Part shown: piece after piece, positions 1 to 64,000 of the stretch
Layout of the letters: every line of letters starts with the position of its first letter
Position numbering within the stretch: the first letter of the stretch is position 1
From: Candidatus Scalinduaceae bacterium
GTDB taxonomy: Bacteria > Planctomycetota > Brocadiia > Brocadiales > Scalinduaceae
NCBI GenBank assembly: GCA_046759445.1
Contig: JBHICG010000011.1
Location: forward strand, 1-64,000
Direction: 5' to 3'
Length of the DNA stretch: 64,000 nt
Position numbers and translations under genes: made by a program
The notes under the pieces: model-generated
What the model was told of the DNA's origin: nothing
The model's database searches: none
The model's input: the letters and a program-made list of their open reading frames with translations, nothing else

Positions 1-405
1 CAGGATATTGTAAAGAATGTCAAGAAGGCTAAAGAACTGACGAATGACATAGCTAGTGCATCTTCCGAACAATCAGAGGGGATAAGCCAGGTGAGTAATA
101 CGGTGGATCAGATGGACCATATTACGCAGCAAAATGCGGCAAGTGCTGAAGAAACTGCATCTGCAAGTGAGGAATTGTCGGCCCAGGCTCAAAACCTGAA
201 AGAGCAAGTCGAGATGTTATCCTCGCATGTTGGAATTAAAGAAAATAGATCGTTGCATGGCAGCAAGAGTAATGCACAACTGCCGGAAACCAGCAATGTA
301 AAAGGTAATGGTAATGGTAACGATAACGATAACGGTAAAGGCGCAACAGAACCTGAGGCATTAATACCACTGGATGAAAACAGGGTTGTGGAACATAGTG
401 AATAG
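1..405 (+). CDS. Methyl-accepting chemotaxis protein, C-terminal part (truncated by window edge)
   Basis: Frame is open from base 1: QDIVKNV...IASASSEQSEGISQVSNTVDQMDHITQQNAASAEETASASEELSAQA, the typical MCP signalling/methylation helix. Confidence 0.9.
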   Translation, partial: QDIVKNVKKAKELTNDIASASSEQSEGISQVSNTVDQMDHITQQNAASAEETASASEELSAQAQNLKEQVEMLSSHVGIKENRSLHGSKSNAQLPETSNVKGNGNGNDNDNGKGATEPEALIPLDENRVVEHSE

Positions 406-477
406 GGGGAAACTAGGGAGTTGCGTTGGTGCGCTTAACTCGTTTGTGGTGTATGAATTACACACCCCCCAAAATAT

Positions 478-1374
478 CTATCCGAAAAATGTCAGGATGT
501 GAATGACAAACTGATTACTTTCGACGGCATATCGGTCAATTGCAATACCTCCGAACCAGAGTGTCATAAAGAGATTCAGCATAACAAACAGTTTACCGCT
601 GGCAGTCGGCTCCGGTCTGCAGCGTCCGTATCGCAACAGAACACAGGCAAACAGTAGAGTTGCCGTCATTAAACCGATACGAATAACGTCTGCTATAAGC
701 AGGCCAAACAGGTTGCCTGTGGTGACACCCGCCAATAGGGCAATAATCCAGATCAGGATGAGACTTCTTAATTTTTCCGGTTTTATTCGGGAAAACAGGT
801 TCGGCAGACCGCTACGCCTGGCGTCCTCAGGATATGAAAGAGCCAGCAGCCAAAGATGAGGAACCTGCCAGAGTACGATAGTACCGGCAAGAAGCATGAT
901 CCGATAGTCGAGTGCGGAACCGCCTGCCAAAAGCCATCCCATAACGGGTGGAATAGCTCCGCAAAGCGATCCTGGCAATACGGCGAATGGGGTAAGACGC
1001 TTCAGGCTGGTGTATACGCCATTATACCAGATTATTGCAAAGATTCCGAGGAGGAAGACCTGACTGTTGCCAAGAAGCAAGAGCGCAAACAATCCGGCGG
1101 TAATCAGCAGAACGGAAATCAATGTACCGGTACGTATACCCAGATGCCCGGTGGCAAGAGGCCGTTTACGGGTACGAAGCATGCGGGCGTCAACGTCTTT
1201 CTCCTGTACCTGATTCAGGGCTGAACCACCAGCTGCCAGAAGCCATATTCCCGCGCATAATAACAGTCCCGGGACGGCATTCGGCTCCGCCGGATATAGC
1301 AAGTAGCCTGCCAACGACGAAAAGGCCACTAGAAAAGAAAGATGTGATCGGGTTAATCGGTTAGACATGCTCAT
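478..1374 (-). CDS. ctaB: Protoheme IX farnesyltransferase (heme O synthase)
   Basis: UbiA-family motifs NQVQEKDVDARMLRTRKRPL, YNGVYTSLKR, GAIPPVMGW and WQVPH; last gene of the oxidase operon. Confidence 0.9.
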   Translation of the reverse strand: MSMSNRLTRSHLSFLVAFSSLAGYLLYPAEPNAVPGLLLCAGIWLLAAGGSALNQVQEKDVDARMLRTRKRPLATGHLGIRTGTLISVLLITAGLFALLLLGNSQVFLLGIFAIIWYNGVYTSLKRLTPFAVLPGSLCGAIPPVMGWLLAGGSALDYRIMLLAGTIVLWQVPHLWLLALSYPEDARRSGLPNLFSRIKPEKLRSLILIWIIALLAGVTTGNLFGLLIADVIRIGLMTATLLFACVLLRYGRCRPEPTASGKLFVMLNLFMTLWFGGIAIDRYAVESNQFVIHILTFFG

Positions 1375-1476
1375 GGCATTATCATGTAAAAATTTATTGC
1401 ATCATTTTGAAATTCGTATTTCGTACTTTACGTATCTTTTTGGAATGCTCCCATTTGCTCTCAGTTTTCTATATTC

Positions 1477-2379
1477 CTAAAGTTTTTGCAGTATAGCGAT
1501 GATGGCGTAAAATTCCTCGTTCGACAATTCAACAGTCGGCATAGCGGCTGGAAATCCGAGTACGATTTCAAGTTTCGGCTCACGAATGGAGCGCAAAAGG
1601 TAATCACGGTCACTGGTGAACGTTATTTCCTGACCATCTTTCTTTACGGTTACCTGCCGGTTAAAAACTCCTTTCAGGCTTGGCCCGATAAGCGGAGAAC
1701 CGTCCAGGGAATGACATTTGGTACAGTCGTACTTTTCAAGCAGGGCAAGGCCCGGAGGTACCTCTTCAGGCTCCGATTCGGGTTGCAACCATTCATCAAA
1801 TTCCTCTTCCGACACCGCTTCAACCGTTGTTACCATATCCGAATGGCCTACCCCGCAGTACTCGGCACAGAAGACGTTGTATGAACTGACTTCATCGGCA
1901 ACAAACCATACATAGTTTTCCATGCCGGGAACACAGTCTCGCTTAACACGGAATGCAGGGATAAAAAAGCTGTGGATCACGTCTTTAGACAGCAAGCGTA
2001 CTTTCACCGGTTTACCGACGGGCACATACAGCTTGTTGCTGGTTTTGCCGTTTTCATAAGTAAATAGCCATGACCATTTGCGGGCTGATACCTGTACCTC
2101 CATGGCGTCTGCCGGAGCCCTTCGCAGGGAGAGATAACCCTCCCATCCAAACCAGAACATGGACAGAACAATAATGGTCGGAATAATCGTCCAGGACAAT
2201 TCAAGCCAGACAATGTCTTCTTCCGTCTCTTCCGGTACCGGACAGCGCCTGCGGTTATAGCGTATGGCAAAATAGATCAAAGTTGTTACTACACCGATCA
2301 GTATGATGACGTTGATGCCTAATATGAAGTAGAAGACAGGATCGACCGATTCGGCCGTTGTGTTTATCCTCGGATCCAA
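1477..2379 (-). CDS. coxB: Cytochrome c oxidase subunit II with fused C-terminal cytochrome c
   Basis: Two TM helices; CuA ligands DVIHSF...CAEYCGVGHSDM; C-terminal CTKCH and a distal AMP Met. Confidence 0.93.
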   Translation of the reverse strand: MDPRINTTAESVDPVFYFILGINVIILIGVVTTLIYFAIRYNRRRCPVPEETEEDIVWLELSWTIIPTIIVLSMFWFGWEGYLSLRRAPADAMEVQVSARKWSWLFTYENGKTSNKLYVPVGKPVKVRLLSKDVIHSFFIPAFRVKRDCVPGMENYVWFVADEVSSYNVFCAEYCGVGHSDMVTTVEAVSEEEFDEWLQPESEPEEVPPGLALLEKYDCTKCHSLDGSPLIGPSLKGVFNRQVTVKKDGQEITFTSDRDYLLRSIREPKLEIVLGFPAAMPTVELSNEEFYAIIAILQKL

Positions 2380-2388
2380 GATACCCCC

Positions 2389-2670
2389 TTACCGGTATAA
2401 AACGTCAAAAAAAGTGAAGCCGATAAAAATTGCCAAAATACACAATGCGACCAGCAGGAAAAGTTTAAATATTGGTCGTTCATATTTCATGTGCATGAAA
2501 AAGGATATGATCAGGGCCGACTTGGTCGATGCTATTCCGAGGGCGACCCATATATTAAGTGCCCCGAGATCGACATAAGACACGGTTACCGTCACTCCAG
2601 TTAACACCAGCAGCACCAACCAGATAATAACAATGACCTTATAACTGACAATATGTTCATGCTCGGACAT
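2389..2670 (-). CDS. Cytochrome c oxidase subunit IV (caa3 CtaF-like)
   Basis: 93 aa, three TM helices, IASTKSALIISFFMHMKYE motif; operon position. Confidence 0.85.
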   Translation of the reverse strand: MSEHEHIVSYKVIVIIWLVLLVLTGVTVTVSYVDLGALNIWVALGIASTKSALIISFFMHMKYERPIFKLFLLVALCILAIFIGFTFFDVLYR

Positions 2671-2735
2671 AATTTATCCTTTTCTCATTTTATTCATTTT
2701 TCTTCTCCATTTGATGGGGCATGGATAATTCGTTC

Positions 2736-3335
2736 CTAAAGAACAAGGTAATACAGCGCAAATATGTAGATCCAGATCATGTCGACCAGATGCCAGTAAA
2801 GTCCCACGTTTTCCAGTAACAGCCAGTCTTTAGAGTTTACCCGGTTAATTTTGATCTCCAACCATACCCAGGAAAGCACCAGAATACCGATTATAACATG
2901 GATACCATGTAATCCCGTCGTGATATAGTAGAGGCTGAAGAAGATCGATTCTCCGGGAGCAATCTCTTTCATATGCGGTGAGCCGGGAAAAATACCGTGA
3001 TGAATCTTGGCACTCCATTCGAAGTATTTATTAATCAAGAAGAGTACCGCAAAACCTATTGTACCGCTAAGAAGGCCGAGAGTAAGTCTCTTTGCATTAC
3101 GCCGCAATGCGGTGACCGACATTGCAACGAAAAAACTGCTGGTCAGCAATACCAGAGTGTTGCTGCCACCAAAACGGATGTCGAGTTGATCTCCGGCAGA
3201 AATGAATTCTTTTGGATAACGCTTCAGGTAAACTGCATAGAGGATAAAGAGACCGCCAAACAGCATTACCTCGCTAAAGAGGAAGAACCACATGCCGAGT
3301 TTGCCGCCGGTATGATCTTTGTGATGTTCACTCAT
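2736..3335 (-). CDS. coxC: Cytochrome c oxidase subunit III
   Basis: KLGMWFFLFSEVMLFGGLF, TGLHGIHV and GLYWHLVDMIW motifs. Confidence 0.92.
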   Translation of the reverse strand: MSEHHKDHTGGKLGMWFFLFSEVMLFGGLFILYAVYLKRYPKEFISAGDQLDIRFGGSNTLVLLTSSFFVAMSVTALRRNAKRLTLGLLSGTIGFAVLFLINKYFEWSAKIHHGIFPGSPHMKEIAPGESIFFSLYYITTGLHGIHVIIGILVLSWVWLEIKINRVNSKDWLLLENVGLYWHLVDMIWIYIFALYYLVL

Positions 3336-4960
3336 AATATTCCCGCTTTTTTGAAATCATAGGGGCCGTGTGTTACCACGGGGTCTTCATCAAAGTTTTC
3401 ATGCGGCGGCGGTGACGAAACCGTCCATTCGAGGGTTGCGCCTCCCCAAGGATTTTTGTCAACGGGTTTACCCTTAAAGATGCCGTAAAAAAGATTGACG
3501 AACATCAGTGCCAGACCGATAGTAAGAACCCAGGAACCGCAGGTCGCCAGCATATTGAGACCGGCAAATTCCGGCAAGTAGTCGTAGTAGCGACGCGGCA
3601 TCCCCTGAATGCCGACAACCATCATCGGCATATAAACAACATTAATTCCTACAAAGATAATTGTCCAGGATATGATCGCCGCTTTTTTGTTGTACATTCT
3701 GCCGTAAACCTTTGGCAGCCAGTAGTGCATGGCGGCAAAAAAGGCCATGCCGGTGCCGCCGAACATGGTGTAGTGAAAGTGGCCGACTACAAAATGTGTA
3801 TCATGCACGTGCACGTTGGTTGCCGCCGAGCCAAGCACCAGACCGGTTAAACCGCCGATTGCAAACAGAAGAATGAAGGAAAGCGCAAAAAGCATGGGTG
3901 GGTCAAGCAGGATAGAACCCTTGTACATGGTGGTCAGCCAACTAAAGATTTTGATTGCCGATGGAATTGCAACAAGGAAGGTGAGTAATGAAAAAACAAG
4001 TATCGCAGCCTCTGACATGCCACTGGTGTACATATGGTGAGCCCAGACCATGGAACCTGCAAATGCAATGGCGAAACTGGAAATGACCATTGCCTTGTAT
4101 CCGAAAGCCGGTTTACGGGCAAATACCGGCACAATCTCGGAGATTACCCCCATGGCCGGTAATATCATAATATAAACCGCCGGATGTGAATATATCCAAA
4201 ACAGATGCTGAAACATGATCGGATCGCCGCCGAGGGACGGATTGAATAGCCCCGCCCCGAGAACCCGTTCGACAAAAATCAGTACCACGGTAATTCCTAG
4301 TACCGGGGTTGCCAGTAACTGAATCCAGGAAGTGGTATACAGGGCCCACACGAAAAGAGACAGCCTTCCCCAAGTCAGTCCTTCGGCACGTAACCAGTGA
4401 ATGGTAATTAGAAAATTAAGACCGGTGAGTATGGACGAAAAACCGAGGATGAAGACGGCAAACGCCGCCAGGGAGACGTTGGCAGTCGTTTCCAGACTAT
4501 AGGGAACGTAAAAAGTCCAACCGGTATCAGGCGCGCCGCCTCCAGTGAATAAGGAGGTTACAGCTAATAAAGCGCCACCTATGTAAAGCCACCAGGAGAA
4601 TAGATTCAGACGGGGAAAGGCTACGTCGCGAGCACCAATTTGAATCGGCATCATCAGATTGCCGAAAGCTGCCGGTATACTGGGTATAATAAAGAGGAAA
4701 ATCATGGTCACTCCATGCAGAGTAAATGCGGCGTTATAGGTCTGGGCACCCAAGATTGTTTTGCCGGGAGCAATAAGTTCAAGCCGGATCAGCACGCCAA
4801 GCATGGAGCCGAATATGAAGAAACCTGCAATACACCAAAAGTAAAGCAGACCAATCCGCTTGTGATCCGTTGAGAAAATCCATGCCTTTATTCCGTAGCA
4901 ACGATCGGAGTTTTCAAAGAAGCCACGATTTGCGGCAATATTCATTGAGGCGTCTGCCAT
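3332..4960 (-). CDS. coxA: Heme-copper oxidase subunit I, A2 type
   Basis: TDHKRIG, TLHG, GWTFYVP, WIYSHPAVY (YS motif of the A2 family), WAHHM, HFHY and GMPRRY. Confidence 0.95.
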   Translation of the reverse strand: MADASMNIAANRGFFENSDRCYGIKAWIFSTDHKRIGLLYFWCIAGFFIFGSMLGVLIRLELIAPGKTILGAQTYNAAFTLHGVTMIFLFIIPSIPAAFGNLMMPIQIGARDVAFPRLNLFSWWLYIGGALLAVTSLFTGGGAPDTGWTFYVPYSLETTANVSLAAFAVFILGFSSILTGLNFLITIHWLRAEGLTWGRLSLFVWALYTTSWIQLLATPVLGITVVLIFVERVLGAGLFNPSLGGDPIMFQHLFWIYSHPAVYIMILPAMGVISEIVPVFARKPAFGYKAMVISSFAIAFAGSMVWAHHMYTSGMSEAAILVFSLLTFLVAIPSAIKIFSWLTTMYKGSILLDPPMLFALSFILLFAIGGLTGLVLGSAATNVHVHDTHFVVGHFHYTMFGGTGMAFFAAMHYWLPKVYGRMYNKKAAIISWTIIFVGINVVYMPMMVVGIQGMPRRYYDYLPEFAGLNMLATCGSWVLTIGLALMFVNLFYGIFKGKPVDKNPWGGATLEWTVSSPPPHENFDEDPVVTHGPYDFKKAGIL

Positions 4961-4966
4961 AATTGA

Positions 4967-5839
4967 TTATCTCCTTTTTTTCTTTTTACCGCCAAACATC
5001 AGAAATGCCAGAAAAATGGCGGCGATACCTAAAACCACGGAACCTGAAATCCGTAAAAGATTGAAAACATAGGTTTTCTTTCCCGGGTCGTAACTGAAAC
5101 AAAATTTTACCATTTTCTGGATCGTTGTACCAAGTTTTCCTTCAGAGGCTTCTACTAAAGCCAGGGTTATATCCTTTGGTAGAAAATGGGTGCCATGCAA
5201 ATAGCGTACAATCTGGCCCTTGGAGTTGACGACAAAAACAACTACCGGATGCAGAATCTGACCGTCGGTTTTCTGAAAATAATAGCCGGCAGTATTGGTC
5301 AGCCGATAGATATTTTCTTTATCTCCCGTCAGGAATCGCCAGACATGTTTAGGAAACTTGTCCCGCATTGATTTGAAATACATCTTTTTGCTTGCTCTGG
5401 CCAACTCCGCGTCTTCCGTGTCATCAAAACTTATCGACAGTACGGTAAACTGCTTTCCTGGTTCAAGACGAACGTCGGGAAGTACTCTTGCCAGGTCCGT
5501 CTGTATAAAATTACAGACATTCGGGCAACGAAAATAAACCGGGGCAATGATTACCGGCCCCTTTATTAACTGTCTCAATGTTACTACCTGCCCCGATTCA
5601 TTGTAAAATTCAAGGTCAAGCGGAAGCATCGCGCCGATTTGTTCTTTAAGCCGCACACTGGTTACTTCAGCAGGCATTTCTTTGTGCAGATGCTCGTCAT
5701 GCATTTCCATGGCGGCAGTATGGTTGTATCCGTCGTCGGCTTCCTTCGCTAGCGAAGCCATTGGAAACATAAGCAGGATAGAACACACCGCAAGAGATGT
5801 ATACAATAGCACAGGGTACTTTCTTTGTTTCATTCTCAT
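4967..5839 (-). CDS. SCO1/SenC family copper chaperone (start likely 5839 or 5833, not 5977)
   Basis: CPNVC motif plus a downstream His (ILHP), signal peptide after MRMKQRK, C-terminal TM anchor; first gene of the cox operon. Confidence 0.85.
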   Translation of the reverse strand: MRMKQRKYPVLLYTSLAVCSILLMFPMASLAKEADDGYNHTAAMEMHDEHLHKEMPAEVTSVRLKEQIGAMLPLDLEFYNESGQVVTLRQLIKGPVIIAPVYFRCPNVCNFIQTDLARVLPDVRLEPGKQFTVLSISFDDTEDAELARASKKMYFKSMRDKFPKHVWRFLTGDKENIYRLTNTAGYYFQKTDGQILHPVVVFVVNSKGQIVRYLHGTHFLPKDITLALVEASEGKLGTTIQKMVKFCFSYDPGKKTYVFNLLRISGSVVLGIAAIFLAFLMFGGKKKKRR

Positions 5840-6048
5840 GTAAACCAAAGCATCATTAAACGGATTTCGTGGGAGTTTGCTCAACAATATAGAGTAGACG
5901 CATAAACATATAACACCATTGACAGTAAATAAGTTATGATATGTGCGAGAGGGGATTCTTTGTAAAAGTAGCGACAAGTAATATGTATCAAATGACCAGG
6001 AATCAGTATATTAAAGATATAGCAAAAATACTAACAATGTTAGTACTA

Positions 6049-6390
6049 TTATCTCGCCTTAGAATTCAATACTGTAATTCTTGTAATTATGTTTTCTACC
6101 AGTAAATTGATGTTCAGGTTGAAATCAATGTATTTGATGGACTCTAAGATATCATTAATTATATCAGTTATTTGTTTTTGGGTTAAATAATCAGCACACC
6201 TTTGTAGTGTATCCTCATGATCTTCATTGAAAAGGGGAGGGGCCTTTTTGCCGGCACCGCATATATTCCTGACTTTAACTACCAGAATATCGCGGTAGAA
6301 TTGCAGTATGCAATTTAAGATACGCCTGAGAGACTGCCTTTTTTCTTCTAAAGTATCACTTGAGCTTAAGAGATGATAGGAAATTGCTTT
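6049..6390 (-). pseudogene. Start-less 3' remnant resembling the C-terminal domain of DNA polymerase III delta' (HolB)
   Basis: Manual translation gives a 113-aa open frame bounded upstream by TAA (6393-6391): ...DTLEEKRQSLRRILNCILQFYRDILVV...LFNEDHEDTL...INDILESIKYIDFNLNINLLVENIITRI...*. Not in the ORF track. Confidence 0.6.
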
Positions 6391-6620
6391 TTAGAGATTT
6401 TGTAAGGTTAGTAAAATAATTAACAAAGTTCAAGTGTTTTTTGGAAATTATGCCCTCATACCATTAAGAGCAAATCCATTAAATGAACTAAAAGCGTACT
6501 TGATTTCCAGACTAAAGTGAGTTTTATCTTTCTATTTACGCTTCTTTTTTGATATTATATTCTGTGAAATTCCGTGTCTATCCGTGGTAGATTTTTTGCA
6601 TGCAGTAAAGGAGTCTATAT

Positions 6621-8201
6621 TTGCCAGCAAAAGCCATAATGGTACAGGGCACAGGATCAGATGTGGGTAAGAGCATTCTGGTATGCGCTCTGTGTCGAAT
6701 TTTCCATCAGGAAGGACTGAAGGTTGCCCCCTTCAAGGCGCAAAACATGTCCAACAACTCATATATAACCGTGGATGGCAGGGAGATGGGTAGAGCTCAA
6801 GTAGCTCAGGCAGAAGCAGCAGGTTTACAACCTGCAGTTGAAATGAACCCGATCCTGCTCAAGCCAACGGGCAACAATGGCTCACAGGTGATAACTATGG
6901 GGAAACCCTTAGGACACATGAAAGCTAATGAGTATTATCATAATAAAAATATGATGCTGGATATTGCAAAGAAAGCGTATTCAACACTAAGCGAACAATA
7001 CGACATTATAGTTATTGAAGGAGCCGGTAGCCCATCAGAAATTAATCTTAAGGACAATGATATCGTTAACATGAAGATTGCAGAGATTGCTGATGCGTCC
7101 GTATTACTTATGGTCGACATAGATAGGGGGGGAGCATTTGCATGGGTGGTGGGCACACTAGAGCTGTTGAATAAGGATGAAAGAGAAAGAATATGTGGTG
7201 TAATCATTAACAAATTCAGGGGTGATATGACAATATTACAGTCCGGCATCGATATGTTGGAAAAGAAGATAGACAAACCCGTTCTGGGTGTTATCCCTTA
7301 CTTCGATGATATAAAGATTGATGATGAGGATTCGGTATGTCTGGAAAGGGGCGATTATAAATTACAATCTGTAAATGATAAGTCAACAGAAGCATGTCAC
7401 GTAAATACTATTAGCGGAACATGCATTGATATTGTCGTAATAAGACTACCCAGAATATCTAATTTTACAGACTTTGAATTACTTAAGCGTGAAAAAGACG
7501 TAAACGTTAGATTTGTAGACAAAGCGGATTCACTTGGAAGACCAGATTTGGTTATTCTACCAGGCACGAAGAATACCATAGGTGACTTAAAGGTTATAAA
7601 AGAGAACGGAATTGCGGATACTGTCATTAATTTTGCGAAGAACGGTACTATGGTCATCGGAATTTGTGGTGGATATCAGATGCTTGGCAAGGAAATCAAT
7701 GACCCGGAAAATGCAGAATCTAATATATCCCAAATTAACGGTCTTGGGCTTCTTAATGCTATTACTTTTTTTAAACCCGAAAAAAATACTTGTCAAATCA
7801 AAGCAAGAATATACAACAATAATAATATATTCAATAATATTAAATGTGACTTAACTGGTTATGAGATACATATGGGTGAAACAAAGCTGCTTAATGGGGT
7901 ATCACCATTCTTAAAAATTATAGAAAGATCTGGAAAAGAAGTCGGCCTGGATGATGGGGCAATTTCCAGTGACGGGAACGTAATAGGCACTTATATACAC
8001 GGTATTTTTGATAATGATGAATTCAGGTTTGGACTCATTAATTATCTCAGAAGAATTAAAGGCTTATCTCCCTTAATACGTGACGAACTAATCAACGCAA
8101 GATGTGCAAAGGATAAACAATATGATAAACTCGCAGATCTAATTCGCAAACACGTAAGAATGGATATGATTTATGACTTAATTGGAGAATTAAAGAATTA
8201 A
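6621..8201 (+). CDS. cobQ: Cobyric acid synthase
   Basis: MVQGTGSDVGKS, PFKAQNMSNNS, EGAGSPSEINL, RISNFTDF, GICGGYQMLG, GYEIHMG and GTYIHGIFDN. Confidence 0.96.
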   Translation: MPAKAIMVQGTGSDVGKSILVCALCRIFHQEGLKVAPFKAQNMSNNSYITVDGREMGRAQVAQAEAAGLQPAVEMNPILLKPTGNNGSQVITMGKPLGHMKANEYYHNKNMMLDIAKKAYSTLSEQYDIIVIEGAGSPSEINLKDNDIVNMKIAEIADASVLLMVDIDRGGAFAWVVGTLELLNKDERERICGVIINKFRGDMTILQSGIDMLEKKIDKPVLGVIPYFDDIKIDDEDSVCLERGDYKLQSVNDKSTEACHVNTISGTCIDIVVIRLPRISNFTDFELLKREKDVNVRFVDKADSLGRPDLVILPGTKNTIGDLKVIKENGIADTVINFAKNGTMVIGICGGYQMLGKEINDPENAESNISQINGLGLLNAITFFKPEKNTCQIKARIYNNNNIFNNIKCDLTGYEIHMGETKLLNGVSPFLKIIERSGKEVGLDDGAISSDGNVIGTYIHGIFDNDEFRFGLINYLRRIKGLSPLIRDELINARCAKDKQYDKLADLIRKHVRMDMIYDLIGELKN

Positions 8202-8271
8202 GGAATTTGGGAATTAAAATCAGTTTCTGGCAAATTCAGGAATCCCCCTAATCCCTCAATCCCGAAATAAA

Positions 8272-9270
8272 ATGTATGATTATCTGGCATTGCAAATTGG
8301 TATTGCCTTTATCCTGGATATTGTAATTGGAGACCCAAGGTGGTTGCCTCATCCTGTAAGAATAATAGGTAAGTGTGTTGAATTCCTTGAGAGATTATTA
8401 AAAAAGGTATTTATTTCAGAACGACCTGCCTTTACTGTTCACGTAGACAGGTTGGCGGGTGTTTTTCTTGCTGGAGTCATTGTATCAGGAACATACTTAA
8501 TAACATACGAAATAATAAATATTTTTAGCCATACAGGCAGGATAGTGGAGATAGCGATTAGTACAATTATTGTCTTCTTTTCACTATCAACGCGTGATCT
8601 CCTAAAAGAAGCAAAGGGCATTCTTGAGGCGCTTAAATCAGGAAATATCATAAAAGCACGTGAAAATCTATCTAGAGTTGTTGGGAGAGACACACATAAT
8701 CTTAACGAACATCAAATTACGAGGGGCTGCATAGAGACGACAGCCGAAAACAGTGTTGACGGAATAATTGCACCATTATTTTATGCCTTCATTGGTGGCC
8801 CTGCACTTGCGATGGCATACAAGGCCGTCAATACCCTGGATTCTATGATCGGATATAAGAATACGGAATACATTAATCTCGGATGGGCATCGGCAAAACT
8901 TGATGATATAGTTAACTACGTTCCTGCAAGGATTGCGGCCATAATGCTTCCAATATCTTCTTATATATGTGCGGCAGACTATTTGAATTCAACAAAAATA
9001 GTCAAGAGAGATGGACGTAAACACCCCAGCCCGAATAGCGGGATTCCCGAGGCCGCCATAGCAGGTGCATTAGGAATAAGGCTTGGTGGATCAAGCACGT
9101 ACAAAGGTATAACTGCTGATAAACCTTCCATAGGTGACCCTGTTAATGACATTGTTCTCGGCAATATTAATCAAACCATAAGGATAGTGTTTGTGGCTGC
9201 AGTATTGTCGGTTGTCAGTGGTATAATAATTATATTAATAGTAAATAAATTTGCCTTGCTGATAGGCTAG
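8272..9270 (+). CDS. cbiB: Adenosylcobinamide-phosphate synthase CbiB/CobD
   Basis: GDPRWLPHPV, VGRDT, ETTAENSVDG, YKAVNTLDSMIGY and HPSPNSG. Confidence 0.95.
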   Translation: MYDYLALQIGIAFILDIVIGDPRWLPHPVRIIGKCVEFLERLLKKVFISERPAFTVHVDRLAGVFLAGVIVSGTYLITYEIINIFSHTGRIVEIAISTIIVFFSLSTRDLLKEAKGILEALKSGNIIKARENLSRVVGRDTHNLNEHQITRGCIETTAENSVDGIIAPLFYAFIGGPALAMAYKAVNTLDSMIGYKNTEYINLGWASAKLDDIVNYVPARIAAIMLPISSYICAADYLNSTKIVKRDGRKHPSPNSGIPEAAIAGALGIRLGGSSTYKGITADKPSIGDPVNDIVLGNINQTIRIVFVAAVLSVVSGIIIILIVNKFALLIG

Positions 9271-9581
9271 GAGAGGAATATAATTTCAATGAGTTAGGAA
9301 TGTTTAAAGAGAGATATATGACTAACTACATGTATTGAAAACTATGGTTACATAATTTAGAATAATATTTGAAGGCTATAGTGTGAGGAATATTGGTAAA
9401 TATTTCATAGAATTGCAGTAGAGTAGGGGGGTGGGAAATGTCCACCCAACATCATTTAAAATCTCATATTAAAATCACCATCATTAACTCTCTCATCATC
9501 AAAAAATGATCATAACATTTTATATTTGTTACAATTATATTATTCGCCTAAACATAAGAGGTCAGGAGTCCTGAGTTTATT

Positions 9582-10988
9582 ATGATCAAATTTCCCAGAA
9601 TAATGATAGCAGGAGCGAGTAGTGGCGTGGGCAAGACTACGGTTACCTTGGGCGTTATGTCTGCCTTAGTAAAGAAGGGGATGGTCATACAAGGATTCAA
9701 GGCCGGTCCGGATTATATTGATGCATCGCATCATAATTACGTTACAGGCAATGCATCTCGTAATCTGGATACATGGATTATGGGTGATGATATATGTTGT
9801 GAACTCTTTGAACATTCAGCCATTAAGGCGGATATATCTGTTATTGAAGGCGTAATGGGACTATATGATGGCAGTCTTGATTCAACAGGACGTGGTAGCA
9901 GCGCACACCTTGCTAAGGTCTTGAAAACTCCTGTCATTCTTGTAATTAATGCGAAGGGGATGGCACAAAGTGCAGGAGCTTTGGTACTGGGTTATAAGGA
10001 GTTTGATAAAGGCTTAAGACTTTCAGGAGTAATCATAAACAATGTGGCAAGTCTTAACCATTATGATTGTATTAAAGGGTCTATTGAAGAAACTTGTTCA
10101 GTTCCAGTGCTGGGCTATTTGCATAAAGATAGGGGAATAACTATACCAGAAAGACATCTTGGCCTGATTCCCTTTGCTGAAAAGAAGAGTCCTTCATCTC
10201 TTTATGCAAGACTAGGAGAAATGATCCTCAAGACAGTTGATATAGCCAGGTTAATTGGAGTAGCTCATTCAGCGGACGAATTGCCAAGTCATAATAAATC
10301 AGTTTTTCAGCATAAAGATACAGTCTGCGATGTAAAAATAGCGTTGGCAAAGGACGAGGCCTTTTGTTTCTACTATAATGATGATATTGAATTATTCGAA
10401 TCATTAGGTGCAAAGATTATTTATTTCAGCCCACTTAATGACAAAAATATTCCTGGTGATGTGGATGGCATATTCATTGGTGGAGGTTTTCCAGAGTTGT
10501 ATGCTGAACAACTTATGATGAATAGCAGTATGAAGAATTCAATATTAGACGCATCTGCACGTGATACAATTATATATGCTGAATGTGGCGGTATGATGTA
10601 TCTGCTGGAAAAAGTAATTGGTACTGAAGAAAGAGCATTTAAGATGTGTGGTGTATTAAGGGGAACCTCCAAGATGGAAAATAAGAGGCAGGGGTTGGGT
10701 TATGTAAACGTTAATGCGTTATGTGGCAATCTCCTTTGTAACGAAGGAGATACATTTCGTGCACACGAGTTTCATTGGTCAAGACTATTAGATGTTCCAA
10801 AAGGAACTATCTTTGCGTATGAGACAAGAAAAAGTAACGGACAACAAAATGGATTGGATGGCATATACAAAAATAATGTTATGGCATCATACACACACAT
10901 ACATTTTAGCAGCAACCCAAAACTGGCAAATAATCTATTACTATCAATGTCAAAAGCTTCAGGGAATAAAGTAGTATCAGCTTTATAA
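9582..10988 (+). CDS. cbiA: Cobyrinate a,c-diamide synthase
   Basis: SGVGKTT, FKAGPDYID, IEGVMGLYDG, PERHLGL, GGGFPE, YAECGGMMYL and HEFHWS. Confidence 0.95.
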   Translation: MIKFPRIMIAGASSGVGKTTVTLGVMSALVKKGMVIQGFKAGPDYIDASHHNYVTGNASRNLDTWIMGDDICCELFEHSAIKADISVIEGVMGLYDGSLDSTGRGSSAHLAKVLKTPVILVINAKGMAQSAGALVLGYKEFDKGLRLSGVIINNVASLNHYDCIKGSIEETCSVPVLGYLHKDRGITIPERHLGLIPFAEKKSPSSLYARLGEMILKTVDIARLIGVAHSADELPSHNKSVFQHKDTVCDVKIALAKDEAFCFYYNDDIELFESLGAKIIYFSPLNDKNIPGDVDGIFIGGGFPELYAEQLMMNSSMKNSILDASARDTIIYAECGGMMYLLEKVIGTEERAFKMCGVLRGTSKMENKRQGLGYVNVNALCGNLLCNEGDTFRAHEFHWSRLLDVPKGTIFAYETRKSNGQQNGLDGIYKNNVMASYTHIHFSSNPKLANNLLLSMSKASGNKVVSAL

Positions 10989-11121
10989 AACAATTTGACA
11001 GGATAAACAAGACTTTGAAGATTTATTTGTATATCTTTTAAATCATGTTTAGTACTAATAAATTTAATAGTTTTGCGCAGCAAAACAAGAAAAAATTAGC
11101 GATAGAAGGGAGCTAATTTTT

Positions 11122-11517
11122 ATGAAAACAGGCATAATTGTTCTTGCTCATGGAAGCAAGGTTAAGAGCGGTAACGAAGGGCTATTCAGGATAGTAGAAA
11201 TGTTACGTGCAATGGAAAAGTGGGACATAGTTGATGCATGTTTTTTACAACTTGCGAAACCAGGATTTTCTGAGGTTGTAAATAATATTGCAGAAAAAGG
11301 TGTGAAGAGGATTGTAGTTATGCCACTCTTACTGTTTAGTGGAAGCCACGTAATAAAAGACATCCCCGATGAAATAGAGGACGAAAAAAAGAGGTATCCT
11401 GAAGTAGAATTCCATTATGCAAATAGTCTTGGCGCTGATGAACGAATTGCACTGATTGCGGCAGACAGGATAGACGAAGCTCTTAGTCATGGCATGCAAA
11501 CATTAAATATTTCCTAG
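11122..11517 (+). CDS. cbiX: Small sirohydrochlorin cobaltochelatase (CbiX/SirB N-terminal type)
   Basis: 131 aa, LAHGS...PLLLFSGSHVIKDIP metal-binding His pattern; cob cluster context. Confidence 0.85.
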   Translation: MKTGIIVLAHGSKVKSGNEGLFRIVEMLRAMEKWDIVDACFLQLAKPGFSEVVNNIAEKGVKRIVVMPLLLFSGSHVIKDIPDEIEDEKKRYPEVEFHYANSLGADERIALIAADRIDEALSHGMQTLNIS

Positions 11518-11682
11518 AAGAAAATTATCATAGAATTAATATGTGTTTTTTTATTACAGAATTTAGACATTTAGCAAACCTAAAGCATGTTTTCAGACTA
11601 ACGGGCGCGAGATGAGCAGCTCGCTCCTGTTAGATTGCTATATAAAATCTTTAATAATTATGAGGTGTAATATACCGATTAA

Positions 11683-12663
11683 ATGAAGCTTAATGAATAT
11701 ACCAATAAAATTATTCTTCTACTATCATCAATATTTGTAACATTATTGATTTTTGAAGTAACTCTAAGGATTGCCGATTATAGTTACACACCCTTAAAAA
11801 TAAAAGTTAAAGGAACTGTGCATGATTGGAGGTTTCATCACTCTTTTGAAGACAAACATTTTGTTTATGATCCTAAGCTCATATGGCGTCCTAAAAAGAA
11901 TTATTCAATTTTTAATTCACAAGGATTTAGAGGAAAAGAACATTCAAAGGTTAAGAAAGCAAATGAACTTCGTATATTTGCTATTGGGGACTCTAATACA
12001 TTGGGATGGGGTAAAAAAGATGGCCCCAATTGGCCTATGTACTTAGAAGAACTTTTGACAAAAACAGGAAAGATATGTCGTGTAATTAATGCAGGTGCTT
12101 GGGGGTATTCTGTATTTCAGGGAGTAGAACGATTTAAAGAAACTCTCTCTTTTCAGCCAGACATGGTATTAATAAGCTTCGGAGCAAATGATGCCCATCT
12201 GGTTCATACTTCTGATGCAGATTTTCTCAATTTAAGAATGTGTAAATTTCCTCTTTATAAGCTAAAAATTGGTCAGCTCATTATTGCAACATGGGATAAA
12301 GTTGTTGATAAGGAATTGAATACTAATGATGAAAATCTGGTACATAGAGTTAGTTTACAGGAGTACAAAGAGCACTTAATTGAAATAATAAATATATCAA
12401 AGGAGAATAATATCATATGCATTTTGCTCACTCGACCCTTTATAGGAAAATCACATAATAAATTATGGTGGAAAAATTTTGCCCCGGATTATGTTGCTGC
12501 AACTATTGAAACTGGCGAGAGTAAAGGAGTTCCCGTAATTGATATATATTCACATTTTAAAGGTAAAAATGATTATTTTATTGATGAATCTCATTTTAAT
12601 GAAGAAGGGCATAAACTTGCCTCAAGGATATTATATCAAGAGATTAAGTTTTTATTACAATAA
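11683..12663 (+). CDS. SGNH/GDSL hydrolase family protein with N-terminal TM anchor
   Basis: Blocks GDSNT, INAG, GAND and DESH. Confidence 0.85.
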   Translation: MKLNEYTNKIILLLSSIFVTLLIFEVTLRIADYSYTPLKIKVKGTVHDWRFHHSFEDKHFVYDPKLIWRPKKNYSIFNSQGFRGKEHSKVKKANELRIFAIGDSNTLGWGKKDGPNWPMYLEELLTKTGKICRVINAGAWGYSVFQGVERFKETLSFQPDMVLISFGANDAHLVHTSDADFLNLRMCKFPLYKLKIGQLIIATWDKVVDKELNTNDENLVHRVSLQEYKEHLIEIINISKENNIICILLTRPFIGKSHNKLWWKNFAPDYVAATIETGESKGVPVIDIYSHFKGKNDYFIDESHFNEEGHKLASRILYQEIKFLLQ

Positions 12664-12714
12664 ATGACGTTAAAGTATGGATAATAAACTTTACGACCTA
12701 TTAGTTATATGTAA

Positions 12715-13392
12715 ATGTGTATGAGTTTGAAAAATCAAAAACAAACCAATGATTATTTAGAAAATCCACAGGATATAATTGAAGAGAGCTTTAGGATTAT
12801 TGATGACCTTGTTGATCTTGGCGCAATTCCGGAGACCCACAGACCAATAGTAAGAAGGGTAATCCATGCAACAGGTGACGTAGATTATGCTGATAACCTG
12901 ATAATACATCCAATGGCCGTTGAAAGGGGGGTAGATGCTATTACCAAAGGTAAATCGATAGTCACAGACGTAAATATGGTAAGGGCGGGTATCAGTGAAA
13001 AGGCCATAAACAGTTTTGGAGGAAACATAGTTTGTAAGATTGCGGATGACGCTGTTGCTAACAAGGCTAAAGATTTGAGCAAAACACGCGCTATTATGGC
13101 AATACAAGAATCTTTGACTGAAATATCAGGGGGTATAGTAGCAATAGGAAATGCTCCAACTGCCGTTTATGCGATGATTGATCTTATCCGAAGAGAAACC
13201 ATAATCCCTGCACTGATAGTAGCAGTACCAGTTGGTTTTGTAAAGGCTGCAGAATCTAAAGATGCGTTAAAGACATTTCTTGATAAAAAGAATGATCCTC
13301 AGATTCCATACATAGTAAATATTGGCAGAAAGGGTGGTAGCGCAGTTGCAGTCGCAATTATAAATGCCTTAATAGGTATTGCCAAAGAATAA
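12715..13392 (+). CDS. cbiC: Precorrin-8X methylmutase
   Basis: RRVIHATGD, TDVNMVRAGI, IGNAPTA, PVGFVKAAESK and GRKGGSAVA. Confidence 0.95.
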   Translation: MCMSLKNQKQTNDYLENPQDIIEESFRIIDDLVDLGAIPETHRPIVRRVIHATGDVDYADNLIIHPMAVERGVDAITKGKSIVTDVNMVRAGISEKAINSFGGNIVCKIADDAVANKAKDLSKTRAIMAIQESLTEISGGIVAIGNAPTAVYAMIDLIRRETIIPALIVAVPVGFVKAAESKDALKTFLDKKNDPQIPYIVNIGRKGGSAVAVAIINALIGIAKE

Positions 13393-13404
13393 AAGAGATA
13401 ATTA

Positions 13405-14496
13405 ATGAGAAAAGAAGATTTTCAATATGGATTCACAACTGGTAGTTGTGCCGCTGGTGCAACAAAAGGCGCTGCTTTTGGACTACTACAAGGAACAATA
13501 CCTGACTCTGTTGACATAAGTACACCGGCGGGTATTTCACTAAAATTAAGCCTGATTTACCGCCGAATTGGTCGCAGTTATTCTGAGTGTGCCGTTCGTA
13601 AGTTGGCGGGTGATAATCCTGATGTTACAAATGGTTGTAAAGTATTTGTCAGGATCGAAAGGTCAAAATCAAAAGGACTAAGGTTTAAGGGTGGAAATGG
13701 CATTGGTATAGTTACTAAACCAGGACTACAGATTTCAGAAGGTGAACCAGCCATAAATCCTGTGCCACGATCTATGATCAAAAAGGCGATAAGTGAGGTT
13801 CCTGGTGATTACGATGGAATTAAAGTTACTATAACAATTCCTGGAGGAAAGGAGTTGGCCAGAAAAACCTTTAACGAGCGGCTTGGCATAATCGGCGGTA
13901 TCTCCATTATAGGAACAACAGGGATTGTGAAACCAATGTCTTTAGATGCATTCAAGACATCTCTTCTGTGTGGATTGGACGTTGCAAAGGCATCAGGGCA
14001 TAAGACAATCGTGCTTGTTCCAGGAAGCATAGGAGAAAAAGGATTTCTACGGCATTTTAGCGTTTCTAAATATCAGGTAATGCAAATGAGTAATTTCGTA
14101 GGATTTATGCTCAATGAGGCTCTTAAACGTAGTTTTAAAAGGATAATACTGGCCGGACATCCAGGTAAGCTGGCAAAGTTGATTCGTGGTGATTTTTATA
14201 CGCATAGCTCCAAATCAAAACCGGCAAATGACATCTTAATCAATGTCTTCAAAAAAGAAAAAATAAGTTTAAGGCTGATTAACGAACTTGACGTTTCTTC
14301 AACGGTAGAAGGAATGATAGAGATTTTAAGGAAACATGATAAGCTGCACATATTCGATTGTATTGCGGATAAGATTCAGTCATCTGCCAACAGATTTATT
14401 TCTTCAAGAATAAAAATTGGATCAATTCTCTTTGATATGAAGAAAAATATTATTGGCGTCTCAAAAGGATTCAGAGATTGGCAAAAAAGCTTGTAA
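13405..14496 (+). CDS. cbiD: Cobalt-precorrin-5B C1-methyltransferase
   Basis: GFTTGSCAAG, AGDNPDVT, GEPAINPVPR, TFNERLGIIGGISIIGTTG and GHPGKLAKL. Confidence 0.95.
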   Translation: MRKEDFQYGFTTGSCAAGATKGAAFGLLQGTIPDSVDISTPAGISLKLSLIYRRIGRSYSECAVRKLAGDNPDVTNGCKVFVRIERSKSKGLRFKGGNGIGIVTKPGLQISEGEPAINPVPRSMIKKAISEVPGDYDGIKVTITIPGGKELARKTFNERLGIIGGISIIGTTGIVKPMSLDAFKTSLLCGLDVAKASGHKTIVLVPGSIGEKGFLRHFSVSKYQVMQMSNFVGFMLNEALKRSFKRIILAGHPGKLAKLIRGDFYTHSSKSKPANDILINVFKKEKISLRLINELDVSSTVEGMIEILRKHDKLHIFDCIADKIQSSANRFISSRIKIGSILFDMKKNIIGVSKGFRDWQKSL

Positions 14497-15125
14497 ATAA
14501 AATTAAAATTGTCGGCTGTGGTCCTGGCTCAAAAAAATATATGACAGGCTATGCCGTGCATCTCATAAAAGATGCCGATAGCATAATTGGTAGCAAAAGG
14601 TTACTGTCTTTATTCCCCGATGTAGAAGCCGATAAATATACACTAACTAAAAACTACAAACTACTTATAAAACAAATCGTTTCCCTGAGCAGACACAATA
14701 ATGTTGTTGTCCTTGTAAGTGGAGATCCGGGATTTTATAGTTATGCAAAACTCATAATTGATAAAGTTGGTATAGATAATTGCGAAGTTATTCCCGGTAT
14801 TAGCTCGGTTCAACTTGCATTCGCATCTATTGGAAAAACCTGGAACGATGCCTATTTCTTAAGTATGCATGGTCGAAGAAATGTTCTGTCCAAACTCATG
14901 CAAAAGGTTAAAGAGCACAAAAAAGTAGCAGTGCTAACAGACAAATCTAACAATCTGAAGCTTATTGCAAATGGATTACTAAATGAAGGGTTAAGTGACA
15001 GGAAGATATTTTTATGTGAAAATCTATCTCTAAATAAGCAAAGGATTCGCGAATTCAAAGCAACATCTATACAGAAAGCTAGAGTAAGCGGCTTGAATAT
15101 AATTATAATTTTAGATGAAAACTAA
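14478..15125 (+). CDS. cbiE: Precorrin-6y C5,15-methyltransferase subunit
   Basis: IVGCGPG, VLVSGDPGFY, IPGISSVQLAFA, SMHGR and ENLS. Confidence 0.9.
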   Translation: MAKKLVNKIKIVGCGPGSKKYMTGYAVHLIKDADSIIGSKRLLSLFPDVEADKYTLTKNYKLLIKQIVSLSRHNNVVVLVSGDPGFYSYAKLIIDKVGIDNCEVIPGISSVQLAFASIGKTWNDAYFLSMHGRRNVLSKLMQKVKEHKKVAVLTDKSNNLKLIANGLLNEGLSDRKIFLCENLSLNKQRIREFKATSIQKARVSGLNIIIILDEN

Positions 15126-15852
15126 AAAGTGTAAGAGTAATAAAACAGGACATTTCTACGGTATTGGTGTTGGTCCTGGAGATAATGAGCTGCTTACATT
15201 AAAGGCCGTTCGTATAATAAAATATGTAGACTGTATATTTGTTCCGAAAGCAGATTCAAAAGAGTCTAGTCTGGCATTAGAGATTGCTAGAGACGTGGTT
15301 ACAGGCAAAAGAATCGTTGAACAGGTCTATCCTATGGTTAGGGATAAAGCAAAACTTAATACCGCATGGTTAAAAGCCGCTAATGAGATTACATATGAAA
15401 TTGGATTGGGAAATAATGTTGCATATCTAACCATTGGTGACCCATTAACGTTTAGCACCTATTGTTACCTTCTACAACACCTCTCAAAACTAATTCCATC
15501 ACATAACATACACACAATTCCAGGAATTACGTCTTATAATGCTGCTGCATGTTTGGCCAATTTTCCACTAATAGAACAAGACGAAAAACTAGCCGTAGTT
15601 CCAATATCTAAAGACGTCAGCGAATTGCGTCCGATACTTAATAATTTTGAAACTATTGTGTTGATGAAGGTAGCAAAGAAGCTTAACGAAATAATTGAAC
15701 TATTAGAAGAGATGCGACTAATTGATCATTCCCTCTTTGCTTCATACGTTGGTTTTAAAAATGAATTTATTACTCACGACCTTAACTCATTGAGAAAAAG
15801 TGGTAAAGGATATTTATCTGTAATTATTGTCAAGAATCCAAACCATACGTAA
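15115..15852 (+). CDS. cbiL: (Cobalt-)precorrin-2 C20-methyltransferase
   Basis: YGIGVGPGDNELLTLKA, TIGDPLTFSTY, PGITSY and VLMKV. Confidence 0.92.
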   Translation: MKTKKCKSNKTGHFYGIGVGPGDNELLTLKAVRIIKYVDCIFVPKADSKESSLALEIARDVVTGKRIVEQVYPMVRDKAKLNTAWLKAANEITYEIGLGNNVAYLTIGDPLTFSTYCYLLQHLSKLIPSHNIHTIPGITSYNAAACLANFPLIEQDEKLAVVPISKDVSELRPILNNFETIVLMKVAKKLNEIIELLEEMRLIDHSLFASYVGFKNEFITHDLNSLRKSGKGYLSVIIVKNPNHT

Positions 15853-16066
15853 CACATCAAAATTAAGACTTCTTGAACCGTTATTTCCTATTGACTATAC
15901 AATATTAACTGTTATATAAACCATTCGAAGCCTATAATATTTTATAGTGTGAAATCAAAGACCTATTGTATATAGATTAACTCAAATATAAAGAATTACC
16001 TTTTTTTTGAAATTACAACTATGAAGGTAGTAATATTTCCAACTCATATAGACATAAACGAGTTAT

Positions 16067-16095
16067 TTGACCTGCCTAAAAAAAAAGCGTATGAT
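16067..16095 (+). promoter_or_regulatory. Putative sigma70 promoter for the TPR gene
   Basis: TTGACC-N17-TATGAT, about 45 bp upstream of a GTG start preceded by AGGAGA. Confidence 0.45.
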
Positions 16096-16141
16096 TTGCT
16101 AGACAATCTGATCATGAAGCAAAAATACCCAGGAGAATATC

Positions 16142-18457
16142 GTGAACGAATATGAATGGCTTAACAAAGGTATTGCCCTTGGTAAGCTTGAGGATTATAA
16201 AGGGTCGATAGAGGCTTACGAGAAAGCAATCGAGATAAATCCACTATATGCCAATGCCTGGTACGGCAAAGGCTATGCCCTTGACAATCTTGAGGATTAT
16301 AAAGGGTCGATAAAGGCTTACGAGAAAGCAATCGAGATAGATCCACAGTATACTGATGCCTCCTGGTACGCCAAAGGTATTGCCCTTGGTAAGCTTGAGG
16401 ATTATAAAGGGTCGATAGAGGCTTATGAGAAAGTAATCGAGATAGATCCACAATATGCCAATGCCTGGTACGCTAAAGGCTATGCCCTTGACAATCTTAA
16501 GGATTATGTAAAGGCGATAGAGGCTTACGAGAAAGTAATCGAGATAAATCCACAGGATGCCAATGCCTGGTACGCTAAAGGCTATGTCCTTGGCAATCTT
16601 AAGAATTATAAAGGGTCGATAAAGGCTTACGAGAAAGTAATCGAGATAGATCCACAGAACGCCAATGCCTGGTACGGCAAAGGTTATGCCCTTGACAATC
16701 TTGAGGATTATAAAGGGGCGATAGAGGCTTATGAGAAAGTTATCGGGATAGATCCACAGTATGCTAATGCCTGGTACGCCAAAGGTATTGCCCTTGGTAA
16801 GCTTAAGAATTATGAAGGGGCGATAAAGGCTTACGAGAAAGTAATCAAGATAGATCCACAGGACGCTGATGCCTGGTACGGCAAAGGTATTGCCTTTGGT
16901 AAGCTTGAGGATTATAAAGGGGCGATAGAGGCTTACGAGAAAGTAATCGAGATAAATCCACAGTATGCCAATGCCTGGTACGCCAAAGGTATTGCCCTTG
17001 GTAAGCTTAAGAATTATAAAGGGGCGATAAAGGCTTACGAGAAAGTAATCGAGATAGATCCACAAGACGCCAATGCCTGGTACGGCAAAGGCTATGCCCT
17101 TGACAATCTTGAGGATTATAAAGGGTCGATAGAGGCTTACGAGAAAGCAATCGAGATAAATCCACAGTATGCCAATGCCTGGTATGCTAAAGGTATTGCC
17201 CTTGGTAAGCTTGAAAATTATGAAGTGGCGATAAAGGCTTACGAGAAAGTAATCGAGATAAATCCACAGTATGCCAATGCCTGGTATGGTAAAGGCTATG
17301 TCCTTGACAATCTTGAGGATTATAAAGGGTCGATAGAGGCTTACGAGAAAGTAATCGAGATAAATCCACAGGACACTGATGCCTGGTACGGCAAAGGTAT
17401 TGCCCTTGGTAAGCTTAAGAATTATGAAGGGGCGATAGAAGCTTACGAGAAAGTAATCGAGATAGATCCAAAGGACGCTGATGCCTGGTATGCTAAAGGC
17501 TATGTCCTTGACAATCTTGAGGATTATAAAGGGTCGATAGAGGCTTACGAGAAAGCAATCGAGATAAATCCAGATGACCCTCTAGCATACAATAATTTAG
17601 GAGAACTTTTCTTTAAACTTGGAAATCTTGAAGGTGCTTCTAAAAAGGCAAAAGATGCACTTGAGAAAAATGAGAAACTTGTTTCTGCATTGAGTCTACA
17701 AGGAAGAACCGAGATTGAAGAAAAGAGCTATGATGCTGCAAGAACATCCTTTAAGAAAGCAATATCTCTGGAGATGGGTAATCCTATTCTCCTCCTCTGG
17801 TATTCTTATGCTAACTTTCTTAATGCAGAATTTTCTTTGGACTCAAAAAGTAAAAAGTACCAGGAAGAGATAGTCACAATTATAAGAAACTTGGAAAAAG
17901 CAGACATATTGTCCAAAAAACAAAGATATGAGCGAGAAATAAGAGCTTATATCCTGTATTTTTTAGGCACATTCTACCTTAAGAGTAAGGATAACCTCGC
18001 TGCAAAAGAAAAACTCGAAGAATGTATTAGGTTAAAACCAAAATCTATAATAGCAGCATCAGCTCGTGAGTTACTAAGTAATATATGGAACTATCATATC
18101 AGACCACCTTGGTGGCGCTGGTGGCTTTATTCTCCTTTAACTAAATGGTATAAGAGAATCGGATTTTCTTTTCTTTTACTGTTTATTTTCACATTGTTAC
18201 TGCTCCACCCATTTATTCCTGGCTGGTTTCCTTCTCTTCAAGTAAACTGGACCATATATATAGTTTTTATTGTATTTCTGGTCATCCTCTTAATATTACC
18301 GAGTATAGAACGCATCAAAGCAAAAGATATTGAAGTTGAACTGCACTCTCCTCCTCCCTTTAAGTCTGTTCTATCTCCTATGGTAATGGAAGAAAAAATA
18401 ATGAAGATTGAAGAAAAATATCCGGAATTTAAAACTATTAAGAGAAAGAAACTTTAA
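16142..18457 (+). CDS. Tetratricopeptide repeat protein with C-terminal two-TM anchor
   Basis: 14 near-identical 34-aa TPRs (AWYxKGxxLxxLxxYxxxIxAYEKxIEIxP), further degenerate TPRs, then PPWWRWW and two hydrophobic helices. Confidence 0.9.
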   Translation: MNEYEWLNKGIALGKLEDYKGSIEAYEKAIEINPLYANAWYGKGYALDNLEDYKGSIKAYEKAIEIDPQYTDASWYAKGIALGKLEDYKGSIEAYEKVIEIDPQYANAWYAKGYALDNLKDYVKAIEAYEKVIEINPQDANAWYAKGYVLGNLKNYKGSIKAYEKVIEIDPQNANAWYGKGYALDNLEDYKGAIEAYEKVIGIDPQYANAWYAKGIALGKLKNYEGAIKAYEKVIKIDPQDADAWYGKGIAFGKLEDYKGAIEAYEKVIEINPQYANAWYAKGIALGKLKNYKGAIKAYEKVIEIDPQDANAWYGKGYALDNLEDYKGSIEAYEKAIEINPQYANAWYAKGIALGKLENYEVAIKAYEKVIEINPQYANAWYGKGYVLDNLEDYKGSIEAYEKVIEINPQDTDAWYGKGIALGKLKNYEGAIEAYEKVIEIDPKDADAWYAKGYVLDNLEDYKGSIEAYEKAIEINPDDPLAYNNLGELFFKLGNLEGASKKAKDALEKNEKLVSALSLQGRTEIEEKSYDAARTSFKKAISLEMGNPILLLWYSYANFLNAEFSLDSKSKKYQEEIVTIIRNLEKADILSKKQRYEREIRAYILYFLGTFYLKSKDNLAAKEKLEECIRLKPKSIIAASARELLSNIWNYHIRPPWWRWWLYSPLTKWYKRIGFSFLLLFIFTLLLLHPFIPGWFPSLQVNWTIYIVFIVFLVILLILPSIERIKAKDIEVELHSPPPFKSVLSPMVMEEKIMKIEEKYPEFKTIKRKKL
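16157..17585 (+). repeat. Intragenic tandem array of about 14 x 102-bp units
   Basis: Recurrent blocks such as GGCTTACGAGAAAGTAATCGAGATA and GCCAATGCCTGGTACG every 102 bp; one unit carries an extra TCC codon. Confidence 0.95.
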
Positions 18458-19132
18458 AACATGTATCAAAAACAATAGAGAGCGTAAAAATAAAAGGAAG
18501 TTAGTCTATTATCGCAGCACAGAGTATAATATAAGAGAAGGATTGATTCTTGAAGCAGATTAGAATTTATGTTTGGATTGAACTCGCCATAAAACTTTTC
18601 AATAATAGCCTTATGTGCATAATAATATTATTGATTCATCCACAAGCAAAATGCCTAATATGGTAGGGGGGAAGTTAAAAATAATAGTAGGATCATTCAG
18701 TGGTGCTATTGAAGTAATATAATATTAAATCTAACACAAGTACCACCCTGTGAGTAGGGTGCGTTATTTACGGCTTAGGGTAAAAAGCTCCTTTCAAATG
18801 AATATGTCATTACACCATGTTTTTGGACTTGACAATAAATATTATTCCAGTATATATCTTGCAAAGACCTTTTGGACTTAGAAAACTATTGTTTTATAAA
18901 TCAATAATACTAAATGGTTAATGTTTTAGATTACTGTGGAGAGATAACCTTAAATAGGAAAACAAATGATCACATGATAATGTTTAGGAGCAGTGTGGGA
19001 GTATTTGATTTAAAAGAAAAACCTGGTGCTAATACGCTATTTTGTTTTTGGAGGAAGTGAATTAGATTTTGAAGGAAAAGGAGATCAAAGCATATTAGCA
19101 AAAGACATTATTAAAAAGAAAGGGAGGTAATA

Positions 19133-19423
19133 ATGGCTAAAAGTAAAAAAGCATTGTCCAGTAAGAAAAAAAACACGAAGAAAAAAGCTCCTGCCAGGAA
19201 AAAATATATCTGCTCTACGTGTGGGGGAGTTTCACCTTCAAAGGGACATCTGTGTACACCCGTTATCACTGATAAGGCTTATGCATGTGAATATTGTGGA
19301 AAATTGGTTAGTAGTCCCAGGCATGTATGCAAACCTAAAGCAATGAAAATAAGCTATATATGTAATCTCTGTGGTAGAGTTGCAGTTAAGAGAACAGAAC
19401 TGTGCAGTCCTAACAAGATATAG
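19133..19423 (+). CDS. Small basic Cys-rich protein with three CxxCG-x(7)-(H/E)xCxP motifs
   Basis: Strong RBS GGGAGG; Lys-rich N-terminus; CSTCG..HLCTP, CEYCG..HVCKP and CNLCG..ELCSP. Confidence 0.75.
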   Translation: MAKSKKALSSKKKNTKKKAPARKKYICSTCGGVSPSKGHLCTPVITDKAYACEYCGKLVSSPRHVCKPKAMKISYICNLCGRVAVKRTELCSPNKI

Positions 19424-19428
19424 ATAAA

Positions 19429-19610
19429 ATAACTCAACAGTCAAGTATAGGGTATCCAGGATACTCCGTAGTTTTATGAACAAAGGAAAGAGAACGAGAG
19501 AGATATTCAAGTAAGAATACATACAGCGCATCATAGAAAGCCCTTCAAAAAACATGCAGTGTTTTGCATGGTGCATTATTGAGAATCCCTCCCGCTTATT
19601 CCTTCAAAAC
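19429..19610 (+). pseudogene. Degenerate N-terminal remnant of a REP-associated (RAYT/Y1) tyrosine transposase
   Basis: Translates with a frameshift and a stop as QQSSIGYPG../MNKGKRTREIFK*EYIQRI...QCFAWCIIENPSRLFL, matching the RAYT pattern RxxYPGxxxHVxxRG...IF...AWxLMxNHxHLL with the HUH motif lost. Confidence 0.45.
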
Positions 19611-19701
19611 GTCATCAACTTCTTATAGAATCATTGAGCAAAACGTTTCTACTTAAATATATTTAGTAACCATTAAAGTCCATGAACAAAGTAGGAGTAA
19701 T

Positions 19702-21291
19702 ATGGAGAAATTAAAAAAGTTTAAAGAACTGGGATTGTCGGAAAACACATTGCATGCGTTAAAGAGAAAAGGCTTTGAAGAACCCACTCCGATTCAGGAA
19801 AAAGTCATACCAATCCTTTTGAAAGGAGAAATGGATGTCGTAGGACAGGCGCAAACGGGGACAGGAAAAACCGCAGCATTTGGATTGCCCATAATTGAAA
19901 AGATAAAAAAAAGACTCAAAGAAGCTCAAGCTCTTATTCTCGTTCCTACCAGAGAATTAGCCATACAGATTTCAGAAGAAATAAATTCTTTAAAAGGAGA
20001 AAGGAGGCTTCATATAGTACCCATATATGGTGGACAATCAATAGAATTACAGTTTAGAAGTCTGAAAAGGGGGATTGACGTAGTAGTTGGAACTCCCGGA
20101 AGGATATTAGATCATATCAACAGAAAAAGCTTAAGACTGAAAAATATTTCATATTTGGTACTGGATGAAGCAGACGAAATGTTAAATATGGGATTTATTG
20201 AAGATGTCGAAGAGATTTTGAAAGCTACCAGTACAGAGAAAAGAACAATGTTGTTTTCTGCTACTATGCCAAGGGAAATATTACATATAGCAAAAAAATA
20301 TATGGGAAAATATGAATTTGTTGCAATAAAGGAAAAACAACTTACGACAACTCTGACAGATCAGATATATTTTGAAGTTTCTCCTTCAGATAAATTTGAA
20401 GCATTATGTAGAATCATAGATATTGAACACGATTTTTATGGCCTCGTATTCTGTCGAACGAAAATTGATGTGGACAATATTTCAAGGCACCTTATTGACA
20501 GGGGATATGATGCAGATGCGTTGCATGGGGACATATCCCAGTATCAGAGAGAAATAATATTGAGAAAATTTAAGAAACGAAGGACTAGCATCCTCGTAGC
20601 TACTGATGTTGCGGCCAGAGGTATAGACATAATTGAACTGACACATGTAATAAATTATTCCCTGCCTCAGGACCCTGAATCTTACGTACATAGAATAGGA
20701 AGAACAGGAAGAGCTGGAAAAGAAGGCACAGCCATAACCTTTGTTACACCCGTAGAATATAGAAGCCTAATGTTTATAAAAAGAATCGCAAGGACTGATA
20801 TCCGAAAAGAAAAACTACCTAAAATAAAGGATGTCATAAACACAAAAAAGACAAGGATAAAAAACGAAATTAATAATATTATTAAGTCTGAAACACATCA
20901 TGAATATACAAAATTGGCGCAGGAACTGTTGAAAGAAGAAGAGTCAGTAAATGTTTTGGCTGCTTTTTTGAAATATTCTTTACAGGCGGAGCTGGATGAG
21001 AGAAGTTATAGTGAAATCAAAGATATTTCTATTGACGTAAAAGGGAAAACGAGACTGTTCGTAGCTTTAGGAAAAGTAGATGGTATGACACCAAGGAAGT
21101 TAATTAATTTCATTAAGCAGAATACTAAAGTTGACGAAACGAAAATAAGGGATGTTAGAATATTTGAAAAAATATCTTTTATAAATGTTCCTTTTGAAGA
21201 AGCAGAAATAATATTAGATGTATTTAAAAGAGAAAGGAAGGGGAGAAGACCAATTATTGAACGGGCCAAAAGGAAAAAGCCGACTAGGTGA
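19702..21291 (+). CDS. DEAD-box RNA helicase with C-terminal DbpA-type RNA-binding domain (DeaD/CshA-like)
   Basis: Q motif PTPIQ, AQTGTGKT, PTRELA, DEAD, SAT, ARGID and HRIGRTGRAG. Confidence 0.95.
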   Translation: MEKLKKFKELGLSENTLHALKRKGFEEPTPIQEKVIPILLKGEMDVVGQAQTGTGKTAAFGLPIIEKIKKRLKEAQALILVPTRELAIQISEEINSLKGERRLHIVPIYGGQSIELQFRSLKRGIDVVVGTPGRILDHINRKSLRLKNISYLVLDEADEMLNMGFIEDVEEILKATSTEKRTMLFSATMPREILHIAKKYMGKYEFVAIKEKQLTTTLTDQIYFEVSPSDKFEALCRIIDIEHDFYGLVFCRTKIDVDNISRHLIDRGYDADALHGDISQYQREIILRKFKKRRTSILVATDVAARGIDIIELTHVINYSLPQDPESYVHRIGRTGRAGKEGTAITFVTPVEYRSLMFIKRIARTDIRKEKLPKIKDVINTKKTRIKNEINNIIKSETHHEYTKLAQELLKEEESVNVLAAFLKYSLQAELDERSYSEIKDISIDVKGKTRLFVALGKVDGMTPRKLINFIKQNTKVDETKIRDVRIFEKISFINVPFEEAEIILDVFKRERKGRRPIIERAKRKKPTR

Positions 21292-21361
21292 TCTTTGCTT
21301 TGTAAGCAACATTTTTTTTAATAATGAGAATTGTTTATAATTTTAAAAAGAGGAAAGTATC

Positions 21362-22783
21362 ATGAAAATTGGATATTGTTTTTTATGCTTATTGATTATG
21401 TTCTTTTCATCCATAGTGATTGCAGATAATAGAGTGTCCATTAGCACAATTGATGATCAGGTAACAGTTGAAGTTACAGTGTATAATAACAACCTTGGAC
21501 TAGTAAAAGATACCAGAGAAGTATTACTTCCGCTAGGTGAAGGTGAATTAAGGTTCATGGATGTTGCATCACATATTATGCCTGTAACCGTCCATGCAAA
21601 ATCACTTAATTATCCAGAAGGCTTTTCGGTTCTTGAGCAGAATTACGAATATGATCTTATAAATTCGAATAAACTTCTTGATAAGTATGTGGGTAAAAAA
21701 ATAAAGATTATAGTTTGGAATGAATTTCAGGATAGAAAGGAAACAGTAGAAGCAATTTTATTGAGCAATAACCAGGGTCAGATTTACAAGATAAATGATG
21801 AGATATTCCTTGGACATCCGGGAATCAAAGTACTACCAGAAATACCCCTAAACTTGATTGCAAAGCCAACTCTCACGTGGTTTTGTAATAGCAAAAGTGA
21901 AACAGCCCACAACCTCGAAGTCTCTTACCTTACTAATAATATTAGTTGGAAGGCAGATTATGTTCTGGTATTAAATGAAGATGACACATCCGCAGATTTA
22001 TCAGGTTGGATTACGCTGGATAATAAAAGTGGCGCTACCTATGAAAATGCGAGATTGAAATTAATAGCAGGTGATGTCCATCGAGCTAAAGGTAGAATTG
22101 AAGACAGGGCCTATTTGATGAAGGAAATGAGAGCTGCCGGAGTAGCACAATTCGAAGAAAAGGCCTTCTTTGAATACCATATTTATGATATGCAAAGAAA
22201 AACCACGATAAAGGACAAACAGACAAAACAAGTGAGTTTACTTGAAGCTACTGGAGCAAGAGTCCAAAAAGAACTTATTGTCTACGGAATCAAAAGCTAT
22301 TTTACAAGACTATATAGAGATCAAGACCGAAAACAGACAGTCAATGTATATGTCAAATTTAAAAATTCTAAAGATAATAATCTCGGCATGCCTCTTCCTG
22401 AAGGGATTATGCGCCTGTATAAAAAGGACGATAAGAAAAGTCTACAGTTTATAGGTGAAGACAGAATAAGCCATACTCCAAAAGATGAAGAGATTAGGCT
22501 TAAAATTGGTAAAGCATTTGACGTTGTTGCGGAGAGGATTCAAACAGATTACAAACAAATCACTACAAGGCTTTATGAATCTGAGTGGGAAATTACTTTA
22601 AGAAATCATAAAGAAAAAGAAATATTGGTAGGTATTGTAGAGCCATTGTTCGGTAACTGGAATTTGATGAGTAACAGCCACCCATACAAAAAGGTTGATG
22701 CTTTTACTATAAGATTCGATGTTGAAGTACCAAAAGATAAAGAGGTAAAGGTTAAATACAGAGTAAGGATTGGATTACGATGA
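21362..22783 (+). CDS. Secreted DUF4139-domain protein
   Basis: Signal peptide, VTVYNNNLGLVKD, LEQNYEYDL, SYLT..ISWKADY and LGMPLPEG. Confidence 0.8.
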   Translation: MKIGYCFLCLLIMFFSSIVIADNRVSISTIDDQVTVEVTVYNNNLGLVKDTREVLLPLGEGELRFMDVASHIMPVTVHAKSLNYPEGFSVLEQNYEYDLINSNKLLDKYVGKKIKIIVWNEFQDRKETVEAILLSNNQGQIYKINDEIFLGHPGIKVLPEIPLNLIAKPTLTWFCNSKSETAHNLEVSYLTNNISWKADYVLVLNEDDTSADLSGWITLDNKSGATYENARLKLIAGDVHRAKGRIEDRAYLMKEMRAAGVAQFEEKAFFEYHIYDMQRKTTIKDKQTKQVSLLEATGARVQKELIVYGIKSYFTRLYRDQDRKQTVNVYVKFKNSKDNNLGMPLPEGIMRLYKKDDKKSLQFIGEDRISHTPKDEEIRLKIGKAFDVVAERIQTDYKQITTRLYESEWEITLRNHKEKEILVGIVEPLFGNWNLMSNSHPYKKVDAFTIRFDVEVPKDKEVKVKYRVRIGLR

Positions 22784-22899
22784 TTGTTTATAAGTTTAAG
22801 TGTATTAAAAAGCAAAAGCACGATTGATGATCAGGTGGCATACGTAATGTCAAAGAATTCTGAGTTACAATAGGGGGGTATTAAGTTTTACAACTAAAA

Positions 22900-23568
22900 A
22901 TGTTTACTGCCAAATATAAAGCAAGTTCTATGCTTATTCTAATTCTTGTCTTGTCTTCCCTCTGTACACGCCTCTCAGCTCAGGAAAGGCGCCCGGGAAG
23001 ACTCTTTCCTCCTGATAAAATACACATATTAGAAGAACCAAGGGAATGGCAGGATATAGAAGAGATTATGCACAGGTTGGGGATCAATACGGGTGATGTT
23101 GTAGCTGATATAGGGTCCGGTTCTGGTTATTTTACTATTCCTTTAGCTGAGAGAGTAGGCGCTGAAGGCTTGGTTTACGCAGAAGATATCCAGAAGGAAA
23201 TGTTGGATTTTATCTCCAAGAAGGTTGAAAAATTACAAATTAAGAATGTTAGAATTGTTCTGGGTAAAATCGAAGATCCATTAATTCCGAATAACTCACT
23301 TAATCTTGCTTTCGTTGCAAATACATATCACGAATTGGCAAGCCCCCTTTTACTTTTAAAAAATGTAAAGGAAGATTTACGTTTTCATGGTAAGTTAGTT
23401 ATCATTGACTGGGACCCTATAAAAGAGTGCCCTTTTGGACCACCAATTGAGGAAAAGATTCCTGAAGATACTGTCATAAAAGAGGCAGAAGGCGTTGGCT
23501 TTAATTTCATAGGCAAACATGACTTTATGCCATATCATTACTTTCTTATTTTTAAAAAGAAATTGTAA
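22900..23568 (+). CDS. Class I SAM-dependent methyltransferase with signal peptide
   Basis: VADIGSGSGYF, YAEDIQ, NTYHE and GPP. Confidence 0.85.
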   Translation: MFTAKYKASSMLILILVLSSLCTRLSAQERRPGRLFPPDKIHILEEPREWQDIEEIMHRLGINTGDVVADIGSGSGYFTIPLAERVGAEGLVYAEDIQKEMLDFISKKVEKLQIKNVRIVLGKIEDPLIPNNSLNLAFVANTYHELASPLLLLKNVKEDLRFHGKLVIIDWDPIKECPFGPPIEEKIPEDTVIKEAEGVGFNFIGKHDFMPYHYFLIFKKKL

Positions 23569-24348
23569 TTATTGAGTCTTCCCTTGCCAACAATTTTTAT
23601 CTCCATTGTTTTGTGATCTTCCTTCCTTTTCTACATATTCAGTTACACGTATTTGTGACTTTATCCCTCTTGCTCTTGGCTAACACTTAGTCCTGCATAA
23701 AAAACAGTGTTTATCATTTAGACAAGAGTATGGTACAGACAACTGCACTAAATTTCCCCCTTTTTCCATAAAAATAAAAGGTTGCATAACGCAACAACTC
23801 TACAAATGCCTGCTTGATTATGTATAAAATTTATACATTATTTCTCGGTCTGTTACCTGCTGGGCCTTTAATTCTAAATATTTGTTAAGTTTTTACCAAT
23901 TTCTGTTTATGCAATACCAGAGGATTTCAATGTGCGACCACAAATTGATTTTTCCTATCTGTTTTTGCCCATCTGTTTTGCAAAAACTGAGCTAATAGAA
24001 ATAATGCTAATACAATTGTTGTAAATTCTTTATTATTAGTGACATAAACCCATATTAGAAGATTCTTAGCTCATTAGCACCATTTTGTACATTCTCCCCG
24101 AGTACAGGAATAATCGTTCTAAAATTTTGTAATAAAAACTATAAAAAGTTCGATAATAAAAATAGGTGATATGTTGACACTCTTTTGAACGTAAGTTGGC
24201 ATATCATTTGTTTTATCAATAGATTAGGAAACTGGTAATTTAGGCGTTTAGTAATAATTTCTTGGCACCCTGTTCAAAACATACAGGGACAAGTTTTGGC
24301 AAAAAAATAAGACAGGCAGGAATTCTGCTTCCGACTCGGCTTTAGGGG

Positions 24349-25230
24349 ATGCCAATGATCAAAAAATATGATTTTCCTATAATATATATCTGCAGTTGTA
24401 TATTTATTGTAATTGTAGCAAGCGCAAATATAAGCATTGCTGATAGGATAAAAATCAAAAATTGGCTTTGTTATTATGGCGCTACCTTTGGTCCTGATAT
24501 TTATTCCAGGTTTGATTTGGTCGTTCTTGATGGTACTAACCATCCTCCTTTGCCAGATAGAGGTAATGATGATAAACCGATCATTTTGGGTTATGTAAGC
24601 ATTGGAGAGGTGGATGTCAAAAGCCCATTTTGGTCCTTTGCGAAAGACAAACCTTATCTGGTGAAAAGGGATGATTTTTGGGACTCGTGGATTGTGGATA
24701 TAAGGGATCCGTCCTGGCAACGACTTCTATTTGAAATCTCTATACCTTCAGTCATAGAACAAGGGTTTGATGGGCTTTTCCTTGATACATTTGATTCAAG
24801 TCTAAGCCTTTTAGAAGGAGAAGATAGTGAAAAATTCAAGGGGATTGAAGACGCCCTTGCAGAAATAACCAAAAGGATTAAGGCTGAATACCCTGAAATA
24901 CTTGTTGCCGTAAATCGTGGACTTCCTGCACTTCCGTACTTCGCTAAAAATATTGATTTCGTGATTATAGAAGATCTTTACAGTTATTATGCAGGTCATG
25001 ATAAAGGGTATATAAAGGTTGATGGTACAACACAGAAGATTCTATTAGAACAGGTGAGTAAAGGTTTGCGTCTTAAACCAGATCTTGCCGTTTTAGCTTT
25101 GGATTATGTTAGTACAGAACAGTCGGAGATAGCAAAAAATGCCATCCGTTTTTCAAGAAAAAAAGGATTTATACCATATGTCAGCACTTATAAGCTCGAT
25201 CAGATATTTCTTTACACACTGGATGATTAG
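24349..25230 (+). CDS. PelA-like endo-alpha-1,4-polygalactosaminidase (GH114/GH166 hydrolase module)
   Basis: WLCYYG, FDLVVLD, GYVSIGE, GFDGLFLDTFDS, NRG and IIEDL; first gene of the pel locus. Confidence 0.85.
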   Translation: MPMIKKYDFPIIYICSCIFIVIVASANISIADRIKIKNWLCYYGATFGPDIYSRFDLVVLDGTNHPPLPDRGNDDKPIILGYVSIGEVDVKSPFWSFAKDKPYLVKRDDFWDSWIVDIRDPSWQRLLFEISIPSVIEQGFDGLFLDTFDSSLSLLEGEDSEKFKGIEDALAEITKRIKAEYPEILVAVNRGLPALPYFAKNIDFVIIEDLYSYYAGHDKGYIKVDGTTQKILLEQVSKGLRLKPDLAVLALDYVSTEQSEIAKNAIRFSRKKGFIPYVSTYKLDQIFLYTLDD

Positions 25231-27304
25231 AAATTCAATCATAATCATATTACTTACTGTTTTTATACAAGATTTCCTGAACGCAGCAGAGATGTCTAGA
25301 AAAGTCCTTGTTCTCTATGACAGCAAAACCGAACAGAGTGTAACAGCAAATATAGTTTTTGAAAACTTTCAAACCATACTCAATTACTATGGGATAATGC
25401 CCGAATACGGGGACGTGAACATACGGCCGCTTCCTGATGACAAGCCTATGTCAGCTTACAGAGGAATCATTACAATTTTTGATTATGCAGACATAAAAGA
25501 CTTAAACGAATTTTTGATGTGGGTTAATCAACAGTTTGAAGCAGGAAGAAAAGTAATTATTCTGGGAAATCCAGACGTCTCTAGTAATGAAATCGATGAT
25601 CCTATCCAGGAAGAACTTATTAAAAAGGTCTTTCTTAATCTTGGGCTGGAATTTAGAGGTAATTTTACAGCAAACCAAAGCAATATTCAATATGTATTCA
25701 AAGACAAAGAAGGTGTCGAATTTGAAAGGGAATATCCCAAATACCCAGTTTCATACCTGGAACTTAAACCGACAAATAAAGACGTGAAGTGCTATCTATC
25801 ACTCTTGAGGGCAGACAAAAAAGATTCGATAAGTTCGGTGATTGTTACTAGTCCTTCTGGCGGCTTGGCGCTCAGTGGTTTTATATATTGGGAGGACCCA
25901 ATTACTTACAGAAGGCAATGGTACCTGAATCCATTCAGATTTCTTGAAGAATCATTAGACCTAAAAGGGTTGCCAGCGCCAGATCCCACCACCTTAAACG
26001 GACTAAGAGTCGCCTTCTCCCACATAGATGGAGATGCCTTTTCTGGGGCAACCGAAGTAAAAAGATTTAAAACATGTGGAGAGATTATTATAGATAAAAT
26101 CCTCAAGAAATATGATTTTCCTGTAACTGTATCTGTTGTTGTGGGAGAAGTTGATCCAGGCGCATTAGGTAACAAAAATCTCGTAAAGCTTGCAAAGAGT
26201 ATGTTTGCACTTCCAAACGTTGAACCCGCTTCTCACTCATACTCACACCCATTTTACTGGGACCCAGAATATGAGGAAAAGAATCAATATGAAAAGCACC
26301 ATATCGATATTCCAAAGTATTCTTTTGATCCCGAGATGGAGATTGATTATTCAGTAAATTATATAAGTAAGAAATTGTCGCCTAAAGATAAACCCTGTAA
26401 GATATTTCTGTGGTCAGGCAACTGTGAACCACTTGAGTCACATATAGCAAGATGCGATTCTATGGACATTTTCAATATGAATGGTGGTGATACCGTTTTC
26501 GATGATGTTGAAGATTCCTATATTTCTGTTGCTCCTCTTTACCGATGGGTTGAGAATAGGGTCCAATTTCACTGTGGACAGGCCAATGAGAATATACTAA
26601 CAAACCTCTGGACCAAACCCATTTTTGGATTTAAAGGCATCATAACTACTATGGAAAGGACTGGATCTCCAAGAAGGATTAAGCCTATTGATATCTATTA
26701 TCATTTTTATTGTGGTCAATATCGGGCTTCTCTAAAGGCGCTACAAGACGTTTATGAATGGGTTTTAAAACAGGATATTGCACGAGTATTTACTTCAGAT
26801 TATCTTAAAATGGCAAAAGGATATTTAAGCACCAAGATTTATAAGGAAGGGCAGGGGCGATATATTATCAAAGATTATGGGGAATGTCTTACTTTTCGTT
26901 TTGATTTGGATTCCCGATCACCCGATCTCTCTCTTTGTGAAAATGTCTTAGGTTTTATTAAAGAGCCACAGGGGCTTTATGTCTCCCTCATGCCAGGAAA
27001 AAAGAGAGCCGTTATTGTGATGTCGAATGAAATTGATTTGACCAATTTGCACAGCAAAAGGCCATATTTGAGAAAGGCTAGTGGGTGGGTAAATAGTTTT
27101 GATATGGAGAAAGGACTTCTGATACTTGATTATAAAGGCTTTGGTACTGGAAGAATTGAAATAGGAGGAATGGAATCTAAGACATCTTTTAAAATAAATG
27201 GAACTGCTATTAAAAAGGATGGTTTAAGTCTGGAATCGGATGAGAGGGGGATCCTTTCTATTAATAATATTAGGACCGGCAATTTGGAGATATTATTAAA
27301 ATGA
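25223..27304 (+). CDS. PelA-like polysaccharide deacetylase module (start likely ATG 25223)
   Basis: WYLNPFRFL, PAPDPTTLNGLRVAFSHIDGD, EPASHSYSHPFYW, LWSGNC, NMNGGDT, NENILTNLW and KPIDIYYHFY. Confidence 0.85.
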   Translation: MIRNSIIIILLTVFIQDFLNAAEMSRKVLVLYDSKTEQSVTANIVFENFQTILNYYGIMPEYGDVNIRPLPDDKPMSAYRGIITIFDYADIKDLNEFLMWVNQQFEAGRKVIILGNPDVSSNEIDDPIQEELIKKVFLNLGLEFRGNFTANQSNIQYVFKDKEGVEFEREYPKYPVSYLELKPTNKDVKCYLSLLRADKKDSISSVIVTSPSGGLALSGFIYWEDPITYRRQWYLNPFRFLEESLDLKGLPAPDPTTLNGLRVAFSHIDGDAFSGATEVKRFKTCGEIIIDKILKKYDFPVTVSVVVGEVDPGALGNKNLVKLAKSMFALPNVEPASHSYSHPFYWDPEYEEKNQYEKHHIDIPKYSFDPEMEIDYSVNYISKKLSPKDKPCKIFLWSGNCEPLESHIARCDSMDIFNMNGGDTVFDDVEDSYISVAPLYRWVENRVQFHCGQANENILTNLWTKPIFGFKGIITTMERTGSPRRIKPIDIYYHFYCGQYRASLKALQDVYEWVLKQDIARVFTSDYLKMAKGYLSTKIYKEGQGRYIIKDYGECLTFRFDLDSRSPDLSLCENVLGFIKEPQGLYVSLMPGKKRAVIVMSNEIDLTNLHSKRPYLRKASGWVNSFDMEKGLLILDYKGFGTGRIEIGGMESKTSFKINGTAIKKDGLSLESDERGILSINNIRTGNLEILLK

Positions 27305-29877
27305 AAACGAGTTTTTGGAAAATCATAAGTTTTGTCTTGTTAATGATAGGTGCGACTATTATCGTTTTCCCCTTTCCAAAAAGAATGGTTGAATTTTACA
27401 AGGATGCGGGAATGACTACGGAGGCACGCTACATTTTATCTGATCTGATGACAAAAACTCCCGACAACCCTGAGCTTCTATCTCTTTCTGCTGAAATACA
27501 TCACTTAAATGGGGAATCAAACAAGGCAGTTAGGGATTTAGAACTTGCGGTAGAAAAAGACCCCAGAAATGAAGAATTACTTGTAAAACTGGCTACTTAC
27601 CATGAATGGAATCGCGACCCCATGGAGGCTTTGCCTGTTTGGGAAAAAATTGCCATTATTAATCCTGATAACATGATGGCGCAAACTAAAATAATTGATT
27701 ATTACCGCTATTATGGGTTTCCTAAAATCGAGGGCGAAGTCGTGGCAAATCTAATTAAGCTGGAACAAAAGACTCCTAGAATAGAAATGACTCTTAAAGA
27801 GGAAAGGGTATGGGATAACCCACTTGTTAAAAAACTGACAAGTGAATTAAACAATCTCGCAAAAATGAGGGTATCCAATAATCAAGATCTTTTTTTTGAT
27901 AATCTTATTACTGGTACGTATATCATCAGACGACAATATATGAATGAAATTCGGAAGAAAACGAAGACTGATATTAATGATATGAATAAGATAGTTACTA
28001 TATGCTTTGAACTCTTTGTTAAAACAGGCAAGATAGACATGGGATACGCCTTTGCGTCAAATCTGGACAAAACGTGGAATCAGGAGTTAAAAAATAGGTT
28101 AATGTATCTTGATGTTATGGGATGGAGCGAGATGAATGCCGAAGCGCTTGCCATTCTTAAAAAGATACAGCAGGAATATCCCCGCAATCATCATGTCCTT
28201 TATCTAATTGTAAAAAAAAGCGGTGAGATAGATGATGTAGAAACCGCAATTAACGCATACGAAAAGCTAATTGCAGCCGAACCTGGCAATGCAGATTACA
28301 AAAGGCAGCTCGCTTCTTTATATTTGGACACGAAACAATCTACTAAGGCCTATCATATTTATAGAGAATTGGCTATTAGTACAGGAAAAAACAGGGATTA
28401 TGTAACCATGATGTCCATTGCTGCTGTTAATACAGAGAAAAAGCATATAATGATAGAGGCTGCTGAACTAATAGGAAAGCTAATGCCTGAAGACATTAAT
28501 ATGATAAAAAATCAAGCGGAAATTTACCTTGCGGCTGACCGCCCTGAAAGAGCCTACCGCATTTTAAGCCATTTGGTCCTTGTTTCAGGAAAAAATAAGG
28601 AAGATGTCCTCAAAATGTTAGAGGTTGCAGGATTTACGGCTAATAAGGAAATAATAAGGGAAGCCATTGCAAAGGCATTTGAGTTAAGACCTGATGACTC
28701 CCAAATTTCACTAAAGATCGCAGAATTGTACCAGGGCATGGGTGACGAAAAAGATGCAATCAATGCATATGCTTATTATTTAAAACTAAATCCAAAAGAT
28801 GGAAACGCACAAAAGCAACTGGCCCAACTGTATCTATGGACAAATCAGCAAACAAAAGCGGCTGAACTCATGTTGGCCATTGCCAATGCAAGTCCTGGAG
28901 ACAAAAATGCCCTCATTGAAGCAGCAAAATATTCTGAAGAAGCTGGACTCATCGAACAGGCTTTTAAATTATATGATAAAATTTACAATAACTACCCAAG
29001 AGATATGTCAATCCAGAACGATTTAATACGTCTTGCCTCCTGGACTAATAAATGGGATTATGTTGCTCCATTGTTAGGGAAAATCTCAGACAGTGATCCC
29101 GGAAATCTCAAGAGGGCATTGGATGCAGGAAATGCCTTTGTTGAAATGGAAGACCTCAAAAAAGGAATAAAATATCTAGAAAGAGCCTCTGATTTAAAAC
29201 CTGATGATGCGAAACTTAGGAAAAAACTTGCGAAATACTATGGATGGGTAGGTTCTATGGACAAAAAGATAGTAGAATTGGAATATCTTGATTCTGTCGG
29301 ACAGCTTGACAAAGAGGAAAAGATTCTTCTGGCGCAGGCTTATTTGGACAGGAATGATGGCGTAAAGGCGCTTAAATATCTGAAGCATTATCAAAAGGAA
29401 GATATCTTGCAAAGAAAGGGAGGATTGATGCTTGCGATGGCTTTTGAATTAAGCGGAAAAAACGAATCAGCCATAAAGATTTATAAACGCCTGGCAAAAG
29501 AGAATATGCAGGATGCAGCCTTTCTTGCTAGACTTGGCAATCAAGCCCTATGGATCAACCATGAGGATATTGCCCTTAGTTTTTTTAAATCAGCGTTGAA
29601 AAAAGACAAAAATAATCTGCTGGCGTTAAAGAGAAGCGCACAGATATATGCGGGGCAAAATAATATCAACATGGCAATAAAACTTTATGCATATTACAAC
29701 CGATTAAATCCTGATGATTATGAAGCCCATTTCCAACTGGGTGAACTTTTTTTTGTCAATGAACGCAAAGCAAATGCTTTTAAGGAGTACAAAAGGAGTC
29801 TTAAATTAATCAGAAAGTTAAAACTCTATGCAAATAATAATCCTTCATTAAAGGTAGTACAGAGTGCAATGCAATAG
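27301..29877 (+). CDS. PelB-like periplasmic TPR scaffold (N-terminal half)
   Basis: N-terminal TM, many TPRs, repeated LAxxxxW motifs (ATYHEWN, AQLYLWT, RLASWT, AKYYGWV); follows pelA. Confidence 0.7.
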   Translation: MKTSFWKIISFVLLMIGATIIVFPFPKRMVEFYKDAGMTTEARYILSDLMTKTPDNPELLSLSAEIHHLNGESNKAVRDLELAVEKDPRNEELLVKLATYHEWNRDPMEALPVWEKIAIINPDNMMAQTKIIDYYRYYGFPKIEGEVVANLIKLEQKTPRIEMTLKEERVWDNPLVKKLTSELNNLAKMRVSNNQDLFFDNLITGTYIIRRQYMNEIRKKTKTDINDMNKIVTICFELFVKTGKIDMGYAFASNLDKTWNQELKNRLMYLDVMGWSEMNAEALAILKKIQQEYPRNHHVLYLIVKKSGEIDDVETAINAYEKLIAAEPGNADYKRQLASLYLDTKQSTKAYHIYRELAISTGKNRDYVTMMSIAAVNTEKKHIMIEAAELIGKLMPEDINMIKNQAEIYLAADRPERAYRILSHLVLVSGKNKEDVLKMLEVAGFTANKEIIREAIAKAFELRPDDSQISLKIAELYQGMGDEKDAINAYAYYLKLNPKDGNAQKQLAQLYLWTNQQTKAAELMLAIANASPGDKNALIEAAKYSEEAGLIEQAFKLYDKIYNNYPRDMSIQNDLIRLASWTNKWDYVAPLLGKISDSDPGNLKRALDAGNAFVEMEDLKKGIKYLERASDLKPDDAKLRKKLAKYYGWVGSMDKKIVELEYLDSVGQLDKEEKILLAQAYLDRNDGVKALKYLKHYQKEDILQRKGGLMLAMAFELSGKNESAIKIYKRLAKENMQDAAFLARLGNQALWINHEDIALSFFKSALKKDKNNLLALKRSAQIYAGQNNINMAIKLYAYYNRLNPDDYEAHFQLGELFFVNERKANAFKEYKRSLKLIRKLKLYANNNPSLKVVQSAMQ

Positions 29878-30091
29878 CAATTGTCTTTATTTCCTTTAGG
29901 CGCTTAAAGTGCTAAAACGACCAACATATTGTCGATGTTTTGTAAGTTTTTGATTTTGTGTCACTTAAAATCGAATCAAGATTGATGAATCACAAAATAG
30001 TTGGAACTGCCCCGAAGAGGCTTTTTTTCTAAGCTCGTCTTAGAAAAAACATAGTATCTTACGGTGAATGTTTACGACAATACGAAATTGA

Positions 30092-31663
30092 GTGGAGTGC
30101 ACAATATTGAAAAATGTTCAATTGAAAATTTGTTACGCTCAAACGACCTTAATCTACACAATGTTTATAGTACTTACATGTTCTGATATATTAGCTAGAC
30201 AAGAGGAACACAATGTAGTAGAGGATGAGACTTATTTACTAAATTATTCTTCCGATACCGTTACGTTTCCTCTTGTTTCTGATTCCCAAAATGACATTCA
30301 TTTAATTGACGTAAGGGATAAACAAATGAAGACGATTCAGGCCAGGATATATAGTAGACAGGGATTGTACGTAAAATCCTTAAATATATATAAGTCTCTT
30401 CTAAAGGATTACCCAGACGATGAAGGTATATTGATGAATTATATTGATACCCTTGTTAACTTTTCTGATTACAATCTAGCTCTTGATAAGATTAATAGTA
30501 TTCTTGCAAAAAATCCAGCTAACCTTGAGGCAAAAAAGATAAAGGCCAGAATATATTATGAACAGGAAAAATACAAATGGACTTATAATATTTACGAAAG
30601 TATTTTAAAACAAAACCGTCTGGAAAGGGGAGTCTGGTCCGACTATGCTTTTGCCAAACTAAATGCTGGCGACTGGACTGGCGCCTTGAATTATTTTTTG
30701 ATGATTTTGGAACGCGATTACGAAAACAAGACAGCATTACAAAGTATTTATGATATTCAAGAAGCACATTATCCAAGATTGGAAACTGGCTATCGATCGT
30801 TTATTCAGGCAGACGATAATATTATAAATACGAGTTCTGCTATTTATACCAGGCACATTACAAACGACACATTATTCTCAATAGATTATGATCATATCAC
30901 GGTAGATAGACCATCTGACACCAGGTTTGGAATAAATTCATTGGATTTGACAATCGATGATGCCAGGTTTCGACTTCGCCATTATTTTAGTGAAAAGTGG
31001 GAGGGGGAAATTGGCGGCGGCTTTTATTCTGGATTGGATGGGGGGTTTTCTTTCCTTACAGGTCTGGATTATAGGATATTGAAAACCGGTTGGCTACGAG
31101 CAGACTACTTTCAAAACCGCCCATGGTACGATCCCCTTGAAGCAGCCAATCTTGATGGTAGTTTCAACGAGGTAAACTTTTCTTTTGACTGGAGTTTTTC
31201 TAAAGTATGGGCATTGTTTCTTGGGGTGAAAAGATTGGACTATTTTATTGATGGTTCTAAAGACTACGGTGAAAAAAGAGGTTTTACGGGAATATTAACG
31301 CGAAAATTTGAAACGGCAAAATACATCCCAGATCTTTATCTTAGCTATTCTTTTACTCGCTCCATATTTGATTTTGAAGAGGATAATTTCAGGCCAATAG
31401 ACATGGTTAAATCAGAGGAAAGGCATGCCCTCTCATTTAACTTAGAACATTGGCTAAGTGAACGTTATGCCATTACCCTTGCAGGTAGCGTAAGTAAGGA
31501 CCTGGACAGAAAACTTGAAGCAAAGAGTTTTAACCCAGGATTTAAGATTAAGTATGGGAAACGATTTGAATTTGTCTTTAGTTATGAACTTTCTAGTGAA
31601 TCCGCAAACGTAGGTGGTGGAAAAACTGAGGCATTCAACTTTTTGTTGAAATCAAGATTATGA
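30092..31663 (+). CDS. TPR plus outer-membrane beta-barrel protein, PelB/PgaA-like export porin half
   Basis: TPRs followed by about 300 aa of amphipathic beta-strand pattern rich in Y/F/W/G/D; lies between the pelB-like and pelD-like genes. Confidence 0.65.
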   Translation: MECTILKNVQLKICYAQTTLIYTMFIVLTCSDILARQEEHNVVEDETYLLNYSSDTVTFPLVSDSQNDIHLIDVRDKQMKTIQARIYSRQGLYVKSLNIYKSLLKDYPDDEGILMNYIDTLVNFSDYNLALDKINSILAKNPANLEAKKIKARIYYEQEKYKWTYNIYESILKQNRLERGVWSDYAFAKLNAGDWTGALNYFLMILERDYENKTALQSIYDIQEAHYPRLETGYRSFIQADDNIINTSSAIYTRHITNDTLFSIDYDHITVDRPSDTRFGINSLDLTIDDARFRLRHYFSEKWEGEIGGGFYSGLDGGFSFLTGLDYRILKTGWLRADYFQNRPWYDPLEAANLDGSFNEVNFSFDWSFSKVWALFLGVKRLDYFIDGSKDYGEKRGFTGILTRKFETAKYIPDLYLSYSFTRSIFDFEEDNFRPIDMVKSEERHALSFNLEHWLSERYAITLAGSVSKDLDRKLEAKSFNPGFKIKYGKRFEFVFSYELSSESANVGGGKTEAFNFLLKSRL

Positions 31664-33153
31664 AGAAAACAATAAATATTATTAAAAACTCTATTATGTC
31701 AAATCTAACCTCTAAAATGTCAGGTCTGATAAAACCCAAGAAACCAGAAATAATAGAGATCTTGTTGGGTTTTGCCATCGTGATTGCAATAAATATCTTT
31801 TTGTTCAGGGATAATATGGGCTTTTACGGTTATAGATATCATCCCTATTGGATAATCATACTCGCAATAGCAGCTAGATATGGTTTTAGAGGAGGACTGA
31901 TGGCTGGCATCATTGGGGGGATCGTAATGCTTTCGTTGATGAAGATAAGTGAGATGGATATCACTATTAAACAACTTATGAGATATAAGTTTTTAGAAAC
32001 TCCTCTGTTCTTTATTGTAGTGGGTGCCTTCTTGGGCGAACTCAGGGAGATACAGAAAAGGCAGTTTGATAAGTTGAATGATGAGTTTAGAGAACTTCAA
32101 AAATCATTTGGTTTACTTTCAAAAAAATATAATACTGTAAGCATGGCTAAGCAGGAACTGGATACCAGGATAATTGGTCAGGAACAAACTATTTCAACAC
32201 TTTACGAATCTGCACAGGCATTAAAATCATTAAAAGAAGAAGATATATATCCGGCAGTTCTTAAGATATTGAAAAATTTTGTTTCATCTGATGAATGTTC
32301 AATTTATAAAGCTTCAGAAGACAAGCTTAAGATGATTGCCAATTTAGGATGGCGGGGGGGTAACAATCATCCTTTAGAAGTAGGTATTGATGAAGGAATT
32401 ATGGGCAAGGCCTTTTCTACAGGTAATACAGTTACCATTAACGATGTTTTAAAAGTGAAGGAAGCTCATAATTTTTCTGATTTAAATCTGATTATTTCAT
32501 CGCCTATTACTAATAGTAAGAAAGTGGTTTTAGGAGTTCTAAATATTGAGAAGATGCCTTTTGTGAAATTCAATCCACAATCTATAAAGATGGCTTCGCT
32601 TTTAGCTGACTGGTGTGGGTCTGCTTTAGAGAACGCAAAGATGTATAAAGAAACAAAGGACAAGAATATAGCTGATGAAATAACCGGCGCCTATACTTAT
32701 GACTATTTATGTAAACGGGTTGAAGAGGAATTTCAAAAAGCACGTCGCTATAAGTTTGTTTTTGGAATATTAGCTTTTGAAATAGCTGAATATGATTTAA
32801 TTCCAGAAATGAAAAAGCAAGAACTTTTACCCGTATTCAATACCATTTTTAGAAATGTCGCCAGAAAAACTGACCTCTTGTTCGTCGGTAATTTTCCAGG
32901 AATATTTATATTTCTTTTTCCTTTTACACCCCTGAAGGGTATTAATGTTGTGAAAAACAAATTAATCAACGCGATTAATGAATTTAAATTTAGACCCTAT
33001 CAAGATGAAAGCAGATTACTGGAAGTTTACGCAGGAACGGCAGAATTTAATGATGAATTAGAAACGTACACAGAGTTGATACAGATGGCTATTGAAGATA
33101 TGAATAGGGAGAAAAGTTCAAATAATGCCCAGCAATTAGCTGCCACATTATGA
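31660..33153 (+). CDS. pelD: PelD-like c-di-GMP receptor (TM-coiled coil-GAF-degenerate GGDEF)
   Basis: PYW..ILAIAARYG TM block, GAF domain, DEITGAY, I-site RxxD (RKTD) with no GGDEF motif. Confidence 0.8.
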   Translation: MKKTINIIKNSIMSNLTSKMSGLIKPKKPEIIEILLGFAIVIAINIFLFRDNMGFYGYRYHPYWIIILAIAARYGFRGGLMAGIIGGIVMLSLMKISEMDITIKQLMRYKFLETPLFFIVVGAFLGELREIQKRQFDKLNDEFRELQKSFGLLSKKYNTVSMAKQELDTRIIGQEQTISTLYESAQALKSLKEEDIYPAVLKILKNFVSSDECSIYKASEDKLKMIANLGWRGGNNHPLEVGIDEGIMGKAFSTGNTVTINDVLKVKEAHNFSDLNLIISSPITNSKKVVLGVLNIEKMPFVKFNPQSIKMASLLADWCGSALENAKMYKETKDKNIADEITGAYTYDYLCKRVEEEFQKARRYKFVFGILAFEIAEYDLIPEMKKQELLPVFNTIFRNVARKTDLLFVGNFPGIFIFLFPFTPLKGINVVKNKLINAINEFKFRPYQDESRLLEVYAGTAEFNDELETYTELIQMAIEDMNREKSSNNAQQLAATL

Positions 33154-33263
33154 TCCCAGAAAATCCATAAGTTTCACTAACTAAAAAATATTTTGAAAAT
33201 ATGAATCTAGAATTTGTTTGGGAGTTAGTACCTTAGTCAAAGGACGCAAAATACTTACTATAA

Positions 33264-33404
33264 CCTAAATTGAGCGATTTTTGTAGCCGCAACCTTCAGG
33301 TTGCGTAACTTACATGAAATTGTCATAAACTCATCAGATGATGGGAAACGCAGGCTAAAGCCAGCGGCTACATTGACATGCAATATAAAATCGCTCAATT
33401 TAGG
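33264..33404. mobile_element. MITE-like element, copy 1 (141 bp)
   Basis: 18-bp TIR CCTAAATTGAGCGATTTT / AAAATCGCTCAATTTAGG; flanking 5-bp direct repeat TATAA (33259-63 and 33405-09); internal inverted GTAG-type REP pair. Confidence 0.85.
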
Positions 33405-33423
33405 TATAAATAAAACTAAAAGA

Positions 33424-34491
33424 ATGATGATAAGATTTCTTAAGCTATTGTTGTGTATTTTTTTGTGGATTCTCGCCGTTTTTTGTGAAGTGATAGTGGG
33501 GGGTATTTTTCTTTATTCAGATCAATACTCGATAAGGAATCTATTTCTTGCTTTACCCATACATTGTGTGGCATCCATCTTATCATTTCTGATTTTTCGG
33601 ATTTATTCAACAAAAGAATTCAATGAACTTAAATTTTATAGTTACCTATGTGGTTTGATGACATTCTTCTTACCTTTGATAGGTATTCTAGGTATTACCA
33701 TTAATTATTTATTAGTAAAATTTATATTAAAGAAGAAAGGTTACTTTACAACTTCTGATGACCCACTTGAGAATATCGACGAAGATTTGCACCTGTTTGA
33801 AGACATATCTGATACTAACACACTTTTAAAAGAAGAGACGAACATTGAACCTATTATGGATATCCTCAATGGAGACGATCCAGCGCTTAAGAGGGGAGCA
33901 ATAAATCTTCTAAGACAAATGGGTAGTAAGGAGGCTATACATTTATTAAAAAAAAACATTTCTGATTCTAATGATGAGGTTCGCTTTTATACCAGTGCAG
34001 CGCTTAAAAAGCTTAATGATGCTTACATACAAGAGCTGAAAAAGGCCAAAGAGAAGACAGAGGTAGAGAAACCTTCAGCGTCCCACTTTCAGAAATTGGG
34101 AGAAGTATGCAAAAAGTACGCAGAAAGCGGTCTATGCGACCAGAATGCAAGAGACTATTATCTCGGACTTGCAAAGAATGCCTTCATTGAAACACTTGAT
34201 CTTGATCCTGAAAATATTGAGATTACAACAAGCCTTGGATATGTATGTATGGAATTGAAAGAGTACGAAGAAGCTGAAAAATATTTCAAAAAGGCCACAA
34301 AAATAAAACCGGATCATGCTGATGCATTACTATGGCTTTGCCAATTATATTATGAAAAATGGGATTTGAAAGCCTTGGTTGAAAATCTTCAAGGAATGGA
34401 TCCAATATGCCATCAGGAAGCTAAGGATCCATACAATAGAATGCTTTTTAATTTTTGGACTAAACAGGATAAGGTATACTCAGATGGCTAA
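33424..34491 (+). CDS. pelE: PelE-like protein (TM, HEAT, TPR); start likely ATG 33424
   Basis: TM region with FFLPLIGILG, HEAT repeat with DSNDEVRFY, YAESGL and a TPR; lies between pelD and pelF. The ORF-track start at 33301 falls inside the MITE. Confidence 0.75.
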   Translation: MMIRFLKLLLCIFLWILAVFCEVIVGGIFLYSDQYSIRNLFLALPIHCVASILSFLIFRIYSTKEFNELKFYSYLCGLMTFFLPLIGILGITINYLLVKFILKKKGYFTTSDDPLENIDEDLHLFEDISDTNTLLKEETNIEPIMDILNGDDPALKRGAINLLRQMGSKEAIHLLKKNISDSNDEVRFYTSAALKKLNDAYIQELKKAKEKTEVEKPSASHFQKLGEVCKKYAESGLCDQNARDYYLGLAKNAFIETLDLDPENIEITTSLGYVCMELKEYEEAEKYFKKATKIKPDHADALLWLCQLYYEKWDLKALVENLQGMDPICHQEAKDPYNRMLFNFWTKQDKVYSDG

Positions 34492-36016
34492 TAAAATATA
34501 CGATGTTTGTCTTCTCTTGGAGGGTTCATATCCCTTTGTGGCAGGAGGGGTCTCCAGATGGATGCACTTTTTAATAAAATCTCTTCCAGAGATTAATTTT
34601 ATAGCGGTATGTATTTCTACTAGCTCAAAAGAAAAATTACACTATAAATACGAAATACCTCAAAATCTTAGCGACATTAAGATAGTTTACCTTTCTGATT
34701 ACAATCCTGGCAGGAAGAAAAAATCAAGAAAACAAATACGCGTCAAACGGATAAATATTTTAAGAGAATTTCATCATAGACTCTTTAAAAAGGATTTATC
34801 CTCGTTTAATGGGGTTCTGTCTATGTTCAAATCTTCTCATAAAGATAGAATAACACTACATGATCTGATTTTTAGCAAAGAGTCATGGGGTCTTCTATTA
34901 GACTTTTATAGGCCAGGTAAAAACAATTTTTCTTTTATTGACTACTTTTGGACATTCCGTGCCTCTCATCTTTCTCTTTTCAATATTCTGAATACCGAGA
35001 TTCCCAGGGCAAAAGTTTATCATACCATATCGACGGGTTATGCAGGATTTATGGGTGCAGTTGCTAGTCATACATACAAAAGGCCACTTATTCTCACTGA
35101 ACATGGAATATATACCAAGGAAAGGAAGATAGATATTGCTCAGGCAGAATGGATCTATGCTACAGTTGGAAAGAAGATGAAGGTAGAGAGGGATCTTGGC
35201 ACCTTACAGAATCTTTGGATACGCATATTTGAGGCAATGGGAAAATTTACTTATAAAGCAGCAGAAAGGATTTACACTCTTTATGAAGGGAACCGCCAAC
35301 AGCAGATAACGGATGGAGCAGACCCTGACAAAACTTTTGTAATACCAAATGGAATAGATATAGAGAGGTATAATGAATTATTCAACAATCGTTGCTCAAA
35401 AAACACACAAAAGGGAGAAAAATCTCTTTTTTCGATAGGTTTTGTGGGAAGGGTAGTTCCCATTAAGGATGTGAAAACACTTATAAGGGCATGTAAGATT
35501 GTTTCTCTACGTGTGCCTAATATAAAGATATACATTATAGGGCCAACCGAGGAAAATCCAAAATATTATCAAGAATGCCTTGAACTATGTCGTTTCATGG
35601 GGCTCAAAGGAGTTTTAGAGTTTATGGGCAAGGCTGATACTATGAAGTTCTATTCCTTTTTAGACCTAATCGTTCTCACAAGCGTTAGTGAGGCCCAGCC
35701 TCTTGTTATATTGGAAGCTAATTGTGCCGGCATCCCTGTAGTGGCATCAGATGTAGGGGCTTGTCAGGAATTGTTAGAAGGAAATACAAAAGAGGACAAA
35801 GCATTGGGTGCATCAGGCATAATAACCAGGGTTGCTGACCCTGCTGATACGGCAAATGGCATTGTAACCATTCTCTCCAATGATGAGTTAAGGAAGAAGA
35901 TGTCTATTGCAGGTCACAAGCGAGTTGAAACATTTTATCGTGAAAGCGATCTGAACAATAAGTATTTGTCAATATACAAAGAATTAATGGACTGTGACAA
36001 CCTCGGAGATTTCTAA
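34484..36016 (+). CDS. pelF: GT4 glycosyltransferase PelF
   Basis: DVCLLLEGSYPFVAGGVSRW, HTISTGYAG, LTEHGIYTKER, GRVVPIKDVKT and SVSEAQPLVILEA. Confidence 0.93.
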   Translation: MANKIYDVCLLLEGSYPFVAGGVSRWMHFLIKSLPEINFIAVCISTSSKEKLHYKYEIPQNLSDIKIVYLSDYNPGRKKKSRKQIRVKRINILREFHHRLFKKDLSSFNGVLSMFKSSHKDRITLHDLIFSKESWGLLLDFYRPGKNNFSFIDYFWTFRASHLSLFNILNTEIPRAKVYHTISTGYAGFMGAVASHTYKRPLILTEHGIYTKERKIDIAQAEWIYATVGKKMKVERDLGTLQNLWIRIFEAMGKFTYKAAERIYTLYEGNRQQQITDGADPDKTFVIPNGIDIERYNELFNNRCSKNTQKGEKSLFSIGFVGRVVPIKDVKTLIRACKIVSLRVPNIKIYIIGPTEENPKYYQECLELCRFMGLKGVLEFMGKADTMKFYSFLDLIVLTSVSEAQPLVILEANCAGIPVVASDVGACQELLEGNTKEDKALGASGIITRVADPADTANGIVTILSNDELRKKMSIAGHKRVETFYRESDLNNKYLSIYKELMDCDNLGDF

Positions 36017-36018
36017 AT

Positions 36019-37389
36019 ATGGCAGGTATAGGATTTGAGCTTAAAAGAATATTAAAGCGAGATACTTTTTCAAGTGAATTTAAGGCCTATCTTTATGCAG
36101 CCCTGGTCTCTTCAGGTCCATGGCTAATGTCTGTAATATGCCTCGGAATACTTGGGATACTAAGAGGAACGGGTTTAAGCGGTAAAGAACACGAGATATT
36201 TAGGTCTACAATTATTTATACTTATGCCTTTTCAATTATATATGTGGGCTCCATTCAACTTGTCGCAACAAGGTATCTGGCAGACCAGCTTTACTTAAAG
36301 AATGAAAAGATTACGCTGTCAACTTTTTTTACTTGTACGGTACTCATCCTTGTAGGTGGGGGGCTTTTTGCAGGACTGTTTTATTATTCTTTTGATATAT
36401 CTATACTACACAAACTAAGTGGTGTAGTCCTATTCATGCTAGTTAGCATGATTTGGGTGTGCATGATCTTTCTATCTGTAATTAAAGACTATATCAGTAT
36501 TGTATATGCCTTTGCCGGAGGCACATTAACGAGCATATTCGCAGCCCCATATTTGGGGAAGATTTTAGGGACTGAAGGATATCTGTTGGGGTTTATTTTG
36601 GGACAGGCAATTATCTTCTTCTGGTTACTTTCGAAATTACTAATTGAATTTCCTGTATCAGGATTATGGAACAAAGACCTCTTTCTGTATTTTAGAAAAT
36701 ATTGGGATCTTTTAGTAATCGGTTTTATCTATAACCTGGCCATATGGTCAGATAAAATAGTTTTTTGGTTTGCCCCTGATTCTCGATTGATTATACCCTG
36801 GTTCAGGACTCACGATTTTTATGAGGGAGCTGTGTTTTATTCTTATCTTACCATAATACCAACTCTTGCTCTCTTTATGGTTAACATCGAAACAAAATTT
36901 TATGACCATTATAGGCATTATTATGGAAAGATTGTGGGAAAACAATGCCTTACAAGCATTATAAATGAGAAAAACTTAATGGTTTTAATGCTTAAGGATA
37001 GTCTGAGAATGGTTTTTATCTTTCAGGGAGCTATCACAAGTGTATGTCTTGTATTCGCCCCATATCTCGTTGAAATGGCACATCTCATTCCCGTCCAAAT
37101 TCCCATATTCAGGATATGCTTGATAGGATCTTTTCTTCAGGTACTTTTGGCTATGAATATAATAATTCTCTTTTATTTTGACTTAAGAAAACATGTTATG
37201 GCAGTAACCCTGTTGTTTTTGTTTTCTAATGTGGTGTTTAGTATGTTAACTACAAAATTGGGGGTTCAATTTTATGGATATGGATATACCTACGCCTGTT
37301 TTATATCCCTCATATATGCCTTTCATTTACTAGATATAAGTTTAAAAGACCTTGAGTATATTACATTTGCAAAGCAACCAGTTTCATAA
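36019..37389 (+). CDS. pelG: Pel exopolysaccharide transporter PelG
   Basis: MAGIGFELKR N-terminus, SSGPW, TRYLAD and YNLAIWSDK; about 12 TM helices. Confidence 0.95.
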   Translation: MAGIGFELKRILKRDTFSSEFKAYLYAALVSSGPWLMSVICLGILGILRGTGLSGKEHEIFRSTIIYTYAFSIIYVGSIQLVATRYLADQLYLKNEKITLSTFFTCTVLILVGGGLFAGLFYYSFDISILHKLSGVVLFMLVSMIWVCMIFLSVIKDYISIVYAFAGGTLTSIFAAPYLGKILGTEGYLLGFILGQAIIFFWLLSKLLIEFPVSGLWNKDLFLYFRKYWDLLVIGFIYNLAIWSDKIVFWFAPDSRLIIPWFRTHDFYEGAVFYSYLTIIPTLALFMVNIETKFYDHYRHYYGKIVGKQCLTSIINEKNLMVLMLKDSLRMVFIFQGAITSVCLVFAPYLVEMAHLIPVQIPIFRICLIGSFLQVLLAMNIIILFYFDLRKHVMAVTLLFLFSNVVFSMLTTKLGVQFYGYGYTYACFISLIYAFHLLDISLKDLEYITFAKQPVS

Positions 37390-37421
37390 GGATTTTAAAT
37401 TCTACATTCAGCTTGTTTTTA

Positions 37422-37988
37422 TTAAGATCTTAACATTGTTCTAACAAGCTCATGACAGGCTTTTTGTGCGAGGCTGTTTAACGAGTCTTTTATAAACCAG
37501 GAGCTCATTCCGATTTTCGATTTACTTGCCGTCCATAATATTTTACCGCTTTCTACATCAAGAAGACGAATATTAATTCCTACAACAGGAACTTCGCTCA
37601 AATCCATTTTGTATCTATATTCTGAAACAGATCCATAAATCACAGTATCAACTCCCAGAAGTTTTCCTATTTTTCTTGCGGAAATGTTATCCAATATAGA
37701 ATCCATATAATCCACATCATTGTAAAGTTTGCTCATTTTAAGTTTTTCGTGTATTTCTGTTTGTTCCATCATTTGAAAGTTGGGGACTGAATATAACTCA
37801 GAAGTCATTAGATCGGAAACGATTTTACCTGCTTGCGGATTGGATGTAAGATTTGCAAAACTGATTAAGGCGACAAATCTTGCCCTTGAATGTATTGCTT
37901 TGACATTTAAGTAGTTTTGCTGGCTTGACAGGCATGAGATGTGTGCCGATATTATTAACAAAAGAATAAATGGCTTTAATTTTTTCAT
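37422..37988 (-). CDS. pelC: PelC-like outer-membrane lipoprotein (CsgG/TolB-N-like fold)
   Basis: Signal peptide with Cys (HISC), FANLTSNPQAG, YGSVSEYRYK.DL.EVPVVGI and SGKILW; convergent on pelG. Confidence 0.75.
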   Translation of the reverse strand: MKKLKPFILLLIISAHISCLSSQQNYLNVKAIHSRARFVALISFANLTSNPQAGKIVSDLMTSELYSVPNFQMMEQTEIHEKLKMSKLYNDVDYMDSILDNISARKIGKLLGVDTVIYGSVSEYRYKMDLSEVPVVGINIRLLDVESGKILWTASKSKIGMSSWFIKDSLNSLAQKACHELVRTMLRS

Positions 37989-38570
37989 GCTTATGACGGT
38001 GTTTATTGATTATTTAAAACCATAAATTATGTTACGAGCCGTTTGTTATCTTTACGATAAAAAGAATCCAAATCATTAATTAGCATCTTGCTTTGTAGTT
38101 TGTATAATACTTGATTTCAGGTATTTGTCAAATATTATAATCTACAGTTTATTGACGTCTTGGTATATACTAAATTAAGAGGTGAGCTTAGCAAAAAAAT
38201 GACATGTACATCTTACAAAGCTTTGCGAACATGAGCCCACCAATTATTTCTTCTTTATATTTTCAACGTCTGATAATATATCTTATGTTATGTTCGTGAA
38301 ATAATAAAATAATATATTAAAATACTTTAATTCTTAAACTATAAAAACTTATGCTTTTCATCTATTCTAAGCCACTTTAGAGCCTTTCTTGCTTGTTCCT
38401 TTCCTTTGTTATTTCTGTTTTTATCCATATTACTTTTAAAGCTATCCCTCGTAAAAGCCGTTAATCTTTGTTTAACTTTTGTTAATCAGATGCCGATAAT
38501 ATAAATAATAATTCCGAACTTGTAATTTTCACTATTAGAGAGACTGGTTATTTTAGATATTTGCTTAATT

Positions 38571-38999
38571 ATGCCATCGTTAAAAATTCATTTAAAAATG
38601 ACGAACCAAATCCATTTCATCTTAATCTTATCAATAGCCATAATATTTTCAGGCACAACCTATGGAGGGCATCTTTATAAAGAAAAAGAATATCAAGAAT
38701 GTTGGTGCTCTCAAGTCAATGGGGTTATTGAATATGTTCTCCCCGATAGAACTAGAGTGGATTGTCTGACAGATAACTATGCGGTGGAATTTGATTTTGC
38801 TGAGAAATGGGCAGAATCTATTGGGCAAACTTTATATTACTCTATCATGACGAAGAGGAAACCAGGTATTGTGGTTATTATAGAAAATCCAAAGGATGAA
38901 AAATACCTCAAAAGATTGAAGTTGGTAATTAAAGATTTGAAATTAAATATCATGGTTTGGACGATTACTCCCTTTGATATAGAACAAAATCATCATTGA
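38571..38999 (+). CDS. Hypothetical exported protein with PD-(D/E)XK-like acidic motif
   Basis: Hydrophobic signal; EYVLPDRTRVDCLTDNYAVEFDFAEKWAESIGQTLYY. Confidence 0.65.
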   Translation: MPSLKIHLKMTNQIHFILILSIAIIFSGTTYGGHLYKEKEYQECWCSQVNGVIEYVLPDRTRVDCLTDNYAVEFDFAEKWAESIGQTLYYSIMTKRKPGIVVIIENPKDEKYLKRLKLVIKDLKLNIMVWTITPFDIEQNHH

Positions 39000-39362
39000 T
39001 TTGTAAATACGATGAATCTCTTCGAAGGGCTTTCCACAAGCACCCTTCTTAATGTCTGAACGGCTATGAATGGGACTGCACCTTCTTGTTTTCTTGCTGA
39101 TTCATTATCTCTTTGTATTTCTCTGATACTCTCGTTCCTCCCCTCTGCTGTATAGGCAAGCCTTAATTTCTATGTAGCCTATTACGCCAATTCTGATAAA
39201 ACATCTCACCATTTTAGAATTGTCTGAATCTTTCGCTTTCCCGTGCAAGCCCAGATGGCCTAAATCCGAATCCCTGTGTGAAAGCCTTTCTAGCGAAAAT
39301 TTATATTTCATTCTCCCTTTTGAACTATTGAGTAAACGAAACATTTTCTATATAATATTTAC

Positions 39363-40019
39363 GTGAGTATTAACGTCTCAAGCTTACGTGTAAATGAGAT
39401 ATTTAAGAGTATTCAGGGTGAATCTACTTATGCAGGGATTCCCTGTGTATTTGTAAGGCTGACAGGATGCAACCTGAGATGCTCTTATTGTGACACAACT
39501 TATGCCTATGAAGAAGGAAACGATATGTCTGTAAATAAAATAATTAAGAAGATAGCGGGATATGGCTGCAAAAACGTCTGTATTACAGGAGGCGAGCCTT
39601 TAATGCAAAAGAACGTCTATAAATTAATAACTCTTTTAAAAAAAGAGCGTTGTAAGATTTTTGTAGAGACAAATGGAAGCTTGAACATAAGTTTATTACC
39701 AAAGTACGTAATAAGGATTATGGACGTAAAGTGTCCGGATAGCGGTATGAACGTGGAAATGGATTGGAGAAATTTAGAAAGACTAAGGAGGAATGATGAT
39801 ATAAAATTCATAATGTCGTCAAAGAAAGACTTTGAATGGGCAAAAAGAATAATAAAAAAACATAATTTGCCAGATAAAACAAATGTGTTATTTGGTTCAG
39901 CATATGGTAAATTAAAACCAAAGAGCCTGGCTAGATGGATATTAAAAGACAAGCTTAATGTACGCCTTCAACTCCAATTGCATAAGTATATCTGGCCTGA
40001 GAAATCAGGAGGTGTTTGA
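39363..40019 (+). CDS. queE: 7-carboxy-7-deazaguanine synthase (radical SAM)
   Basis: EIFKSIQGES, FVRLTGCNLRCSYCDT, ITGGEPL, VETNG and QLHKYIW; adjacent to queC. Confidence 0.93.
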   Translation: MSINVSSLRVNEIFKSIQGESTYAGIPCVFVRLTGCNLRCSYCDTTYAYEEGNDMSVNKIIKKIAGYGCKNVCITGGEPLMQKNVYKLITLLKKERCKIFVETNGSLNISLLPKYVIRIMDVKCPDSGMNVEMDWRNLERLRRNDDIKFIMSSKKDFEWAKRIIKKHNLPDKTNVLFGSAYGKLKPKSLARWILKDKLNVRLQLQLHKYIWPEKSGGV

Positions 40020-40113
40020 ATTTTGACAGGATTAACAAGATAAAAAGATAGAAAAGAAAACACTTGGTTCTGAATTGTTGTGTTTATCCTGTTATCCTGT
40101 CTATAAAGATGAC

Positions 40114-40803
40114 ATGACAAAGACAAATTCTTCAAAAAAAGGGCTTGCAATCGTTCTATTAAGCGGAGGTCTTGATAGCTGTGTAACCACGGCTATTGCA
40201 AATGAAGAATACACTATCGCCCTACTCCATGTAAGATATTCACAGCGCACTCAGACAAGAGAATACGAGTCATTTAAGGACATTGCTAAATTTTATAAAG
40301 TGCCAGAAGCCAGGATTCTTGTCACGGAACTGGACTATTTAAAGAAAATAGGCGGTTCCAGTCTCACAGATTCTAGCATATCACCAGAAGATAGTAAAGC
40401 AAACGATAACATACCCATTACGTACGTACCGTTCAGGAATACGCATCTATTATCAATAGCTGTGTCATGGGCTGAGGTTATTAAGGCAGAAAAGATATTT
40501 ATTGGAGCCGTTGAACAGGATAGTCCCAACTATCCCGATTGCAGGGCAGAATACTATGATGCCTTTAACAGATTAGTTGAAGTGGGGACAAGGCCTTCAA
40601 CTGACATAAAAGTGGTAACCTCCCTATTGAGTATGAATAAATCCGAGATAGTCAAAAAAGGGATCGAACTGAATGCCCCCCTACACCTTACCTGGTCCTG
40701 CTATGAAAATAATGATAAGGCCTGTGGTCGTTGTCAAAGCTGTATACTGCGCCTGAAGGCATTTAAAGATGCAGGAGTTGAAGATAGAATCCCTTATACT
40801 TAG
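40114..40803 (+). CDS. queC: 7-cyano-7-deazaguanine synthase (start likely 40114)
   Basis: LLSGGLDS, TYVPFRN, YPDCR and TWSCY...CGRCQSC. Confidence 0.95.
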   Translation: MTKTNSSKKGLAIVLLSGGLDSCVTTAIANEEYTIALLHVRYSQRTQTREYESFKDIAKFYKVPEARILVTELDYLKKIGGSSLTDSSISPEDSKANDNIPITYVPFRNTHLLSIAVSWAEVIKAEKIFIGAVEQDSPNYPDCRAEYYDAFNRLVEVGTRPSTDIKVVTSLLSMNKSEIVKKGIELNAPLHLTWSCYENNDKACGRCQSCILRLKAFKDAGVEDRIPYT

Positions 40804-40856
40804 CTTGCTTTACAGATTTATTTATGATATTCTACCCCTAATCTTACTATTAAAAG

Positions 40857-41120
40857 ATGTCTAAAGAATTATCTATAGAAATTAGTTCACATGCTAAAGA
40901 GCAAATGTTTGAACGTGGAGTTTCTGAAAATGAGGTAAGAGTTGCTATACGTCAAGGAGAAGAAGAGCCAGCTAGGAAAGGTAGATTTATGTATAAAAAG
41001 AATTTCAGTTTCAAAAGAACGTGGAGAGGTAAGAAATATAACATTAAACAAGTAGTTCCACTAGTAGCAAAGGAAAGTGACAAACTAATTGTGGTCACAG
41101 TATATGCTTATTACTTTTAA
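40857..41120 (+). CDS. DUF4258-family (RelE-like) putative toxin
   Basis: SHAKEQMFERGVSENEV...LIVVTVY; paired with a DUF2283 gene. Confidence 0.7.
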   Translation: MSKELSIEISSHAKEQMFERGVSENEVRVAIRQGEEEPARKGRFMYKKNFSFKRTWRGKKYNIKQVVPLVAKESDKLIVVTVYAYYF

Positions 41121-41134
41121 CATAGGAGATAGTC

Positions 41135-41347
41135 GTGAAGATTAGTTACGATCCTACCGTAGATGCCCTATATATCAGATTTCTTGAAGGACCAATGGAA
41201 TGTGAAGTCCTTCGCTTGAACGATCGTGTGGCCGTTAATATGGGCCCGGGTGAGCAAGTTGTGGGCATTGAAGTGTTAGATGCTAGTGAAGTATTAGAAG
41301 GGTTAAAGGAGCAAAAGATACATCTTGAGAACCTTGTTGCATCTTGA
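41135..41347 (+). CDS. DUF2283-family putative antitoxin
   Basis: MKISYDPTVDALYIRF...VVGIEVLDAS. Confidence 0.8.
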   Translation: MKISYDPTVDALYIRFLEGPMECEVLRLNDRVAVNMGPGEQVVGIEVLDASEVLEGLKEQKIHLENLVAS

Positions 41348-41377
41348 CATTTAGGTATGTGTCAATAATTATCCAAC

Positions 41378-41515
41378 CTGAATGCCCCCCTACACCTCAC
41401 CTGGTCCTGTTATGAAAATAATGACAAGGCCTGTAGTCGTTGTCAAAGCTGTGTCTTACGATTACGTGCGTTTAAAGATGCAGGAGTTGAAGACAAAATC
41501 CCATATATCAAATGA
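41378..41515 (+). pseudogene. Duplicated 3' end of queC (45 codons plus stop)
   Basis: [45 protein letters not shown] aligns colinearly with 40669-40803. Confidence 0.92.
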
Positions 41516-41583
41516 AAAGCATTTATTAAATTGAGACATATCCCATATTGCACATTAGGGACATATCTCTAATTATTCATTTG

Positions 41584-42240
41584 TTAATCCTTAATTGCCT
41601 TTACTAGTCGGAATTTTGCCCCTTCTATCATTGGTCTACTAGAAACGCTTAAATTAAGTGTTCCAACTATTTCGACAACATCATTTTTTCTAAGCGAAAA
41701 CAATTCCGCTTTTCGTTTCTTATCAAAAGTGGCCATTGCACCATAATATAAATATTCTAATGTCTTGATATTAACATAAATTATTTCTTTATTTGAGCCA
41801 GACACAGATTCTACACACCCCTGTCATATCACATATTGACCATCCATTTTTTTTACAAACTTCTCCTGTTCAAGAAATCTGTCTTGTAGGCTATCATAGA
41901 CTCGAAAATAATCATCCATTGAGAGTTTATCATAGTTAGTAATGTTGGCAATATCGATCTCATTTTTCTTAGGGTCCTTTTTTGGTTTTACGTAATGCTT
42001 AGAATTATCAACAACTGTCGTAGAGCTTGATACTGCAGTTTTACTTTTGATATCATCATCAAAGAAACGAGTAGCTCTGTAAAGTGCAATCACGGCACCA
42101 ATTGTTTCAATTATCAGTGTAGCAAACAATGGCGTCAAATATTTATCTTGAATCTTAATTACGCTAGTAATCCCAAGTAACGTAATAACTGCAGTAGCAA
42201 CAAAAATGAATAAAAAAGTAAAGAAAAGAGTTTTTTTCAT
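41584..42240 (-). pseudogene. Two-TM plus putative OB-fold protein interrupted by an in-frame TGA (41826-41824)
   Basis: ORFs 41824-42240 and 41584-41805 share a frame: ...MDGQYVI*QGCVESVSGSNKEII... Confidence 0.6.
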
Positions 42241-42268
42241 AAAAGGCTTCTTTTTGGTTGATAATATT

Positions 42269-42982
42269 CTATTTAAATGGTTCTATTATCTCTACATCAT
42301 CAGGTAAATCCAGGACGAATGACTTCTCCGGTATCTCTGTGTTAATGCGAATGTTGCTCAATTCAAACGTATTTACGATCTCACCTTCACTCTCAAATAG
42401 CTGAAATTGTACTGGTAACCAGAGCCCTTCCTTAATCCACAACAAAGTCCTTGAATAATCGGAGTCAAAGGACTCTTTGGGAATCAGTTCTATGTGGAAT
42501 AATGTGCCCTCTTCCGTTGAAATATCGTCTAGTAGGGTAACGTCATAGCTTTCCTTTATCTTTTCTACATTATATTCATAACCAAGCTCGAATATGTCCG
42601 CTCTCTGTGGTGCGTTCATATCGCCGTTCATCTTATATTTTTCTACCTGTTTTTCTTCAGGATAGTAGATCCAGACGTATGTACCATCAATGACGTTAAT
42701 TTCGTTTCTTGGAGGAAAAAAGTTAAGATTAAGTTTCTTTGGCTTCTTATATTTTAATTTCCCGTCAGAGACCTCTTCTGAGTCGAGGAGGGAAATAACC
42801 CTTGAGTATTTTATGTCTGCCTCCATGGTCTTAAGCTGTGCATTGGCCTCTTCCACCTTTTTTAATATTGCTTCCAGTCTATCATTACCAACATTGGTTG
42901 AACAAAATAGATTAGTCGGTATGGATACTAATAAGCAAAAGGTAAAAGTAACAATAAAAATCGTGTAAATGGTTTTATTCAT
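42269..42982 (-). CDS. LolA-like outer-membrane lipoprotein carrier/sorting protein
   Basis: Signal peptide, GKLKYKKPKKL, VIDGTYVWIYYPEEKQV and ELIPK. Confidence 0.8.
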   Translation of the reverse strand: MNKTIYTIFIVTFTFCLLVSIPTNLFCSTNVGNDRLEAILKKVEEANAQLKTMEADIKYSRVISLLDSEEVSDGKLKYKKPKKLNLNFFPPRNEINVIDGTYVWIYYPEEKQVEKYKMNGDMNAPQRADIFELGYEYNVEKIKESYDVTLLDDISTEEGTLFHIELIPKESFDSDYSRTLLWIKEGLWLPVQFQLFESEGEIVNTFELSNIRINTEIPEKSFVLDLPDDVEIIEPFK

Positions 42983-43404
42983 TTTAAATATTTTAGGATA
43001 TAGTCACAGTACTTAACATACTGGCTTATTGCATCACCTACTTTTTTATAGATCACTACTTTGTTCAAGTCATTATACTCATGGACGATTACGTTTCTCA
43101 ATCCTGCACTCCTTGAAATATCTTCGCCAAAGTCTTTTGGTAAAATGTCTAAATCACCCAGGATTGTGAATGTTTCACGGTATGTTTTTGGAGCTTCTAT
43201 GTCAGGTCCGGCTAGTTCATAAATAAGATGTTCGTTAATATCAATAGCCCTGCCAATTGTTACCATTAAGATATTCTTAAGTGCTGCAAAATTTATAAAA
43301 TCTTCTGATATTTGATCAATGGAGAGGTCAGAAAATACACCTAATCTTTTTAAGTCGCGAGTAATTAAGTTTATCTTTTCTACAATGAATTCTCTATCAA
43401 TCAA
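42979..43404 (-). CDS. HEPN (DUF86) ribonuclease toxin, HepT-like
   Basis: Rx4HxY motif GLRNVIVHEY; downstream of an MNT gene. Confidence 0.85.
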   Translation of the reverse strand: MIDREFIVEKINLITRDLKRLGVFSDLSIDQISEDFINFAALKNILMVTIGRAIDINEHLIYELAGPDIEAPKTYRETFTILGDLDILPKDFGEDISRSAGLRNVIVHEYNDLNKVVIYKKVGDAISQYVKYCDYILKYLK

Positions 43405-43415
43405 AAAAAATGTGG

Positions 43416-43829
43416 TTAGATTTTAAAACTTTGCACTCGTTTTTTAGTTAAGGTTTCTTTTAATCTTAATAAATCCTTGCTGTCATGGTAATCACGGAAG
43501 GCATAGGCCTTAAAGATGTTATAATCATAACTTCTGCCATAAAGGAGGATCGCATTTCGCATTACCTGATAACGAAATAGTGCGTCAGTACTATGTAAGG
43601 ATTTAACATCAATTTCTTTAACTTCAAAGATTTGTGCAAATTCATTATGCAAACCAATTAATTCCTCAGTAGATATTGGCCTAATTCCCAAAACAGCAAT
43701 GTCGATATCACTATCTTTACTGATCTTTCCTCGCGCTTGCGAACCGTACAGGAGTACCAATGAAAGATTGTGCTTTTTAGCAAGTTTCCCTATTTCTGGT
43801 TTTAAATTTTCCATGTCTTTCTTTACCAT
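43416..43829 (-). CDS. Minimal nucleotidyltransferase antitoxin, MntA-like
   Basis: LYGSQARG...SDIDIAV and IDVKSL. Confidence 0.85.
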   Translation of the reverse strand: MVKKDMENLKPEIGKLAKKHNLSLVLLYGSQARGKISKDSDIDIAVLGIRPISTEELIGLHNEFAQIFEVKEIDVKSLHSTDALFRYQVMRNAILLYGRSYDYNIFKAYAFRDYHDSKDLLRLKETLTKKRVQSFKI

Positions 43830-43946
43830 AATGTTTTTAACATACCATAAGCTACTGAAAAATCAAGTAATTCCAGAGGCCACCCGTTAAATTACCTCCC
43901 TCCCTCTTTATATGTTGACAGTAAATAAGGCAATTGTTACGATAAG

Positions 43947-44130
43947 GGGCAAATATGTCCCGTAAGGCCCCATGAGTTTTGCCGTAGAGGGCAAATATGT
44001 CACGTAAGGCACCATGAGGTTTGCCGTAATGGGCAAATATGTACAGTAAGGCAACATAAGCTTTGCCGTAGAGGGCAAATATGTCCCATAAGAGATAATA
44101 GACTTTGACGTAGTGAGCAAATTTATCCAT
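43947..44130. repeat. 42-bp tandem repeat, about 4.3 degenerate units
   Basis: GGGCAAATATGT at 43947, 43989, 44031 and 44073, plus GAGCAAATTTAT at 44115. Confidence 0.9.
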
Positions 44131-44190
44131 ATCACCCCCCTATTCACAACTTCTAAAGTTAAACTATGTGCATATTCAAGGTTAATTTAA

Positions 44191-44352
44191 CCTAAATTGA
44201 GCGATTTTATATGTATGTCAATGTAGCCGCAGGCTTAAGGCAATCTTAAGATTGCCTTAAGCCTGCGTTTCCTATCATCTGATGAGTTTATGACAATTTC
44301 ACGTAAGTTACGCAACCTGAAGGTTGCGGCTACAAAAATCGCTCAATTTAGA
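44191..44352. mobile_element. MITE-like element, copy 2 (162 bp, inverted relative to copy 1)
   Basis: Same TIR with one terminal mismatch; 5-bp direct repeat TTTAA (44186-90 and 44353-57); interior is the reverse complement of 33264-33404 with an expanded palindrome. Confidence 0.85.
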
Positions 44353-44373
44353 TTTAAATAATGAGCTAAATTA

Positions 44374-45243
44374 ATGACAAATACATTTGCTATCATTGGA
44401 GGAAGTGAAGCTTACAATCTGTTGATGTCTGATAAATTAAAGGAGGAACGTATTGGCCAGATCAAGACTCCTTTTGGAGCGTCTGAGGCAATATTCAAAA
44501 TAACTGGCGATAAAAAAAGCTTTTTGTTTCTTTCACGACATGGTGAGAAAGGGTATTCCAAAACGGCACCGTATGTTAACTACCGGGCTAATATATATGC
44601 GCTAAAAGAACTTAAAGTAAAACAGGTAATATCCTGGTCAGGTCCGGGCGCCATTAATCCTAAATATGAGATTGGCCAATATGTTGTTGTTGATGATTTG
44701 ATTGATGAAACTAAAAACAGAGAATATACCTTTTACGAAAACAAGGGAATAGGCTTCATTAGGCAAAGTCCCGTATTCTGCCCGGGTTTGCGGCAATGCA
44801 TTATCGACACAATGAAATCACTTAAATTTAATTATGCAGGACATGGCACTTATGTATGTACACAGGGCCCCCGACTCGAGACCCCTGCTGAAATAAAAAA
44901 GTACATCTCTTTCGGATCTGACCTGATTGGAATGACACTGGTACCGGAGGTATTTCTTGCGAAGGAACTTGAGATGTGCTATGCCTCTATATGTTACGTT
45001 ACCAATTATGCAGAAGGTATTACGGATAGTGAATATCGGCCGGGTGAACTATTTGAAGGACTCTCATCAGATAAGGATAGAAAAGCCGTCAAAGATAGTG
45101 TTAGTAATTTTCCGGCTATTATGGAGAGGCTGGCAAGTAATATTGGCAAGCACAGCATAAATTGTAAATGTCAATTGTCAATGGAGCGTTATAGAAAGGA
45201 AGGCATAATAGGAGATGATTGGCATGAGTGGGTAACTCTATAA
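44374..45243 (+). CDS. mtnP: MTAP-family purine nucleoside phosphorylase (probably 6-oxopurine/MTI-specific)
   Basis: IIGGS, TPFG, LSRHG, VNYRANIYAL, QGPRLETPAE, GMTLVPE and VTNYA. Confidence 0.8.
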   Translation: MTNTFAIIGGSEAYNLLMSDKLKEERIGQIKTPFGASEAIFKITGDKKSFLFLSRHGEKGYSKTAPYVNYRANIYALKELKVKQVISWSGPGAINPKYEIGQYVVVDDLIDETKNREYTFYENKGIGFIRQSPVFCPGLRQCIIDTMKSLKFNYAGHGTYVCTQGPRLETPAEIKKYISFGSDLIGMTLVPEVFLAKELEMCYASICYVTNYAEGITDSEYRPGELFEGLSSDKDRKAVKDSVSNFPAIMERLASNIGKHSINCKCQLSMERYRKEGIIGDDWHEWVTL

Positions 45244-45388
45244 TATTACCCTTTCTAATAATTTTGTAACTATTTAATGTATTGTAGAAAATCCTTTAAA
45301 TTGAGTTATATGGCTATGCCGCCATTTAGTCATGCGCTTCGCTGTCATTAGGTAACAGGCTATCCGGGAATTGGGAATAAGTTTTATT

Positions 45389-45468
45389 GTCATTCTAAAC
45401 TTGTTTCAGTATCTGTAACTACGAGTTGTTAATGAGAACATAAGATTTCTGATCAAGTCCGAAATGAC
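45389..45468. repeat. Degenerate GTCATT...AATGAC palindromic REP-like element
   Basis: GTCATTCTAAACTTGTTTCAGTATCT and AGATTTCTGATCAAGTCCGAAATGAC form imperfect inverted arms. Confidence 0.6.
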
Positions 45469-45495
45469 ATTTCTCAGACATCCTGAAAAAGTGTT

Positions 45496-48023
<2,528 letters not shown>

Positions 48024-48089
48024 ACAAACCCTCTTATATTACACTATGTGTGTAATCTACTTCACCAGTTACCTGTACTTTTATAGCAT

Positions 48090-48563
48090 CTACCTTTTAA
48101 TCAATGTAACCACTGCTTGAGCGGCAGCAGCCTCTAACCTCCCTATAGAATCCATACCCTCTGTTGTTGTTGCCTTAATATTTACTCTCTCAGGCGTAAT
48201 CTTTAAAATCTCTGAAATACGCTCTACCATTTTCCTTTTATGTTTACTAATTTTTGGCTCTTGTGCAATAAAAACAACATCAACGTTATTTACTATTAGG
48301 CCTTTTTCATTTACCAGTTTATTAATTTTATTAAGTAATATCTGGCTGGAGACGTCTTTCCATTCGTGGTCTGTATCCGGGAAAAGCTCACCTATATCAC
48401 CCAATGAAGCAGCACCCAGTATTGCATCACCAATAGCATGTAGAACTACATCGGCGTCGGAATGTCCTAATAATCCTAAAGGATAATCAAAACTAATACC
48501 CCCCAGTATTAATTTTCTATTTTTTGAAAATTTATGAACATCATAGCCTATTCCCACATACAT
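48090..48563 (-). CDS. ispF: 2-C-methyl-D-erythritol 2,4-cyclodiphosphate synthase
   Basis: GIGYDVH, GHSDADV, GDIGELFPD and NIKATTTE. Confidence 0.96.
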   Translation of the reverse strand: MYVGIGYDVHKFSKNRKLILGGISFDYPLGLLGHSDADVVLHAIGDAILGAASLGDIGELFPDTDHEWKDVSSQILLNKINKLVNEKGLIVNNVDVVFIAQEPKISKHKRKMVERISEILKITPERVNIKATTTEGMDSIGRLEAAAAQAVVTLIKR

Positions 48564-48587
48564 AACACAGGTATGAGATATAATATT

Positions 48588-49373
48588 CTAATAGCCTTGT
48601 TTCCTGAGCTCGTCTAGTCTTGACGCAGCTATTTTTTTATAATCTTCGTTTTTGCACATCTTCGATGCCAATTCATAGTATTGTACTGCACTTGCATAAT
48701 CCTTAAGATACAAATCATAAACCCTTGCTGCCATGTAACGGGCTGGTTTCTCGGTGTTTGGATTCAATTCGTATGATTTTACATAGTAAGCTACAGAACT
48801 TTCATAATCTTTAAAATATAGGCTCTCATAAATTTCAGCAATTTCATATGCTGCTTCACTCACCTTATCGCTTTCTGGATAATCATTTAATAACTTTTCA
48901 AATCTATCAAGGGCCGATATTAATTTTGTTTTCTTCTTGAACGGACTTAAAGAGTTCTTATACATCTTGCCATCCTGAAAAAGAATATTTGCCTCTTCGA
49001 TATTTTTTGAAGGTTTTATTTTTACAGCCTTTTCTTTGACCATAAGGTATTTGGGTTGCGGTACTTTCTTAAGCGCCTTTAGTTCCTTCCTCGCATTTTG
49101 TAATCTGAGTTGATAACCAATATCTAAATAAAATTGTATCAATTCCATCAGGGCATTCTCATAGTATTTTCTTGAAGAATCTAAAGCTTTCAGGATTTGT
49201 TCTTCCCTGGATTTCATATCTAAGAGACTCACAGAAGTTTTCTGCTTACAGGCTTCGCAATACTTTTCACCTTCAGGAATCCTTTCATAACAATAGTTAC
49301 AACTTGCCGCCCATGTGTTACCTGAATAACTAATAATTGTAATTGTCAATAACATAATTGCGAACTTTCTCAT
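48588..49373 (-). CDS. Exported TPR protein with N-terminal CxxC-x10-CxxC zinc ribbon
   Basis: Signal peptide (TWAAS), CNYC..CEAC, BamD/YbgF-like YPESDKVSEAAYEIAEIYE. Confidence 0.7.
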   Translation of the reverse strand: MRKFAIMLLTITIISYSGNTWAASCNYCYERIPEGEKYCEACKQKTSVSLLDMKSREEQILKALDSSRKYYENALMELIQFYLDIGYQLRLQNARKELKALKKVPQPKYLMVKEKAVKIKPSKNIEEANILFQDGKMYKNSLSPFKKKTKLISALDRFEKLLNDYPESDKVSEAAYEIAEIYESLYFKDYESSVAYYVKSYELNPNTEKPARYMAARVYDLYLKDYASAVQYYELASKMCKNEDYKKIAASRLDELRKQGY

Positions 49374-49418
49374 CTTTATCCTCTTTATTTTATTAAATGT
49401 TTTATATTCCAACTTTAC

Positions 49419-51164
49419 TTAATTTTGACATCTTCTACGAATAAGCTCCTTCGTTCGTTCATAGAGCATTTTTAAATCAGAAATCTGCCTGTTAATTTCC
49501 TCCCTTTCAGACCATCTTGTGTCGCGATAGGCTGATATCTTATTCCCTATATCTTCAATAACTCTATCTACAACCTTTTCAAATTCAAACAACATTAAAC
49601 TGTTAAATCGTTCACATATTGCATCTATTCTTTTCACAAATTGTCTTCTGAATTTTTTTCTCTTTAACGGATAAATTGACAATCCAACTCCTGCTAGAAT
49701 TATAGCTACCGTAATACCAAGTACATTAGGAATAACAAATGATAAAAATGTGGAAAGGCTTATTAAAATACAAACCGCTAGCCCCTCCAAAACAATAAAA
49801 TTTACAAAACCGTTTTGTATTAATCTATATATCCGTGCACTCTCTATTTCACTGTCAAGTTCTTGAAATTGTTTTGTGTATTCTCTAATATTGACATACT
49901 TTTCAGACTCTTGGCTTTTAAAATATAACTCCTTACGTACTGGTGTAGCATCGTTTGTTCGACGTTGTAGGGTTATCTCTGCCTCAATATAATCATGAGC
50001 CATATCCCACAGCACATCATTATTACGATCAACATATTCGATAGCATCATTTATTGTTCTATCCAACTCTGATTTTGGGTTTGCTAGATCAAAGACCTCT
50101 CTCTTAAACTTGTCCTCAATTTTTTCTCGCGCAAACTTCATGGTTATTATTGATCTCGTATTTACATAATAATTCAAAAAGCTGTCAACCTTCTCTTTTA
50201 ATCTGGAGAAAATGGATTTGATTTCAGTCTTATATTTATAAATGTATTCTCTCATATCCTCTTTTTTGTTTCTTAGCCGCTTTTCGAACATTTCTACACT
50301 CTTTATCTCGCTGTTACAATGTGCTATTTTTTTGTTGAGATTATTTTTGAGTTCATCAAAAACATTTAGTAAGTATTTCAAGGGGCTTGAAATCTTAAAG
50401 TCCATCTTTGTTTCATAATCCAACTTTTCGTAAATAAAAGTTTCAATTTCCTCAATGTTGCTCTTTTGTAATAATTCTTTATCACCGGATATCTTTGCAC
50501 TATGAGCGTCTTTTGTTGATAAGTTAATAATTTTTGGTTCAAAACCAAATAGTCTGTAAAAGTTTTTTTCTATAAAAGGTATTATTTCTTTTAATTCATC
50601 TTCGTCTTTCAAATCTATTTTGTTCAGTATAAACAGCAGCTTTCTATCCCATTTGCCTTTTAGTAATTGAAGAAATACCCTCTCACTTTCCGTTAAAGGA
50701 TGGTCTGATGAAGTAACAAATAGTACTAATTCTGCCCTGTGAATGAATCCTTCCGTAATAATCTGATGTTCTGTGATTATGGAGTTTGTCCCTGGCGTAT
50801 CTACAATGATGATATCCTTTAATGGCTCTAAAGGGTATGTAATCTTGCATTGGTGATCATCAATTTCCTCAGAAGATTTTTCTTCTCCATAAGTCAAAAG
50901 AGTAATTTTATGCGTTGAAGGTGTAGGCCCATCAGGTAGAATTCTTTCTCCACAAAGAGCATTAACAAAACTGGATTTCCCAGAGTTATATTCTCCAACT
51001 ACAACTAAATATAGAGGTTCCTTCGTTTGGGCGGCCATCTCTGATACCTTTTTCTCTAAAGAAACATCCCCAACTCTATAAAAGAACTTCTTAGCTTCTT
51101 CTAAAAGATCCACTACCTGCACAATAGTATCATGAATATCTTCGGTTTGTATTACATTCAACAT
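49419..51164 (-). CDS. Bacterial dynamin-like GTPase with C-terminal TM hairpin
   Basis: G1 GEYNSGKSS, G2 TPST, G3 DTPG and G4 NKID; long helical stalk; two hydrophobic helices. Confidence 0.85.
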   Translation of the reverse strand: MLNVIQTEDIHDTIVQVVDLLEEAKKFFYRVGDVSLEKKVSEMAAQTKEPLYLVVVGEYNSGKSSFVNALCGERILPDGPTPSTHKITLLTYGEEKSSEEIDDHQCKITYPLEPLKDIIIVDTPGTNSIITEHQIITEGFIHRAELVLFVTSSDHPLTESERVFLQLLKGKWDRKLLFILNKIDLKDEDELKEIIPFIEKNFYRLFGFEPKIINLSTKDAHSAKISGDKELLQKSNIEEIETFIYEKLDYETKMDFKISSPLKYLLNVFDELKNNLNKKIAHCNSEIKSVEMFEKRLRNKKEDMREYIYKYKTEIKSIFSRLKEKVDSFLNYYVNTRSIITMKFAREKIEDKFKREVFDLANPKSELDRTINDAIEYVDRNNDVLWDMAHDYIEAEITLQRRTNDATPVRKELYFKSQESEKYVNIREYTKQFQELDSEIESARIYRLIQNGFVNFIVLEGLAVCILISLSTFLSFVIPNVLGITVAIILAGVGLSIYPLKRKKFRRQFVKRIDAICERFNSLMLFEFEKVVDRVIEDIGNKISAYRDTRWSEREEINRQISDLKMLYERTKELIRRRCQN

Positions 51165-51282
51165 AGTTCAGTCTCTCACGCTATTTCTTATGATTATAAA
51201 GCACCTAACAAATTGCCAAATGAACCGTAAATTATAAGTTATCACATTTAAGCGTCAAGTAAATTTTCTTGTTTCTATTTTC

Positions 51283-51669
51283 TTATTTATTTATGCAGGC
51301 TATTGCATCAATCTCTATATTAGCGTCTTTAGGTAATCTCGATACCTGGACAGTAGACCTGGCAGGTGGAGAACCTTCAAAATATTGTGCATAAGTTTCA
51401 TTAATCATTGTATAATTTTCAATTTTTGTCAAATAAATAGTTGTTCGCAATACATTTTGAAGAGAAGATCCGCTAGCTTCTAATATATTTTTTAGATTTT
51501 CGAGTACCTGTTTTGTTTGTTCCTTGATATTGTCTTTTAAGATATCACCAGATTTTGGATCTATAGGTATTTGACCGGAAACAAATACCAGATTGTCAAA
51601 CCGAATTGCTTGAGAATAAGGCCCTATTGCGCTAGGCGACTTTCTTGTCGAAACGACTTTTTTATTCAT
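51283..51669 (-). CDS. ridA: RidA/YjgF enamine deaminase
   Basis: AIGPYSQA, VSGQIP and PARSTVQVSRLPK..IEIDAIA. Confidence 0.93.
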   Translation of the reverse strand: MNKKVVSTRKSPSAIGPYSQAIRFDNLVFVSGQIPIDPKSGDILKDNIKEQTKQVLENLKNILEASGSSLQNVLRTTIYLTKIENYTMINETYAQYFEGSPPARSTVQVSRLPKDANIEIDAIACINK

Positions 51670-51803
51670 TCCATTCCTCCAATTTTTTCAAGATTTTTTG
51701 TCCCAACTATCCATTTTGCCCCCTAAGATATTCCTTTTTATCAACTTTAAGCAGATATACTCTTGAATTTAATGTGTTGTTCTGATATTTTAAAACTGAG
51801 GAA

Positions 51804-52907
51804 ATGCAAATAACACACAATACAATTGATACACGTTTATGCGATATATACGAAAAAGTCATGGGTGGAAAACGCCTCGATTATGAGGACGGTATAAAAT
51901 TATTTGAGTCCACTGAAATTCTTGATCTGGGCAATCTTGCAAACATAATAAGAGAAAGAAAGAATAAAAACAACGGTTATTATATTATAAACCGACACAT
52001 AAATTATACTAATATTTGTAAAAACAGATGCAAGTTTTGTGCATTTAGTCGTAACAAGGAGGATAACGGCGCATACCTTTTGAGCACTGAAGAAATATTA
52101 GATAAGGCTTCACAAGTTGTTTATAATGGAGCAACTGAATTACACATTGTTGGAGGCCTGCATCCAGAATTGGGAATAGATTATTACATTAAAATGATAA
52201 ATTTACTTCACGAGCGTTTTCCTGATGTACATTTACAGGCATTCACTGCCGTTGAGATCGCTCACTTTGCAGACATATCTGGAATAACAATACATGAAAC
52301 ACTAAAGGAGCTGAAAAATGCTGGTTTAGGTTCACTTCCTGGGGGCGGAGCTGAGGTTTTTTCACCAAGTATCAGAGAAGAACTTTGTCCAGAAAAACTT
52401 AGTGGTGAAGATTGGTTGAAAACCATGCGTGAAGCGCATTATTTAGGTTTAAGAAGCAATGCGACCATGCTATACGGTCACATAGAAAAAAATAAAGATA
52501 GAGTAGCCCATTTGCTAAAACTACGCGAATTACAAGATGAGACAAACGGATTCATGTCCTTTATCCCTCTTGCATTTCACCCAAAAAACACAGACCTACA
52601 GAACTTCTCCAATACAGCAGGAATGTTAGATTTAAAAATGCTCGCAATAGGGAGATTAATGCTGGATAATTTTGATCACATAAAGGCATTCTGGATAATG
52701 CTTGGTATTAAGCTAGCTCAAGTGTCGCTTAGTTTTGGAGTTGATGACATAGACGGAACGGTGGCAGAAGAGAAAATTACTCATTCAGCAGGTGCAGAAA
52801 CACCAGAGGCGTTAACGGTTGATGAAATTGAGTCATTAATAAGAGAAACGGGGCATGACCCTGTTGAGAGAGACACTCTTTACAATCGAATAACTAGAGG
52901 TAATTAA
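51804..52907 (+). CDS. mqnE: Aminofutalosine synthase (radical SAM, CofH/MqnE family)
   Basis: NRHINYTNICKNRCKFCAF, ELHIVGGLHP, AFTAVEI, HIKAFWIM and EEKITHSAGA. Confidence 0.88.
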   Translation: MQITHNTIDTRLCDIYEKVMGGKRLDYEDGIKLFESTEILDLGNLANIIRERKNKNNGYYIINRHINYTNICKNRCKFCAFSRNKEDNGAYLLSTEEILDKASQVVYNGATELHIVGGLHPELGIDYYIKMINLLHERFPDVHLQAFTAVEIAHFADISGITIHETLKELKNAGLGSLPGGGAEVFSPSIREELCPEKLSGEDWLKTMREAHYLGLRSNATMLYGHIEKNKDRVAHLLKLRELQDETNGFMSFIPLAFHPKNTDLQNFSNTAGMLDLKMLAIGRLMLDNFDHIKAFWIMLGIKLAQVSLSFGVDDIDGTVAEEKITHSAGAETPEALTVDEIESLIRETGHDPVERDTLYNRITRGN

Positions 52908-53033
52908 TCTGGATAAGCACAATATAGGAAATATCTCAATAAGATTGCTTATCTACCCCTCCATTTAAAATTGTAGTTACCACGAAAGAAGCTATTTTTA
53001 AAATTTATATTTCTGTAAATAGCTTCAAAAAAA

Positions 53034-53081
53034 AGAAGGCTCTTTAAAATGTCCTTACAGACATATTAAAGAGCCCTTTTG
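53034..53081. terminator. Bidirectional intrinsic terminator between convergent genes
   Basis: Stem AAGGCTCTTTAA..TTAAAGAGCCCTT with flanking A and T runs. Confidence 0.65.
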
Positions 53082-53094
53082 AATTTAATTTTTG

Positions 53095-53490
53095 CTACTT
53101 GGCAGCAAAAGCTCTAACTATATTAATAAGCTTCTTAATAGCGCCTTCTGAAATCCTTCCTCTGCATTGTGTACAACCTTTGTCATTAGCTTCAAGGAAC
53201 TTGGTTAACTGCTCGTCCGTAACAGAAGCCTGCCATTTTGCATCAGTGAAGTCGGGAACTCCCATTTTCTTACCTTCTGATGTTCCTTTGCCACCATTAC
53301 CATGGCAATAAACACAAGTTTCCATTGTTCCAAATGACCCCTGAATAGCTCCAGTTGCGAAAACAAAGTAATAGCTCTTTTCTGGATTTCCAATCAAGTC
53401 ATCCAATTCATCTGCCTGACTAGAAGAGCTAATTGCGAAACATGATACTGCAAGTATTGCTAATATACATAAAAAATTTACTTTTTTCAT
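53095..53490 (-). CDS. Monoheme class I cytochrome c with Cys at the distal-ligand position (NaxS-like)
   Basis: Signal peptide, CVYCH, and KGCTQC where class I cytochromes usually carry the axial Met. Confidence 0.7.
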   Translation of the reverse strand: MKKVNFLCILAILAVSCFAISSSSQADELDDLIGNPEKSYYFVFATGAIQGSFGTMETCVYCHGNGGKGTSEGKKMGVPDFTDAKWQASVTDEQLTKFLEANDKGCTQCRGRISEGAIKKLINIVRAFAAK

Positions 53491-53578
53491 TTTTTTATTA
53501 TCCCCCCTCTAATAGTAACATTTAAAAATTTACTTAAAACTTGAGCGATAAAATTAGACACATAAGTAAAAACATTGG

Positions 53579-53995
53579 TTAAGGTCTCAACCTTTTTTCA
53601 GTTTGATATACCTTATGGCATGCCTTGCATGAAAGATATAGAAACCTTAAAGAATGGCCGACTGACTCAACAGAACCTTCCGCTGCTTTAGCAGCTGCCG
53701 TGTGTATATCTTCAAGATGAGTAGAGACTAGTTTAGTAATTGCTGCATGATTTTTGTCATTATGTGTACGTTTTCCTTCGTTATCAAGCATGGCCTTTGC
53801 TGCCGCTGCAACACCCTTAAAATCATATGGATTGAATTCATCACCTGGGAGCAAGCCATCATTCATTTTGATTTTTAAATAATAGTCAATCTGTTTTTTG
53901 CAAATATCCTTATCTGATCCATAACCAATTGATGCACTTGCGACAAATAATGATAGTGAAATTATGCATACTACTAAAATGTTTTTTCCCTTCAT
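53579..53995 (-). CDS. Class II (four-helix) cytochrome c with an extra N-terminal Cys (NaxL-like)
   Basis: Signal peptide, DICKKQ, C-terminal CKACH; directly upstream of the NaxS-like gene. Confidence 0.7.
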   Translation of the reverse strand: MKGKNILVVCIISLSLFVASASIGYGSDKDICKKQIDYYLKIKMNDGLLPGDEFNPYDFKGVAAAAKAMLDNEGKRTHNDKNHAAITKLVSTHLEDIHTAAAKAAEGSVESVGHSLRFLYLSCKACHKVYQTEKRLRP

Positions 53996-54274
53996 TTTAC
54001 TTCTGCCTCCTTAATGAAATTACAATAGTTTTATATCAGCTAGTTAAAGACATTGACTCAACATAAGTTCAACTATTAACTAACCTTAGTAAAGTTCAGC
54101 AAACCCATTTCCGGTTTAAAACTTCACCCCCCCTTCCCTTTTTAATTATTTTTACAGAAATATTTGACCTAAATATCACAAAACTGGAACGAATATATCA
54201 ATAAGTAAGAATAGAGTCAAGCAAAAAACATACTCCAAATTATTTCATAAGTCATGATAGATAATTTACGAAAA

Positions 54275-54772
54275 CTATGGTAATGGAGGTATTTCTTTGT
54301 CTTTTTTCTTGTACAACTGTGGATATATATGGATGTCTAAATGCTTATGGCATTTAGCACATGTTCGCCTTAAAATTCTCACCTGCCACTGTGCATCTTC
54401 AAGGGCCCCTTCATTATCTTTATTTTTAGCTACCTCCACCATTTTTTCTGCTGCAATTTGCATCTTTTCCATTAATTCTTGATATGTCCAATTATCAGGT
54501 CGTGAAAATTTCCTCCGTATAAGTTTTGTTACTTTCACCATATTTTGTCCTGACTCAAGAACTATTTTCCAGTGTTTTTTTTTGTATTTATACCATCCCG
54601 ACATTTCTTCTACTACTTTATAGTTTTTATCAATTTTTTGCATCATCTTTGCCAATTCGCTCTTCTCTTTTTCCGGTTCTGCCGGCACGACATCCTGTAC
54701 GCCTCGTACCTCATTACAAAAACAGACTAAAAATAAAAAACAAAAAGTAATTATTACCTTGTTAATATACAT
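54275..54772 (-). CDS. Class II cytochrome c (c'-like); start likely ATG 54772
   Basis: Signal peptide, ELAKMMQKI helix, C-terminal CAKCH. Confidence 0.75.
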   Translation of the reverse strand: MYINKVIITFCFLFLVCFCNEVRGVQDVVPAEPEKEKSELAKMMQKIDKNYKVVEEMSGWYKYKKKHWKIVLESGQNMVKVTKLIRRKFSRPDNWTYQELMEKMQIAAEKMVEVAKNKDNEGALEDAQWQVRILRRTCAKCHKHLDIHIYPQLYKKKDKEIPPLP

Positions 54773-54815
54773 TGTATAATTCCTTCTATTAAAAAATTTG
54801 TGAATATTTTTAGTG

Positions 54816-54832
54816 TGCAGAAAACATGCCGA
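54816..54832 (-). promoter_or_regulatory. Putative sigma54 (-24/-12) promoter
   Basis: Minus strand TCGGCATGTTTTCTGCA has GG-N10-GC, about 45 bp upstream of the cytochrome start. Confidence 0.45.
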
Positions 54833-55242
54833 TTTTTCAAAATTATATAAAAAATGTAAGATATGATAAATTAAAGCCTTAAGTTCAGCAACACACAATA
54901 AGGGCAGGATTATAACAAATATTCGGCGAATTTCAACCGTTATATTGAACTATAATAGCCAAATTTGCCTAAAAATATAACTCTCCTTGATATTTTTAAC
55001 AAAATTTAAACCATCAATAAGGGGTTCAAAAATATTGTCTTTTTGGATGCAAATAATGCCTGTCTGTAAATTTCTTGCAAATAATAATTTCCAACAATAT
55101 AATTCTTTATAATAATTAGCAAAAAGAAAGCAGTTCTTCCTAATTTGGGCTTACAACTCTATTCACGATGAAAATAAAAGTGTAATCTTAAGCGCTTTTT
55201 TTTAATTTTCATGGCAATTTTTAAGCAGGAACAAGCTTTATT

Positions 55243-56949
55243 ATGAGGTGGACACAAACCTTTATACCAACCTTGAAAGAAAATCCAAGTGACGCTGAGA
55301 TTGATAGTCACAAACTAATGATACGATCAGGTATGATTAGAAAACTATCTGCTGGTGTTTACTCGTATTTGCCACTTGGGAGTAAGGTACTAAATAAAGT
55401 AAAAAACATCATCAGAGAAGAAATGAACGCATCCGGTGCTATAGAAATATTTTTACCTGCTATACAACCATTAACCCTTATTGAGATTAGTGGTAGAATC
55501 AATGTTTTTGGCAACGATTTATTATGCATTAAGGATCGTCACGGGAAGGAAATGGCCTTGAGTCCCACGCATGAAGAGGTAATCACTGATTTAATTAAAA
55601 ATGAACTCAACTCATATAAGCATTTACCTTTAATTCTTTATCAAATACAGACTAAGTTCAGAGACGAAGTAAGGCCAAGATTTGGTGTGTTACGAAGCAA
55701 AGAATTTCTAATGAAGGATGCCTACAGCTTTGATATAGATAATGAAGGCTTAAACACCAGTTATCAGAAAATGTATGAAACATATTGCAGAATAATGGAG
55801 CGTTGCAAATTGGATTATTTGGCAATAGAAGCAGATTCAGGCGCTATGGGTGGTGAAGTTTCACATGAATTTATGGTTCCTAACAAAAATGGAGAGGATG
55901 TAATAATTAAATGTAGAAGTTGTGATTATACTGCAAATATAGAGAAGGCTAAACCTGCTCCAATCAATTCTAAAGATAGCACTAGCTTGGAAGGATTAAA
56001 GGAGGTTTCTACTCCTAATATGACGACAATAAAAGAGGTGAGCGATTTCCTGGGAGTTGAACCTGACAAAATGATAAAGACCTTGATCTATTCATATAAT
56101 AATAAAAATGTAGCTGTCTTAATACGTGGAGACCATGATGTCAATGAGACCAAGTTGGCTAAGGCATTATCGCAGGATAAAATTACATTGGCTGATGAAG
56201 ATACGGTCGTTAAACTGACAAATTCTCCTGTGGGCTTTGCAGGACCTATTGGTTTAAAAACACGGATTATTGCAGATCAGGCAGTTTCAATACTAAATAA
56301 CTGTGTCGTGGGAGGCAACAAGGCAGATACTCACATTGTAAATGCAAATTTAGAGAGAGATTATAAAATTGATAAAGTAGCTGACATTCGGTATGTCACT
56401 GAAGGTGATAAATGTCCAAAATGTAAGGAGCTACTCGACATTTCTCACGGTATTGAAATAGGACATGTTTTTAAGTTGGGCACGAAATATAGTGAAGCAT
56501 TAGGTGCAAAATTTCTCGATAGATCAGGAAAGGAACATCCCATAGTAATGGGATCATATGGTATCGGCTTAAACAGAATTATAGCTGCTACAATTGAAAA
56601 ATCTCATGACTCTAATGGTATTATCTGGCCATTACCGCTATCGCCATACGAGGTCTTAGTCTTACCCGTGAATACTAGAGACGGCATTTTAATGAATACT
56701 GCTACAAATATTTATGATGAATTGTGCAAAGCAGGGATTGAGACATTATTTGACGATAGAGACCAGAGGCCTGGTTTCAAATTTAAGGACGCAGATCTCA
56801 TAGGTATACCAATAAGAATAACTGTTGGTAATCGCTTCAAAGAAAATGGCGAAGTTGAAATCAAGATACGTTCTGAAAATAAAACACATTTTTCAAGGCT
56901 GGAAAACATAACCACAGAGATAAGGAACCTTATAAATTCCTTGAAATGA
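55243..56949 (+). CDS. proS: Proline--tRNA ligase (bacterial type with editing domain)
   Basis: PTLKENP, PTHEE, KFRDEVRPRFG, MKDAYSFD, GIEIGHVFKLG and MGSYGIG. Confidence 0.97.
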   Translation: MRWTQTFIPTLKENPSDAEIDSHKLMIRSGMIRKLSAGVYSYLPLGSKVLNKVKNIIREEMNASGAIEIFLPAIQPLTLIEISGRINVFGNDLLCIKDRHGKEMALSPTHEEVITDLIKNELNSYKHLPLILYQIQTKFRDEVRPRFGVLRSKEFLMKDAYSFDIDNEGLNTSYQKMYETYCRIMERCKLDYLAIEADSGAMGGEVSHEFMVPNKNGEDVIIKCRSCDYTANIEKAKPAPINSKDSTSLEGLKEVSTPNMTTIKEVSDFLGVEPDKMIKTLIYSYNNKNVAVLIRGDHDVNETKLAKALSQDKITLADEDTVVKLTNSPVGFAGPIGLKTRIIADQAVSILNNCVVGGNKADTHIVNANLERDYKIDKVADIRYVTEGDKCPKCKELLDISHGIEIGHVFKLGTKYSEALGAKFLDRSGKEHPIVMGSYGIGLNRIIAATIEKSHDSNGIIWPLPLSPYEVLVLPVNTRDGILMNTATNIYDELCKAGIETLFDDRDQRPGFKFKDADLIGIPIRITVGNRFKENGEVEIKIRSENKTHFSRLENITTEIRNLINSLK

Positions 56950-57107
56950 AGTTAGTTATTGTTGAATTGAAAGCCGTTGAAAAAGTTGAACCAATCCATG
57001 AAGCACAATTATTGACATATCTAAAACTTGCTAATTTATGGCTTGGTCTCCTAATAAATTTTATTGTTCCAACATTAAAGGAAGGTATTCGTAGAATAGT
57101 TAACTAA
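56946..57107 (+). pseudogene. C-terminal fragment of a GxxExxY-family protein
   Basis: Manual translation MKLVIVELKAVEKVEPIHEAQLLTYLKLANLWLGLLINFIVPTLKEGIRRIVN*; the N-terminal GxxExxY half is missing. Confidence 0.85.
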
Positions 57108-57143
57108 TCTTTATGGACTTTGTGCCTTTGTGGTTTTGTTGTT

Positions 57144-57680
57144 ATGTCTGAGATTAGCTATCCAAAACCCGTAAAACTAATTATTGGAATTCTCTCCGGA
57201 ATTAAAATATTACTGGAAGATATCGAAATCTTGCTTGAAAAACGTCTGGGTAAAATTGACCTTAAGAGTGAAGTATTCCCATTTGATTATACAGACTACT
57301 ACGAAAAAGAAATGGGGGTCAATATCTTAAGAAAGTTTCTGAGTTTTAAGAATCTTATAGATCCTGAAGAAATTTCATCAATTAAAGTATGGACTAATCA
57401 GCTAGAGGATGAGTTCAAACAGAATAAGTATGATGTAATTCGACCAATCAATTTAGATCCAGGATATCTGTCACATTGTAACCTAATACTAGCCTCTACG
57501 AAGGATTATTATCACCGTATTTATCTGCAAGACGGTATTTACGCAGAGGTCACATTGTTTTACCAGGAAGGAAAGTATGAAAATTTACCATGGACTTATC
57601 CAGATTACAAAACTGAGGAATATAAAGATTTTTTTTCAAAAGTAAGGACATTGTATGCAAAAGACATTAATCATAATTAA
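57144..57680 (+). CDS. DUF4416 family protein
   Basis: FDYTDYYEKEMG, RPINLDPGY, LASTKDYYHRIYL..GIYAE and PWTYPDY. Confidence 0.85.
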   Translation: MSEISYPKPVKLIIGILSGIKILLEDIEILLEKRLGKIDLKSEVFPFDYTDYYEKEMGVNILRKFLSFKNLIDPEEISSIKVWTNQLEDEFKQNKYDVIRPINLDPGYLSHCNLILASTKDYYHRIYLQDGIYAEVTLFYQEGKYENLPWTYPDYKTEEYKDFFSKVRTLYAKDINHN

Positions 57681-58125
57681 GCCTGATGCCATTCAACGCC
57701 GATTGATTGGTAAGATAATTACAAGATTTGAAGAAAAGGGACTTGAAATATTAGGGTTAAGATTGATGGTTATATCTGAAGAATTAGCCAGAAAGAATTA
57801 TTCCGTTCATGAAGGTAAGAGCTTTTATGAAAAACTTATAAAATTCATGACTTCCGGGCCCGTAATAGTCTTAGTTCTAAGAGGAAAAAACGCTATAGAA
57901 GTTGCGCGAAATATGATGGGTAGCACATTTGGACACGAGGCAGTCCCTGGAACAATAAGAGGTGACTTTGCTATAAGTAATCGTTTTAATCTAATACATG
58001 GTTCAGACACCGTCGAATCTGCCGAAAGGGAAATTGAGCTTTTCTTTGGTAAAGACAACCTGTTAGAATATGAACGGACTGATTTACAATGGATTTATGA
58101 CATGTCAGGAGATGATATTATTTAA
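57655..58125 (+). CDS. ndk: Nucleoside diphosphate kinase
   Basis: TLIIIKPDA, FMTSGP, PGTIRGDF and NLIHGSD. Confidence 0.97.
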   Translation: MQKTLIIIKPDAIQRRLIGKIITRFEEKGLEILGLRLMVISEELARKNYSVHEGKSFYEKLIKFMTSGPVIVLVLRGKNAIEVARNMMGSTFGHEAVPGTIRGDFAISNRFNLIHGSDTVESAEREIELFFGKDNLLEYERTDLQWIYDMSGDDII

Positions 58126-58357
58126 ACGGTAACCGCAAAGGCGCAAAGGATGGTAAAAGTAATAAAGAAACAACTTTTGACGTATTTAAAATGGATATAT
58201 TGATTAATTTCGCGGACTAAAATACAAGTCCGTAAAATGTTCCAATACTCAAAAATGGAATTAAGAACTCCCCTATCTCCCCCTTTAGTAAAGGGGGAAG
58301 GAGGGGGATTTTGAAACTTTGCGTTCTTTGTGCTTTTGCGGTAAATTATCACTTTAA

Positions 58358-59191
58358 ATGCAATTCAAAACATTTACGTTATCAGTTTTTTTAATTACCA
58401 TCCTCTCCTTTGGTTGTGCCACACACAAAACCAAACCTCTTGTTAGAAATGAACTAATACATAAATCCGAAATTGATATTAGCAAGATTAAGGATCTCTC
58501 ATTTCTTCAAGTAAAGGAAAATTTAGTTTTAGAAGGACGTAAACTTACCACTCTCAAGGCAAAGGCCGACATAACAATAATAACTCCAGAGAGGAATGGT
58601 ACCTTCAGGTGTAAGGGAGTTTTAAGATTTCAAAGACCAAATAAAATAAGAATAATTGGTTCTAAACTTGCAATCACTGCATTTGACATGGTATCGGATG
58701 GAGAAAGCTTCTGGTTCCACTTACCCAAGCAGAAGGTAGTTTATACAGGTAAAAGTAATATGACACGTAAGACGCACAACAATGCATATATGTTTCCCGA
58801 TGATATAGCGGTTCTTTTAGATTATGATAAACTCTTTGAGGGGAAACCAGCCTTTATGGAAACCTGGCCCACATTCTGGTTCATTCACGTATTTGACAAG
58901 GAAGGAGGAGAGTTCACACCATTTAGCAGGTTAAAGGTAGATAGGACAGACAACACAGTAACTGAGCTTACATTATTTAATACTGATAGTTCTATCAAGG
59001 CACATGCCTTTTTTAATGATTATACAAAAATAGACAGTCAAATAATCCCTAGATTTGTTCAAATTGATTGGCCGGAAACCAATACGACATTAAGCTTAAA
59101 CCTAAACAATCTTTCCATAAACGAAACGCTTAAACAAGAAATCTTTCAATTTAAAAGGCCAAGAAAAACGGATATTATCATTATAAATTAG
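58358..59191 (+). CDS. Lipoprotein with LolA/LolB-like (DUF4292-like) fold
   Basis: Lipobox SFGC, LRFQRPNKIRI and DMVSDGESFWF. Confidence 0.6.
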   Translation: MQFKTFTLSVFLITILSFGCATHKTKPLVRNELIHKSEIDISKIKDLSFLQVKENLVLEGRKLTTLKAKADITIITPERNGTFRCKGVLRFQRPNKIRIIGSKLAITAFDMVSDGESFWFHLPKQKVVYTGKSNMTRKTHNNAYMFPDDIAVLLDYDKLFEGKPAFMETWPTFWFIHVFDKEGGEFTPFSRLKVDRTDNTVTELTLFNTDSSIKAHAFFNDYTKIDSQIIPRFVQIDWPETNTTLSLNLNNLSINETLKQEIFQFKRPRKTDIIIIN

Positions 59192-59232
59192 TGATCGATA
59201 ATGTAACCCCCTACTCGTATTTTTAATTTGAT

Positions 59233-59616
59233 ATGATCAAGCAATTCACCATTCAAACGTCAAGGCGTAACGAGTTCATCGACATCACGGCACAGATTCA
59301 AGACCTGGTAGAAGAGGTTTCGGAAGGTGTGGTCACCGTATTTGTCCCCCACACCACAACTGCAGTCACCATTAATGAGAATGCCGACCCGGCCGTTCCC
59401 CGGGACATATTAAAAAAGCTTGAGGATTTAATCCCTCAGCGGGGCAACTATACTCACATGGAAGGTAATAGCGACGCCCATATTAAGGCGTCTCTGCTCG
59501 GTTCGTCCGTAAGAGTTATCATCAAAGACAGTCAACTGTTATTAGGGACCTGGCAGGCAATTTTCTTTTGTGAGTTCGACGGACCCAGGACAAGGAAGTT
59601 CTATGTTCAGATTTAA
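59233..59616 (+). CDS. YjbQ/UPF0047 family protein
   Basis: PHTTTAVTINENADP, HMEGNSDAHIKA and LGTWQAIFFCEFDGPR. Confidence 0.92.
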   Translation: MIKQFTIQTSRRNEFIDITAQIQDLVEEVSEGVVTVFVPHTTTAVTINENADPAVPRDILKKLEDLIPQRGNYTHMEGNSDAHIKASLLGSSVRVIIKDSQLLLGTWQAIFFCEFDGPRTRKFYVQI

Positions 59617-60252
59617 TTTGATTCTGTCTTAAGCCTCAGAGAACACAGAGTGCACAGAGAAAGATAAAGCATAAGACAAAAACATTTAGACAGGATATAC
59701 AGGATGAACAAAAATTAACACGGAAATGTACGGAAAGAAAAAACTTTAACTTAGAAATCGTTATTAGTTATTCGTCAATCGTAAATCCCAAATCGTAAAT
59801 CTCCTCATCTTTCACACTCCCATTCTCAATTTCTCCCTATGGTTCGACTTGCTCACCATTTAGCTTAATACATATCGCTACGCTCGATACTGAGCTAAGT
59901 ACCGAGTAAACCGAGGTGTTGAGGGGGTCGGCTGAGGCGCGCTCTAAGCCATTGCAGAAGTACTCCCTGCTGCTTAACTAACCCCCCTCTTTTTTCTTGA
60001 TTAATGAAGAGGCCAATAGTCATTTGGAAAATTTTAACTCAATCTCTTTTCAATCAGGTCATTATTCTCATAAAATAGTTGATATAACACCACAAAAATG
60101 CATATTACATAGATTTAAAAAAGGAGATAAAGTTTTGCACCTAAGAATAAGAGAACAGAAAAAGCTGATTGTATCTGTTATTATGAGGTATAATGAAAAG
60201 CAAATATAATAAGAGCGTCTTTAGACAATAATATTCTAAAACAGACTAAATC

Positions 60253-61680
60253 GTGAATATCCTGCTAATCATTACCAATCGTTACCGCGGACCGATTCCA
60301 GTTATTCCTCTTGGTGCGTGCCTGGTTGCAGAGTCCTGTGAACGAGCAGGTCATCAAGTTCAAATGTTGGATTTAATGTTTGAACGGGATCCATTATGTA
60401 CCTTGAGTTCAGTAATCGATAGAACACAACCGGATGTTGTCGGACTTTCCTTACGCAATATTGACAATAATGACATGCAACATCCTGCTGTGTTCTATAA
60501 GGATTTGACGTTACTCATAGATACCATTCGCAGAAAGACGTGTGCAACGGTTGTCATCGGTGGCGCTGCTGTTGGTGTAATGCCGGAAGCATTACTCCGT
60601 TTTACAGGGGCAGATTGGGCAATCTTGGGAGATGGAGAAATTGTTTTTCCAAAATTATTAGCGATGCTATCAAGGGATGAGGTACCGAAAGATATCCCCG
60701 GTGTAGCCTGGATTGACGATACTGTTTTTAGAATAAATACTGGTTATAGCGAACGTTTTTCTGGTAACAGTTTGTTACCGGATTTTCACCGATGGATAAA
60801 AGTACCCTCTTATCTCTCCAGATTTTCCACTGTGCCGGTTCAAACGAAACTGGGGTGCCATTTTAAATGTATTTATTGTACCTATAGAAAGATCGAAGGC
60901 CATGATTATCGCTTGTGCGATACTCATACTATAGCAGAGGTGATTATGGATCTTGCGAAAAGTGGGATGAGAGATATTGAATTTGTTGATAATGTATTTA
61001 ATTCGCCCTATGACCATGCAATGGCTTTATGTGATACAATTGCAAAGTTTCTAACAAATATTCGTCTTCAAACCGTTGAGTTAAATCCGCTTTTTGTAGA
61101 CGATAAACTTATTGGAACAATGGAACAGGCAGGTTTTGTTGGTATTGGTATTACGGTTGAGAGTGCAGCCGACCCTGTTCTTGAACGTTTGAAAAAAGGT
61201 TTCACCGCAAGAGACGTCTATAGGACCTCCGAGGTCATTCAGCACCACAAGATACCGTGTCTCTGGATATTCATGTTCGGTGGGCCGGGTGAAACCGAAG
61301 AGACGGTACAAGAAACCCTCCGCTTTGCGGAAAAGCGTATCAGTCAAAGAGATGTTGCACTTTTTATGATAGGAATACGCATATATCCCGGAACTGAACT
61401 TGAAAACATTGCAAGAGCAGAAGGTATGTTGACCCTGTCTCCCAATGAAATGCTTCAACCGGTATTTTACTTATCTCCAGCCATTAATCTGGAATGGCTA
61501 CTGAAAAAGATTCACAATAGTATGGCAACACACATGAATTTTATGAATCCAAATGCCATTGGTCTTCCATTTCTGCCTGCAATGAATTTTATGGGATACT
61601 GGTTGGGAGTAAAGCCTCCTCTCTGGAAACATACACGTTACATTCGAAGGGGGCTCAGATTGTTAGGGATGGATGTATGA
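60253..61680 (+). CDS. Cobalamin-binding radical SAM enzyme (resembles the lipid-biosynthesis B12/rSAM family TIGR04072)
   Basis: N-terminal B12 domain (PVIPLG...PDVVGLSLRNID...VIGGAA), CxxxCxxC CHFKCIYC, FVDNVFN and GGPGET...GIRIYPGT. Confidence 0.85.
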   Translation: MNILLIITNRYRGPIPVIPLGACLVAESCERAGHQVQMLDLMFERDPLCTLSSVIDRTQPDVVGLSLRNIDNNDMQHPAVFYKDLTLLIDTIRRKTCATVVIGGAAVGVMPEALLRFTGADWAILGDGEIVFPKLLAMLSRDEVPKDIPGVAWIDDTVFRINTGYSERFSGNSLLPDFHRWIKVPSYLSRFSTVPVQTKLGCHFKCIYCTYRKIEGHDYRLCDTHTIAEVIMDLAKSGMRDIEFVDNVFNSPYDHAMALCDTIAKFLTNIRLQTVELNPLFVDDKLIGTMEQAGFVGIGITVESAADPVLERLKKGFTARDVYRTSEVIQHHKIPCLWIFMFGGPGETEETVQETLRFAEKRISQRDVALFMIGIRIYPGTELENIARAEGMLTLSPNEMLQPVFYLSPAINLEWLLKKIHNSMATHMNFMNPNAIGLPFLPAMNFMGYWLGVKPPLWKHTRYIRRGLRLLGMDV

Positions 61681-61746
61681 TCTTACCGGGACAGATGATA
61701 TAGTAAACCAGAACAAAAATCTATTGAAGAAAGTGTATTCCTGCAC

Positions 61747-62802
61747 ATGAAGAATGAAAATGTATCTATTGCCTCTCTCGCTGTTGCCACTCCCCCTTAT
61801 GTGACAAAACAGTCAGAAGCAGAAGCGTTTCTCACAAATCATTACTCGGATAAATTAGGGCAAGAGAATATGGCAAAAATGCGTAAGATCTTTGCTCATC
61901 CGAGTGTTTTAAAAAGACATATTGCAGTGGAAGACCTTGAGTGCCTTGTGCATGAAGACCCGGATAGTCGCATTGCCCGTTTTACGCACTGGGCCGTGGA
62001 ACTTTCTTCTAAGGCGATTGATAATGCTTTAGTTCAGGTGGGTATAACAACAGATGACGTTTCGGGATTGGTGGTGAATACGTGCACGGGTTACATTTGT
62101 CCTGGTATTTCAACGTATCTTATAGAAAAACTTGGCTTATCCAATCAGATACGAACACATGACCTGGTAGGAAGCGGTTGTGGTGGTGCGATTCCGAATT
62201 TACAGGTTTGCAGGGATATGTTACAAGAGAATAACGATGAAGTGATCGTGAGTGTTTCAGTAGAGATCTGTAGTGCAACATTTCAGATGGCAAATGATTT
62301 AAGCCTGGTTGTTTCAAATGCAATCTTTGCTGATGGTGCAGCGGCATCCGTACTATGGAGTCGTCCTGGTAAATTGAAATTGGTTGCCTCTGCGAGCCGA
62401 TGTGACCCTCAACATCGTGAAGATATACGATACATATACAGAAATGGGCAATTGCATAACCAGCTTTCCTTACAATTACCAGAGTTCGCCAGTAAGACGG
62501 TTGCAAAGGTCGTGATGGATCTGTTAACACCCAAAGGGCTTAAACTGGAAGACATTAAACACTGGGCATTCCATCCGGGAGGGGAAAATGTGATTAATGC
62601 AGTCAGAGACGAACTGAGAATTTCTGAAACAAAGATGCAGGCAACCCGTGATGTTCTGGCCAGATATGGAAATATGTCATCTCCGACAGTCTTGTTTGTG
62701 TTACGAGAGATTTTAGATAAGGGTATTGCTTCCGGAGATTGGTGTGTAATAGTAGCCTTCGGTGCCGGTTTAAGTGCTCATGGATTTCTCCTGAAGGCAT
62801 AG
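61747..62802 (+). CDS. Type III polyketide synthase (chalcone synthase-like)
   Basis: Catalytic Cys (GSGCGGA), His (FHPGG) and Asn (YGNMSS); also VEICS, AIFADGA and AFGAG. Confidence 0.93.
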   Translation: MKNENVSIASLAVATPPYVTKQSEAEAFLTNHYSDKLGQENMAKMRKIFAHPSVLKRHIAVEDLECLVHEDPDSRIARFTHWAVELSSKAIDNALVQVGITTDDVSGLVVNTCTGYICPGISTYLIEKLGLSNQIRTHDLVGSGCGGAIPNLQVCRDMLQENNDEVIVSVSVEICSATFQMANDLSLVVSNAIFADGAAASVLWSRPGKLKLVASASRCDPQHREDIRYIYRNGQLHNQLSLQLPEFASKTVAKVVMDLLTPKGLKLEDIKHWAFHPGGENVINAVRDELRISETKMQATRDVLARYGNMSSPTVLFVLREILDKGIASGDWCVIVAFGAGLSAHGFLLKA

Positions 62803-63205
62803 CCTGACCTGTCTATCATTCCCTATATACCCTACCCCTTCTCCCCATTCCCCCAGGCAATTTTCAATATAAAATTGCTTAAGCTATTTTGTTAATGTAT
62901 TTCGTAGAATTGCACTAAAATAGCCATCTTTTCTTTCTTGACTTTGATGATGTGTGGATTTATTATTCCATTTCATTTCAACCAGCATAAGCATATGCCG
63001 CATATTGAAATTAAGTTTATGATTACAAAGACGTAAATACATGAACTTTCTTACCAAAAAATTAGGTGTTTGCCCATGTTATCAAATAAAGTGTAATGAG
63101 ACAAAATAGGAACAACAACACCAAGTAATATAATAGACCCTATTTTTGTTCCTAGAATTCTAGTTATAACAGTAATATAAAAGTAATTTTAAATGAGAAC
63201 ATAAA

Positions 63206-63877
63206 ATGGACAGGTTAATTTTAAAATCTCAAAAAAATCAAGCCTATCAACATATTACTGATAGTGATCTCGAACCTTCAATGTTTGAGTGGGATGTCAT
63301 CCGAAGCGGGAACGTGGGTGTTGGAGTATCTCGATTGAAATATATTGGTACGCATTATTTTTTTATATTCGATTTTGTACGTGATGAACATTATTGCACA
63401 TTTTCACCCGGGAAAACTATTCCTATTCAAGAAGTTTTTACTGGCAGCTTGGAGTCGCAGATGAATTGTTTGCGAGATTGGCTGAAAAATTTAAAAAGAG
63501 AAATTCAAATAACTGATCCTTGGGATGAAATTGATAAATATCTGCCAGGAGGAAAAATAAATTTAGAGAACGAAAAAGAAAATTCACCTTTTTCATATGA
63601 ACAAGTCGAACATATAACAAAAGCGCTATATAAATTAAAAGAAGAAATTAGAAAAACTTATGATCTGGACAATAATCATAATCAACTCATCCAAGAAAAA
63701 TTAAACTATCTTATAGATAGATCTAAAAGGATGGGGAGAATAGATTGGAAAAACATTTTCGTCGCAACTTTAATGGGTTTAGTCGTTAATTTAGCTTTAA
63801 ATCCTGAACAAGCGAAAGGGTTTTGGGGCTTGGTCAAGATTTGTTTTAAGGGAATATTATTGTTGGGAAGGAGTTAA
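63206..63877 (+). CDS. Hypothetical protein with hydrophobic C-terminus
   Basis: 223-aa AT-rich ORF with no recognised family; ends in two hydrophobic helices after GRIDWKN. Confidence 0.65.
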   Translation: MDRLILKSQKNQAYQHITDSDLEPSMFEWDVIRSGNVGVGVSRLKYIGTHYFFIFDFVRDEHYCTFSPGKTIPIQEVFTGSLESQMNCLRDWLKNLKREIQITDPWDEIDKYLPGGKINLENEKENSPFSYEQVEHITKALYKLKEEIRKTYDLDNNHNQLIQEKLNYLIDRSKRMGRIDWKNIFVATLMGLVVNLALNPEQAKGFWGLVKICFKGILLLGRS

Positions 63878-64000
63878 GATTAAGGAATTAATGACCATTT
63901 AACATATTTTGTCAATACCAAACCACATCTTGCCTTCTATATCCATGTGAATTATTATATTTAAATTTTAGAAATTGACTACAATCTAATTGCAAATTTC

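Follow-up and report, generated by a model that had tools for sequence, protein, structure and literature searches.

A conserved gene pair of a cobalamin radical SAM protein and a type III polyketide synthase in Candidatus Scalinduaceae, most likely for a methylated phenolic lipid

Closest described systems

The combination of a type III polyketide synthase (PKS) with an ICMT-type O-methyltransferase underlies BpsAB, SrsABC and DquAB; DquA, the first type III PKS from an anaerobe to be characterised, makes long-chain pyrones (PMC9827899). In hidABC of picocyanobacteria and in a planctomycetal operon (PMC10896814), the PKS gene comes last, behind a class I methyltransferase and an FAD oxidoreductase; from the methyltransferase/FAD/PKS genes of Gimesia maris, Milke et al. 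(2024) obtained an alkylresorcinol methylated on a ring carbon. Among cobalamin-dependent radical SAM (rSAM) enzymes, the tryptophan 2-C-methyltransferase TsrM (PDB 6WTE/6WTF) is a proven methylase of sp2 carbon and BzaD a predicted one (PMC12931638). For Arg69 of TsrM, a role in steering the enzyme towards polar transfer of the methyl group has been proposed (PMC9204698), whereas the lower-face residue of radical methylases is hydrophobic, not Arg (PMC12931638).

The window, the 64,000-nucleotide stretch of a Candidatus Scalinduaceae contig analysed here, contains a pair of the same two-gene logic. The PKS again stands last, but its partner is a cobalamin-binding rSAM protein instead of the class I methyltransferase and FAD oxidoreductase (Table 1). 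Neither a PRK06202-type methyltransferase nor the FAD oxidoreductase is present at the locus or was found in the window's genome, and family NF004851 matched 3 of the 92 genomes of the order. The window PKS is about 31% identical to the PKS of the planctomycete operon, with Tyr256/Asn265 (CHS positions) against Trp/Met there. In addition, a genome search with the ICMT protein of locus L120 as query gave no match for the ICMT-type methyltransferase of BpsAB/DquAB, and the ICMT-linked PKSs (L120) are 26% identical to the window PKS and form another clade.

Table 1 Features of the rSAM–PKS locus, in window positions
Feature	Position	Strand	Remarks
Cobalamin-binding rSAM gene	60253-61680	+	GTG start, 475 aa, intact; TsrM/TIGR04072-related, own subfamily
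G64-x-S66-x-R68 cobalamin lower-face motif	60442-60456	+	Equals TsrM G65-x-T67-x-R69; R68 in 77/77 orthologues
CxxxCxxC [4Fe-4S] motif C202/C206/C209	60856-60879	+	Invariant in 77/77
D246-N247-V248 at GGE-motif position	60988-60996	+	Val replaces cluster-ligating TsrM E273
Spacer between rSAM and PKS genes	61681-61746	.	66 bp; no terminator-like site seen
Type III PKS gene	61747-62802	+	ATG start, 351 aa, intact; clade with Asn at CHS position 265
Catalytic Cys145 (CHS C164)	62179-62181	+	By alignment
Tyr229 at CHS G256 (cavity, starter position)	62431-62433	+	Tyr in 62/62 orthologues
Asn238 replacing CHS F265 gatekeeper	62458-62460	+	Asn in 62/62; clade marker
Catalytic His276 (CHS H303)	62572-62574	+	By alignment
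Catalytic Asn309 (CHS N336)	62671-62673	+	By alignment

The gene pair and its inheritance

The open reading frames agree with the earlier note, which had described an rSAM gene just ahead of an intact, co-oriented type III PKS with a Cys-His-Asn triad and no further tailoring genes. The pair is flanked by yjbQ, 636 bp upstream, and by a downstream ORF of 223 aa that matched no family. The note's remark that the pair is slightly GC-richer than its flanks is true, its GC being 42.5% against 37.0% for the genome. This carries little weight, since 12.7% of the 1395 genome ORFs of at least 300 aa are equally or more GC-rich and the value thus lies within the ordinary range; recent transfer was rejected as its explanation on the same count. 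Part of B12 synthesis is likewise encoded in the window (cobQ, cbiB, cobB, chelatase, precorrin-8X mutase, cbiD, cbiE and cbiL; 6621-15852), but these genes lie about 45 kb from the pair and are absent among its shared neighbours, and a link between them was rejected.

A promoter and terminator scan gave 8 promoter-like sites against 10.8 expected and 3 terminator-like sites against 2.4 expected. The Rfam search of the window returned no match, and repeats and a genome search with the 636-bp upstream gap gave only short matches at chance level. Both genes are covered, for the most part at 90-95% likeness, by contigs from two runs of a single metatranscriptome study and from one run that is probably DNA; such assembled contigs cannot show transcription, strand or a single transcript, and the only listed contig bridging both genes comes from the probably-DNA run. 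No close relative of either gene turned up in the plasmid collection (best 33% and 26%).

The pair is conserved in many anammox and other anaerobic bacteria. Both orthologues occur in 51 of the 92 genomes of the order and one alone in only 2, and the two genes are adjacent in 49 of 52. Adjacency extends to 71 of 80 related GTDB loci, and in Nitrospirota 29 of 30 PKS loci have the rSAM on the upstream side. This near-perfect co-occurrence in fixed order spans at least three phyla, and in some loci, such as L054, the stop and start codons of the two genes overlap. Where the pair is split, the PKS is held elsewhere in the genome in 4 of 5 tested cases. That the two proteins are co-located and co-regulated yet act on different substrates is consistent with the rSAMs whose only PKS lies at a distance (L069, L080) or for which none turned up (L081), and with genome G760, which has a PKS without the rSAM. 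However, this appears very unlikely in view of the co-occurrence, the overlapping codons and the retention of both genes after operon splits.

Our literature search found no study of the rSAM–PKS pair and no characterised member. We regard it, in line with the two-gene unit of the earlier note, as a conserved biosynthetic unit, whose most likely product is a methylated phenolic lipid. The lipid chemistry of anammox bacteria, organisms of central importance for the nitrogen cycle, has been explained only in part. Named records of Kuenenia, Brocadia, Jettenia and Scalindua carry this type III PKS with its fixed B12 partner, contrary to two ladderane-gene papers (including PMC4790861), which reported that they found no PKS in Kuenenia. 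The product of the pair would be a new metabolite of anammox bacteria and Nitrospirota and a possible biomarker; as both enzymes are small and soluble, testing them does not require cultivation of the host.

Active site and likely starter of the PKS

The PKS matches PF00195 and PF02797 (Chal_sti_synt domains) above the cut-off, and its triad aligns with that of CHS. Its model has the chalcone-synthase fold (PKS11: Z 47.1, rmsd 1.8, 341 aligned), and it is about 30% identical to any solved or annotated PKS. The top entry of the representative search, P0241, consists of distant PKS domains (at most 27%) repeated over 4818 aa and was set aside as irrelevant.

We hold with moderate confidence that the pair makes an alkylresorcinol-type lipid primed by acyl-ACP and C-methylated on the ring; a pyrone in place of the resorcinol ring is possible. 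The two genes are complete, lie side by side and are inherited together; the catalytic motifs are in place, and TsrM is the solved structure nearest to the rSAM. In addition, the sister lineages of the PKS carry a methyltransferase and an FAD enzyme homologous to those of the planctomycetal operon, the gene set behind the Gimesia maris alkylresorcinol. The PKS likely takes a fatty acyl starter, probably bound to ACP and supplied by the host's fatty-acid synthase, and elongates it with malonyl-CoA to form the phenolic lipid. The cobalamin enzyme then likely methylates a ring carbon. SAM would reload methylcobalamin, from which the methyl group would pass to the electron-rich ring by polar transfer as in TsrM, a route that Arg68 would favour. 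The product may serve as a membrane lipid or as a redox-active precursor. The genome contains methylmalonyl-CoA mutase, so a methylase acting after the PKS is not required by lack of a methylmalonyl extender, and the argument that the host lacks methylmalonyl-CoA was rejected.

The active-site residues give mixed signals on the product type. In its Tyr229 (CHS 256) and Thr178 (CHS 197), the PKS resembles the small-starter enzymes RppA and DpgA, which speaks against the alkylresorcinol-type reading. The PKS might instead be primed by malonyl- or acetyl-CoA and yield a small, non-lipid phenol of the phloroglucinol, orcinol/orsellinate or dihydroxyphenylacetate type, which the rSAM would C-methylate. 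Tyr229 matches Y224 of RppA, a selector for malonyl-CoA (PMC6274091), the malonyl-primed DpgA and RppA/THNS share with the window PKS the Tyr at 256 and a Cys at 194, and an R-Y motif is shared with DpgA. DpgA is also the best PKS HMM, and most loci have no ACP or ligase. However, the score on the DpgA equivalog NF042429 is 166.3 against a cut-off of 425, dpgBCD are missing from the neighbourhood, and DpgA is only 30% identical, with Phe instead of Asn at 265. It falls outside the Asn265 clade in our trees (a quick tree and FastTree), in which the long branches of DpgA, TsrM and L054 are placed unreliably. Moreover, enzymes with Tyr/Phe256 and Asn265 also occur with ACP, ketosynthase and alkylresorcinol-type tailoring genes, and the long-chain enzymes PKS11 and CylI lead the structure ranking, by only 1-3 Z units. 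A small phenol is unlikely. Lys or Arg five residues after the catalytic His, a proposed sign of ACP loading (PMC9827899), is found in 59 of 62 PKS orthologues; the window's own PKS has Asn there, and DpgA carries Lys although it uses malonyl-CoA.

The cobalamin enzyme and the gene partners of the clade

The rSAM has the architecture of a class I cobalamin-dependent radical SAM protein, with an N-terminal B12-binding domain (residues 17-135) and a CX3CX2C Radical_SAM domain, both above the Pfam cut-offs. TsrM, which has the same domain order and the Arg under the cobalamin, is its best match by sequence, at 22-23% identity, and by structure. It heads the Foldseek search with the rSAM model (E 1.7e-28, TM 0.82) and the VIA structure comparison (Z 34.3, rmsd 2.5, 450 aligned; next OxsB, Z 26.1), and the structure is far nearer TsrM than OxsB, TokK, CysS or MgmA. 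The earlier note had proposed radical C-methylation or cyclisation. Methylation is kept in our preferred reading, whereas the radical mode is doubtful, given that the nearest enzyme, TsrM, methylates by a non-radical route and that its Arg is retained here. The two enzymes differ in setting, TsrM belonging to a peptide cluster and the window rSAM being linked to a PKS. They also differ in the TsrM residues E273 and E236, which are replaced by Val248 (in 77 of 77 orthologues) and Tyr211; SAM could therefore bind the cluster, which makes radical chemistry possible. The score on the TsrM equivalog TIGR04428 is 115.2 against a cut-off of 500, and that on BzaD (TIGR04385) 163 against 450. The pair would show whether the TsrM Arg is by itself a predictor of polar methyl transfer.

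In the HMM ranking, TIGR04072 ('rSAM_ladder_B12') comes first, followed by BzaD and TsrM, and its members share the motif G-x-S-x-R-N-x-D with the window rSAM. The TIGR04072-like membership previously suggested is not borne out, the score being 311.7 bits against a cut-off of 360; PKS-adjacent orthologues reach at most about 342. The rSAM is about 30% identical to members over the cut-off and forms a separate clade. Those members, unlike the window rSAM, stand in a fatty-acid-type island with a CoA ligase-like gene, another rSAM, FabG, ACP and FabZ, and the TIGR04072 island is common to Kuenenia and Desulfotalea (Rattray et al. 2009, PMC2649909). A substrate of the pair would be the first for the large TIGR04072-related group.

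The best HMM and the frequency of the pair in anammox genomes are what speaks for a role in ladderane lipid synthesis, the unusual anammox chemistry that had been suggested. Such a role is hardly probable at all, as the pair is found in none of the 14 genomes of family f3, although hydrazine synthase alpha was found in all three f3 genomes tested; this control search missed in genome G047. The pair was likewise not found in G054, which is 100% complete and has hydrazine synthase alpha, and it occurs in non-anammox Nitrospirota. The window rSAM does not lie beside FabF/FabB and ACP synthase or amxACP/FabZ, as the Kuste2803/Kuste3608-type rSAMs do (gene order from PMC4790861). The ladderane-type clusters of the window's genome are on contigs C60 and C25, with other rSAMs that are 19-21% identical and have no Arg motif.

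Other PKSs of the Asn265 clade adjoin a methyltransferase and an FAD or U32 hydroxylase-type gene, and clade members L083, L134, L150, L153, L205 and L209 have ACP and ketosynthase genes beside them. Among 80 metagenome loci, 27 have the rSAM, 34 have methyltransferase/FAD/U32 genes and 2 have both, so that the two kinds of partner mostly exclude each other. The sister clusters also point to a U32 family acting on polyketides. The rSAM is not a simple substitute for the class I methyltransferase, since L083, L213 and L243 carry both.

On the same phenolic-lipid scaffold, the rSAM might instead be truly radical, performing O2-independent ring hydroxylation in place of U32/FAD, alkyl-chain methylation or ring formation. 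This is possible but unlikely. The intact CxxxCxxC motif and the missing Glu ligand are consistent with it, and U32 members UbiU/UbiV hydroxylate without O2 (PMC6747719). A U32 gene is present in 0 of the 27 rSAM loci, and U32-PKS (L225, L226, L229) alternates with rSAM-PKS (L213, L243) at one similar site. WrbA, an NAD(P)H:quinone oxidoreductase, lies directly upstream in 17 of 80 loci. Against it, L083 carries U32 and rSAM in one run, a search of the window's genome did not find WrbA, and the nearness to TsrM and the Arg in place of a hydrophobic lower-face residue argue for the polar step of our preferred reading.

The six genes of L083 run methyltransferase-U32-ACP-ketosynthase-rSAM-PKS. 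One could speculate, with little likelihood, that L083 is the fullest and the window pair the minimal form of an undescribed O2-free family of phenolic-lipid/alkylquinone pathways. Here a TsrM-like enzyme without the Glu ligand would do chemistry new to its class (O2-independent ring hydroxylation or C-C coupling), and in anammox cells unusual acyl-ACPs would feed the PKS, whose product would be an aromatic membrane lipid or electron carrier not reported before.

The rSAM-PKS gene pair

The window carries a gene for a cobalamin-binding radical SAM enzyme (rSAM), followed after 66 bp by a co-oriented type III PKS gene. Both open reading frames, their domains and the intact Cys-His-Asn triad described in the earlier note are present, as are the window's B12 synthesis genes, though these lie 45 kb from the pair. 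Among the best 80 of 193 rSAM relatives in a GTDB scan, the closest named relatives are Ca. Scalindua and Scalinduaceae records (75-81%), which suggests an anammox host of Scalinduaceae type. The pair was also described as slightly GC-richer than its flanks; its GC content is 42.5% versus 37.0% for the genome, but 12.7% of the 1395 long ORFs of the genome equal or exceed this value.

Features of the window
Feature	Position	Strand	Remarks
rSAM, 475 aa	60253-61680	+	Pfam B12-binding and Radical_SAM domains; CxxxCxxC motif
Type III PKS, 351 aa	61747-62802	+	both chalcone-synthase domains; triad C145/H276/N309
yjbQ	59233-59616		GC 47%, GC3 56%, far higher than adjoining genes
Segment crossed by contigs of sequencing run X1	59801-63008		two contigs link the flanks across the pair
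Heme-copper oxidase genes	478-5977	-	ctaB, subunits I-III; GC 43-48%, above window average; anammox genome
Pel-like exopolysaccharide genes	30092-37389		pelF over cut-off, pelG; plus GAF and TPR genes
HepT/MntA pair	42979-43829	-	type VII toxin-antitoxin
Futalosine-pathway genes	44374-46740, 51804-52907		deaminase-like; mqnE over cut-off

The rSAM and PKS form a genuine, well-conserved two-gene unit, as the comparison across genomes confirms. The PKS gene directly follows the rSAM gene in 71 of the best 80 of the 193 GTDB relatives. Two of the remaining nine loci end at a contig edge and seven have other neighbours; for these seven, a PKS orthologue lies elsewhere in four genomes, two contain only a 27-31% PKS and one has no PKS match. 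Among the 92 genomes of the order, with seven rSAM paralogue matches (37-39%) and two distant PKS matches (29-30%) excluded, the rSAM and the PKS each occur in 52, both in 51 and neither in 39, and the PKS adjoins the rSAM gene in 49 of 52. The PKS is also found in 38 of 251 sampled genomes of Nitrospirota (the phylum of genome G092), with the rSAM directly upstream in 29 of 30 loci inspected; the remaining locus begins at a contig edge. In the phylum of genome G094, 10 of 401 genomes match a divergent PKS query, five of them as rSAM-PKS pairs. Across 301 Planctomycetota genomes, none of the nine PKS matches outside the order has the rSAM within 1.5 kb. Because related genomes are non-independent, these counts are descriptive and not significance tests. 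That the two enzymes share no pathway is highly improbable.

The flanks of the pair are variable; the sole recurrent genes are WrbA (17/80 loci) and one for a small cupredoxin, seen in records of Brocadiaceae type. Two of seven related loci scanned, both Brocadia records, contain a c-di-GMP-I riboswitch (L031:8329-8450, L063:8032-8153) upstream of the WrbA-cupredoxin-rSAM-PKS run; none was found in the window. In three Scalinduaceae loci (L008:13719-14885, L012:13016-14184, L042), PAPS-reductase-like and small ferritin-like genes lie 3' of the pair, the latter with a weak COQ7 match. The same yjbQ-rSAM-PKS order, at 96% protein identity, occurs on a contig of 4 kb assigned to a Neomarinimicrobiota MAG (L006:1335-2759), which is possibly misbinned. 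A frameshift or stop in the rSAM copies of L051:10001-12000, L042 and G066:C1:4116677-4118101 reflects either assembly error or decay; in L051, the frame continues into that of the PKS, giving what looks like a fusion of 615 aa. The two X1 contigs skip 3206 and 3035 bases and hint weakly at an empty site in relatives, the joined sides being just 27 and 24 bases long.

The PKS and the partner genes of its clade

The PKS is ~30% identical to any solved or annotated protein. At CHS positions it has Cys132, Cys194, Thr197, Phe215, Tyr256, Asn265 and Ser338, all invariant in 62 orthologues except Cys132. Tyr256 is common to the window PKS, RppA and DpgA, and in RppA it selects malonyl-CoA (PMC6274091). 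In a quick tree, the window PKS falls within a clade of 40 rows (SH-aLRT 99) that has Asn265 as its marker and leaves out DpgA and the Trp256 enzymes; this clade comprises a subclade of mostly rSAM-linked enzymes (31 rows) together with sister lineages. Lys/Arg at His+5, a proposed sign of ACP loading (PMC9827899), occurs in 59 of 62 orthologues, though the window PKS has Asn and DpgA, too, has Lys. A small malonyl-primed phenol is, on balance, a doubtful product.

The sister lineages adjoin genes for a PRK06202-type methyltransferase and for an FAD oxidoreductase or peptidase-U32 protein (U32), some with ACP and ketosynthase; a planctomycete three-gene operon encodes a homologue of this methyltransferase. 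We sampled 80 of 536 metagenome relatives, ranked with a divergent clade PKS as query, many on short contigs. At 45% identity or more (48 loci), 27 have the rSAM, 10 the methyltransferase/FAD/U32 genes (two with both) and 13 neither; below 45% (32 loci), the numbers are 0, 24 and 8. The rSAM and a class I methyltransferase occur together at three loci (L083, L213, L243), so the rSAM can add a step, not just replace one. Particularly, L083 holds methyltransferase, U32, ACP, ketosynthase, rSAM and PKS genes, all co-directional. None of these partner types of the clade was found in the window's genome by tblastn, its one U32 being of a different kind from that of the PKS clusters.

The divergent PKS-cluster U32 (~405 aa), often in the position that an FAD monooxygenase takes in other loci, is found at L083:6331-12671, L205, L209, L217, L225, L226, L229, L237, L240, L255, L269, L155, L166 and L171. 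It is a candidate O2-independent alkylresorcinol hydroxylase, and our full-text literature search found no publication linking U32 with type III PKS. In addition, a second B12 rSAM, BchE/HpnR-like, lies head-on downstream of the PKS at L213:7157-8572 and in L225, L226 and L229, with a 44% relative on contig C7 of the window's genome.

The rSAM and its structural likeness to TsrM

The top HMM for the window rSAM is TIGR04072, but its 311.7 bits fall below the cut-off of 360, so membership of this family, raised in the earlier note, is not supported; BzaD (163) and TsrM (115) follow. TIGR04072 members over the cut-off, present in 10 of 92 genomes, are ~30% identical to the window rSAM; most of them are surrounded by genes for a CoA ligase-like protein, another rSAM, FabG, ACP and FabZ. 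They branch separately from the PKS-linked rSAMs, which group in a clade of their own (24 rows, FastTree support 98).

The rSAM model, with a pLDDT of 86.6 and weak stretches at residues 70-78 and 215-217, best matches TsrM, a tryptophan 2-C-methyltransferase, in both Foldseek and VIA (Z 34.3, rmsd 2.5, 450 aligned; OxsB Z 26.1). Counted along the sequence alignment, G64-S66-R68 corresponds to TsrM G65-T67-R69, and R68 is invariant in 77/77 orthologues. The Arg motif is common to all TIGR04072-related paralogues and thus marks the whole group, not only the window rSAM. The cluster-ligating E273 of TsrM is replaced by Val248 and E236 by Tyr211, which argues against a full match. Two reviews (PMC9204698, PMC12931638) describe polar methylation of an sp2 carbon by TsrM, its Arg69 thought to favour polar chemistry, a hydrophobic residue at this position in radical methylases, and BzaD as a predicted sp2 methylase.

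Several family f4 genomes have, directly 3' of genes for multiheme cytochromes c, an rSAM of a third TIGR04072-related clade with 38% identity to the window rSAM (L098, L099, L100, L101, L105, L109; rSAM at ~1500-2900 or reverse). A same-genus genome has a TIGR04072-like rSAM (L096:1498-2913, 351 bits) between aminotransferase-like and cytochrome b6-like genes.

Proposed product and the ladderane question

According to Milke et al. (PMC10896814), the planctomycete operon PKSs yield C15-C17 alkylresorcinols, and the methyltransferase and FAD genes of G. maris, when supplied as well, introduce one methyl, probably on a ring carbon; HidA, by contrast, O-methylates. These results and the ACP/ketosynthase neighbours of the clade make an alkylresorcinol-type product our best guess. 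The PKS would be primed with acyl-ACP, and the TsrM-like rSAM may act as a ring C-methylase, suited to an electron-rich ring. We give this ring C-methylated lipid an even chance. Less likely, but with an appreciable probability, the rSAM performs radical chemistry or hydroxylation; in keeping with this, rSAM and U32 genes alternate at one type of locus, and some U32 proteins are O2-independent hydroxylases (PMC6747719).

Our full-text search, with most subscription papers outside its scope, found no paper on the rSAM-PKS pair in anammox, alkylresorcinol or ladderane contexts. The pair is an uncharacterised unit, a form of type III PKS tailoring cluster in which the partner is a cobalamin enzyme resembling TsrM. 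Milke et al. report type III PKS genes as rarer in Ca. Brocadiae, and their supplementary tables may list the pair genes.

The earlier note mentioned that TIGR04072-like rSAMs have been proposed for unusual anammox lipid chemistry; for the pair, the genomes do not support a link to ladderanes. Both genes are absent from all 14 genomes of family f3 (61-98% complete), with hydrazine synthase alpha present in 3/3 tested, and likewise from G054, a 100% complete genome with hydrazine synthase alpha; judged by gene content, the pair is therefore not essential to anammox or ladderanes. Moreover, two clusters of the window's genome (contigs C60 and C25) have the gene order of published ladderane candidates (order from PMC4790861), and their rSAMs are other enzymes, with 19-21% identity to the window rSAM. 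A role of the pair in ladderane synthesis has hardly any probability.
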